Part shown: positions 1 to 64,000 of the stretch, piece by piece
How positions within the stretch are numbered: the stretch's first letter is position 1
Layout of the letters: the number at the start of each line of letters is the position of its first letter
NCBI GenBank assembly: GCA_964016885.1
Contig: OZ024742.1
Coordinates: 34,472,001 to 34,536,000, forward strand
Length of the DNA stretch: 64,000 bases
Direction of reading: 5' to 3'
Origin: Eledone cirrhosa
Taxonomy: Eukaryota
Position numbers and translations under genes: made by a program
Notes under the pieces: model-generated
What the model was told of the DNA's origin: nothing
Databases searched by the model: none
What the model saw: the letters and a program-made list of their open reading frames with translations, nothing else

Positions 1-550
1 ATGCTGAGATAAATATTTGGAAAGATTACAAGGAAATATGACATTTAAAAATAGAAAGACATAAAGGCGACTTGAATATTGAATTATATGTACGCAAGTA
101 TATATATATATGTGTGTGTGTGTATGTGTATATATATGTTTATGTTTCAGTTACTCTGAAGATTATGCTCCAATGACGTCAACCATGTGAAGGCTTTATA
201 TATTTGGAAATATTCCAGTTTTCACAAATACACACACACCACACACATGCAGAAACTCGAACGCAAGCAAAACTGATGCATAACGGAACTCTCTGAGCCA
301 CTCCGAATGTCCCACCATCTCCAGTAAGGACGGATAGGCATACGAAATCTATCGGGAGTAATATGTATTATCAACGCACAATCTCTCGTTTCTCATATTT
401 CCATCCCTTTCTTCTAAACCGTCTTTTCTCTCTCCTTCCTTATCCGGCTTTGTTACTTTAATATTTAGATAGCGATTTACAAATCAAATCATACCCACTT
501 TTCACACACGCATACTAGTCACCACACACACGTATATATGCACACACACG

Positions 551-616
<66 letters not shown>

Positions 617-810
617 CACATATATATATATATATACGTATATGTACGAAGAAAGTGTGGTAAGGAACCAGGTGGTCCATAACGCACCAGAGTACTCGAT
701 ACTTAGGGTAGTAGAGTGCGAAATGTATATATATGTATACGTTATACACACACACACACACACACGCACACACACACATATATATACATGTGTGTTATAC
801 ATATATACAT

Positions 811-887
<77 letters not shown>

Positions 888-892
<5 letters not shown>

Positions 893-1006
893 GTTTCTAC
901 TTTTGGCACAAGGCCACCAAATCCCCAGTGTATTACTGGTACTTTATTTTATCGACCCCATAAGGATGATAGGTACAGTTAACCTCGGCGGGATTTGAAC
1001 TCAGAA
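888..1006 (-). mobile_element. tRNA-derived SINE fragment (abundant octopod OK-like type)
   Basis: B-box-like gagttcaaatcccgccgagg plus body catccttatggggtcgataaaataaagtaccag; about 10 related copies in the window. Confidence 0.75.
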
Positions 1007-1053
1007 TGGCAAGGGCCAATATAAGATCAAAAGATGGTTAAAAGAGTTCCGTG

Positions 1054-1124
1054 TATTTTATTATGCGCATTTCAAAAACAAATATCATCATGGGATGATA
1101 TTTGCGTTCTCATCAGATAAAATA
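1054..1124 (-). ncRNA. Type I hammerhead ribozyme (family A, stem III palindrome AUGCGCAU)
   Basis: Minus strand reads tattttat-CTGATGA-gaacgcaaatatcatc(ccat)gatgatatttgttttt-GAAA-tgcgca-TA-ataaaata: 8-bp stem I, long stem II, intact core. Confidence 0.85.
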
Positions 1125-1203
1125 GGGTGACATGATATGAAGCTTAAAAAACACTTGCGTGCAGTGAAGTGTTAAATCAACATATATATATATATATATA
1201 TAT

Positions 1204-1411
1204 AACGAAGGAAATGTGGTAAGGAACCAAATGGACCATAACGCACCAAAGTACTCAATACTAAGGGTAGTAGAGTGGGTAACAGCAAAAGAGTCAAGAC
1301 CCCGACGGCTGAGCTCAAGCCGTTTCGACGGCTAATTCTGGACTAAAAGATTTTTAGTCCAGACTTAGCCGTCGAAACGGCTTGAGCTCAGCCTTCGGGG
1401 TCCTACTCGTT

Positions 1412-1413
<2 letters not shown>
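1204..1413. mobile_element. Fold-back mini-element (family G) carrying the 3' half of a hammerhead, in (TA)n
   Basis: Palindrome centred near 1350; GAAAC-ggc-ttgagctca-gcc-GTC-gggg. Related copies or fragments near 646, 4494, 5372, 5490, 5690, 5951, 31700, 48477 and 63276. Confidence 0.75.
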
Positions 1414-1474
<61 letters not shown>

Positions 1475-3039
1475 TAAGATATAAAAATCATATATATATT
1501 TACATGTTTGGGATTTTGTATATTCATGTGTGTGTGCGTGTGTGTGTGTATGTGTGTGTGTGTGTGTGTGTATTTGTCTATATCATATGTATGTATGTAT
1601 CTATGTATGTACCATATTTCTACTGTCAAAATTAATTCCCTTAAGCCATAACTTCAAAAGTTTATTAGATCTCGGTTGTCATTTATAATGATTTCTCTAA
1701 ATTCGCGTGGCTAGATTGGTTAATAATTTCGGTTCACTTAGAATATAGGCCATCAGATCAACGAAGCTACCGCCTCCACCACCATCAGCACCAACAGCAT
1801 CTCATATATCCAAACAAAAGACAAACCCAAACTGAAACCAATCTTTGTATATAAACATTCATTTTAACCCATAATACAATAGAATATGGTTATTGAGCTT
1901 TGACTGTCATTCCAAATCTTTTGAGATTTCTTTTCTAATTCCTGTGTCATATGAGTCATTTTCTTTGGCTTGGAAAGAGGTTGTGGTTGATTGAATCGAC
2001 TACCAATACTTTATAGGATTAAGTCGGTGAGTTAGCAGCGTCGTTAGAGCTATCGGATAGAATGATTTGTATTCGTTCTGGTTTTTCTGCACCCGGATTT
2101 CATATCCCACCGACATTAACTTAGTTTTGCGCTCTTTCTGAGTTACTAAATAAAGAACCAGTCCAGTACTGGATCGATTCTTCTTTATTTTCACTTTTTT
2201 TGTTCCTCTCCGAAAGTTATCGAATAGATGAAAGGTAAAATTGGACTCGGCAGGATTTGAACACAAAGTGCAGAGTTCCACAACAAATATAATAATTGTT
2301 TCTACTTTAGGCACAAGGCCAGCAAATCCAGTGCATTACTGGTACTTTATTTTATAATGCTGTGTATCCGATAGACTAAAGACTCTGCCAAACCGACACT
2401 CCTTGGTACTTTATTTTATAATGCTGTGTATCCGATACACTAAAGACCCTGCCAAACCGACACTCCTTAGTGACAATGCGGAGCACAGCATAAACACGTA
2501 AATGGAATGAAATTAGCAAAACAGTAATGGAACTGGAAGTATCTATTGTTGAAAATCATTTCAGAAATACATGGTTAAATAAATGACAATTAAAACTAGA
2601 TAAAGCTCACCAACCACGAAATTAATTTAAATTCAACATATATAATGAATGACCTTCAATGGTTTCCAGGATGACCATTTACTCTTTAGATCAACACAAC
2701 TTCCGATTTATAAATTACTGTGTTAAAGGTTGAGTGTTCCACACACATGCGTATCGATAATGTAATTTCCAGGCAGAATGATTACAATACGTGACGTGAC
2801 AGGAGTTTTGAAGTACAGGTATAGTCCTACCTATATTATTGTGTAAGTCGCTGAGCATTGCACAGACTATATGACTTATGTGAAATGGAAATTACTTGGT
2901 TTGAAATCATCTGAAAAGATATTTTCAGCTGAAATAAATATTGTATCTTCTCTATATAATGTGTTTAGCATTTAATTTAACTGTGGTCGCTATCCGTTCG
3001 TGTACAGACAGACATTATAAGGGTGCGACGTTATATGTA

Positions 3040-3270
3040 TGTATCTATCTAAAAAGAGAAAGACTAAGAATTATAGAGAGAGATCGCTAAATCGCCTAAT
3101 GCGGTCCCTAGGACATTGAAAATTTGAAAATGCTTTTGCTTAGAACAGTCCCTGAAACATAAGTATTACATGTGTAAAGTTTGAAAACAGTCGGTTGGGT
3201 GCTTCTCGAGCTTTAGGGATTCAAACTCACACACACACAGGCAGACATCCTCAGTTTTATATATATAGAT
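3040..3270 (-). mobile_element. Possible non-autonomous Helitron-like fragment
   Basis: Minus strand starts atctatatatataaaa followed by a (TG)n tract, the pattern typical of invertebrate non-autonomous Helitron 5' ends; no 3' CTAG end identified. Confidence 0.35.
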
Positions 3271-3749
3271 TAGGGACAATGAAAATGTAGAGGCGAGATT
3301 TAGTGCTTAATTAGTTGATTGTCTTCTAATCGTTTTAGAAGGTTGACTGATCATGATAATATCGATATAATAACTAATCGATAGTCTGACAAAGACGGGT
3401 GAGATGGAGCTGTTAATAATATGGAGTTGTATAACTACTATTTATTAATCAGTATATCGATATCATACTCAATAAACCTTCTGAAACGATCATTAAAAAA
3501 ATGAATTGATTAGGCAGTAAAGCTCCCCTTTTTGTTTTCATTGTTCAATATATATATATGACACTTTAGTTCGTTTCAATGCTCAACGGATCAAAATATG
3601 ATAATATCCTACCACAAAAACAAAAATCACCTCATGTCGTTGGGCTTTTTACTCCCTGAACTATGAGTTCTAACAGTGTTACTACTGGACGTAGATAACA
3701 GTATATACTGTATACATTTTTATGTCTTAATTACTTTAGTTTACTCATT

Positions 3750-3940
3750 ATTGTGGATTGGCAGTATCGGTAGAGAGTCGGACGCCATGCTTTCCAGCAT
3801 AGTTACGTCCCTTTACGATCTGAGTTCAAATCCCGCCGAGGTTGACTTTGCCTTTCATCCTTACGGGGTCGATAAATTAAAGTACCAGTAATGCACTGGT
3901 TAATTGCTGTCCTTGTACCTAAAGTAGAAACAATTATTAA
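3750..3940 (+). mobile_element. tRNA-derived SINE (OK-like)
   Basis: A-box-like tggcagtatcgg, B-box gagttcaaatcc, conserved body gcctttcatccttacggggtcgataaattaaagtaccag, tail aaagtagaaacaattatt. Confidence 0.8.
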
Positions 3941-4385
3941 TTTTATAATGTTCTGACTAATTGATTAATGATTTAGTTAATTCATTCGTTAAGCAAAAAT
4001 TGTAATTGATGACCACTTTTATATGTATCTATATGCTTACGTGAACGTATCTAGTATTATTTGTTTGTACTACCAACACTGTTGAGTGAGAAATGAACTG
4101 CTATTTCTAGTGACCCCCGTATGCTTGCCAACAGTCCATTTATTATTTTCCTTCTTGTGAACTATACCACGTGTCGGTTGTCCCTTTTGAAAAATACATC
4201 GATTATAAATAGTCATTCGAAAATTCTCTGGGTACGAGAAGGTTCCCCAACGGGTATTATTCCCTAGCCTTTATGCTAAATAATTAGAATATTAGGTAGG
4301 TCTTATAGTACGAACTGGTGTACGAACCAAGAAGTATTTTGGGGTAAAACGTTTTTGCCTTTTGTCTTAATTACTTTACTTTACC

Positions 4386-4495
<110 letters not shown>

Positions 4496-4689
4496 CGAAG
4501 GAAATGTGGTAAGGAACCAGGTGGACCATAACGCACCAAAGTACTCAATACTTAGGGTAGTAGAGTGGGTAATAGGAACAAGTAAGACCCCGACGGCTGA
4601 GCTCAAGCCGTTTCGACCCGGTTGGGGTCTTACTTGTTCCTATATATATAATTAACAATTGGTAAAGTAAAGTATATATATATATATAT

Positions 4690-5247
4690 AAATGGAAAAA
4701 ATGAAACGAAATTTCATTTCTCACTCTTAGTACGGCTGTTACTTAAATATAAGTATATATACGTACATATATATATGTATACATACATGCACACATATAA
4801 ATATGTACGTATGGATTTACCGAACATTTATTAAAATTCTCGGTTTGTTTGTAAACAAACATCCCGAATTAAGCCGTACAGTGTTTAGCAACCATCGTTG
4901 CCCTTTGTTCAACACTGACAAAGGAACGATGTACTAGTTTCAAGTTTGTTAGCTATCGTCAACACCGTATACCTTCCTGCCAGATGATTGAACGTCTGAA
5001 AGTATATACTCTCCTTATGCATATTAACGGCTGAGCAGCCTAATTTGCATATCGAGTGAGTTAATCGGCCGGGCGCACCAAAAACGATAAATAGAAAAAA
5101 TGAAACGAAATTTCATTTCTCACTCTTAGTACGGCTGTTACTTAAATATAAGTATGTATACGCACATACATATATGTATACAGACGTACAGTAGTATGTA
5201 TATATATATACATACATGCACATATATATATATATATATACATATAT

Positions 5248-5315
<68 letters not shown>

Positions 5316-5345
5316 CGTATGGATTTACCGAACATTTATTATAAT
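4690..5345 (-). mobile_element. Non-coding tandem-unit element (about 400-bp period) with a hammerhead; retrozyme-like
   Basis: aaaaatgaaacgaaatttcatttctcactcttagtacgg occurs at about 4697 and about 5096. Minus-strand HHR at 4926-4968 (core TTGACGA, GAAAC-TA-GTA); intact sister HHR at 52753-52795. Confidence 0.75.
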
Positions 5346-5596
5346 GCTCGACAGCTAGATTGGATCTAGATGTCGAAACGGCCGGAGCTCAGCCGTCGGG
5401 GTCCTGACTCTTTTCCTATATATATATATATATATATATATGAGACCTTGTCGTTCAACAACTGGTTTGGATTAGAGGTTCAAAAGTCTAGAGCTCAGCC
5501 GTCGGGGTCCCGACTCTTTCATATTACCACACTCTACTAACCAAAATATAGAGTAATAGTGAGTAATTGTCAAACAGCTTTTTACTGTATCCATTT

Positions 5597-5682
<86 letters not shown>

Positions 5683-5879
5683 TTAGATCAGGATTATACC
5701 ACCCTAAACTAGCAAGGCCATAATTCAAAGTGTACTCAATACTTGGAAAAGTAGAGTAAATATAATAGAGAGTCAAAGACCAACGTCTGAGCTCTTACTG
5801 TTTCGAGAGCAAATCCAAATTTACACTCGAAATGACAAGAGCACACGCGTCGGGCCCTGACGCTCTACTATATATATAT

Positions 5880-5952
<73 letters not shown>

Positions 5953-6326
5953 AAAATGCTTGACCCCGACGGCAGAGCTTAAGCCGTTTCGACGGCTATT
6001 TCTGGACAGACTCTACTACCCTAAGTATGATTACTCTGGTGCGTTATGGTCCATCTGGTTCCTTACCACACCTCCTTCGTTATATATCTATATATATATA
6101 TATAAACATATATATATGTGTGTGTGTAAATAGGGTGAAAAAAACGATTATTAGGAAGAAAAATTTTTTTTTTTCCTTTTATTTTTCTCTCTTTTTTTCT
6201 GGGTTAGAAAATGTTTAAAACAAAATATTTTACTTTGTGTGAAGTGTTAAGGTATTTGCTAATTTATTTATTAATTAACAATAGCATTGATTTATTTATT
6301 TAAACATTGATTTATTTAATAATTAT

Positions 6327-6364
6327 CAATTACCGGTTTCAGCATTTTATGCATTATCAAATTA
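6327..6364 (-). ncRNA. Hammerhead variant with U3/A8 core
   Basis: taat-TTGATAA-t-gca(taaaa)tgc-t-GAAAC-cg-GTA-attg. Confidence 0.6.
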
Positions 6365-6590
6365 TGTGAGTGGGAGAGAAAAAAAAGGGGGAGGAATTTG
6401 TATTGGTATAACATGTAGGAGAGAAGATAAGGTGTTGTTGAACATGTTATTGAAATGGGAAAGAAAAAATAATATTATTTACGAACAAGGATTTTAAAGT
6501 AAAAAAAAAAGGGTGATGTGGAACATGATAAGGTAATGGGAAAGAAAGAATAATATTATTTATAGGCATGGTTCTTGAGGATAAGCAGTT

Positions 6591-6662
<72 letters not shown>

Positions 6663-7293
6663 CAGCAGTCTACCTTAGAACCTACTTCGTGCAACCCACG
6701 TGGGTGAGTTCAGTCCAGCACGTACTTCGGACAATTAGATGTCTTGAATAGTTGGATGGATACATTTACTCACTATCGATTAACCGTTGCGTTGATTAAT
6801 CAACTGGGATTGAACCACCGGGAAATTTTGTATGCTTTGATTTAGAGATTATTGATTAACTGATGTCTTGATAAATTAACCGATGAAGGCTAGTATCTTA
6901 GCGCGTTAATTAATTGATTGATTGGTTGGTCAATCAATTGATCAAATCGATTGCTTACAGTGTGTTATACACCTTGCCAGAAACAACAACTGTTGGCTTT
7001 AGTTCCTTTGGACATCCTATTACGAATTACTAAGTAAGTGATGTTCTTGTGTTCCAACGGGATACCTACTGTCCGTGTTTTCTTTTTATGATTATTTATA
7101 CATTATTTATAGATCTATTAACACAAAATGTTATAAAACAAGTTAAGGAATATAATACCATATACAGGCATAACATCATGAACAAGATACGCTAAGCCCA
7201 TAAATGTACACATTGTACAAATGTAACAATACAATAAGCATGTTAAGAAATATAACTAACAAGCAAGTCATGAATTCTGGTCCACCCTCTATA

Positions 7294-8197
7294 CAGTGGC
7301 GGACTGGGTCTAAATTATTGGTTGCCAGATGAAGGGGACCCGCCTACATATAGAATGCTATCATTTAATTTTTATAGTGAATAAATAACATTTTCGAAAA
7401 ATACATAAGAGGAAATGTAACAGTGCCATCAAATTTTTGCGGAAAAATATCTTACCTTCTCCAATAAAAAATATTATGTATTTTGCGAAATCCAGAGACT
7501 TTGAATAATGACCCGAAGTTGACCCTATATATTAGTAATAGCTCTAGGAAAGCCATGAAGGACAGCACATCCTTTAACTTTGATTTTGAAATTAGGTTTA
7601 TAATTATCAATTTTCATTATACTTTGGTAGCTGTCTCGATGGCCCAATTGGGGGAATCATAGACGGTGTGATCCTGGTCTGAAATTCGATCCTGGTTGGG
7701 AGTAGGGTTCCCAGTAAACGTTTTCAGTTTTTTTTTCTATTGGTTGTAAAATATAAATTGTAAAGGTTACATGTACCTCTTGACCAGGATTGAACCCAAA
7801 GTCAAGATCTCCACCGTCTCTTGTACCTACCACTAGGCCACAGAGACAACTACGAAAATCTTAAGAACTACTTTCACATTTTTTAAAACAGTGTTGTAGT
7901 GCCGTTCATGTCTTTATTAATATTATTGCTCCTACTTAAGGTGGACTTCTAAATAATTTGGGTGTTCCATAAACTACATCCTCGTTTTGTTTCACATCTA
8001 TCTAGACTATATTTTAACCTGTAATCCATGTTTCATTTCTGTTGCACCTCATTTCTCTCCCCCTTCTCTCTTTCTCTCTGTCATATTTGAATCTACTATG
8101 ATTTAGGCTTACTTAATTCAAATATACATGTTTTTGTATGTCAGATTCAATCTTACAGTGATTGGCATTATATATATACAGTATATATATATATACA

Positions 8198-8236
<39 letters not shown>

Positions 8237-8486
8237 TCTAAAAGTATTGGTTGTCAGATGAAGGGGGCCCACCTACATATAGAATGCTATCATTAAATTT
8301 ATATAATGAATAAATAATATTTTCAAAAAATACATAAGTGGAAATAAATCAGTGCAATCAAAATTTGGCCCCTAAATTACTACAGTGGGCCCTGCAATGC
8401 TATCGAGGGCTCTTGCAATGCTACCGTGGACCCCCTGTGGCCCACTTGCCATTGCGTAACCTAACAAACTGGCCAGTCCGCTACTG
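7294..8486. mobile_element. hAT-like MITE / non-autonomous DNA transposon
   Basis: 14-bp TIRs cagtggcggactgg / ccagtccgctactg (1 mismatch); 8-bp flanks cctctata / cctgcata (6/8 match, TSD-like); internal duplication of about 7306-7440 at about 8235-8370. Confidence 0.65.
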
Positions 8487-8669
8487 CCTGCATATATATA
8501 TATATATATATATATATAGTTTGGTTGACAGTTATACTAATGTGCACAGACACACAGATATATTGTCCCTGGTATGACAGTGTGGTTTTAGCTCAATGTA
8601 GGGTAACTAGTAAACTACAGAGCCGTTATAAGTTTAGGAATAACAAAAGAATTCTTAGAAATACATTGT

Positions 8670-8728
8670 TTTATTTGCTAACAGTGTTTCATCCATACCC
8701 TAGGGAAGGAATCATCAGATCATATAAA
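8670..8728 (-). ncRNA. Type I hammerhead ribozyme
   Basis: tttatatgat-CTGATGA-ttccttccctagggtatgga-t-GAAAC-act-GTT-agcaaataaa; stem I pairs at 8 of 10 positions. Confidence 0.65.
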
Positions 8729-9243
8729 CAAAAGTATATCAAAGGTTGCAGGCTCCATCGAGCCTAAGCACCAGAACAAGGAAGAAGGACAAGTAGGAGG
8801 GGGGAGCACAAAAAATGATACATATAATGTCACAAAAAATTACATGATAAAAAATTAGGTCGAAAGTTTATCACGTAAATGGTGCAATAGATAAGGAGGT
8901 TGAGAGAGGAGAGCGAGAAATGAATGATGGTGTTACTCAGCATGATCAAAAAACAAACCAAGCATAGATACATCAATTCACAAGCAGCGCAAGCACATGA
9001 TTTAAAGGCATGTGCTTGACTGTCACCACTGATTATGAACCTGAAGATTGCGAAAGCATGAAAGTACTTGTTCAATTAACATTTTACATTTAATATTCTA
9101 CTATACTATTTCATTATAATATCATTATAATTTTAAATGATTGTAAATAAAACGAGTAAATCAGACAAAGCTGGATTTCCTTTTATTAATATAATCTTCT
9201 ATACACAATCATACACACCCGTGTATATTTATTTATATATCTA

Positions 9244-9343
<100 letters not shown>

Positions 9344-9358
9344 TTTTAATATAGATGA

Positions 9359-9407
9359 GATTCTACAGGACTAGAACTGTTTCATTCATTAGAAATCATC
9401 AGGAATC
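9359..9407 (-). ncRNA. Type I hammerhead ribozyme with fully looped stem III
   Basis: gattc-CTGATGA-t-ttc(taat)gaa-t-GAAAcag(ttctagtc)ctgTA-gaatc. Confidence 0.75.
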
Positions 9408-9553
9408 ATCAGGAATCCTCTGTTATACTCTGCTATGTATTGAGTACCTTACTTACTGTGGTTACCTCCGATTCAACCCGGAATAACGTATATATATATA
9501 TATATATATATATTCATATATGAACATATATATATATATATATATTCATATAT

Positions 9554-9655
<102 letters not shown>

Positions 9656-9706
9656 TCATATATGAATATATATATATATATATTCATATATGAATATATA
9701 CATATA

Positions 9707-9786
<80 letters not shown>

Positions 9787-10270
9787 TATATATATATATA
9801 TTAAGTATTGAAGTTTGCTTGAAGTATTGTGGAACAATAAGTAAATATCTTTAAGTCGTTTGGAAGCCTCGACAATGCAAATGGGTAAATCTCCGGGTAA
9901 CAAGGTCCGGTGGTGGAGAGAGAGATGTAAGTGGGTGTACGTTGAGATGCGTGGTGTGTATAAGATGTGTGAGATGTGTAGAATGAAGGGAAGAGTATAA
10001 AGGATAAAATAGAAATAACAACACAAGAGAGAGTTACCTTGGGAGAGATTTAATAGTCCCTATATATTTCGGATTCACATCCATCAACTGGGGGTTTTTC
10101 CGGGGTGGGGTAAAAGGTTGTCTGTCGGACAAGTCCAGAACGCGTCCTTCGCTGTTTGTTGTTTTGAATAAAAACAACAAACAGCGAAGGACGCGTTCCG
10201 ACACCGGACCTTGTTACCCGGAGATTTACCCATTTATAATGTTGAGGCTTCCAAACGACTTAAAGATATT

Positions 10271-10337
<67 letters not shown>

Positions 10338-10354
10338 GTATATGTATATATATG

Positions 10355-10980
<626 letters not shown>

Positions 10981-11009
10981 CACACACACTCACATATATA
11001 TATATAGTA

Positions 11010-11275
11010 ATAATAATATATTTGAAGACTAAAATCCAAAGAGGGCTCGATAAGGATAAATATATATCAAATATATAAGTACTGTAGAGCAAATATTTAT
11101 TAAAATAACATATTAATGTTTAAGCAAAAATAGATGCTTTCACCCTTAACGGGATCTTCTGAAACTATAAAAGTCCATCTGTGAACGCAGAATTAAATAA
11201 TTCAAAATACGTTGCAACCGAAGGATGACAGGAAGACGATACTTTGGTTCGTGGCAAAGAACGGAAAAAAACGAA
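11010..11275 (-). mobile_element. Family E terminal fragment with CAGAAGA hammerhead variant
   Basis: Same sequence at 29060-29214 (plus), 31300-31530 (minus) and 63552-63660 (minus). Confidence 0.65.
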
Positions 11276-11277
11276 GC

Positions 11278-11360
<83 letters not shown>

Positions 11361-11363
<3 letters not shown>

Positions 11364-11539
11364 GGAGGTGAGTTTTATTGTAGTACAATAAAGCAATGCA
11401 GATATCGGATAAGAAGCACTCTACAGTTTGTAGGACTGGAGTATACATAATATATAAGATCAAAAGTTATTGCATGATGATATTTGTTTTTGAAATGCGC
11501 ATAATAAAATACATGGAACTCTTTTAACCATCTTTTGAT

Positions 11540-11543
<4 letters not shown>
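11361..11543. mobile_element. Family A fold-back insertion in (TA)n
   Basis: Minus long arm 11361-11466 joined to a plus arm with the 3' half of the HHR (gaaatgcgcata), ending gatctta(TA)n. Confidence 0.7.
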
Positions 11544-11593
<50 letters not shown>

Positions 11594-11844
11594 TGAATGC
11601 TGACACAATTAGTAGAAACAAGTTATTTACTCACACTTCATCTGTCGGATATGATGATATACGATGATTAAATCCAGTGAAAGTAATTCGAAGTTTCTAT
11701 ACTCACCTAAACAAAGAAAACAAAGAGATATTAATAATCCTGGAGATAGGAATTGTTTATAAAAAATATATCAACGGCATTCAACATCTTTATTATCGTC
11801 TTCATGAATATCATCAGCACAATCACTGTAAGCAATGTTGATCT

Positions 11845-12400
11845 CCATCACCACCACTACTACCACTACCACTAGGACTAGCACTAGGACTACCACCACT
11901 AGCACTACCACTACCACTAGGACTAGCACTACCACCATTAGCACTACCACTACCATAACAACTACCACTACCACTACCACTACCACTACCACAACTAGCA
12001 CTACCACCACTAGCACTACCACTACCAGCACTAGCACTACCACTACCACTAGCACTACCACCACCACTAGCACTACCACGACCACCACTACTAGTACTAC
12101 CACTACCACTAGGACTACCATTACCACCACTAGCACTACCACTAGTACCACCACCTCCACTACGACCTCCAACACCATCACCACCACCACTACCAGCACC
12201 ACCACTACTACCATCACTAGCACCACCACCACCTCCACTAGCACTACCACTACCACCACTAGCACTACCACCACCACCACAACCACCAATAGCACTACCA
12301 CGACGACCACCACCACCACCTCCACTAGCACTACCAACACGACCACCACCACCACCACCGCCACTACCACCCCAACATCGTCATCATCTCCTCCACCACC
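11845..12400. repeat. Degenerate (ACT/ACC)n trinucleotide microsatellite
   Basis: Direct inspection; produces the poly-Thr and poly-Val pseudo-ORFs. Confidence 0.9.
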
Positions 12401-12654
12401 ATAATTAATATTAATATCACCAGCACCATCATCGTTACTCCCACCACCACCATCATTAACAGCATCATCAACATCACCTTTATTATCATCATTCTGATCA
12501 CCACCACCACCACCACCACCAGAAACATGCCGACCATCACTATCACCATCATCATCACCATTACCATTATCATCAACACTAACATCAACACCATGTCGAA
12601 AAACCACCACCGTAACAAGAAGCAATATCAACAGCATCATCATTATCATCATCA

Positions 12655-14270
<1,616 letters not shown>

Positions 14271-14326
14271 ACAGAATTGTTAAAACATCTGACAAAATGC
14301 TTCGCAATATTTAGTAACTACAAGGG

Positions 14327-14530
14327 TGGCGGATTGGCAGCATCGGTGGAGCCTCGGACAACATGCTTTATGGCATAGAGTTTCGGCCCTTTACAATCTG
14401 AGTTCAAATCCTGCAGAGGTTAGTCTTGTCTTTCATCCTTACATAGTCGATAAAATAAAGTTCCAGTAATGTACTGAGGTCGATTTAATCTACTTTCCCC
14501 GGCCCCAAATTGTTGGTCTTGTGTCTAAAC
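14327..14530 (+). mobile_element. tRNA-derived SINE (OK-like), near full length
   Basis: ggcggattggcagcatcgg...gagttcaaatcc...tttcatccttacatagtcgataaaataaag. Confidence 0.75.
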
Positions 14531-14854
14531 TAATATTTAGTAACTGTACACTACGTTCTCTGGTTAACTCCTACCAACTAACTTTTCACCCCTCCCCCCA
14601 ACACTTCAATAAAAGAACCAGTCAAGTATGTGTGTGTGTGTGTGTGTGTGCATGTTTGTGCCTGTGTGTGTATGGTAAATACATCCTTCCCACCGGTATT
14701 CTTTACCAAATCTAATGTGTTTGTGTGTGTGTGTGTGTGACAACTCACACCTATGCAGGTTTAGCTGGCCTCCTGCAAGCTATATCTCGTTGGAGGTGCC
14801 TTGGGTGATTTATGATAGGGATCCCAACCCTATCATCTCATTTCTACAGCCGAG

Positions 14855-14976
14855 TAAACCGGAGCAACGTGAAATAAAATGTCTTGTTCAAGGAAACAAC
14901 CCATCACCCGGTCCGAGAATTGAACTCGCAACTTTTCGATTGCAAGCCCAATGCTCTAACCACTAAGCCATGCGCG
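14855..14976 (-). mobile_element. Second tRNA-derived SINE family (OR/CORE-like)
   Basis: Minus strand tggcttagtggttagagc...gagttcaattctc...ccttgaacaagacattttatttcacgttgctcc; homologous to 39119-39236. Confidence 0.7.
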
Positions 14977-15379
14977 GTCACCAGTCAAGTATAGTGTCGA
15001 TTTAATCGACTTCACCATTTACAAATAATTACTGAATTAGAAACCATAATTATCTTTTTATGTCGGTGGTGGTGGGAACGATGATGGTTGTGACGTTGGT
15101 GGTGGTGGCAGTGTCAACGATTTGTGTCAAATCCTCTTGCTCCACCCAATTAATGAAGTTCCCTAAATTGGGGCAACCTGGTCGTGGGCTGTCACTTTAG
15201 ATATGGGGGTGTGTTTCCATCGTGACTTAGATGCTGGGCGGTATTCATCTTACCAAGTATTCATTACCCCATTAAGTTTAATCGGCCAGCAGAATCAGTT
15301 ACGAGGGTGTTATTGAAAAATATCTCGAAGCCTAAGTGAGGGTCAGATAAAAACCAATGTACTCGTTCATTCTTAACAA

Positions 15380-15565
15380 TCATTTCTACTTTTGGCACAA
15401 GGCCAGCAATTACCCCAGTGCATTACTGGTGCTTTATTTATCGACCCCGTAAGGATGAAAGGCAAAGTTAACCTCGGCCGTATTTGAACTCAGAACGTAA
15501 AGGGCCGTAACTCTATGCTTCAAAGGAAGGTGTCCGACGCTCTACCGATTCTGCCAATTCACTGA
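15380..15565 (-). mobile_element. tRNA-derived SINE (OK-like)
   Basis: Same body as 3750-3940. Further copies at about 16280-16400 (+), 19195-19380 (-), 26205-26400 (-) and 32935-33160 (+). Confidence 0.75.
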
Positions 15566-16969
15566 TCTAATATGACTGCCAGACATCAAGTTATGATCTA
15601 CCCGAACGCCTCGGTTTTGGGATGATGTTTCTTCAAATCTTGGATAACGGTACGTCCGATATTACAATAACGTTTTTTCAAGTCAATTCGCGCTATTTTC
15701 AAAGGAACATCAGGTAACTATGACCAATAATGAAATAACGCTTCATTAAATCATTTCACTCTACTTTCAAAAGGACAGTGGGTAATGATACTTCTGGTTT
15801 TGAAATAACGATTCTTAAAATCTTGGAAAATGGTACGCCCAGTAGTAAAATAACACTTTAAAAAATATATGAATAAAATGTTATAATAGTACAACGAAGT
15901 TATTTGATATGGTGTGATAATGAAATGGAAGTTAGAAGAGAAAGAAAGTGTAAGGGGTGAAATAAAAAGAATAGAATATTTATCTGTCAATATTCACTCA
16001 CGAGGCATGGAGCGACCTGAAACTATGGTAAATGAAAGGTGCCGAAAATACCACTTAGTGGAATCGAAACTTGGAACTAATGACTGTGAAGGCAACATTA
16101 ATTCGACCATGTTGCATTAACATACAAAGATTGTATCTATACAAAATATCTGTGAGAGAGTGTAGGTCACTCACAGACCTGTCAACTCTCCTCGACTGAC
16201 GGGGAGATCCCCCCGTTTGTACTCATTTCTCACTGTTTCCCCGTTTTGGTGAAAATGGGTCTAGCTTTCATTATATAAATTCTGAGTTCAAATCCCGCCG
16301 AGGTTAACTTTGCCTTTCATCCTGACGGGGTCGATAAAATAAAGTACCAGTAATACACTGGGTAATTTGTTGGCCTTGTGCCAAAAGTAGAAACAATTAT
16401 ATAAAATTTGCTCATTTTGCCTCATTTCTCCCAATTTTGGGGTACCTTTTTCACGGAATTGCCCGTTTGGATTTTTAGAGGTTGTTAGGTGTGCCTCATC
16501 AAATTGACAGTTCACTCTGTCGCAACATTAAGGGCCCCGTTCGGTTTTTCACTGTGACTCTTAAAGATATCGCTGTAAAGAATAAATTCTACTACATGTA
16601 TTGAGTACATTTTTATCTTATTAGTAAATCCAAACACATGAATATAAGAGTTTCTGAGTGTCTTTGTGTGTGTATATGTGTGTCTGGATGTATCTGTACA
16701 CATCACATCCACATCAAAATTACAGCAATTGTTCCATTACTAAACTAATCGATATTAGTCAAAATATCAAGTGCCGGCAAATTGATCTAATACAATGATC
16801 ATTGATTACCTGGTAGCTTAACCAATTATGATTGACGATAATTAATTCTGATTCATTTGCTTTCGGAAGGAAAAGAGCACCCTCTAATAAATGTTGGTGT
16901 GTAAACATATAGGCGCACACATTGCAATATATATATGCATATATATGTATGTTTATATATACGTATATG

Positions 16970-17001
<32 letters not shown>

Positions 17002-17069
17002 TTTATATAAATGTATATATGAATATACATGTATAGATGTGTATATATATATGTATATCCCCCCCCCCC

Positions 17070-17101
<32 letters not shown>

Positions 17102-17121
17102 GTATATCCCCCCCCCCCCCC

Positions 17122-17154
<33 letters not shown>

Positions 17155-17544
17155 GGACGCCCTCACCTTTCTGACTATTCGCCTACTATATATATTAAAC
17201 ATGTGCTTCAGCTGTTTAATATATATAGTAGGCGAATGGTCAGCAAGGTGAGGGCGTCAGATAGAGTGCCTTGTGATATTCTATCCGACGTAAACTTTCT
17301 CTTTCATACTTTCGAAGTTGATAAAAAAATACCAGTCAAAAACTGGTGTTGATTCTTACTCTGTCACTCTTTTCACTTCCTTTCTCTCACTCTTTATCTT
17401 CCTCTGGAAGAAATGTGTCGTACTCAGACCTGGAAAGGGTTGGGTTCTGCCAGGCTTAAATTGCCTAAGAAACGTTGTATACCAATACGGCGCCCTACGA
17501 CTCCATCAGGAGTTACGGGACCATAAGACACACACACACACACG

Positions 17545-17621
<77 letters not shown>

Positions 17622-17710
17622 TTAAACAAAAAAAATAATGACTTCACTTGTAGTTCTAAACAATTTGATTTAAATTTATATGATTTTACAATTTGGTTTT
17701 GTAGATCTAG

Positions 17711-17751
<41 letters not shown>

Positions 17752-18479
17752 ATGTGTAAGTATATATTATCTATATATTCAGGTTCGTGAGGAGTACTCA
17801 ATACTCGAGGATGAAAGGTAAAGTTGACGTGGGTGGGATTAGAACTCAGAGCACGGGAAGCTGAAACTAATAAATAACATGTGTCCCAACCTTTCTGCCG
17901 TCTTTTGATACCGTATACACATATACAAATTTCTAGCTTCATATTAATAGCTTCACATTAAGAGGTGAACAATGTTGAACATTGCTGAACAATGGAGAAT
18001 TGTATGTGATACTATTTTGGGAAGAAACATTAAAACTGCGCTGGATATGTAATATATACAGAAACAATATAATCACTAGTTTCCACTTGAAATAGATTTT
18101 TACTAAAATACTTCAAATTGTAAAGAAAAATGCAAAGAAAAGCAAAGGTTCAGTAAATGTACCCCCCCCCCCCACACACACACACACAAAACACACACAC
18201 ACCACATTCACACACACAAGACACACACGCACACACACACATATATATATATATATAACAGATCACTGTTGAGCTCAGGGGTACTTGTAACCCAGTCTAA
18301 CCTGCTGCATGATCGTGACGACAGTGACTAGACAGGCAAACTCGTCAGGCTTGGTAGGTGAGGAGGTTGATGTTTATACACTTCGCGAGACAAATACCAA
18401 ACTCGGCAAAGATTGGATGAACTCATGAGAGACAACGACCATACAGTAGTGCGTATATATACACATATATGCATATTAG

Positions 18480-18510
<31 letters not shown>

Positions 18511-18843
18511 GCATTTATCCTCACAAACCCGAGGTATTAAGCATGGTGGGTATGGCAAACCACCTGGAGCACATGCCAGACAACATCAACTACCAGCCCT
18601 CAGTCCATAGGGTGCTCTGGAATTACCGCCAAGGACCATCAAATTGACGGAGTTGACTATACGGGGATAGACGGGACCAAGTGGACGAACAACAGCAACA
18701 GAGAATAACCTCATTCGTCCTTTGGGACTCGAATGTTCAAGCCTAACCCATGACTGATGCCGCTCGAGGCAGTCCAGGGAAGGCCTCCTAATCCAGGGGT
18801 GATATTGCCCACCCACCTATATATATTTACGCACACACACACG

Positions 18844-18874
<31 letters not shown>

Positions 18875-19646
18875 TTATATGTATATATATCAAATTATAA
18901 TTGCAGCAACGAGAGATGGCACATAACAAATCGTGTCAGATAATAGGGGATAAAGTTCCTTATCCCCTATTATCTGACATAATATATTATGTGTCTTCTC
19001 TCATTGCTAATGATGTCACAACTGTGTGATAAAGAACTTTGATAAACTATATATATATATATATATCAATGATTGCCAGCAAAGTGTACAATAGCTGTAG
19101 GGAGAAAAACGACATTTTCACGAATGGGCAAACTATGATCATAGAGTTAAGTGATCATTATAAACCTAGGATCAAACAACAAAAACAAAAGTAATAACTG
19201 TTTCTACTTTTTGGCTCAAGGCCAGCAATTATCCCAGTACATTACTGGTACTTTATTTTATCGACCCCGTAAGGATGAAAGGCAAAGTTAACCTCGGCGG
19301 GAATTGAACTCAGATCGTAAAGGGACGTAACTATGCTGGAAAGCATAATCCAACCCTCTACCGATACTGCCAATTCACCACAAACCAATGGGAGATACTC
19401 AAACGATCACTTGACAAACTATCAAATCTGTCCCAGTTAACCTAAGGCAGTACAACATTGATAACACATAACACAGTCATATTTACAAACACTCTCAAAC
19501 ATAAATACTCATACAATCACATACGTTTATTGCTCTATTGTATAAATCTTTATAACTTTATTGACAAAATGTCTCATGTCACTGTGACATTTGTGACAAT
19601 TATTTGTTCAATATTTTCCAATTATATATATATATATATATTTTCC

Positions 19647-19701
<55 letters not shown>

Positions 19702-19734
19702 GTATATATATATTATATATGTATATATATATTA

Positions 19735-19793
<59 letters not shown>

Positions 19794-19795
19794 GT

Positions 19796-19828
<33 letters not shown>

Positions 19829-20217
19829 GTGTATGTATGTATATATGTATGCATGCATATATGCATGGATGCATGCATATATGTGTGCATTTATTTATGT
19901 GCATATGTATATATTTGTGTGTGTATCCCATTCCGAATGTCATTTTTCGAAGATTGATTTCCGAAAGTAATTTTAGAAATGTATTTTTTTTTTCAAATGT
20001 CATGAACTTAGCGTACGCACACAGACTAACACAAACATATGCTTCATGCGCACTCAAATACACACACACATATACACACATATACTTGCACTATGAAGGC
20101 TTATCGTTCTCAGTCGTGTTCCACTGTGGAGAAGTAATATACGGAGACGTACATACAAATTTACAAATATATCATACACGTAAGCACACACATGCATGCA
20201 CACACACAGAAACACGA

Positions 20218-20277
<60 letters not shown>

Positions 20278-20564
20278 TGAGAGGGAGAGAAGGGGGAGAG
20301 AAAGAGAGAGAGACAGAAAGATGAATAGATAGATAAATAGATAGATATATTTCTTTATTTACCATAAAGGCATAAAAAGAAGGGACAAATACAAAGGGGG
20401 AGTTTACATAAAATCGAGTAAAAAGGGTATAAAATGAAAATAATCGAAAACAACCTCACAAGGGAGGGGACGTGATGGGGGTTGCACACACCCCCGAAAA
20501 AGTGTGCAATCCTTTGCCCGGGGAGCACATGGAGAAGGTGCTCGCCCCTCCTTCACTTCTTTAC

Positions 20565-23500
20565 CTACAGGATGGTATACAGAGAAGGCGCATTTACACG
20601 AGCCATTCTCGCCACTATCACCCACCTTTCATAAAACTGCCTGTGGCCAAGCACCTCTCTCTCCATTCTTATCCTTCTTCCGAAGTGATATCGGAAGAAG
20701 TAGACCAGACTATGGCGAGAGAGGACATTGCCTGACCTCAGACCTTTCAATCGTGTCCACCAAACAACCTCTTTCAACATGGCTATTACGCACAGAAAAA
20801 CCGCCTTTGCTTCCTTTGTGAAGAGGGGAGGCGGCTTGATTGTCATCACGGACTCGGTGGTCAATCGAATCGGCGCCACCCGCGACAGCAGTCGTTCGGC
20901 GTAGCCCCACAGATCAGCCACGCCCGGACATTGCACCAATGCGTGCGCAACGGTTTCTTCGTGACGCACGCATCTAGGGCAAATCTTTTTCGAGGGATCC
21001 CTGCCCGGGCGCCTGTGTCTGTAGAGCCTCTCTCGAACGGGTAGAGCCCCCCGGTAGCACTGCCAGGCTAGTGACTTCTGGAAGTTGTCCATTGGTCCCG
21101 TGCCGAAAGTCCTACCGAACAGGCTGGCCAGTTCGTCCTCTTCCATGTCCAGCGACTCTCCAAGGGTGTCATCGCCCCTGCTAGCCACCAGCCCTCTATA
21201 GAATGATGAGGTGGATTCTCCACCGATGGCCTGGCCCGCTTGCCAGAGAGCCCTGAGCGCCTGGGCACACTCAGTGTGCCAGTCTCCCAGTTTTCCGGAT
21301 CTTTGCTTGACCCAGGACTGCAGCTCGGTGAGCGAGACGAGTCTCGGAAAGGCTCGTTTCACGAACGGAGCCCACTCCGGTTGACCAGTGAGGCATACCT
21401 GTAGGTGCCGTAGCCTTAATGCGTGCCTACGCATCATCAACCACGGCATCCCCAGCCCTCCTTTCGAAGGCTGTTGGCAGCAGATAGATCTTCTCACCAT
21501 AGGAGGGCGCTTCTTCCAAAGAAATTGGAAGAGCATGCGTTCCATGGTGGTGAGTGTTTCCTTAGGGTAAGGCACGACAGTCAGGCGGTAGTAAGTGACG
21601 GACGCTATGTAAATGTTCGCCACCTCCGCCCGGCATTTAGGGACAGTTTACACTTGGCCCATTTCTGGGTTAGTGCAAACACCTTGTTCGTAACTTCGTC
21701 CCAGTTCTTTTCCACCTGGAGGTCCGGTCCAAACCAGACCCCAAGCAACTTCACCGGGCCCTCCGTCCAGTGTCCGACGACACCGTCGGGAGGCATCGGT
21801 CTGCCTCTCCACGTTCCGAGTTGCAGCCCGATGGATTTTTCCCGGTTCAGTTTCGCTCCTGACAACCTTTCGTATTCCTCCAGTAAGGTACCGATCGCCT
21901 CGATCTCCGAGTCGGTTGATACCATTACTGTTTCGTCATCGGCGTAGGCCGACACCGCTTTGCTCAATCCTGGTTCCAGGGGGATACCCTGCAACAACTC
22001 CAACTTCCTCAGTAAAGGCTCGAGAGTCAATACGTACAGAAGGGAGGAGAGAGGGCACCGCTGTCGAATGGATCGTGTGATTTCGAACGGCTTCGAAAGG
22101 TAGCCGTTCACCTTGATCCTAGAACAGATGTGGTTGCTATGTAGGGCAGTGATCCAGCCTCTGAAAACAGGACCGAACCCAGCCGCCGCTAGCACCGCAT
22201 CCAGGTAACCATGGTCGACCCTATTGAAGGCCTTAGACTGATCCAAGTTGATCAGGGCCCCCACCGAAGCCGGGTTTGTTGCCAACCCTCTCTATGATGT
22301 ATCGCATGAGGTGGAGGTTATCGTGAATGGACCTGGATGGGATAGCACATGTCTGCGCATCTCCCACCAGGCCACCCACGACAGGCGCCAACCTCTTTGC
22401 TAACACCTTGGCCAAAATCTTTAACTCTGTGTTTAGCAGGGTTATGGGCCGAAACTTATTTATACTATCCCCCTTGTTCACATCCTTCCTCACCAGCGAG
22501 ACGACGCCCTTGGCTACAGAACAAGGAATTCTCCCGTTCTGCTGCCAATTGCAGTAGACCGCTTCGAGGAGTTCGGAGAAGAAGACCGGCATTGCTAAAT
22601 AAAGTTCGTAAGGTATACCATCAAGACCTGGAGATTTGCGTCTGCTGCATTGGCTCAGCGCATCCCCGATCTCATCAGCCGAGATTGGTCCCTCGCAGGA
22701 CGCTGCCTCTTCGTTCGAGAGACGCGGCATGCCGTCGGGGTATGGACCGAAATTCACGTCCCCGCTCGGACCCTCGCCTCCCCCGAACAATCGGGCAAAG
22801 TGCCTTTGAAAGGCCTTGCACATCTGCTTAGGCTCCCGGATCACCCGTCCATCCTCGTCTTGCAAAGACCGGATGGTGGATCGATTTCCACTCTTAGCTT
22901 CTGTCACGCGGGCCCAGCAAACGGCTTTGGCCCCCTCATTACCTAGAGCACGTATTTTACTTCGAATGACGCAGCCTTCGTGCTTTGCATCGAAAAACTG
23001 ATTCAAGGCCGTCCTCGATGCCAGCACTCTGGCCACATCTTCGCTCTTGATTGCCTCTTCTAATTTACCTGTTAATTCTTTCTCGTTTCTATTCCTATCG
23101 GCAGCTAACATCTTGCTATAACTTATTGATTCTGTTCTAATCTCTCTTTTGAGAAAGGCCCACCATCGGTTGTTGACGATTGCACCCGTCAACCTCTCCT
23201 TAACTAATCTGCTAATCCGGTTTCTGTAAGTCTCTTTTGCCGGTAAAGACAAATTAAGTTTCCAGTAACCGGGACCCTGTTTATGTGTTTTCTCGAGATT
23301 GACTACGCAGGTCACTAATTTGTGATCCGTATAGCCAACCGTGAACATTACTGGACAGCTTAATATGTCCCTATCCTTACTTCTAACTAAGAATCTATCT
23401 AAGTACGATCTAGATTGACCACTGTGGTTCGTCCAAGTCCAGGTTGGCTCAGTTGGAAAATCTAGTCGATATCTATCGACCAAGTTAAAACGGTCGAGTA

Positions 23501-24001
23501 ACCCCTTGAGGCTATTACACCCCCTCTATTAGGACATGCTCCTGTATAGTCCCAACGTGCATCTAGGATGTCATTCCAATCCCCCGCTAGAAGCAGGGAA
23601 CGCAACGTTCCCAGAAAAGTCTCCAAACGCTGGAAGAAGTCGGGCCGTTCAGCTCCGAAAGAGGAGTAGACGGCGACCAGTCTCAAGGCCGCACCTTCAC
23701 TACTGCCAACGTCTAGCACCAACAAACGACCCTCCGGGTCCGAATGAACAACCTGTACGGCGAGACCCAGGTGTTTTTCCAGCAGTACGACAACCCCACC
23801 CCCACCTCCAGGTTGACAGAGAGATGCATGCACCTCAAAGTCATCGAAGGTAGGGGCTAGCTGCCGCACGACGCTGATCCGAGTCTCACAGATAACCATT
23901 ACATTTATACCACGTGACCTGAGGTCATTTAGAAGCTTTGCATGCTTCTAAGTTGAGCCCAGGCCACGTGCATTCAAACATCCTACTCTTAACACATCCA
24001 T
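20565..24001 (-). pseudogene. LINE ORF2 (APE endonuclease, RT, C-terminal CCHC), frameshifted
   Basis: GDWN, SYLDRF, TDHK (APE); KSPGLDG, FRPITLLN, YADD (RT); CPRC-x8-H-x4-C. Split over four ORFs, plus a TGG>TAG stop near 23949. Confidence 0.92.
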
Positions 24002-24034
24002 GTGGGCGGCAAAGCCAAAGGAGAGTGTAGAGAC

Positions 24035-25919
24035 CTACCTTTCTGCTTCCCGGGGTTCGGGTCGCACGACTTCCATGGGATCTGGGGTGTTGGGTGAAGG
24101 GGTGTCTTGTGGTGGTGTGGGGTCGTCAGTGTGTGGTGGGGTTGGGGTATTTGGAGTTGTGTTGGGGAGGGGAAGGGGAGGGGGAAAGCTTTTTAGTAGG
24201 ACTAGGTTTATGGGTTTGACAGAGGGTGGTCCTACGTCCTCCTTAAAATCCTTTTTTAGTTTTTGGTAGAGGTTCATTGGGATCTTTATTAATTTTAAAT
24301 GTGGGTAGTTTTCTGAAGAAACAAAGTTTACACCTTCCGTTTGTTACGAAGGGTTATTTTTTATGAGTTCATTTAATTCATTATTGTTTCTGTTGATGTA
24401 AGTATAGTGTAATGTCTTTTTTTCGGATGGTGTGAGTGTTTCGAAGAGGGGAGGGGCGGGTTTGGTTTTGTTTGTTGCTGGAGGGTTGTTTTGTGTTTTG
24501 TTGGATTATGTTGACATTTGGGTAGGGGTTGTTTGGCCTTGTGTGTTTTGCACATGTTTTCTTTTTTCCTTTTAATCTGTCTGAAGGACTCCGTTTCTTC
24601 CTCCGAATTCGTTGGGTTATCTTCAGTGTTGGAGGGAAGAGGTATGTTTGCTGGTAATGTTTCCGTGTTGGTTTTCTTTGTGAGGGAGATGGATGTCACT
24701 ATGTTAGACTATGTTGTGTCTGCGGTGGTTGTGTTGTTTTATTGAGTGAGGTGTTGGGTGGGACTGTATTTTGTTTTTGGGTAATGTGTTGTGACTGTTT
24801 GTGTTGTGGTGGTGGTGTAGTTTTACTGAGGGACGGGTTGGGTGGGACTGAGTTTTGTTGTTTGTTTATCTGTTGTGGTGGTGGTGGAGCTGGTGTTGGT
24901 AGCAGGGTTTTCTTTTTGTTGAGTTGGGGACAAGCCGCCTTCAGGTGCCCTCTGCCTGCACAGATATGACAGGACGGCCTTCTCCCCTCCACGCTAATGT
25001 TTATATACCCGTGGCCCTCTAATAGGATTCTGTCGGGTATTTGGGCGATGCGTTCAGGCTTCATTTGCACTACAAGTTCTATACCTGTTCCACTGAACGC
25101 ATTGCCTGTGGTTTTCCCAATGGAAATCACGTTGTCATTCGCTGGCTATGAGCCAGCAGTAGTCCACATCTGGCATCATTGCATCCAGCCATATGCGCTG
25201 AGTTCTTTTCCCCATATATGATGGATAAAAGGTAAAATTTGTCGAACGAATCGGTGACAAAGCACATTTTTTTGTCGCCGATTCGTTCTTCATAATAATC
25301 GCTAGGCTTCCATACAGTCTGTCTTTTCTTATGAAAGTGGTTTCATTAAGTACTTCTATAAGTACTGCTTTGATTTCTGTTTGTGTTGGCTGATGAGGTT
25401 TTTTAGAAATGTTGTTGATGGTGCGGAAAACGACCGTTCGACTTTCAATGTCTTTGGTGAGTTCTTGAGGCATTTTTACCGATAAAATACCATTTTCCCA
25501 TTCAGTTATGTATTGTTTGGCGTCTGTAATTCTTTGTGCCACATCTGAAATATTTTCAGGTATATATGTCAAAGATTTCTAGTTGTTTGTGCAAATGAAA
25601 TATTATTGGTGTTGACTTTGTCGTCTGCTTTGCTTTCTGTTATGATGTTGTTTTCAAATGTTATTTTTGTGTTTGTTGTGTCTTTGTTTGTGGTATTAAT
25701 ATTGTCATGCAATTTTTCAAATTTTTTTTTTTCGTTGTTGGAATCAATGTCCAGATTTGTGTTTTCGTCATTTTTCTCCGCAGATTCGTCTGTTTTTATT
25801 TTATTTTTTCTTTCCTTCTCTATGACGTTAGTTGGGAAGGAAGGGGGGACTAAAGCGTGCGAGCTAACAACTCTTACCGCTGTCCCCCCACCACTATTTT
25901 CGTTAGCTTCGTTTAACAT
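24035..25919 (-). pseudogene. LINE ORF1 with zinc knuckle, fragmented
   Basis: CHICAGRGHLKAAC (CX2CX4HX4C) and a Pro/Gln/Thr-rich tail; several frameshifts relative to copy 2. Confidence 0.85.
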
Positions 25920-26423
25920 TTCTCTCAGACGATTGAAATTTTTATGCCACAAAATGTTTAAAACAGGTTTTTCACCCCTGGGAGGGGCAAAGATGAGCTG
26001 CCCCACCGCCTGACAGTTCAGACGGGGGGTCAAACTACACAATAGTATCAAAATTAAAATTGAACTTACAAAATTTCCGCAATAAATTTGAACAAAACTT
26101 CTGCGCGAAGTGTATTACATCTACGCTGTAGAACAGACGACAGCTAGATTGATAGATAAATAGATAGATAGATAGAAAGATAGATGTATTGGTTTCTTAT
26201 ATAGGCACAAGGCCAGCAATTTGGGGAGAGGAGAAAGTCGATGAAATCGAACCCAGTGTGTTACTGGTACTTTACTTTATCGACCCCGTAAGGATGAAAG
26301 GCAAAATTAACATCGGCGGATTTCAACTCAGATCATAAAGGGCCATAACTCTATGCTGCAAAGCTCGGCGTCCGACCCTATACCGATACTGCCATCGAAC
26401 TGATGAAATATATAGAAGAATTG

Positions 26424-26948
<525 letters not shown>

Positions 26949-27059
26949 TATATATATATATAGGCTTAAAATTAAGAAGAAAGCAAGAACGGGGGCGGGG
27001 AGTTTTCCTAATCAGTTGTCTATGTAGACATCTTGATAGAAGGATATGCTGGAACTGAC

Positions 27060-27960
27060 GAAACATAGATGAATGGATGTCTACGTAACTACAGTGTTAC
27101 ATTAATATGACATATTACAATGTTTTCTTTAGAAACATTCAAACCAAACAGAATAGTTGCTAAGAGAAAGTAAAAAATGAAAGCCGAATAAGAATGTCGT
27201 TGGGTGGTTTTACAGATAGCAGTAAACAGATTTCAGCACGATCACATCTATACCTTGTAAGCAAAAAATAAAGAAAATATTTTGTTAGTTCCACATTTCG
27301 TCTTAATATTATTATTTTATTCAATTTTGAGCAGAAATGTCGTCGATCGAACATTGAATCGGGTGGTTATTGTTGTGTTGTTTCTTGTTAATGGTTAGAC
27401 TGCTAAAGAAAAGTCTAGGATCATTTACGGGACATCCAAAAATGGTGGGATGAAAGTAGTGAGAAAACCGCTAAAAACATCTCCGGGCTAACCGGTGGTG
27501 TTACGAATGGCTACAGATGAACTCTACCACAGTGTTGTAATAGGTTTTGTTCTTAGAAATCCTATGTGACGTCTGATCAAGCAGAACTGCGATGATAAGT
27601 GTTGCAACTGTGACAGCTGAAGGAAACATTATTCAATATTTCCATCTTTAAATTAAAAGATAAGATGTAATTTGGTGGAAAATTGACTTCAATATCTAAC
27701 ATGTTTAGTGACAATGCAGAGGTTCATTCGTTGATTCTTACTAAATCAGTTTGAAAGTAGAAGTGACAGTGATATTGATATATTTGGCAACTAAATCTTC
27801 ATGCTCTAGTTTCTCTTGGCTTCATTTAATTTCACTTCTCATGTCTTCAAGATTAGGAAAAGAAAAAAAACTTATAATATCTAGACTCGCTTTTCTTAGA
27901 TACCACAGCTTTGTATTGTTGGTACTAGTGTTTCTGTGTTATACAAATTAACAACACTCC
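27060..27960 (-). pseudogene. Possible highly decayed PLE RT/EN relic
   Basis: Hand-translated scraps (HEDLVAKYI, LNMLDIEVNF) loosely resemble the QVTDLVGLF and VNFLDITLNL segments of the PLE at 40.5 kb. Confidence 0.3.
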
Positions 27961-28063
27961 CCTTCCTCATCTGTTCTCATGAGATGTTCCAAAATCAAAC
28001 CTCGGTAAAATGTTGATATATATAAAATTCATATATATTTTGCCGTATATTTTCCGTGGGTGA

Positions 28064-28097
<34 letters not shown>

Positions 28098-28118
28098 GTG
28101 TTTTTGTGTGTGTGTGTG

Positions 28119-28222
<104 letters not shown>

Positions 28223-28480
28223 GGAAAATATATATACCCAGGACCTAGGTAATTATTGAACCCATAAATGGGGCCCTATATATGGGTATGACATTAAACT
28301 GCATCGAGTGGCAAGGCTCCGGTTCGGGAGCTTAGGAGCTGTGGGGGAATGTGGAGTTATCCCTTAGTTGCTATCACTCCCAGTTCTGCCCTGGCCCGGA
28401 GTAGTAGTACCTGTCAGGGCACCATTTATGGGTTAAAGAATATATCAGCCATTGAAAAGAAATATCGGGAATTTTACCCG

Positions 28481-28526
<46 letters not shown>

Positions 28527-28537
28527 GTGTTTGTGTG

Positions 28538-28593
<56 letters not shown>

Positions 28594-29147
28594 TGTGTGT
28601 GTGTGTGTGTGTATTTATGGTGATGATGAAGTTTTATCTGTACAAATACACAACAGGATTAACTGAGATTGAGTTAAGGTTATATTTAAATGTACGAGTT
28701 TTTAGTATATATACAATATAACATGCTAAACATGAATATTTCCCTGTATATTGTAAAATGACGAATACATTTAACCGATTTTCAAGCCTAGCTGAAATCA
28801 GAAGGCATATATACTGTATCATCCAAACAACCACAACGAAATATGTAATCCATGTTCTTCCGTGCCCTGTCACGTGTTGTAGTATCTGGGAATGGACGTA
28901 CACATTCGTATATTATTAACTCATGTTGGTAGTTAATTTACATACATATTAAGTTGGCCGCTATGTAACCGATGTATATGATAAATTTAAATCTCATGTA
29001 AATATGCCAAAATGTATGTATATAAATATATGTATGCATTATGTATGGGTGGAACGTTTCCACGAACCAATTTATCGTCTTCCTGTCTTCCTCCGGTTGC
29101 AACGTTTTTTGAAATATTTACTTATGCGTTTACAGATTGACTTTGTT

Positions 29148-29198
29148 AGTTTCAGAAGATCCCGTTAAGGATGAAAGCAGCGATTCTTTGCTTAAACT
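29148..29198 (+). ncRNA. Hammerhead variant with CAGAAGA core (U4A)
   Basis: agttt-CAGAAGA-tcccgttaaggat-GAAA-gca(gcgattctt)tgc-TT-aaact. Confidence 0.55.
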
Positions 29199-29209
29199 TT
29201 AATCTGTTA

Positions 29210-29260
<51 letters not shown>

Positions 29261-29357
29261 TCCCAATATCACACATCAATCTAAAACCACTTTTCATATG
29301 TTGATTTAAAACTGCACTATCAACAAGTGTTTTTTTAGCCTTCATATCATGTTCTCC

Positions 29358-29428
29358 TGTTTTATCTGATGAAAACACAAATATTATTGTTTGATGATGT
29401 TTGTTTTTGAAATGCGCATAATAAAATA
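29358..29428 (+). ncRNA. Type I hammerhead ribozyme (family A)
   Basis: tgttttat-CTGATGA-...-GAAA-tgcgca-TA-ataaaata. Confidence 0.85.
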
Positions 29429-29552
29429 TATTGAACTCCTTTAACCATCTTTTGATCTTATATTATGCATACTCCAGTCCCACAAACTGTAGAGTGCTTC
29501 TTATCCGATATCTGCATTGCTTTATTGTACTACAATAAAACTCACCTCCTAC

Positions 29553-29614
<62 letters not shown>

Positions 29615-29802
29615 ATATATATATAAACATTGTAAAGTGAAACTTCGTTATCTCTTACATAATATATAGACACTGCTATAGTACAGAGTGCTCATATTGA
29701 GCCCCCAGTAAAAAACTGAATAATCTACGCACACCAATCCATATACCCCCAACACACACACACACATATATATAATTATGTTAGATACATACATATATAC
29801 AT

Positions 29803-29853
<51 letters not shown>

Positions 29854-29861
29854 CGTATATA

Positions 29862-29934
<73 letters not shown>

Positions 29935-29940
<6 letters not shown>

Positions 29941-31152
29941 AATTAGTATATCCACCAACATATATATACAGATGCATACCTATGCTAGCAAATATATAGG
30001 GTTTGTCTTAGTAACTTTGTGGTTCAATGCAAGGGGATGCAGAACAATTATATGAAAGACGTAAAATAAGAAAATTATAAAAATTAACTCCAACTAATTA
30101 GTTTCTGAAAGGGAATAAACATGGTTTTCGAATGGAAAGCATGGAGAAACCTTTTGTCATCGGGGAGTCTGTTCTCAGCTAAGTTACCAGGCGATGCGTG
30201 GACACAGGGAACTTATACAAGAATAATTCAGTGGATGGAAAAAAGCAAGCGTGGACTAAATTGCAAGACATTGAAAAAATCACTGCCTACTTGGTCGGTG
30301 GCAAATTCAAAAGAATCAATCACGTGACATCGTGGTTAATCAGTGAGGAGTGGGGTGTTAAAAAGACAGTGGCCGAGCCATGACTATAAACTATAGAGTA
30401 GTTTTGGCAAATGTTTGCTCATTAAAATAATTTGGAGATAATTATAAAGAATTAGTATATCTACCAACATATATATACAGATGTATACCTATGCTAGCAA
30501 ATATATAGGTTTTGTCTTAGTAACATTGCGGTTCAATGCAAGGAGATGCAGAACAATTTGCCACCGACCAAGTAGGCAGTGATTTTTTCAATGTCTTTTT
30601 ATAATTTTCTTATTTTACGTCTTTCATATAATGTTTCTACATCCCCTTGCATTGAACCGCAATGTTACTAAGACAAAACCTATATATTTGCTAGCATAGG
30701 TATACATCTGTATATATATGTTGGTAGATATACTAATTCTTTATAATTATCTCCATATTATTTTGTTGAGCAAAAATTTGCCAAACTGCTACTATAGTTC
30801 ATAGTAATGGCTCGGCCACTGTCTTTTTAACACCCACTCCACACTGATTAACCTCGATGTCACGTGATTGATTCTTTTGAATTTGCCACCGACCAAGTAG
30901 GCAGTAATTTTTTTCAATGTCTTGGAACTTAGTCCACGCTTGCTTTTTTCCATCCACTGAATTATTTTTGTATAAGTTCCCTGTGTCCACGCATCACCTG
31001 GTAACTTAGCTGAGAACAGACTTCCTGATGACGAAAGGTTTCTCCATGCTTTCAATTCGGAAACCATGTTTATTCCCTTTCAGAAACTAATTAGTTGGAG
31101 TTAAATTTTAGTAAGTTAATTTTTATAATTTTCTTATTTTACGTCTTTCATA
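29935..31152. mobile_element. Fold-back insertion of a tandem about 510-bp non-coding hammerhead unit
   Basis: ataaagaattagtat at 29935 and 30444 (period 509). The opposite arm repeats tataattttcttattttacgtctttcata at about 30600 and about 31124. HHRs at 31019-31102 (+) and 30086-30169 (-, core CCGATGA). Confidence 0.8.
31019..31102 (+). ncRNA. Type I hammerhead ribozyme
   Basis: gacttc-CTGATGA-c-gaaagg...cctttc-a-GAAAC-taatta-GTT-ggagtt; palindromic stem III. Confidence 0.8.
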
Positions 31153-31154
31153 TG

Positions 31155-31303
<149 letters not shown>

Positions 31304-33600
31304 ATAAATTTGAAGACTAAAATCCAAAGAGGGCTCGATAAGGATAAATATATTTCGAATATATAAGAAACGTAGAGCAAATATTTATTAAAATAACAGA
31401 TTAAAGTTTAAGCAAAGAATCGCTGCTTTCACCCTTAACGAGATATTCTGAAACTAAAAAAGTCAATCTGTGAACGCAGAAGTAAATATTTCAAAAAACG
31501 TTGCAACCGAAGGAAGACAGGAAGATGATAGGTATGTTTTCCTGCTTGGTACGGGTATGTTCTTTGTAGAAATATTCAGATGTTGTTTCTGCATGATGAA
31601 TATAAGTCAATAGAGTGCTCAACCGATATATAAACATATATATATAAACATGTATATATAAACATGTATATATAAACATATATATATAAACATATATATA
31701 ACGAAGGAAATGTGGTAAGGAACGAGATGGACCATAACGCACCAGAGTACTCAATACTTAGGGTAGTAGAGTGGGTAATAGGAAAAAGTATGACCATGGT
31801 CATACTTTTTCCTATAAACTTATATATATAAACATGTATATATATATATGTGTGTCTGTGTGTGTATATATATATATATATGTGTGTTTGTGTGTGTGAG
31901 ATGAGTGAATACCGGTGCAATAGATTAGAAATGCCCCTGCAGATGTATCTCCATGCCTGTCATTATCCACTTTACATTTCATATGTATTCGTGTTGATTA
32001 AATCACCTAAACATCTTGAAGACAGTTAGCAGCATGGCCATAACCCAACGACAAACCATTGAAAGAACAAAAAAAAAAATTCGTCTTATTTATTTTTTGT
32101 TGTTGTTATTCCTAGATTTTACCATTAATTTAGACGTCTAAAATAGTTAGAACTCTCAATAATGGATCCGTAATCTATTCAGAAACGTGGAAACCTTAAG
32201 CATAAGAGTTGTCCGTAGTTCCATTTCCAAAGGACAATTGCTTTGTTTCTGTGTTTCTTTTTTCATCGTAATTTCGTTACATCAAAGTATTTTCTAATAC
32301 GAATTCATTAACACTGAATTTCGTGTGAGCTCTGTCAGCGAATATTGATCAAGTAATCCAATTAATGAGAATCGATTCATCAGCAAGTCTTCTGATACCA
32401 ATTTACGTTGATATGCAATGAGCAAGTAGAAACGTCGCAACTCCAGTCAATTTTCCTTCTGTGTTGATTGTGTTTTAAATCACGCCGTAGCTCACTTTCG
32501 AATTTCATGCCTGCTGGATTGATTTTGACTTCAATAGACATCTACTATTTCTTGGCGTTGTTGTTGTTTAGCCCCAGCTCAATTCCCATCGTTAATACTT
32601 AATACTTATGATCATCTATAAACTATTTTTACATTGAGTCGGCACTGAGATGTGGCTCAAAGATTCACTTCATAATCACGTGTATCCGAATCCAATCTTA
32701 TTGATTGTTCTGGTACCACACTGCCTGATACGGCCCCTGGTTCAATGATATTGAGTTAAAGTCTTTATATTTATCTGAAAATCTTCCGTCACAAATAAAT
32801 TAGGAATATTTGTTAAGTTATAAATACGAGATAACGAGAAACTTAATTGTATGACAACCCTCCAAATTCTAACAATTTTCGGAATCATTTTAAAATCAAA
32901 GGCGGTGTATTTCATTAGAAATGTAGTAACGAAAGGTTTAATCGACTTCCCCTCCCTCAAAATTGCTGCCATTGTGCCTAAATCAGAAACATTTATGCTG
33001 CTTTGCAACATAGAGTTACGTCCCTTTACGATATGAATTCAAATCCCGCCAAGGTTAACTTTACCTTTCATCCTTGCAGGGTCGATAAATATATATATAA
33101 AGTACCAGTAATGCACTGAGACAATTACTGGCCTTGTGCCAAAAGTAGAAACAATTATTATTGTTTGGGGAGGACCGGTAAAATTCCAGTTAGAAATACA
33201 AGAGTGGAAACTCAAGTAGAGTAAAGTAAGAAAAACTCATTCAGTATGTGTGTGTGTATGCGTGTCTATGTATGTGTGTGTGTACGTCTGTATGCCTGTG
33301 TGTCTTTGTCTCGTATATATTCGTAGGAAGGAAGATAGGTTGGTAGGAAGAAAGTTATTAGTATTCATGTTTAACATACTTAATAACATGACAAAGAACC
33401 CACAGCTGTCATGTCTATAAAGTGTTACAACAAGTGAATTGGAACAAAGTAGTACATTTCTCATTAAGGCCTGACTTCCATTGTTAAATATCGAAATAAA
33501 TGAATATACTTGTCATATATATAAGAAAGGTTGTATGTAAGTGGATATATATAAATGTATATATGTATATATCTATATATATTTGTACATAAGCATAATT

Positions 33601-33658
<58 letters not shown>

Positions 33659-33882
33659 TGCATATATATGCATTTATATATATATTTATGTGAGTGTGAG
33701 TGTATGTAAGTAGGTGTCTATGAATGTATGAATATATATTTGTATGTAAATGGACATATTTGAAATATATATATATATATATATATGGGGTTAGGTGCTT
33801 GTTTGAGTGTGTGTGTGTGTAAGCAATTATGTATAAGTGTGTATGTTGCTATGTATGTATATGTATATATATATAAATATAA

Positions 33883-33952
<70 letters not shown>

Positions 33953-34039
33953 TCATGTGTAAATATGTGTGTATTTGTGTGTTAAATCTTCTGACATCTC
34001 AAACCTAATATCCCACGTTGTTTAGAAACTTGATAATAT

Positions 34040-34700
34040 TCACTAAGAATTTAGACGAATCATGAATATATGGGACGTGAAAATAAATGACGCATGTTCT
34101 TGCCACAGAATGGCTAATAGCGTTATATCTCTCATCCGTATGCAAAAATTCCTTCGAGTGTCAGTTCTAAACTCCTCGGTAATGGCTTGACGACTAATGA
34201 CAAACCGGTGTAGACTGAGAACAAATCCAGGTTGCACCCCTTCTCTTCACTGTACTTCAAATTCATCACTGTACTCATTTCGAATTATCATTTTGATGGC
34301 CACACGACCCTCGCATGACCCTCGTAATCCAATCAACTACACCTAAGTTCTTTACCGTCCATAGATTACAGAGTGGGGGACCAGCCAGAGCTTTCTCCCA
34401 ATGCACAAACTATATATACTGGAGCTTGCTCTTAGCTAAGTATTTCTCCCTCACAAATTGTAACCAGTAGTACCTCTACATTGCATAAAGCCGAACTACA
34501 TCTCATTCAATTTGATTTTGGTCCTAATTTGTTGTGCTTTAACCTTTTAGGTAACTTTCATGGCCTCATCCTTCAAGTTGATGCCTCTTTAGTCACCTCT
34601 TTATAGTGCGAGCTCGTTGTCCGTGTAGCAGCTTACAATGATACTGCCGTCACCGTCCTTGGGTAGAACACCAACTCTGCCACTTAGTTAATTCGGCTTT
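34040..34700 (-). pseudogene. Decayed RTE-type LINE reverse transcriptase relic
   Basis: Minus strand ggggtgcaacctggatttgttctcagtc resembles a frameshifted GVxQGSVLSP, followed by AITEEFRT... leading into a decayed YADD region. Confidence 0.45.
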
Positions 34701-35582
34701 TAACTAGATCGTAACCTACAATGCAGAAATATGGAATTTCAGTCAAAATAATCTAGCTGCTTTCTCTACATTCATAAAGTTAACTGCTTTGTGTCCCCCC
34801 TCAGTTGGATTGACATGGTCTAGGACGTCCCAGTCACATTTATTCTCTTCGTCCATGAGTCTCTCGTAAAGGGACATCCATGTCTCTTTCCTTTCGGATT
34901 CAGTCAGACAATTTTGGAGACACTTTTCCCCAACAATGTTTCAATTTTCTCTGTCGCACAATTCAGGCATTTGAACCTCACAACATAGAACATGTGTAAA
35001 CTTCTTTTCTCCTTCACCCCATGTGACCCCTATCTGGCCTCTAACCTCTTTTTTTCCAATCCTGTCATTTTCCATTTACGGTCCTGTCTACCCTAACATT
35101 CTAACACCAAATCAAATTCTGACTTGCTGAGACCAACTGCAGCCTTTGTATGTGCATTTCAGGAATTTCCAATTTTTCTCTATATTTTCTCTAAATTTTC
35201 TCCTCTTCCGTACAGTCGCAGGCACCAAGTAAGCTTTATCCGAATTTGTTGAAAGCTAAGAGTTCTTTCCTCCAGAGCCATTTCTTTGGCTTTTAATCTA
35301 AGGTTACGTATACCTAATAATAGTTTTCCCTAGTGAACTCGGTATCTACGACAATTCATCTCTATATACATGCCTGTATATGTATATAAATTATCTATTT
35401 ATATCTCTCTATACCTATATGTGTATGTATCTGTCTATTTCTCTCTCTCTCTTTATTTATATATATATATATATTTGAAAAGAGGAAAAGAATGACTTCA
35501 CTTGTAGTTCTAAACAATTTGATTTAATTGTATAATATTATAATATTATGAGTTGGTAGATCTATCTATATATATATATATT

Positions 35583-35727
<145 letters not shown>

Positions 35728-36415
35728 AGTAAGTATGTTTTAAAACAGTGAGCAGGTTTGAAATTAAAAAATAGAATAGCTTTCACCGTATTTTTGACTA
35801 AAGGAATTTTAGCCTGATAATGGGGTTTAGAACCCTCAGATAAATGGAAAAAGATGAGTATTGACGTACATGGGATATATATATATATACATATATATAT
35901 ACCACACACACACACACACATCTATCTATCTATCTATCTCTCTCTATATATATGTGTGTGAGTGTGAGTGTGGTAGGGTGGTTCAATATACAAACTGGTG
36001 AAAATTATTCAGTATATATAGCAGAGATTATGTAACGTCTCATAACAACTTACTCATTGATACTTAAGTTTTCACAAAGTTTTGTTGTCAAGAATATTCC
36101 ATAGTAGAAGTGAATGTCGATCTGACTTCACTTCGATTAATGTATAGTTAAACCGAACTATATATTGCTCTCATCAATTAACGACACATCCAGCAGTCTC
36201 AAGCTATTGGATGTGAATGTCTTAAAAGTTACTTAGAATCGCATTAATATATTTATTGATAAATCTATCATTTAAACGTTTGCTAGAACAAGACCTTTTG
36301 TTGTGTTGGTGTTGGGGAGGGCAAGAAACGTATCGGTTTGCTTCGTTTTCTGTGAATTCTATACAGACAGCATCATGTCAGTAGATCAATTCGATGTTGA
36401 TCCGAATTATGATAA

Positions 36416-36770
36416 CTATCACTGTTGAGTCTAATGTGTGGTATATCTAGTTATATCACTGTTGAGTCTAACGTGTGGTCATATCTAGTTGTATCACTAT
36501 TGAGTCTAATACGTGGTTTATATCTAGTTATATCACTGTTGAGTCTAATACGTGATCATATCTAGTTGTATCACTGTTGAGTCTAATACGTGGTTTATAT
36601 CTAGTTATATCACTGTTGAGTCTAATACGTGGTTATATCTAGTTAAATCACTGTTGAGTCTAATACGTGGTTTATATCTAGTTATATCACTGTTGAGTCT
36701 AATACGTGGTTTATATCTAGTTATATCACTGTTGAGTCTAATACGTGGTTATATCTAGTTAAATCACTGT
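36416..36770. repeat. Minisatellite, 38-41-bp unit, about 9 copies
   Basis: Unit atatctagttatatcactgttgagtctaatacgtggtt(t). Confidence 0.9.
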
Positions 36771-37020
36771 GTTCAGTCTAATGTGTTTAAACTGGATAAA
36801 TCATAGTTTAGAGGTTAAGAAGTTTGTCTTGAAATCAGGTTGGGCAAGTGGTCAGTGTGATGAGACCATGAGCCACGACTTCCTGGATCTCTCTACTCTA
36901 CCCATTTGAAAATTATTAGGAGAGATGAAAAGATCACTATCCCTCTCCACTCGAAAAATAACCTATCCGACGCTCTGACGACTCAAGCAATGCACTGACC
37001 TAAACTTATAATTTATTTAT

Positions 37021-37063
<43 letters not shown>

Positions 37064-37079
37064 ATATATATATATATAC

Positions 37080-37152
<73 letters not shown>

Positions 37153-37300
37153 TATATAAATATGTGTGTTGGTGACGGGCTTACACGTAGTTTCCGTCTA
37201 CCAACTTTCGGTGACAATGCACTGATCAACCCGAGACAATATGTTATAACACACTTATCCAAAGGAGAGAGAATAAGAAATCACGTGGTTGCGACATGCT

Positions 37301-37332
<32 letters not shown>

Positions 37333-37334
37333 CT

Positions 37335-38775
37335 CTTTTACCTGTTCCAGCTGAGGCCATGCTGAGGGACCGCCCTTGTTGCTACACATTTTATCTCCAG
37401 CCTGTATTGGTTGGCCACTGGTGCAAGAGTGAGTTCGTTGCAGCTGCCCATAGGTTTCCCTCGTGCCTTGGTGTGGGTTCATAAGGGATCCTGGGTAGCA
37501 AGGTGTCGAGATGTTTCTTGAAAACATCCACGTCCACACCATGCAGATCTCTCAGGTCCCTCGGCAGCTTGTTGTAGAGATGAGGGCCCTTGAAACCCAG
37601 GGTATTGCAATATGTGCTCCTTATTCTAGATGCGGAAGACGGGACCTTAGGCACCACACAGTGACGTCCTGTTCGACGGTTGGTCCAGCTCCCAATGCCA
37701 AAGTGGTGCTAGTTCCGCCAGTATTTTCCACATGTATATCACTGCGTATCTCTCCCGTCTTCGTTCCAAGGAGTAGAGGTTCAGTTCTTTTAGTCTCTCC
37801 CAGAAGCTTATCTTCTTCATCGTGGCAATCCTCTTCGTTGGATTGTCTCAAGTTCCGTGGCTAGTTTGACACTATGGGGTGACCACAGCTGGGAGCAATA
37901 GTCCAGGCGGCTTAGGACATATTCCTCAATAGTGTCAACATGGTCCCTCGGTCTCTTGGCCGGAAAGTCCTCAAGATCCAGCCAGCGAGTCGTCTGCACA
38001 TTGTCGCCACTTTCATAATGTGTGACGAAAAAGATGCATCGTCGCTCATGTCTATTCCCAGGTCTAGTTTAGATTTCGACACGGGAATTTCGATCCCTCC
38101 TGGTTCAGTGTAACTGTGTTGTACTGTATTTGTGTTTTCAGGTTGGTACTGTAGGACTTGAAATTTTCCAGCATTAAACTGCATGTTGTTGTCTTCAGCC
38201 CATTTGTATATGGCATCTAGATCCTGTAAAAGGGCAGCATCAGCCGGGTTTTTTGATTGCCTGTACTACCTTAGTGTCATCAGCATAGCTAGTGAGGGAT
38301 GTTGTATGTACTACAGAGGGCATGTCTGAGAGAGACACCAAAAACAGTAGTGGTCCCAGGACTGTGCCTTGGCACACACCACTTGTTATTGATAGGGCCC
38401 CGTTTAAGAGGGCCCCGTTTGCTGCAACTGTCTGGCTTCTGTCATTTAAGAAGTCATACAGCCACTCACCTACTTTTCCAGGTATGCTGGGTAGACTACC
38501 GCTAGCCAAAGGGCTTCTGAAGAGAGTCGTCAATGGAGTTGCTAAGGCCTGCTCACATGTTTCTAAGAGGACTGCTAGGAATCCACCAGGTCCAGCAGCT
38601 GAGTTTATTCTAATTTCATCTATGGCGTATACCACATCCTCCTCCGTTATGTCTATGTGGTTGATGGTCGCCATTTCTTCATGGAGTGTTGTGGCATCAA
38701 AGAAATCCCCTGGCTTTGTTAATTATATGTGCCTCAGTGGACATGTGAACACACTTTTGTACTGTTCGTTCATAT
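37335..38775 (-). pseudogene. 5'-truncated CR1-type LINE RT fragment
   Basis: [43 protein letters not shown]; internal deletions and frameshifts. Confidence 0.8.
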
Positions 38776-38802
38776 ATATATATATGTATGCATATATATA
38801 TA

Positions 38803-38848
<46 letters not shown>

Positions 38849-38922
38849 TACATATATATATATGAACGAACAGTACAAAAGTGTGTTCACAAAAGTACTG
38901 TTCGTTCATATATATATATGTA

Positions 38923-39118
<196 letters not shown>

Positions 39119-39236
39119 AAGGCATGTGGCTGAATGGTTAGGGAATTGGGTTCGCAATCGTAAGGTTGTGAGTTCGATTCCTGGACCAGGCGATGCGTTA
39201 TGTCCTTGAGCAAGACACTTTATTTCACGTTGCTCC
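39119..39236 (+). mobile_element. tRNA-derived SINE (OR/CORE-like)
   Basis: A box tggctgaatgg, B box gagttcgattcc, body gtccttgagcaagacactttatttcacgttgctcc. Confidence 0.75.
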
Positions 39237-39333
39237 TTCTACCTGGAGTTGCGACCGATAGATAGTATTAGCAATTGGAAAGACTAACGGAAACATTGTT
39301 CCCTCGGTCCGATTTGACGAAAGTCGATCGTTC

Positions 39334-39413
<80 letters not shown>

Positions 39414-39467
39414 AATTAATAAAAATAATGAATAAAAACAAAGAAACAGTTCCTTATATTAAAAAAT

Positions 39468-39605
39468 TCATCATTTTACGATCGTTTCTAGGATATATAT
39501 GTGTGTGTTGGTATGTATATCATATAGATCTATGTAAAATGTTTACAAACTATCAGAGGGAATAAACATACCTACACATATATATGCTGTCTTCAGTAAT
39601 AATGA
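39468..39605 (-). ncRNA. Type I hammerhead with extended (about 100-nt) stem II
   Basis: tcattatta-CTGAAGA-cagcatatatatgtgtaggtatgt...acataccaacacacacatatatatccta-GAAAC-gatc-GTA-aaatgatga. Confidence 0.65.
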
Positions 39606-39982
39606 TATTTGTTTATTGAAAAAAACCAACAAAGATTTAATATAATAGGTCTGTTTGGGAACAGGTTTTAAATTGACCAATAGAAAGGTAGTAAGTGGTC
39701 AAGATGGTAGAATAGTAGTAATAGAACTTTAATTTAGGGGTAGAGGAAACCAGATTTCAGTTTTGAATGGAAAGAGTATAATGAATGAAAAGATTATTTT
39801 GGGGATGAAAATAGGTCAAGTCGGTAAAAGGTACACGAAAAATTGATGTTATAAAAGAATTATGCTAATGTAAATATCTTCATCGAAAAAAATGTTTGAA
39901 TACATCTTCTCTTTTCATGATATTCGGATTACGTTGAGTTCTTCATACGGATTGGACACTACCGTACATTTTGGTAGATTTA

Positions 39983-40120
<138 letters not shown>

Positions 40121-40489
40121 GAAAGTTATATTTAAAATTGTTGGGTTACAACTAGTAAATATTTATAACTGATATAAAAGCACTCGACAAATATTTGGAG
40201 TATATTTACAATATTAAATAAATGGAAACTATATTTATAAAACCATATTTATTTCATTATATATATTTCAGGGATATCATATTAACAATATGCTATGCCT
40301 TCCTCAGACAAAATACAATATAAACAGTCTTATAGATAAATAGATTCGACATACCGTAACAACATCGACTTGCATTTGAAGAGGTTAATTTGGCAGTGAA
40401 AAAAAATTGTACACAGAGAGAAAGAAAGAGAGAAAAAAAAAAGAAAGAAAGACAGAAAGAGGAATTTTGAAAATGACCTGCCAGTTAGA

Positions 40490-42112
40490 TTGATCGCACC
40501 ATCAAAATCGGACCTGGGCAAATTAAGCAAAAACATTCTTGACAGGGTGATACAGCAAATTAAGAACTTGGATTGTTTATCTAACCTGAGCTTGTGGAAG
40601 GGAACTGGAAAGGTTGTTGAGTGGTTTAAGCAAATTAAATATAACAATAATGATAAGTTTATTCAACTTGATATAACTAACTATTATTCTTCTATTACCC
40701 CTAATCTACTAAATAAGGCACTAAATTACGCATTCAAACATACTGACCTAACTAGCAATGAAATGCATATTATATTATCGGCTAGGAAAACTTTGATAGA
40801 ATTTAATGACAAACTATGGCCCAGAGCAGATAGAGATAGCAATTTTGACATAACTATGGGATCATCCGACTCAGCTCAGGTAACTGACCTTGTGGGCTTA
40901 TTTTTAATCAATTCGCTACATAGGAAAATACCTGGTACTACCGGAGGTTTATATAGAGATGACATGCTTTTACTTATTGATAATAATAACCCTGAACTAA
41001 ATAGAAAATGTAAACAAATTACACAATTTTTTAATTACTTTAATCTTAAAATAGAAATTGAGAACAACCATAGAATAGTCAATTTCCTAGATATAACATT
41101 AAATCTCAACACATGTCTTCACTATCCTTTTCACAAGTTGAATGAAAACTTAAACTGTGTCAACTTTAACTCTAACCACCCCAGATCTGTCAAAAACACT
41201 ATAGTAAACTCTGTTCAAAAACGTATCTCTAGGATCTCGTCGAATAGAAAGATTTTCGACGAAAAAGCCCAATACTATAATGAAGCATTAGCTAGAGCAG
41301 GATATGCTGATAAGATTGTGTACATAGATAATGATAGACAAACTAAACAAAGTAACAACTTTTTTAATTACGGCAACAACCTTAACAACTATAATAGAAA
41401 GCATTACAATAATTCCAAAGGACAAAAAAGAAATAGAACTAGGAACATAATTTGGTTTGCCCCCCCTTTCTCACTAAACATTAAAACCCACATCGCTAAA
41501 CTAGTTTTCAAAGCTCTTGATAATCGCTTCCCTAGAACACATAGGTATCACTCAATTTTCAATAGACATACAATAAAATTAACCTACTCATCCACCAAAA
41601 ATTTAGCACAAAATATTAATTGAATAAATAATAGGAACTTAAAACCTAGTGATAATAGCATAAATAATATACAAGTTAACAAATGTAACTGTAGAGATAG
41701 ATCTAAATGTCCGTTAAATAACAACTGTTTAGTTAAAAATATAGTATACAATTGTAATGTTAATACTGACTCTAATTCTTTTAACTACGTCGGTTCCACA
41801 TCGACGGAATTTAAACTTCGCTATAATAACCACAAGAATTCTTTCACAGATCCAAGCAAAAAATCTTCAACGGCACTATCAGGCGTACTCTGGCAACTTA
41901 AGCTAGATAACGTTAGATATTCGACGGCTTGGAATATAGTCTCAAGAGGGATTCCTTTTAATTCATCCTCTGAGACATGTGACCTCTGCGCAGAGGAGAT
42001 ATTCTTTATACTAAAATCTAAAAATTCCCTTAATCTACGGACAAATTTATTCAGTTGCTGCAAACATAGATTAAACTCAACTTTTAAATATAAATTTAAA
42101 TTTAAAATGTAG
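40490..42112 (+). pseudogene. PLE RT plus C-terminal GIY-YIG endonuclease, one in-frame TGA at 41621
   Basis: LDITNYY, ITMGS, LYRDD, NFLDITL. The same frame continues after the TGA: KCNCRDRSKCPLNNNC, IVY...YVGST, RYNNH, CDLCAEE, LN, CCKH, then TAG at 42110-42112. Confidence 0.88.
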
Positions 42113-43480
42113 TATATTTAGTTTGATATATATTTATATGGGAAACTAGCCGATAAATCTTTGATTCCTTCTTTTTATTCTTTTTATTTTTTATTTTTAT
42201 TTTATTTTTATTTAAACATTCCTCATGAAAAATTAAGCTACCCTAAAAGCTGATGCTCCAAATATTTCGAATAAACGTTACACTAGATAAACTTCTATAT
42301 TAAATATAAGAACACATGTAGACCAAATTGGGCATCCTAAACTTTTTGAAATGATCTTTGCTAGATGTGATTTGATAGATAATTTTTGGCTTTATCTGTT
42401 TTTCGACTCTGATGCTTATAATGAACTTGGCAATATATTGTCAATTAATTTTGAAGGGTTGATCTTTGTGGTTTATTTTTATTTTTTATTATTGTAGTAT
42501 TTTCTAATATTTTTATTTTTAATATTTTAATTTTTAATATTTTTAATATGTAAATTTTTTAATATGTAATATTTTTAATATGTAATATTCTTTCGTAATA
42601 TTTTTTTAGTTTTCTATTTTATTATTACTTATTATTATTATTGTTATTTTTTAGTTTTGTTTCTGATATATATTTTTATTAGTATATTGAAATCTGCTCT
42701 CTATTTCTGCTTGATAGATAATCTTGTAGAGTAAAGACAGGAATAATAATACACATATATGTATACTCAAATTTTTATACCACATTGAGAATGTTTTCCG
42801 TGAACCTAGGGTTTGCAGAGTTGATCATGTAGACTCACATGGATGTTTGTAGCTATCACATAAACATATGAATTTTTTTAAAAAACTAAACATAAGATCA
42901 TTAATTTTCACACACTATGGATACTTGTCTCATTCAGGAATACTGATATTTACAATATAGTGGATGTTTTATAAATACTAATACCTCTACATTAAAACAT
43001 AGGGTTTTTACGCCTCGCATATATCTGGTTATTTTTAAATTTTTTCTCTCGCTATATTTTTTTCTCTCTCTATATTTTTTTCTCTCTCTATATATCTCCC
43101 TTACATTAATACTAGAGCTAAATAAATAAATAAATAAATAAATGTATCATTGATACATTTACTCAACAGACCTCCCACTACCTAATTTTCTATATATATA
43201 TGTATCTATCTCTATTTCCTCTCTCTCTATATATATATATATATCTTTCTGTTTCTTTACATGAAGTTCTTCTCTTTATCTATCTTTCCATCTCTCTATT
43301 TTGTTCCATGCATTTCTTCTTTTTCTTCCTTTTCTTCGTTTTCTGTCTTTCTTTCTTTTTTTTCTCTCTTTCTTTCTCTCTGTGTACAATTTTTTTTCAC
43401 TGCCAAATCAACCTCTTCAAATGCAAGTCGATGTTGTTACGGTATGTCGAATCTATTTATCTATAAGACTGTTTATATTG

Positions 43481-43546
43481 TATTTTGTCTGAGGAAGGCA
43501 TAGCATATTGTTAATATGATATCCCTGAAATATATATAATGAAATA
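43481..43546 (+). ncRNA. Type I hammerhead in the PLE 3' terminal repeat
   Basis: tattttgt-CTGAGGA-aggcatagcatatt(gtt)aatatgatatccct-GAAA-tatata-TA-atgaaata. Confidence 0.8.
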
Positions 43547-43583
43547 AATATGGTTTTATAAATATAGTTTCCATTTATTTAAT

Positions 43584-43629
<46 letters not shown>

Positions 43630-44027
43630 TAAACGGAATAGAAAATGCTGACAAATTGTTCACAGTGAAAAATAGTTTAATTAGGAATAAGTGAGAATTA
43701 GTAATTGCATTGGTTAGTATTCAGTTTTGGTTTTAAGTTTTACCGGTTGCGCATTTCTAATGCTTTTCAAAAATAATTTTGAGATAGAGCGTCCGTGATG
43801 TTTGCTCTGATCTGATTAGTTTTGGGAATTCTACCTGTTTTTATGTTAAAAAAGTGGCTCCAGCGGTATTAAAATAAGTTTTGCGCCAATTCGTGTTGCA
43901 AAAATTCTTGTGGTCAAAACAATTTTGATTGGTCGGTAGAGGTCATGTGAATGTAAAAAATTGATTTTGCGCCAAATGTAGGTTTGTGTCGGCTGACTGA
44001 GAAATGACTCTTTCACAACAAATATGT

Positions 44028-44093
<66 letters not shown>

Positions 44094-44309
44094 CTCTTTG
44101 TATGTTAATGTACGCGTGTGTATGTGTGTGTGAGAATGTGTGTGTGTGGGGGGGGGGGACCAGTATTTTTTTCCCTGGTAAAACGGTGTACATTATTCGA
44201 TATTTTCAGTAAAATCGATTCTCTTAATAGAACTTCAAAAACCTTAATAATAAAAGGTGTGAAATGATATATAGTATTGGCATAATACCAAGGTGTGTGT
44301 GAGTGTGCG

Positions 44310-44735
44310 TGTGTGTCCAGATTGTACGTACTGAAAGGGGGATCCCTTAGGCCTTGCCGTATTGGAATACCTGTGCACAAATATGTATCTGGAGTGTGTC
44401 CAGAAATTGTACACTTGTGCACAAATTGTACACATGTATCTGGAGTGTGTCCAGAAATTGTATACCTGTGCACAAATATGTATCTGGAGTGTGTCCAGAT
44501 TGTAAGGCCTTGCCGTATTGGAATACCTGGGCACAAATATGTATCTGGAGTGTGTCCAGAAATTGTATACCTGTGCACAAACCGTACACCTGTGCACAAA
44601 CCGTACACATACATCTGGAGTGTGTCCAGAAATTGTATACCTGTGTACAAATATGTATCTGGAGTGTGTCCAGATTGCACGTACTGCAAGGGGAATTCAT
44701 TAGGCTTTGCCGTATTGGAATACTTGTGCACAAAA
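44310..44735. repeat. Mosaic tandem repeat (core atatgtatctggagtgtgtccagaaattgtatacctgtgcacaa)
   Basis: About 7 imperfect cores with alternative inserts; lies in the presumed PLE 3' region. Confidence 0.8.
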
Positions 44736-44953
44736 ATGTATGTGCCCATCAGTGTGCAAGGTATGCGTGCGTTTGTGTATGTGTGTGTGTCGGCACGTTT
44801 ATATCTATAGACATCAAAAGGTATGCAAATTTGTGTATATTTGTGTTGCACCATAGAAAATGTGTGTTTACGTATGTCATTGTGTTTATATGTGGGTAGA
44901 GATGTGTGCTGATGTAGGTATGTATGTTGACGTGTGTATGTTGTGGGTTCGTC

Positions 44954-47029
44954 TTAGGGAGAAGTGTTTAGACGGGGTCCGTATTTGTTAATAAAGTAAG
45001 ATTCCTTGCTGATGCGCTGGGTGTGGGTGGCATTATCTTTAAATTTGTAGAGGGGAAATATTCTGAAGTTGGGATGATTTTGAGCGGCACAGGTATCAAT
45101 GTGTTCACTCAGTGGTATTTTCCTGTATTCCTGTATTTTAATTTGGGATCTATGGACAGTCATGCGTTGGCGGAGGCTGTTTTTGGTCTGGCCTATGTAT
45201 TGTTCTCGACAACCTGAGCAAGTTAATACATATATTAGATTTTCCGATGCACATGTGAAATTGTGTTTTACTATAAAACGTTGTCCTTCTTTGAAATAGA
45301 ATTCCGAACCCTCTATTAGGTTGATGCAAATGCCACAGTTGGGTCTATCGCATTTTATTACTGTGGGTTTCGTTGTTGTGGTTGGCAGTACTTTGGCATG
45401 TGTTAGGATGTTTTTCATTGACTTAGATTGTCTTTTGCTCTTTATGATATCGTGTGTTCGCAGGATTTGGTTCATTCTATGGTCCTTTTTCAACACAGGG
45501 ATGTTCTGGAGGATGGTGTCAAAGGCCTCATTGTTGAGGGGATTGTGTGTGGAGATGTATGGAAGAGCTTTTAGTTTCGGTTGATTTACTTTAGGGTGTC
45601 TAAGGTCCTGGGTACTGAGTTTTAGGGCACGTTGGATTCCATTGTCAATTAGTGATGCAGGATAGTCCCTGTCTATGAGTGTGTCCTTTAGTTCTTGTAG
45701 CCGTAAGTAGCAGGTGTTTTTATTGGAGACTATAGTACAGATTCTCTTTGCTAAGTTGTAGGGAATATTAATTTTAACGTGTCTAGGGTGGCAAGAGTTG
45801 AAAGGAAGATATTGCTTGGAGTCTGTGGGCTTGTAGTATATGTTTGTTTCTATTTTTTTGTTATGGATCTTAATGAGGATGTCGAGGAAGGGGAGTTGTT
45901 GATGGCTGTATTCCATCGTGAAGTTAATATTCGTGTTGAGCCCATTTATAAGGGTGTGAAATTCTTTAAGTTTCTCGATGTTTTCGTGCCAAAGGATGAA
46001 GCAGTCATCTAGATATCGCTTCCAGTTCCTTTCTATGTGTAAGTGGAGAGTGTTTCCAAATTTGTTTAGGACTTTAGTGTAGAGAGTGATTTCCAGGTAT
46101 CCCATGACTAGGTTGCCATAAGTGGGGGCTGTTTTCGTTCCCATAGCGGTCCTAGATTTCTGCCTGTAGGATTTGTTATTGAAAACGAAGTAATTGTTCT
46201 CCAAGATAAATTTGAGTCCCTCTATCACGAATTCTTTTTTGATGCGTTGTGGGAGTTCATTGTGGTAATTATCCAGCCAGAATTGGATAGCTTCTATTCC
46301 TAGGTTGTGAGGGATGTTGGAGTATAGGTTGACTACATCGAACGTCACTAGTAGGGTTTGTTCAGAAAGTGGCATATTAGGGAGGTGATTGAGCATATCT
46401 AGGTCGTCCCTTATATAGCTTTTGATGTGTTTGAGAAAAGGCTTGAGAAGGGTATCAATGAAGTTGCTAAGGCGGTGGGTTTCGCAAGCGGGGCCTGCTA
46501 TTATAGGTCTTAATTTGAGATCATTGGGTGAGGGGACATTGATGACTATGTCTGTGGCTTCCTTGCATGCCTTACTTATTAATTCGCTTTTATGTACTTT
46601 AGGGATACCGTAGAAAAGGGTGGATTTACTTGTGAAGTCTGTGATGAAGCTGAATTCCTTGTTAGTGAGTCCTTCTTTGTATTGGTTGATTAGAGTTTTT
46701 AGGTTTCTCATGATTTTCTGTTGATTGTAGTCTTCAGCCTTTTCGTAGTATGTTTCGTTTTCCAAAGTGGAGAGCGCTAAGTTGATATAGAATTCTGTCT
46801 CCATTAGGACTACTGTACTCCCTTTATCAGCCTCTTTAATTGTAATGGTTCTGTCGGTTTTTAATCTATTTAATTCTTCCCATTCTTTCTTGTTGAGGTT
46901 TGGCTTGTATTTTAGTCTGTGCAAGTGTTGGTAAGGGAAGTTTGTGATGTGTTCACAGAATTCGTCCAGGATTTTAATTCTACCTTTTGATGGGGTGTAA
47001 TTGCTTCTATTTCTGGCTAATGATTCATC

Positions 47030-47032
<3 letters not shown>
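44954..47032 (-). CDS. PLE reverse transcriptase plus GIY-YIG endonuclease (about 690 aa uninterrupted, N-terminus missing)
   Basis: KEADKG, FYGIPKVHK, LRPII, FDVVNLYSNI, TAMG, RYLDD, LPFLD, YYKPTD, CxxxxCxxC linker, LIYVLTCSGCREQYIGQT, R..H, E, LN. The listed ORF's first about 50 aa come from upstream (TA)n and flank. Confidence 0.9.
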
Positions 47033-47112
<80 letters not shown>

Positions 47113-47289
47113 AGAAGCAAAATTTGCTTATTGTGATCCAGTTCTTGGTTAAGAAAGCCAGTTTCATGGATGGTTTCAACGTACGGTTAGGGGTAACTCC
47201 ACAAGTTTGTAAGAATTCCGTTCAATCTTGGAGTATAAAGTATAAAAGAGAAAACACAGGTAAGCATTAAGAGAAGGATTTTATCCAGG

Positions 47290-47391
47290 TATTTACGACT
47301 GTTTCATTGGTAAGTGCAACCTTATATTGCTATACTGCAAATAGCAGCCACTCAATTATAATTGTTGTTCACAGTCCACATTTTCAAAATA
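47290..47391 (-). ncRNA. Hammerhead variant with U3/A8 core and long stem II
   Basis: tatt-TTGAAAA-tgtggactgtgaacaac...gttgcacttaccaat-GAAAC-agtc-GTA-aata. Confidence 0.5.
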
Positions 47392-48369
47392 GTGAGTAAG
47401 TTACTCTTGAAATAATTGTTAATATATAGAGAAAAACATTTATTTTAGAATTGTATTTACTAGTATATAGAGAGAGGAATCAGAAGGTGAGGGGACAAAC
47501 GGAATAGTATAGAGAGAGTGGAAGGGGGAAGAGTTAGGAAGTAGAATGACAAACTGAGATGGAGGGAGGGGTAGAGGTGGAAGGATTCCTTGGTCAGTTT
47601 TGTTAGCAGACTTCATGTCGTGGAATGTAGTGATCATAGTGGGAGGGATGATAGAGAGGGAGAGAGAAAGGGGGGAGATAAAAAGATATATATATATATG
47701 TATGTATGTATGTATGCATGTATACAAGAGCTGGAAGTATAAATATACCTATGGAGCCGAATATGAAGATAAGAAGATTCCCTGAAGGTTTAACAGCGTT
47801 AGGAGCAGTGAAGTGTGATGTAACGAAAATCGATTAACGAAAAACTTCCAGGTAAATCTTGCATATGTAAAGCTCTTAATATCCTGCTTTTGAGAAATAT
47901 TTCGTCTCGTGTCGAATAGCTGAATGGTTGGCTGCATGGATATGGTGTTTGCCTCGCAATCATGAAGAGCCAATAGTCCTAGGTAGATCCAAGCCTTGTT
48001 TTTTAAAGTATGTGTAGAAATCCAACCGATGGATTGTACCTGTAATTCAACGTTTCATCATAGTTACATGTTTTGTCACGTTGGTTCAGATCGGGTAATT
48101 AGCTTGATGTACATGGAATACTCTACTTGTTACTCGTTAATTCATGACCGGGATATTCACTTGAAGGAAAAAGTGAATGATAACTGAATGCTCTTGTCTA
48201 AACCAATGGCGTATCTATCATATTTGTAATGTACTATTGACAACAAAACGTAAAAGGTCAATAGACAGTCAAGAGCTCCCTGTTGATTTCATCTATTAGA
48301 AATAACGGCAGCACATCCCTTAAATTACATACACAACGCACACACCGCGCACACACACATACACGCACG

Positions 48370-48475
<106 letters not shown>

Positions 48476-48737
48476 AAAGAGGGTGTGGTAAGAGACCAGG
48501 TGGGCCTAACGCACCAGAGTACTCAATAATTAGAGTAGTAGAGTGGGTAATGTGAAAAGAGGCAGGGCCCGACGGCTGAGCTCTGGCTGTTTCGACAGCC
48601 GTCGGGGTCCTGGCTCTTTTCATATATATATATATATGAAAAGAGCTTGTGCAACCATTAAATCTTGGTTGACTAAACGGAATAACCAGTTCTATTCGAT
48701 GGTGAACCACTAAACATAAATGAATATATATGTATGT

Positions 48738-48850
<113 letters not shown>

Positions 48851-49268
48851 GTACAATTAGCAGACTTCTGTACTATTGAGCTTTACTCAATCCCAGTTCC
48901 AGATTTTGTATCTATTTTAATTTCTCATGTTTCCCAAACCACCTCATATAAAAGACAAATAGCTTTCATTTAGTCTCACCCTTTCTTACTGACTATCGAT
49001 TTATCAGATTAGGGAGGGATTTAGATTCTTTTTTCTGGGTGTCTGCTTTGTGAGTTCAAATCCTGCTGGCATCTAATATACCTTTCATTATTTCGTGACT
49101 GTCTGGCCTTGTGCCAAAAGTAGAAACAATTATTTCGTGACTGTTAATTATTTGTTTTGGAAAAATTACCGTTTCAGTTTTTAAATCTCTCTTATATACA
49201 CATATATACATCAGGTCCGGACCCCAAAGAACCAAACTCCCACTGTCACTCCCTCCGTCTCTATGTAT

Positions 49269-49992
49269 ATGAGTTGTAACAACAACGAAACTAGTTCAAT
49301 ATTCCTTGTCTGGCTTTCTGGAGAATAGAGGAGAGGTGTTTCCTCAAAAACCAGTATGACTCTAAAAACCGGTTTGTCTGTGTGTTTACATACAGAATAG
49401 CTGGCCACTCACAGTAAAGTGACCAGTGAAAAAACTTGGTACACCTACATATGTATACGTGTGTGTATTCATATACATACTAGTATTTCAGTATACATAT
49501 ATGGATGTACATCTTTAACTTAATTGTTTAAGCGTCAGTCATACAAAAGTGAGTTACAAACGAAACGAAATTTAATTTCGTTTCGTTATTTGTTTTTATC
49601 GTCTCCGTTGAACCGGTACTTACTCACACTCTATGCAAATTAGTCTGCCCACTACTAATTTTCATAGAAAAAGCATATAACGATATGTGCTTTTACGATT
49701 CTCTAGAGAGGCCGGAAGATAGGTAAATATTGCTGATGAGTTGTAACAACAACGAAACTAGTTCAATATTCCTTGTCTGGCTTTCTGGAGAATAGAGGAG
49801 AGGTGTTTCCTCAAAAACCAGTATGACTCTAAAAACCGGTTTGTCTGTGTGTTTACATACAGAATAGCTGGCCACTCACAGTAAAGTGACCAGTGAAAAA
49901 ACTTGGTACACCTACATATGTATACGTGTGTGTATTCATATACATACTAGTATTTCAGTATACATATATGGATGTACATCTTTAACTTAATT
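49269..49992 (+). mobile_element. Non-coding tandem unit (467-bp period, about 1.55 copies) with a hammerhead; retrozyme-like
   Basis: 49269-49523 is repeated essentially exactly at 49736-49990; ends in (TA)n. Confidence 0.85.
49726..49770 (+). ncRNA. Minimal type I hammerhead ribozyme
   Basis: aatattg-CTGATGA-gttgt(aaca)acaac-GAAAC-ta-GTT-caatatt; perfect stems I and II, palindromic stem III ACUAGU. Confidence 0.92.
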
Positions 49993-50021
49993 ATATATAT
50001 ATATATATATATACATACACA

Positions 50022-50178
<157 letters not shown>

Positions 50179-50202
50179 GTATGAGACCACCTCATATATA
50201 TC

Positions 50203-50274
<72 letters not shown>

Positions 50275-51446
50275 GATATATATGAGGTGGTCTTTGAAAT
50301 TTGCCGAATACAGAATTCCACTCCCAGGGGAACTGGTTAACGCGTGGCTATATTACACACTTGCTCAAGCTGATGCCCGGGGGGACTGAACCCAGAATGC
50401 CTTAACTCGCCAGCCAAGACTTTAAATATACTCAGATTATAAATTCATATTTGCTCCAATAAGTATTGGTGCAATTATTTGAGTAAAAGCTTAAATGGTA
50501 TAGCCTACTTCTTCGCTGGTGATAGCCTACTTCTTCGCTGGTGTATATTTTACACTCTCCCAGAAAAGGTGAGCACTAATGTCTCCCTATTTACATTTAC
50601 ACTCATATACATACAACAAAAACGACAAGACCTTTTATATGGTCGATCGACATGCTAGACATAGCATATAAAGCGTAATGAAATTAAACTCACCACTGTC
50701 GAAAGGTTAATCACATATATATACAAATATAAGGACGGTGAAGATTAACAGTCTTTCATCGTATCTATTCAATCAGGTATGGCCTGGGATGAAACAGCAA
50801 CTATAATATGTTAGTGATTCTCTGCTCTTCCTTTGGCATTTACACCATCAGCGTGATATATGTTCATCATCTGTTCTCATTCAAAACTATATACTAGATA
50901 ATCACTATATATGGAAAGCCATGTTATTTCCATAACCTTACCTTTACGATAGCGTGTTAACACTCGAGCGTATGTATGAATATATGTGTGTGGCACGGGG
51001 GTGGGTAATACTAATATATTTGCATTAATGCCTGCTAGCTGCCAGTTTACTGTCAAACAACTCTTTCACCTAATGAAATATCCGCCCGCCGAGGGTAATT
51101 CATTGCATTCATTGCACGTTTACGTTAGTCAATCTTCTATGAAACATCTTATATAAAATAAAATTCGGGATTTTTAAACTCAGACAGTTTTACATTTAAG
51201 GGAGGATGAGTGTGGAATACGAGAAAGAAATGTTCGGATGTGAATGAAACAGTCATGTCATGGAGCTTAACCTTTAGACGTTGAATAATTTTATAATCTG
51301 ACGTAATTTCCCAATGTTAATTTTTCTTTCCAAATATAGTAACACCAAAATTTTATACTAATGGCACATTATAGATATATTTATTTTTTGTGACTTTTTA
51401 TATATATTTTGTATTTTCTTATTTCCTCGATTGCTTGTGGCAGGTT

Positions 51447-51555
<109 letters not shown>

Positions 51556-51611
51556 AGATATATATATATATATATGTAATATATATATATATATATATAT
51601 GTGTGTGTAAG

Positions 51612-52075
<464 letters not shown>

Positions 52076-52098
52076 ATATATATGTATATATATATATG

Positions 52099-52145
<47 letters not shown>

Positions 52146-52196
52146 ATATTGAATATAAAAGAGAGATAAACACAGATATAAACATACATGTGTTCA

Positions 52197-52290
52197 AATT
52201 GTAAGGTACGAAATTGTAAGGTACGAAATTGTAAGGTACGAAATTTTAAGGTACCAAGTTGTAAGGTACCAAATTGTAAGGTACCAAGTT
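52197..52290. repeat. 15-bp tandem repeat aa(a/g)ttgtaaggtac(g/c), about 6 copies, inside an inverted repeat
   Basis: Flanking arms 52145-52206 and 52370-52428 are reverse complements with indels. Confidence 0.75.
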
Positions 52291-52512
52291 TGTTTTTCTT
52301 TTTATTGATTTATTATTTTAAATTGAGTCTGGCAAACCATACAGTTTTTTCAACTTAGCGAACTTAGTCCCTTACAATTTGAACACATACATGAGTATAT
52401 GTGTTTATCTCTCTTTTATATTCAATTATATTACACGGCTCAGAAAAGCCTTTTTCTTTGAGCTATTTAAATGTAAGAGACTAGTTTGAGTTTCTAACTC
52501 AATATATACCTT

Positions 52513-52551
<39 letters not shown>

Positions 52552-52663
52552 TTGTGATAAAATGAAAACGAAATTTCATTTCTCACTCTTAGTACGGCAC
52601 TTACTTAAATGTAAGTATGTATGTATACGTACATACATATATGTATACAGACGTACAGTAACA

Positions 52664-52709
<46 letters not shown>

Positions 52710-52752
52710 CAGGTACACATACATATATGTACGTATCAGTTTAGAAGGGTAT

Positions 52753-52795
52753 ACGGTGCTGATGATAGCTAAGAAGCTTGAAACTAGTACATCGT
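52753..52795 (+). ncRNA. Minimal type I hammerhead ribozyme (400-bp family)
   Basis: acggtg-CTGATGA-t-agct(aaga)agct-t-GAAAC-ta-GTA-catcgt. Confidence 0.9.
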
Positions 52796-52906
52796 TCCTG
52801 TGTCAGTGTTGAACAAAAAGGTGACGTGGTTGCCTTAACACCGTACGGCATAAATTCAGGCTGTCAGTTTGTTTACAAACGGACAAAGCGGGCGTTATAA
52901 TAAACA

Positions 52907-54292
52907 TTGGCACATTGCAACATGTTGGCAGATTACAACATGTTGGCACATTGCAACATATTGGCACATTCCAACATATTGGCACATTGCAACATGTTGG
53001 CACATTACAACGTGTTGGCACATTGCAACATGTTGGCAGATTACAACATATTGGCACATTGCAACATGTTGGCACATTACAACATGTTGGCACATTGCAA
53101 CATGTTGGCACATTACAACATGTTGGCAGATTACAACATATTGGCACATTGCAACATGTTGGCACATTACAACATGTTGGCACATTGCAACATGTTGGCA
53201 GATTACAACATATTGGCACATTGCAACATGTTGGCACATTACAACATGTTGGCACATTGCAACATGTTGGCACATTACAACATGTTGGCACATTGCAACA
53301 TGTTGGCAGATTACAACATATTGGCACATTGCAACATGTTGGCACATTACAACATGTTGGCACATTGCAACATGTTGGCACATTACAACATGTTGGCAGA
53401 TTACAACATATTGGCACATTGCAACATGTTGGCACATTACAACATGTTGGCACATTGCAACATGTTGGCAGATTACAACATATTGGCACATTGCAACATG
53501 TTGGCACATTACAACATGTTGGCACATTGCAACATGTTGGCACATTACAACATGTTGGCAGATTACAACATATTGGCACATTGCAACATGTTGGCACATT
53601 ACAACATGTTGGCACATTGCAACATGTTGGCAGATTACAACATATTGGCACATTGCAACATGTTGGCACATTACAACATGTTGGCACATTGCAACATGTT
53701 GGCACATTACAACATGTTGGCACATTGCAACATGTTGGCAGATTACAACATATTGGCACATTGCAACATGTTGGCACATTACAACATGTTGGCACATTGC
53801 AACATGTTGGCAGATTACAACATATTGGCACATTGCAACATGTTGGCACATTACAACATGTTGGCACATTGCAACATGTTGGCACATTGCAACATGTTGG
53901 CACATTGCAACATGTTGGCACATTGCAACATGTTGGCACATTGCAACATATTGGCACATTGCAACATGTTGGCACATTGCAACATGTTGGCACATTGCAA
54001 CATGTTGGCACATTGCAACATGTTGGCAGATTACAACATATTGGCACATTGCAACATGTTGGCACATTACAACATGTTGGCACATTGCAACATGTTGGCA
54101 CATTGCAACATGTTGGCACATTGCAACATGTTGGCACATTGCAACATGTTGGCAGATTACAACATGTTGGCACATTGCAACATGTTGGCACATTGCAACA
54201 TGTTGGCACATTGCAACATGGCACATTGCAACATGTTGGCACATTGCAACGTGTTGGCACATTGCAACATGGCACATTGCAACATGTTGGCA
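52907..54292. repeat. 18-bp minisatellite, about 77 copies, with higher-order pattern
   Basis: Variants ttggcacattgcaacatg, ttggcacattacaacatg and ttggcagattacaacata. Confidence 0.95.
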
Positions 54293-54380
54293 ACAGCGTT
54301 AGCTCCCTCTAGGAGTTAATGTCCATATTGTTTTGGCTTTTGTTGCTAGTGCTGAGGATGATATCTCTGTGGTTACTAAT

Positions 54381-55102
<722 letters not shown>

Positions 55103-55605
55103 CGCCGTTTATTCTAGGAAAAGCATGGTATAATCCAATGCATCAGCTATGTCGAGTCTGCGCATCTGTAATTATAATTTGGATTGATTTCTATAATTCA
55201 TCATATTTGCAATTTGTTGCTTTATTGAAGTCTTATTTTTATTTTCTTAACCTTTGATGTTCTATTTTGAACTATATATTCAGGTAGTTGATATTGTATT
55301 GGGAGATACAGTCTGTTCGATATGATTCTGTTCTGTAGAAACTACCTCGGGCACTATATATAGATAGAGATAAAATCTAGCTGTCGTCTGTTCTACAGTG
55401 TGGATGTCATTCACTTCGCACAGAAGTTTTGTTCAAATTTATTGAGGAAATTTTGTGAGTTCAAACTTAATTTTGATACAATTGTGTAGCTTGACCCTCC
55501 GTCTGAACTGTCAGGCGGTGGGTCAGCTCATCTTTACCCCTCCTAGAGGTGAAAAACCTGTTTTAAAAAAAATTTTGTGTAAAAAATTTCAATCGTCTAA
55601 CAGAA

Positions 55606-57482
55606 ATGTTAAACGCAGCGAACGAAAATAGTGGTGGGGGGACAGCGGTAAGAGTTGTAAGCTCGCACGCTTTAGTCCTCCCTTCCTTCCCAACTAACGT
55701 CATAGAGAAGGAAGGAAAAATGAAAATAAAAACGGACGAATCTGCGGAGAAAAAATTAAATGACGAAAACAACGAAAAAAAAAAATTTGAAAAATTGCAT
55801 GACAATACTAATAACACAAACAAAGACACAACAAACAAAAAAATAACAGTTGAAAATAACATCATATCAGAAAACAAAGCAGACGACCAGATTTCATTTG
55901 CACAGAAAACAAAGAAATCTTTGACTTATATAGCGGAAAACATTTCAGATGTGGTACGAAGGATCACGGACGCAAAACAATACATAAGTGAAGGTGAGAA
56001 TGGTATTTTATTGGTAAAAATGCCACAAGAATTCACGAAAGACATTGAAAGCCGAACGGTCAAGTTTCGGACCATCAACAACAGTACAAAAAAACCTGAA
56101 CAGCCTTCTCAAGCAGATATCAAAACAGTACTCGCAGAAGTACTGAATGAAACAACTTTCATAAGAAAAGACAGACTGTATGGAAGCCTAGCAATTATCA
56201 TGAAGAACGAATCGGCGGCAAAAAAATGTGCTTTGTCACCGATTCGTTCGAAAAATTTCACCTTTTATCCATCTTATATGGGAAAAAAACTCAACGCATA
56301 TGGCTGGATGCAATGATGCCAGATGTGGACTACTGCTGGCTCATAGCTGGCTTCATCGATCCAGTGAATGACAACGTGATTTCCATTGGGAAAACCACAG
56401 GCAATCCGTTCAGTGGAACAGGTATAGAGCTGGTAGTACAAATGAAGCCTGAACGCATCGCCCAAATACCCGACAGAATCCTATTAGAGGACCACGGGTA
56501 TATAAACATTAGCGTGGAGGGGAGAAGGCCGTCCTGCCATATCTGTGCAGGCAGAGGGCACCTGAAGGCCGCTTGTCCCCAACTCAACAAAAAGAAAACC
56601 CTGCTACCAACACCAGCTCCACCACCACCACCACAACAGATAAACAAACAACAAAACTCAGTCCCACCCAACCCGTCCCTCAGTAACACCACAACACCAC
56701 CACAACACAAACAGTCACAACACATTACCCCAAAACAAAATACAGGCCCACCCAACCTCTCACTCAATAAAACAACACAACCACCGCAGACACAACACAC
56801 AACACAGTCTAACATAGTGACATCCATCTCCCCCACAAAGAAAACCAACACGGAAACATTACCAGCAAACATACCTCTTCCCTCCAACACTGAAGATAAC
56901 CCAACGAATTCGGAGGAAGAAACGGAGTCCTTCAGACAAATTAAAAGGAAAAAAAGAAAACATGTGCAAAACACACAAGGACAAACAACCCCCACCCAAA
57001 TCGCAACACAATCTAACAAAACAGAAAACACCCCTCCAGCAACAAACAAAACCAAACCTGCCCCTCCCCTCTTCGAAACACTCACACCATCGGAAAAAAA
57101 GACATTACACTATACTTACATCAACAGAAACAATAATAAATTAAATGAACTCATATACAATAATCCTTCGGTACAAACCGAAGGTGTAAACTTTGTTTCA
57201 TCAGAAAACCACCCACATTTAAAACTAATAAAAATCCCAATGAACCTCTACCAAAAACTAAAAAAGGATTTTAAGGAGGACGTAGGACCACCCTCTGTCA
57301 AACCCATAAACCGCGTCCTACTAAAAAGCTTTCCCCCTCCCCTTCCCCTCCCCAACACAACTCCAAACACCCCAACCCCACCACACACCGACGACCCCAC
57401 ACCACCACAAGACACCCCTTCACCCAACACCCCCGACCCCATGGAAGTCGTGCAACCCGAACCCCGGGAAGCGGAAAGGTAG
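55606..57482 (+). pseudogene. LINE ORF1 (zinc knuckle), one frameshift in an A-run near 56285
   Basis: Two overlapping ORFs (55606-56316 and 56226-57482); CHICAGRGHLKAAC. Confidence 0.88.
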
Positions 57483-57515
57483 GTCTCTACACTCTCCTTT
57501 GGCTCTGCCGCCCAC

Positions 57516-60500
57516 ATGGATGTGTTAAGAGTAGGATGTTTGAATGCACGTGGCCTGGGCTCAACTTGGAAGCAAGCAAAGCTTCTAAATGACCTCAGGT
57601 CATGTAGTATAAATGTAATGGTTATCTGTGAGACTCGAATCAGCGTCGTGCGGCAGCTGGCCCCCACCTTCGATGACTTTGAGGTGCATGCATCTCTCTG
57701 TCAACCTGGAGGTGGGGGTGGGGTTGTCGTGCTGCTGCAAAAACACCTGGGTCTTGCCGTACAGGTTGTGCACTCGGACCCGGAGGGTCGTTTGTTGGTG
57801 CTAGACGTTGGCAGTAGTGAAAGTGCGGCCTTGAGACTGGTCGCCGTCTACTCCCCTTTCGGAGCTGAACGGCCCGACTTCTTCCAGCGTTTGGAGACTT
57901 TTCTGGGAACGTCGCGTTCCCTGCTTCTAGCGGGGGATTGGAATGACATCCTAGATGCACGTTGGGACTATGCAGGAGCATGTCCTAATAGAGGGGGGTG
58001 TAACAGCCTCAAGGGGTTACTCGACCGTTTTAACTTGGTCGATAGATATCGACTAGATTTTCCAACTGTGCCTACCTGGACTTGGAGAAACCACAGTGGT
58101 CAATCTAGATCGTACTTAGATAGATTCTTAGTTAGAAGTAAGGATAGGGACATATTAAGCTGTCCAGAAATGCGCACGGTTGGCTACACGGATCACAAAT
58201 TAGTGACCTGCGTGGTCAATCTCGAGAAAACACATAGACAGGGTCCCGGTTACTGGAAACTTAATTTGTCTTTACCGGCAAAAGAGACTTACAGAAACCG
58301 GATTAGCAGATTAGTTAAGGAGAGGTTGACGGGTGCAATCGTCAACAACCGATGGTGGGCATCTCTCAAAAGAGAGATTAGAACAGAATCAATAAGTTAT
58401 AGCAAGATGTTAGCTGCCAATAGGAATAGAAACGAGAAAGAATTAACAGGTAAATTAGAAGAGGCAATCAAGAGCGAAGATGTGGCCAGAGTGCTGGCAT
58501 CGAGGACGGCCTTGAACCAGTTTTTCGATGCAAAGCATGAAGGCTCTAGGTAATGAGGGGGCCAAAGCCGTTGGATGGGCCCGCGTGACAGAAGCTAAAA
58601 GTGGAAATCGATCCACCATCCGGTCGTTGCAAGACGAAGATGGACGAGTGATCCGGGAGCCTAAGCAGATGTGCGAGGCCTTTCAAAAGCACTTTGCCCG
58701 ATTGTTCGGGGGAGGCGAGGGTCCGGGCCGGGGCGTGGATTTCGGTCCATACCTCGACGGCCTGCCGCGTCTCTCGAACAAAGAGGCAGAGTCCTGCGAG
58801 GGACCAATCTCGGCTGATGAGATCGGAGATGCGCTGAGCCAATGCAGCAGACGCAAATCTCCAGGTCTCGATGGTATACCTTACGAACTTTATTTAGCAA
58901 TGCCGGTCTTCTTCTCCGAACTCCTCGAAGCGGTCTACTGCAATTGGCGGCAGAACGGGAGAATTCCTTGTTCTGTAGCCAAGGGCGTAGTCACGCTGGT
59001 GAGGAAGGACGAGAAAAAGGGGGATAGTATAAATAATTTTCGGCCCATAACCCTGCTAAACACAGAGTTAAAGATTTTGGCCAAGGTGTTAGCAAAGAGG
59101 TTGGCGCTTGTCGTGGGTGGCCTGGTGGGAGATGCGCAGACATGTGCTATCCCATCCAGGTCCATTCACGATAACCTCCACCTCATGCGATACATCATAG
59201 AGAGGGTTGGCAACAAACCCGGCTTCGGTGGGGCCCTGATCAACTTGGATCAGTCTAAGGCCTTCGATAGGGTCGACCATGGTTACCTGGATGCGGTGCT
59301 AGCGGCGGCTGGGTTCGGTCCTGTTTTCAGAGGCTGGATCACTGCCCTACATAGCAACCACATCTGTTCTAGGATCAAGGTGAACGGCTACCTTTCGAAG
59401 CCGTTCGAAATCACACGATCCATTCGACAGGGGTGCCCTCTCTCCTCCCTTCTGTACGTATTGACTCTCGAGCCTTTACTGAGGAAGTTGGAGTTGTTGC
59501 AGGGTATCCCCCTGGAACCAGGATTGAGCAAAGCGGTGTCGGCCTACGCCGATGACGTAACAGTAATGGTATCAACCGACTCGGAGATCGAGGCGATCGG
59601 TACCCTACTGGAGGAGTACGAAAGGTTGTCAGGAGCGAAACTGAACCGGGAAAAATCCATCGGGCTGCAACTCGGAACGTGGAGAGGCAAACCGATGCCT
59701 CCTGACGGTGTCGTCGGACACTGGACGGAAGGCCCGGTAAAGTTGCTTGGGGTCTGGTTTGGACCGGACCTCCAGGTGGAAAAGAACTGGAACGAGGTTA
59801 CGAACAAGGTGTTTGCACTAACCCAGAAATGGGCCAAGTGTAAGCTGTCCCTAAAAGGCCGGGCGGAGGTGGCGAACATTTACATAGCGTCCGTCACTTA
59901 CTACCGCCTGACTGTCGTGCCTTGCCCTAAGGAAACACTCACCACCATGGAACGCATGCTCTTCCAATTTCTTTGGAAGAAGCGTCCTCCTATGGTGAGA
60001 AGATCCATCTGCTGCCACCAACCTTCGAAAGGAGGACTGGGGATGCCGTGGTTGATGATGCGTAGGCACGCATTAAGGCTACGGCACCTACAGGTATTCC
60101 TCACTGGTCAACCGGTGTGGGCTCCGTTCGTGAAACGAGCCTTTCCGAGACTCGTCTCACTCACCGAGCTACAGTCCTGGGTCAAGCAAAGATCCGGAAA
60201 ACTGGGAGACTGGCACACTGAGTGTGCTCAGGCGCTCAGGGCTCTCTGGCAAGCGGGCCGGGCCATCGGTGGAGAATCCACCTCATCATTCTATAGAGGG
60301 CTGGTGGCTAGCAGGGGCGATGACACCCTTGGAGAGTCGCTGGACATGGAAGAAGACGAACTGGCCAGCCTGTTCGGTAGGACTTTCGGCCCAGGACCAA
60401 TGGACAACTTCCAGAAGTCACTGGCCTGGCAGTGCTACCGAGGGGTTCTACCCGTTCGAGAGAGGCTCTACAGACACGGGCGCCCGGGCAGGGATCCCTC

Positions 60501-60927
60501 AAAAAAGATTTGCCCTAGATGCGTGCGTCACGAAGAAACCGTGGCGCACGCATTGGTGCAATGTCCTGGCGTGGCTGATCTGTGGGGCTACGCCGAACAA
60601 ATGCTGTCGCGGGTAGCGCCGATTAAATTGACCGCCGAGTCCGTGATGACAATCAAACCGCCTCCCCTCTTCACAAAGGAAGCAAAGGCGGTTTTTCTGT
60701 GCGTAATAGCCATGTTGAAAGAGGTTGTTTGGTGGACACGATTGAAAGGTCTGAGGTCAGGCAACTTCCTCTCTGGCCATAGTCTGGTCTACTTCTTCCG
60801 ATATCACTTCGGAAGAAGGATAAGAATGGAGAGAGAGGTGCTTGGCCACAGGCAGTTTTATGAAAGGTGGGTGATAGTGGCGAGAATGGCTCGTGTAAAT
60901 GGGCCTTCTCTGTATACCATCCTGTAG
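57516..60927 (+). pseudogene. LINE ORF2 (APE-RT-CCHC), one frameshift from a 26-bp deletion near 58546
   Basis: LNARGL, ICET, GDWN, TDHK; LDQSKAFD, QGCPLS, YADD; CPRC..H..C. Confidence 0.93.
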
Positions 60928-61341
60928 GTAAAGAAGTAAAGGAGAGGGGAGCACCTTCTCCATGTGCTCCCCGGGCAAAGGATTGCACACTTTTTCGGGG
61001 GTGTGTGCAACCCCCATCACGTCCCCTCCCTTTTGAGGTTATTTTCGATTATTTTCATGTTACACCCTTTTTACTCGATTATATGTAAACTCCCCCTTTG
61101 TATTTGTCCCTTCTTTTTATGCCTTTATGGTAAATAAAGAAATCTATATATAGATAGAGATATAAACTCAACGTGTACTACGTTTGTGGCAGACGCTGTA
61201 TCTGTGCGTGTTCGCGTGCATCGCTGATCATGAGTCGTGAAATTCAAGTCTATTGACCAATTTAATATTGAGTCTGTCACAGTCTCTAACAACAAGCACT
61301 TCGTTAGACAAGTAACCATAGGGATATATATATATATATAT

Positions 61342-61423
<82 letters not shown>

Positions 61424-61483
61424 GGACACACACACATATATATATAAATATATACATATACACTACACAATGTGTATATATAC

Positions 61484-61552
<69 letters not shown>

Positions 61553-61573
61553 CATATATATATACAAATATAT

Positions 61574-61626
<53 letters not shown>

Positions 61627-61641
61627 ATATGTTATATATAC

Positions 61642-61673
<32 letters not shown>

Positions 61674-61813
61674 ATATATATTAAACACACGCATGCACGC
61701 ACACACACACTCACACACACACTCTCACACACACACACACGCACACACACGTGCACACACGCACACACACGTGCACACACGCACACACACACACACGTAC
61801 GCACACACACACT

Positions 61814-61873
<60 letters not shown>

Positions 61874-61982
61874 CACGTGTGTGTGCGTGTGTGCACGTGT
61901 GTGTGCGTGCGTGTGTGAGTCTGTGTGTGCGTGCATGCGTGTGTTTAATATATATATATACATATGTGTATATATAACATAT

Positions 61983-62049
<67 letters not shown>

Positions 62050-62070
62050 GTATATATATTTGTATATATA

Positions 62071-62126
<56 letters not shown>

Positions 62127-62943
62127 TTCATTTTCCAATAGTAAAGGAAAAAGAAAGACGATTTAGTTTGCTTTCAACCAGATCTCTTGGTAACGTTGAG
62201 ACGTTCTCTTAAATATTCATCTGCTGAAAGTAATATTCTATCTAAGTATATTTGTTAACAGCCGCCAACTAACGAAATGAAGGTTGTAGACGGTGGAAGA
62301 AATATAGAAACCTGAATCAATGTTTCATGCGGCCATATCATAAGAACACAACTGATACAATACCATACCACTACAACCATCAACAGTGTTACAAATAGTG
62401 AGGTACCACTATCACCACCACCAACGCCATCACCGGCACAACCAATATCACCACCTCCACCGCTACAGCCTTCATAAAAGCTGATGAGCTGTTATGATCT
62501 GAGATCAATATTAAACTTGCTCAAAGAAGTTTTCCAATAGTGTAATAGTGCATTGAATGTAACATGAATAAATGAAGAAGAGTTTTGTCCGAATTAGAGA
62601 AATATCACTATATGTATCAGAATATACATGTGTGTGTGAGGGTATGTGTGTGTGAGAGTGTGTGTGTGAGTGTACGTGTGTGAGTGAATTGGTGTGTAAA
62701 AGTGAATGGGTGTGTAAAAGTGAATGGGTGTGTAAAGTGAATGGGTGTGTACGTGGTCGAGCACTTGTGTGTGCGCGATTCTGTGTGCGCGCGCATTAAA
62801 CAGTAACACATGAATATATGAATATTGTTTAGAGCTGTCGAGATAAAATTATCCAAACACTCCTCCATGTATATATATATGTGTGAGTGTGTGTATATAT
62901 GTATGTCTATGTATATTCATACATATATGCATATATATGTAAA

Positions 62944-62999
<56 letters not shown>

Positions 63000-63275
63000 T
63001 ATATACATATATATACATAAATATATATATATAATTATATATATATATATATATAGTGACGAAACATAAGTCAATTGCATGAAATCATAATCCTTTATTT
63101 ACTGCTATATATAGTTCGATGATAGCCATTGAATGGCTATGACCTCATCAGATAGTTAGTCAGTTCTTAGATATACCAGCTCTGTGTTTATAGTGTTGAT
63201 GGTATCAGAGCTTTGGGATAGATATATATATATACATAAATATATATATATAATTATATATATATATATATATAT

Positions 63276-63461
63276 AACGAAGGAAATGTGGTAAGGAATC
63301 AGGTGGACCATAACGCACCAAAGTACTCAATACGTAAGGTAGTAGAGTGGGTAATAGGAACGAGTAGGACCCCGACAGCTGAGCTCAATGCGTTTCGACG
63401 GCTAATTCCCAGAATTAGCCGTCGAAACGGCTTGAGCTCAGCCGTCGGTGTCCTACTCGTT

Positions 63462-63463
<2 letters not shown>
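63276..63463. mobile_element. Family G fold-back mini-element in (TA)n
   Basis: Same architecture as 1204-1413. Confidence 0.75.
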
Positions 63464-63553
<90 letters not shown>

Positions 63554-63746
63554 TATTAAAATAACAGATTAAAGTTTAAGCAAAGAATCGCTGCTTTCAC
63601 CCTTAACGGGATCTTCTGAAACTAACAAAGTCAATCTGTAAACGCAGAAGTGGATATTTGCACCGTTTCCTCTCACCTCCTTTTTGCTATATGTCTCTCC
63701 ACCACTCCCCGACACACCCTTTGAACTCTCTTCCCACACACTTTTT

Positions 63747-63778
63747 ACCTGAAGAAGGGCTTATGCCCGAAACGTCGT
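63747..63778 (+). ncRNA. Minimal hammerhead motif of PLE-terminus type
   Basis: CTGAAGA-a-gggc(ttat)gccc-GAAACGTC; stem I only about 2 bp. Confidence 0.55.
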
Positions 63779-63864
63779 TCCCCACCACCACCCCACTCTC
63801 AAGAGCGTGAAATTAATAAACATTTGTTGTACTGCCTCTCTGTTTTGTTCCCGTTCAATTTTTC

Positions 63865-63973
<109 letters not shown>

Positions 63974-64000
63974 TGTTGAATATAAAGGAGGTACAAAGAG

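Follow-up and report, generated by a model that had tools for sequence, protein, structure and literature searches.

A hammerhead fold-back in a (TA)n tract of Eledone cirrhosa and its possible origin by twin priming on one multimeric RNA

Introduction

How does a short non-coding unit carrying a hammerhead ribozyme come to stand as two inverted arms, each just over one unit long, inside a (TA)n microsatellite? The question is raised by a locus of the octopus Eledone cirrhosa, which we analyzed within a stretch of 64 kb (hereafter, the window, meaning that whole stretch). Tandem hammerhead units of 51-972 bp have been proposed to be non-autonomous derivatives of Penelope-like elements (PLEs) (Li, Clavereau & Pollet 2026, 10.64898/2026.07.22.740005; Cervera & de la Pena 2020, PMC7229834). 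Inverted, partial-tandem, and (TA)n-targeted PLE insertions are already described (PMC8557442, PMC3846280), and the formation of such tandem and inverted structures has been called 'still undefined' (PMC8557442). The proposals made for them include circular templates (PMC4209133), antisense self-priming (PMC3846280), and two internal RT starts (PMC11167929).

Architecture of the fold-back

Self-BLAST and a repeat search place a fold-back at 29934-31153, set between two (TA)n tracts, which bears out an earlier claim, made from the letters alone, that the locus is a real fold-back. Its parts are listed below, and phases are counted from +1, the first nucleotide past the predicted hammerhead cut.

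29817-29937, no strand: left (TA)n target tract, with a TATA microhomology to the 3' end of the left arm
29934-30558, minus: left arm, 625 nt, period 509, 1.23 units
29934-30049, minus: copy A of a 116-nt segment (the 'tail', between two putative RT start sites)
30086-30169, minus: degenerate type I hammerhead of the left arm, predicted cut between 30092 and 30091
30443-30558, minus: copy B of the 116-nt segment, at the inner end of the left arm
30555-30597, plus: templated junction insertion, 43 nt, unit phase +294..+336
30596-31153, plus: right arm, 558 nt, period 524, 1.07 units
30630-30745, plus: copy C of the 116-nt segment
31019-31102, plus: type I hammerhead of PLE type, predicted cut after 31096
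31099-31113, plus: 15-nt imperfect tandem duplication (12/15), starting 3 nt past the cut, right arm only
31150-31221, no strand: right (TA)n target tract, with an ATAT microhomology to the 3' end of the right arm

This geometry is read directly from the alignments. It agrees with the preliminary description, which gave about 1.2 units of period 509 on the minus strand for the left arm and about 1.05 units on the plus strand, in another phase, for the right arm (which starts at +9). The left arm is a partial tandem in which 29934-30049 repeats 30443-30558, and the right arm has a period of 524 because of the 15-nt insertion at 31099-31113. This duplication at the cut+3 position could be the scar of a template jump onto a second RNA, or simple slippage. 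In both arms the unit closes on itself head-to-tail, with a GC content of 34-36%. The locus has both a partial tandem and an adjacent inverted 5'-truncated copy, and a target-site duplication is not resolvable, as the insertion sits inside a (TA)n microsatellite. The arms were said to differ by many substitutions, and indeed 23/507 aligned positions differ, with 5 gap openings. The 116-nt segment forms a hairpin with a z of -4.2 in copy B and -4.4 in copy C; the hairpin of copy A ends about 13 nt short of the 3' end (z -2.45). There are no further copies of the 509-nt unit within the 64-kb window.

The short piece between the arms (30556-30597) had been described as scrambled. It turns out to be a plus-strand templated copy of phases +294..+336, identical at 43/43 positions to the left arm (30265-30307, inverted) and at 42/44 to the right arm. 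It joins the left arm via a 4-nt self-complementary microhomology and the right arm via a 2-nt one. At each outer end, about 4 nt of TA microhomology are shared with the flanking tract (TATA on the left, ATAT on the right). These microhomologies, which are also directly observed, lend support to the earlier proposal that a tandem or circular hammerhead unit was copied from both ends of one (TA)n break.

The hammerhead ribozymes

We searched for type I hammerheads with a descriptor that demands helix I, helix II, and a palindromic helix III, and whose core motifs we take to be those of this class. It matches the right arm at 31025, with a predicted cut after 31096, and gives 12 matches in the window vs 0 in each of 20 block-shuffled windows. 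Rfam has no hammerhead match here, neither at gathering nor at E-value thresholds, and detects none of the 12 in the window. Its MIR841 and MIR6274 matches were discarded, being below threshold and merely reflecting the long hairpin. In the right hammerhead, helix I counts 6 bp, helix II is long and opened by one unpaired nucleotide per side, and helix III is a 10-nt palindrome, with a dimer duplex of -9.0 kcal/mol, suited to dimer folding. This ribozyme also has the extra nucleotide after position 9 that, together with the long helix II and the palindromic helix III, is a feature described for PLE hammerheads (PMC4209133). In free MFE folding of the monomer, the hammerhead fold is not favoured (z -0.72), and constraining it costs 2.5 kcal/mol.

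The left-arm hammerhead fails the descriptor: it has U4C in an otherwise intact core and has lost the first G-C pair of helix II (G-to-A). The earlier statement that both arms carry a hammerhead unit is hence accurate for the right arm, which passes the descriptor, and has to be qualified for the left arm, where the ribozyme is degenerate. There is one hammerhead per arm, in opposite orientations, and two consecutive intact ribozymes are absent.

Coding capacity and genomic surroundings

By six-frame translation the unit is non-coding and holds no PLE ORF (telomerase-like RT and GIY-YIG). A 66-codon antisense frame (30183-30380) has neither a Pfam match nor a homologue among proteins of 36-116 aa, and tblastn of 25 PLE protein queries against the unit gave nothing significant (best E 0.08). 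Beyond TA-rich low complexity, no pLTR of an autonomous partner matching the unit is present in the window. Given the absence of two consecutive intact ribozymes and of a PLE ORF, we file the locus as a derived non-autonomous copy and not as an active array. That it is a non-autonomous PLE/retrozyme insertion we hold to be highly probable, a conclusion much safer than the step to a single template molecule discussed below.

The window is AT-rich, microsatellite-dense animal DNA, and contains several other repeats. An inverted pair at 29073-29222 and 31381-31530 (the right side also given as 31299-31530; 9/150 different) brackets the fold-back, and its family has further copies at 11011-11241 and 63553-63659. 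We considered a nesting of the fold-back inside this pair as an older insertion, but tied no hammerhead to it; the pair possibly represents insertions that occurred independently in a microsatellite hotspot. An APE-RT-zf non-LTR retrotransposon, which we presume to be L1/Tx1-like, has two copies, at 20565-26114 (minus) and 55563-60927 (plus); they are 3% diverged over 3.3 kb and both carry stops or frameshifts. A tRNA-like repeat occurs at 14861-14970 (minus) and 39127-39236 (plus), the two being 83% alike (Rfam tRNA 30.5 bits, no call by ARAGORN), and is likely a tRNA-derived SINE head. Long satellites comprise an 18-nt unit x77 (52907-54292), (AGT)n x539 (12654-14269), and a 39-nt unit x9 (36417-36770). 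Candidate exon frames at 32156-33038 have no Pfam match, and the frame 32297-32446 has 0 matches in 1.84 billion representatives, which leaves an intronic location of the fold-back unsupported.

Divergence of the copies

The divergence of the arms had been taken to mean that two different RNA templates were copied. The duplicate within the left arm is equally diverged: 6/116 positions differ there, vs 23/507 between the arms (Fisher p=0.81), and a second comparison of within-arm and between-arm divergence gives 6/150 vs 23/507 (p=1.0). Private changes in the three-copy 116-nt segment number 5 in A, 1 in B, and 3 in C (star phylogeny with equal rates, p=0.32), and copy B is nearer to the right arm (4 differences) than to its own-arm duplicate A (6). 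This equal divergence of all copies is a direct observation. In a Poisson model, the best-fit extra difference between the arms is 1.2%, with a delta lnL of 0.31 over zero and an upper 95% limit of 3.9%. A model of a young insertion from two templates, with decay fixed at 0.2%, lies 8 lnL units below equal decay. Since within-arm and between-arm divergence are the same and private changes are star-like, two different templates are unsupported; decay of copies from a single template, the alternative that the preliminary description had itself named, fits the differences. The power of this comparison is limited: an extra template difference of up to 3.9% is allowed, so that two RNA molecules of one family or source may have served, and heterogeneity among the units of a source array is inseparable from decay at this single locus.

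In other families of the window, insertions that look young have near-identical arms or repeats, differing at 0/101, 1/250, 0/59, 0/17, and 0/257 positions, and one more diverged insertion differs at 8/72. Across these loci the comparison suggests that divergence builds up with age, copies starting alike and then drifting. A drift of about 2.3% per copy would amount to roughly 6 Myr, if the octopus substitution rate of 0.0036 per Myr (PMC13282606) applies. Two other sources of the pattern were considered and set aside. A-to-I editing of the template is not reflected in any A/G excess (7 A/G and 6 C/T among the 23 differences), and the case for gene conversion around the centre of the hairpin, a longest run of identity of 111 nt, is not significant (p=0.07).

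Phase geometry and the template

Read from 30558 down to 29934, the left arm covers phases +43..+509 and then +1..+158, and the right arm covers +9..+509 and then +1..+42. Given as ranges, the outer and inner ends of the left arm lie at +154 to +158 and +43 to +47, respectively; the outer end of the right arm lies at +38 to +42, and inwards this arm stops 8-10 nt beyond the cut phase, as if the RT had neared a 5' end made by the ribozyme. The outer ends would correspond to RT start sites, which we call site 1 (right arm, +38 to +42) and site 2 (left arm, +154 to +158).

The outer end of the right arm (+42) directly precedes the inner end of the left arm (+43). When the right arm and the inverted left arm are set against a tandem reference, they run gapless at the joint over 2.29 units. 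The gap is 0 at maximal extents, 5 nt against the right-arm reference, owing to substitutions that the right arm has at this place, and at most 8 nt given the microhomologies. With 3 special positions allowed per inner end, the chance of an exact abutment is 1.2%, of one within 4 nt 10%, and of both inner ends lying near a special position 1.0%; exact abutment is seen once, and both it and the inner-end features were noticed post hoc. The abutment itself is plain from the coordinates, the arms meeting in phase as one template would, and it is a further point at which the locus departs from the two-template proposal.

The signature of twin priming is that an inverted segment and a non-inverted one follow each other directly on the same template, with microhomologies (PMC2912911); an example with a 13-nt gap has been reported (10.1101/2024.12.14.628481). 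At our locus the arms are contiguous on one template, and microhomology is found at each of the two target junctions as well as at the inversion junction. Because the arms are contiguous in phase and joined through microhomologies, they carry the signature of twin priming on a single RNA. We therefore favour, with moderate confidence, twin priming on one linear multimeric hammerhead RNA in (TA)n, followed by ordinary decay.

The steps that we infer would run as follows. Transcription of a tandem source would give an RNA spanning 2.3 units or more, with a 5' end probably made by hammerhead cleavage and with two internal ribozymes left uncut. A PLE RT/GIY-YIG protein, acting in trans, would cut both (TA)n strands. 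One DNA end would prime at site 2 (+158) of the last unit and be extended over 625 nt until it met the other primer, and the other DNA end would prime at site 1 (+42) of the preceding unit and be extended over 558 nt, nearly to the RNA 5' end. The two cDNAs would collide at +42/+43, and their ends would be joined via the 43-nt templated insertion through microhomologies of 2-4 nt. Each copy would afterwards drift by about 2.3% through neutral mutation.

Other hammerhead fold-backs in the window

As an object, the fold-back at 29934-31153 is ordinary for this genome: besides the 12 type I hammerheads, the window has at least 5 other PLE fold-backs in (TA)n. We examined six other inverted pairs, picked from the self-BLAST list and not a systematic sample. 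Five of them are of hammerhead families, and the sixth, which we could not place, is the bracketing pair at 29073-29222 and 31381-31530. Each of the five has its arms ending at two different positions of the family. The end phases past the cut are +49/+140 and +50/+141 in a Hydra-type family (26539-26918 and 40117-43590, respectively) and +39/+133 in the family at 51666-51980 and 11361-11546 (family D), vs +42/+158 in the 509-nt unit. The fold-back at 10521-10990 has one end at +113 and the other about 35 nt further, and its arms are 8/72 different. The segments between the two ends, or tails, measure 91 and 94 nt in two other families of the window, vs 116 nt in the 509-nt unit. For a PLE it has been described that two RT start sites bound the tail, that both DNA strands are cut and extended, and that uncut RNA is the main substrate (PMC11167929). 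From their positions, the outer ends in the window look programmed in this manner, with two RT start sites bounding the tail and both strands extended.

Several of these loci merit description. At 40117-43590 lies a 5'-truncated Hydra-type PLE in (TA)n, with one in-frame stop at 41623; it has an inverted 5' pLTR with tail and a 3' pLTR, and these arms differ at 1/250 positions. Its ORF (40400-42112) has CxCX5C, CxxC, and CxH motifs as described in PMC8557442, and the best named matches of the RT frame at 40400 are from Argonauta hians and Octopus sinensis (2 of the 22 matches). The mini fold-back of the same family at 26539-26918 has two hammerheads head-to-head. A Neptune-type ORF (44954-47221, minus) has a weak RVT_1 match, CX4CxxC, and GIY-YIG, and adjoins the (TA)n tract 47033-47107. 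The Hydra- and Neptune-type ORFs are candidate trans partners of the 509-nt unit. Family D has hammerhead copies at 51666-51980, 11361-11546, 29296-29553, and 1018-1185, with two fold-backs in (TA)n whose two end sites are 94 nt apart; we rejected the idea of a closed circle of about 260 nt for this family, as no copy joins its two ends. In the fold-back at 10521-10990 the tail measures about 35 nt, and one more copy of it lies near 10663-10697. Another hammerhead unit that is likewise non-coding, and apparently young, is found at 49269-49992 (plus), with a period of 467 nt, 1.55 units, and a repeat that is 257/257 identical. Its 3' end is on (TA)n at +229 past the cut, its 5' end is inside the core of the upstream ribozyme, and no inverted arm of it was seen. 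Further type I hammerheads with a palindromic helix III, belonging to other families, occur at 9041 and 52759 (plus).

Alternative explanations

One result from these loci speaks against a single RNA. Of the five further fold-backs of hammerhead families that we examined, 5/5 have arms whose phases overlap (by 17-250 nt), and RT starting at site 2 is thus not generally blocked at site 1. A stop at +43 that is intrinsic to the family of the 509-nt unit (e.g., through a protein bound at site 1) could give the same picture with two RNAs, and intrinsic stops seem to exist, since in family D a 5' end is common to two copies. This leads to the first rival, in which two separate RNAs of the same family, one per subunit of a PLE dimer, were primed at sites 1 and 2, and the left arm stopped at +43 by an intrinsic block or by chance, with no need for different subfamilies. 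In its favour, a dimer is predicted for the PLE protein, which extends both strands (PMC11167929), the best fit leaves 1.2% of extra arm divergence, and the 15-nt duplication, together with the inner end of the right arm just past the cut, may mean repeated run-off or jumping. But this excess does not reach significance, the model of a young insertion from two templates is rejected, and the exact abutment must then be a coincidence (about 1-10%) or need the putative intrinsic stop. We consider this explanation unlikely, though worth keeping in view.

A monomeric 509-nt circular RNA (a retrozyme circle), reverse-transcribed in a rolling manner from both break ends, is in our assessment quite improbable. 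Each arm exceeds one unit and passes the cut site, as a circle would allow, and the unit folds as a circle better than its shuffles do (z -2.4 and -3.3). Circular templates have been proposed for PLEs (PMC4209133), a circular form is reported for retrozyme RNAs (PMC7229834), and identical starting copies would fit the star-like decay. Yet a circle gives no reason for the stop of the right arm 8-10 nt past the cut phase, nor does it explain why the left arm passed site 1 once and stopped there the second time.

It is more improbable still that only the left arm was reverse-transcribed and that its cDNA snapped back and primed itself to yield the right arm as well as the junction piece. For inverted pLTRs, self-priming is among the published proposals (PMC3846280), and the junction piece, identical to the left arm, does begin at a self-complementary 4-mer, so that snap-back may be the source of the 43-nt piece alone. 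For the whole locus, however, three template jumps are needed, and the outer end at +42 with its ATAT microhomology, which resembles site 1 of other families, is left unexplained. Finally, PLE inverted structures are described as troublesome for assemblies (PMC8557442), but an assembly or library fold-back artefact is hardly credible here, as a read-level chimera would yield near-identical mirror arms whereas these differ at 23/507 positions plus indels, have different phases, and flank a templated junction.

Comparison with known systems

With twin priming on one multimeric RNA as the preferred reading, the locus behaves as would a retrozyme unit inserted in the manner of a PLE by twin priming, and it shares traits with several known systems. 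Like the metazoan non-LTR retrozymes, it has a non-coding, low-GC head-to-tail unit with a type I hammerhead, and 509 nt falls inside the range of 51-972 bp given for them (10.64898/2026.07.22.740005). Unlike those described, which are tandem arrays with two intact ribozymes in a row, it is an inverted pair of just-over-unit arms, and its hammerhead, whose cleavage is predicted, has the long helix II and the palindromic helix III of the PLE type. With EN+ PLEs of the Hydra and Neptune clades (PMC8557442, PMC3846280) it shares the partial tandem and the adjacent inverted 5'-truncated copy, as well as the (TA)n target and the hammerhead with palindromic helix III (Craig et al. 2021; Arkhipova et al. 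2013). Unlike them, it is without an ORF. A tail on one arm is present in form, but this tail equivalent, at 116 nt, is longer than the 30-40 bp reported for EN+ PLEs (PMC8557442), as are the tails of 91 and 94 nt in the two other families.

A mechanistic parallel is Poseidon PAc of Anolis (Frangieh et al. 2024, PMC11167929), where two internal RT starts downstream of the hammerhead also bound the tail, both target strands are extended at an AT-rich target, and uncut ribozymes are copied through. The starts described for PAc are not homologous to the cut DNA, whereas here there is a 4-nt TA microhomology at both ends, and the RNA-seq reported for PAc has no ends at the cut site, whereas here one arm stops 8-10 nt from the cut (PMC11167929). 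As in LINE-1 twin priming (Kojima 2010, PMC2912911), the opposite segments are contiguous on one template, and microhomology occurs at the target and inversion junctions. Unlike LINE-1, the locus lacks poly(A) and a resolvable target-site duplication, both primings seem to be internal and at family-typical sites, and the arms are homologous and form a hairpin, because the template is a tandem repeat. We found no application of twin priming to PLE inversions in the literature that we searched, older Penelope mechanism papers and most subscription papers being outside that search.

Implications for PLE insertion

The value of this locus is mechanistic and modest, and one locus cannot settle the insertion model of PLEs. 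As a tentative generalization, inverted PLE insertions may be programmed twin priming, in which a dimer cuts both (TA)n strands and primes two fixed sites on different units of one linear, ribozyme-trimmed multimer. Under this model the fixed RT sites might lie at about +40-50 and +135-160 past the cut in three families of the window, a suggestion that we regard as equally tentative. Because the unit is short and tandem, the ends of the arms can be read as phases. If the model is true, short non-autonomous hammerhead units are phase rulers that record the collision of cDNAs and the run-off at the cut, and linear multimers would be favoured over circles or antisense self-priming as the template of insertion. 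The recorded phases would also testify, from events in vivo, that RNA 5' ends are defined by the PLE hammerhead. Surveyed across a whole genome, such insertions would discriminate between the models of PLE insertion by computation alone.

Follow-up and report, generated by a model that had tools for sequence, protein, structure and literature searches.

The hammerhead-bearing units found in Eledone cirrhosa are best explained as non-coding retrozymes that carry internal promoter motifs of host small-RNA genes and that insert with ends of the Penelope pattern, a reading to which we give a probability of about 0.72. The window analysed was a stretch of 64,000 nucleotides of contig OZ024742.1 (assembly GCA_964016885.1, forward-strand positions 34,472,001 to 34,536,000) from a microsatellite-rich genome of 3.0 Gb. 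An initial annotation of this window had proposed that three retrozyme-like families share one promoter cassette, made of three motifs at fixed spacing upstream of the ribozyme. Comparison of the copies indicates that the cassette is two separate things, motifs 2 and 3 being promoter-like and motif 1 belonging to a Penelope-type tail. At the level of sequence, promoter-matching motifs, hammerhead anatomy, whole-unit copying and two fixed insertion ends were demonstrated.

Families A, B and C have copies in the window, and family D is represented at G000:C3:79485835-79486358 (loci L291/L292). The unit measures 467 bp in A, about 466–500 bp in B, 324 bp in C and 425 bp in D; no ORF of 150 aa is present inside these units, and their arrays are dispersed over many contigs. 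All four families have a hammerhead core with helix I and helix II pairing, and an older A subfamily contains a compensatory change in helix II. The family A hammerhead was matched by the Rfam model HH9 at 49715–49786 with 37.7 bits and an E value of 6e-6, below the gathering threshold of 52. With one type I hammerhead per unit and short, non-coding, tandem units that are dispersed, families A–D have the features of retrozymes. The Rfam scan of the window was dominated by microsatellite matches to miRNA models and gave one hammerhead among the best 150 of 208 matches, and the repeat search of the window was dominated by a trinucleotide array. Family A gave 233 matches in 37 scored candidates, many of them 100% identical and arranged in tandem and inverted (head-to-head) arrays, and is very young. 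A private variant was common to both arms in two loci and another to all 11 units of one array, which is indirectly compatible with a single template. Some family A arrays were mosaics of two subfamilies or had period-2 variant patterns (L216, L219, L265), hinting at template switching or dimeric templates.

The family A insertion occupies 49269–49992 on the forward strand and comprises 1.55 copies of the 467-bp unit, with its 3' end at the inner of two fixed sites, Y, where it runs into (TA)n. Within it lie, on the same strand, a Penelope-type tail between the fixed ends (49526–49599) with a T5 run and with motif 1 as a hairpin (49562–49571); the octamer-containing 12-mer that constitutes motif 2 (49632–49643), which is identical to the host U6/tRNA-Sec element and forms a 5' hairpin arm; a TATA-like box (motif 3, 49674–49680); a predicted transcription start at T|AG (49704–49706; A at position 49705) that lies 73 bp beyond the start of the 12-mer; and a type I hammerhead (49726–49770) with a short palindromic helix III and a predicted cut after 49763. 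Family C is present as an inverted arm on the reverse strand (10518–10619), terminating at the outer fixed site, X, and a forward arm of the 324-bp unit (10649–10982) terminating at site Y. The forward arm contains motif 1 at 10682, a decayed 12-mer (10735–10746), a TATA sequence from 10779, a predicted start at 10809 and a hammerhead at 10828–10873. The family B copy on the reverse strand (4688–5260) terminates at site X and contains motif 1 at 5119 and 4720, the 12-mer (5051–5040), TCAGC (5034–5030), a TATA sequence from 5008, a predicted start at 4978 and a damaged hammerhead core (4962–4932). A second, head-to-head family B insertion (52559–52890) with an intact forward-strand core (52759–52789) had been missed by the initial annotation. 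Family D has three tandem octamer-like repeats upstream of the TATA sequence, and its tail resembles that of family C. Family B and C arms were found joined in a single insertion (L175) and adjacent in another locus (L169), which suggests a shared mobilising enzyme or a shared target.

Further elements were observed in the window. A 5.8-kb LINE-like element with endonuclease and RT-like frames is present twice, at 20341–26150 and 55374–61151, the copies lying in opposite orientation with 94% identity. Copies at 1018–1185, 11461–11546, 29296–29464 and 51815–51982 belong to a further dispersed family, inserted in (TA)n, in which a hammerhead-like motif has decayed; it has a palindromic helix III and no 12-mer. 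A hammerhead-like family of about 530 bp (29921–31140, both orientations) is without the octamer and was not counted as a cassette carrier. It had been described as a 510-bp family with a weaker match to motif 2; 19 of 20 copies read CTTGGAATTTAG at this position, four mismatches from the 12-mer, and the previously quoted cttgcaatttag is a variant in one window copy, with the quoted TATAAG belonging to the other, inverted copy.

The three motifs and the hammerhead core were confirmed in the window at the positions and distances first assigned to them. Motif 1 starts at 10682, 49562 and 5119 (reverse strand) and motif 2 at 10735, 49632 and 5051 (reverse strand); motif 3 starts at 10777, 49672 and 5010 (reverse strand), 42, 40 and 41 bp past motif 2, and the hammerhead cores at 10835, 49733 and 4962 (reverse strand), 58, 61 and 48 bp past motif 3. 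In the core at 4962, C3 is changed to T; the sister copy at 52759 is intact. The shared motifs are above chance, since motif 2 with TATA gave 30,806 genome matches (some places counted twice) against 672 in a reversed control, and 98 of the 100 matches listed belonged by eye to family A, B or C. The claim that the units cannot be aligned did not hold for the copies at 49.6 kb and 5.0 kb, which align by blastn with 68% identity over 212 bp (E 3e-13; body z 10). A and B are sister families, homologous along their length, and so do not count as independent cases, which leaves fewer than three independent families. The octamer had been reported in two of the three families. All three have it, the 10.7-kb copy being a decayed member of family C, other copies of which read TATGCAAATGAG at the 12-mer.

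The arms of families A, B and C end preferentially at two sites. Counted without duplicated loci, the window itself, locus-edge ends and B matches consisting only of (TA)n, and with the X and Y windows drawn after the data had been viewed, 43 of 48 ends in A (where the sites make up 3.4% of the unit), 14 of 25 in B and 44 of 56 in C fell at these sites, and nearly all such ends run into (TA)n. Among 43 head-to-head pairs, 26 combined X with Y, 17 had one other end, and none was X with X or Y with Y. Loose ends into (AT)n in a public run (X1), which may be of the source sample, lie at 49530 and 49599, the same two sites. Motif 1 is located between X and Y, and the tails of A and B measure 59–74 nt. 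In Penelope elements the tail is the stretch between two internal reverse-transcription starts, as described in two reports (PMC11167929; PMC8557442). The region of motif 1, which had been placed within the promoter, is on this comparison a Penelope-type tail or insertion signal rather than a promoter element, and its supposedly fixed spacing does not hold: it starts 53, 70 and 68 bp from motif 2 in the window and 151 bp from it in family D. As the insertion ends follow the Penelope pattern, the units are likely to be copied by a Penelope enzyme.

An autonomous Penelope-like element of a young family lies in the window (ORF with RT and GIY-YIG, 44954–47221, reverse strand) and is without the cassette. 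Many intact 784-aa frames of this family are present in the genome, and it has two fixed 3' ends of its own (14 short and 15 long of 30) bounding a 39–40 nt tail (L382-L421). No hammerhead core was detected by pattern near its ends, no 12-mer belonging to it was found in the 10 loci that were extended, and its tail, the one autonomous tail aligned, had no significant similarity to those of A–D; with this one young Penelope family examined, an autonomous partner of A–D was not found. A second, broken Penelope-like element (40132–43590, forward strand) has an inverted end and a minimal hammerhead-like motif at 43489 and is likewise without the cassette; it gave no Pfam match and was assigned from motifs and layout. 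The other Penelope-type hammerhead ends that were checked did not carry the cassette.

Promoters of the host small-RNA genes were compared with motifs 2 and 3. The 12-mer TATGCAAAT(T/G)AG, with 0–1 mismatch, was found at -77 to -80 in 7/7 promoters of the U6 class, with TATA at -30/-31; these were three U6 types, U6atac, RNase MRP and two tRNA-Sec genes, picked by score and intactness. The 12-mer was present at 22 of 30 U6 loci, with six interrupted and two without it; among 12 U6atac loci it is confined to the best one. It was not found within two mismatches upstream of U1/U2 (0/9, being five U1 and four U2) or U5 (0/7). Since U1, U2 and U5 are without it, the 12-mer was not taken to be a proximal element of snRNA genes in general. 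Instead, TCAGT or a one-mismatch form occurs at -55 to -58 in 15/15 scored U1/U2/U5 upstreams. The host U3 genes have a variant 12-mer (1–3 mismatches) at -72 to -75 with a TATA offset of 41–43 in 7/12 distinct upstreams, the other five being low-scoring copies, and TCATT or TCATA at -54 to -57 in 5/5. By eye, a CTCCCTT-like word was seen near -260 upstream of U1, U2 and U6, and no sequence like motif 1 was seen upstream of the host genes inspected. As a by-product, the elements of the host U6-class promoters have been mapped.

Other features of these host genes were noted. The U1, U2 and U5 genes occur in tandem arrays with TATA-like boxes near -30 (L234-L263, L061-L090, L347-L366), unlike the vertebrate U1/U2/U5 pattern, which is TATA-less. 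One U3 gene ends in a T7 run, and most are without the U1/U2/U5 3' box (L367-L377). The single RNase P RNA gene (L314; G000:C24:12936134-12936474) is without the U6-class 12-mer and ends in a T9 run; its upstream region resembles that of U1/U2, with AATCAGT, TATA and a distal CTCCCT, and the gene possibly has a Pol II-type promoter.

In sequence, in orientation and in spacing alike, motifs 2 and 3 of the retrozymes match promoters of the host U3/U6 class. Measured from the 12-mer start to TATA, the distance is 47–49 bp in the U6 class and 42–44 bp in A–D, so that the spacing of these young families matches the U3 class and is 4–5 bp shorter than in the U6 class. The spacing of about 41 bp first proposed holds in the three window copies (40–42 bp between motif starts) but not more widely, counts from the 12-mer start to TATA being 42–44 bp in young and about 48 bp in old families. 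A Y|AG sequence lies at offsets of 73, 73, 74 and 75 in A–D, and host U3 transcripts start at 72–75. The earlier proposal of an upstream-type promoter is supported for motifs 2 and 3 and not for motif 1. No single host promoter shared significant identity with the spacer between 12-mer and TATA. At the position of the host U1/U2/U5 element, TCAGT is exact in D, has one mismatch in B and two mismatches in A and C, where the word is poor (CCACT and TCACC respectively). The host 3' box pattern had no match in A, B or C, and its sole match in D overlaps the 12-mer.

The distribution of the motifs was examined by a blind search for the 12-mer with a hammerhead core, in which the main families were avoided and TATA was not required. 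This gave 64 matches against 0 in the control; 50 of the 64 were retrieved, and the 14 left out resembled A–D. Those retrieved consisted of family D, variants of A and of C, a group of three, nine singletons and two old families, of 14 and 11 matches. TATA was present at an offset of 46–50 in 18/37 matches outside A–D, compared with a mean of 0.63 and a maximum of 5 in 1000 shuffles, and TCAG at offset 22 in 17/37. Because 25 of these 37 matches come from the two old families, and because A and B are relatives, the number of independent cases is small. The old families have the U6 spacing (about 48 bp) and the young families that of U3; in all, the promoter motifs are carried by six families or more, divided between two spacing classes. 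When the search was begun from RF00163, the 30 top loci (L091-L120) all came from one abundant family, whose inverted arms lie in (TA)n, and the cassette was found in 0/30 of these and in 0/20 copies of the ~530-bp family.

The class of polymerase is the point on which the main reading divides. Both the 12-mer and the composition of the transcript hint at Pol III: in the predicted transcribed bodies of A–D there are 0 runs of T4 or longer compared with 7 runs of A4 or longer, giving a sign test of about 0.016 for families that are not independent and of which no single one is significant. The promoter may accordingly be a true Pol III type-3 promoter with the T-run of motif 1 acting as a leaky terminator, so that most RNA would be short and linear and only read-through RNA would make circles. 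The presence of the 12-mer in 7/7 Pol III-class promoters and in no U1/U2/U5 promoter, the exact U6 spacing of the old families and, in A and C, an outer end X that falls at the T-run or inside it are all consistent with this. The T-run itself is harder to accommodate. Host Pol III genes end in T5–T10, and runs of this kind (T5 in 42/43 A units, T7–8 in 6/9 B units) are copied inside arrays, including arrays of more than 10 units; family B, moreover, ends 5–8 nt beyond its T-run. These in-array copies, the TCAG word and the newt precedent discussed below point to Pol II. We regard the Pol III version as a tentative minority share of the main reading, and in the young families a Pol II-type read-through would be slightly favoured over it.

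Conservation of the motifs bears on whether they act at present. Each of the six pairings of A–D gives an alignment of the 55-bp cassette, with z of 4.9–13.4 (the alignment is anchored on the 12-mer, so z is partly built in), and the adjacent stretch just downstream aligns in none (z -0.8 to 2.1), in agreement with motifs that are more conserved than their flank. Between two subfamilies of A there are 44 differences at shared sites, 0 of them in the cassette (5.2 expected) and 1 in the tail (7.0 expected); two of the loci compared had been found through the motif, and the unselected positions 13–41 alone give P 0.06. In four public contig runs the 18 variant sites listed avoid the cassette, which is not significant (about 0.1); the head-to-tail joint in these runs also occurs in genomic arrays and shows no circle. 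The motifs could nevertheless be a relic, one ancestral retrozyme having captured a promoter and today's copies being transcribed by read-through from neighbours. Common descent is likely, as A and B are homologous and C and D have a tail in common; one 11-unit array carries a changed 12-mer, and the ~530-bp family spreads without any. Such a relic is nonetheless unlikely given the persistence of the 12-mer and TATA where adjacent sequence has no detectable similarity, the agreement of each of the two spacing classes with one class of host promoter, and the sparing of the motifs during recent subfamily divergence.

Selection on RNA structure was considered as an alternative source of this conservation, with hairpins or protein sites on a circular RNA being maintained and the promoter likeness arising by chance in an AT-rich genome. 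In the predicted folds each motif is part of a stem, and the units are highly self-paired, with a predicted fold of z -6.8 to -7.8 for whole units as circles. The cassette lies within strong hairpins (z -2.3 to -3.9), and structure must therefore also constrain it. Motif 2 had been said to open an inverted repeat, and the 12-mer is indeed the 5' arm of a predicted hairpin, paired in A–C. Its stem contains a compensatory T-A to G-C change between A and C, yet the T/G alternative at this position is the T/G alternative of the host promoters. The predicted pairing partner lies downstream in A–C, upstream in D and variably in the old families, while the 12-mer is unchanged, and TATA at a host-like distance is not expected by chance. 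Conservation at the RNA level only is accordingly judged improbable. The full cassette of the initial annotation, with motifs 1–3 as one fixed-spacing promoter of unrelated families, keeps its order and 40–42 bp spacing in three window copies but is very improbable given that motif 1 lies 53–151 bp away and marks insertion ends, that no such motif was seen by eye upstream of host genes, that A and B are related and that there are two spacing classes.

Under the preferred reading of retrozymes with an internal promoter and Penelope-type ends, the 12-mer and TATA are likely to direct transcription that begins shortly before the ribozyme. Initiation by host small-RNA transcription factors would take place at Y|AG, some 30 nt past TATA, and the polymerase would read through the tail into the next unit. 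Two hammerheads would then cut out a monomer containing the promoter of the next unit, and this monomer would be circularised, as in the known retrozyme family. A Penelope RT-endonuclease may nick (TA)n on both strands and begin copying at the two sites on either side of the tail; with reverse transcription rolling from a pair of nicks, tandem arrays would arise, and also head-to-head arms of which one ends at X and the other at Y. The unit is tandem and copied whole with its promoter, as had been proposed, and by such a scheme each new unit would arrive with promoter, ribozyme and tail. A bolder extension, which is possible but doubtful, is that these are three-part parasites, with a host promoter captured in the unit, a hammerhead and a Penelope tail, in which U6 geometry was retuned to that of U3 and the polymerase possibly switched. 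Lying inside the unit, the promoter would survive copying. If the three-part description were true, factor-binding sites of this lineage would outnumber host promoters by tens of thousands, and the switch of polymerase might let the RNA read through the T-rich tail.

The promoter of newt satellite 2 reportedly combines an octamer with proximal elements, and that of the Schistosoma hammerhead satellite is said to be tRNA-like and internal, in contrast to the upstream-type motifs found here. The absence of any known promoter module in animal retrozymes, suggested in the initial annotation, must be given up in general, because an snRNA-type promoter, cited as Pol II, was described in 1994 for newt satellite 2, the founding animal hammerhead repeat (as cited in PMC2220036). 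Like that satellite, families A–D are hammerhead tandem repeats with an internal snRNA-type promoter; unlike it, as far as that text describes it, they have a TATA box, match the host classes U3 and U6, and form part of at least six families. The Schistosoma satellite is similar in being a hammerhead repeat with its own internal promoter, of the Pol III type (Ferbeyre et al., 1998, as cited in PMC2220036).

Penelope-like elements, as described by Frangieh et al. (2024; PMC11167929) and Craig et al. (2021; PMC8557442), share with A–D two internal RT starts that bound a tail, partial tandems, AT-rich or (TA)n targets, an inverted 5'-truncated arm and a tail on one end only. Families A–D differ from them in having no ORF and, in A and B, tails of 59–74 nt rather than 30–40 nt, and from the autonomous Penelope families checked in this genome in carrying the cassette. 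Li, Clavereau and Pollet (bioRxiv 10.64898/2026.07.22.740005, July 2026) propose that retrozymes are non-autonomous Penelope derivatives; there the same conclusion is argued from co-occurrence and similarity to a Xenopus pLTR, and the main text contains none of the words promoter, tail, octamer and TATA. The tail footprint constitutes direct genomic support for Penelope mobilisation that is independent of this phylogenetic argument.

In the open-access articles and preprint main texts searched, no host-matched U3/U6-type promoter across retrozyme families was found, nor any promoter of an animal retrozyme other than the newt one, nor, within the same limits, tail signatures in retrozymes or these elements in cephalopods; PMC13282606, PMC2837043 and PMC6309819 add nothing further. 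The closest known system is the metazoan non-LTR retrozymes, for which Penelope elements are strong candidate mobilisers (Cervera and de la Pena, 2020; PMC7229834). Families A–D are the same in that their tandem units are non-coding and contain a single type I hammerhead, and their short palindromic helix III is like the amphibian forms of that report, whose available text names no promoter, its two uses of the word referring to T7. The units of A, B and D (425–500 bp) exceed the 170–400 nt range given there, and circular RNA was shown for those retrozymes, whereas the present families are known from genome sequence alone. Where the available text of the defining papers leaves the transcription of animal retrozymes open and calls the mechanism of insertion unresolved, the families described here provide base-level predictions for both, namely a named Y|AG start, promoter motifs that can be mutated, and two reverse-transcription starts flanking motif 1.
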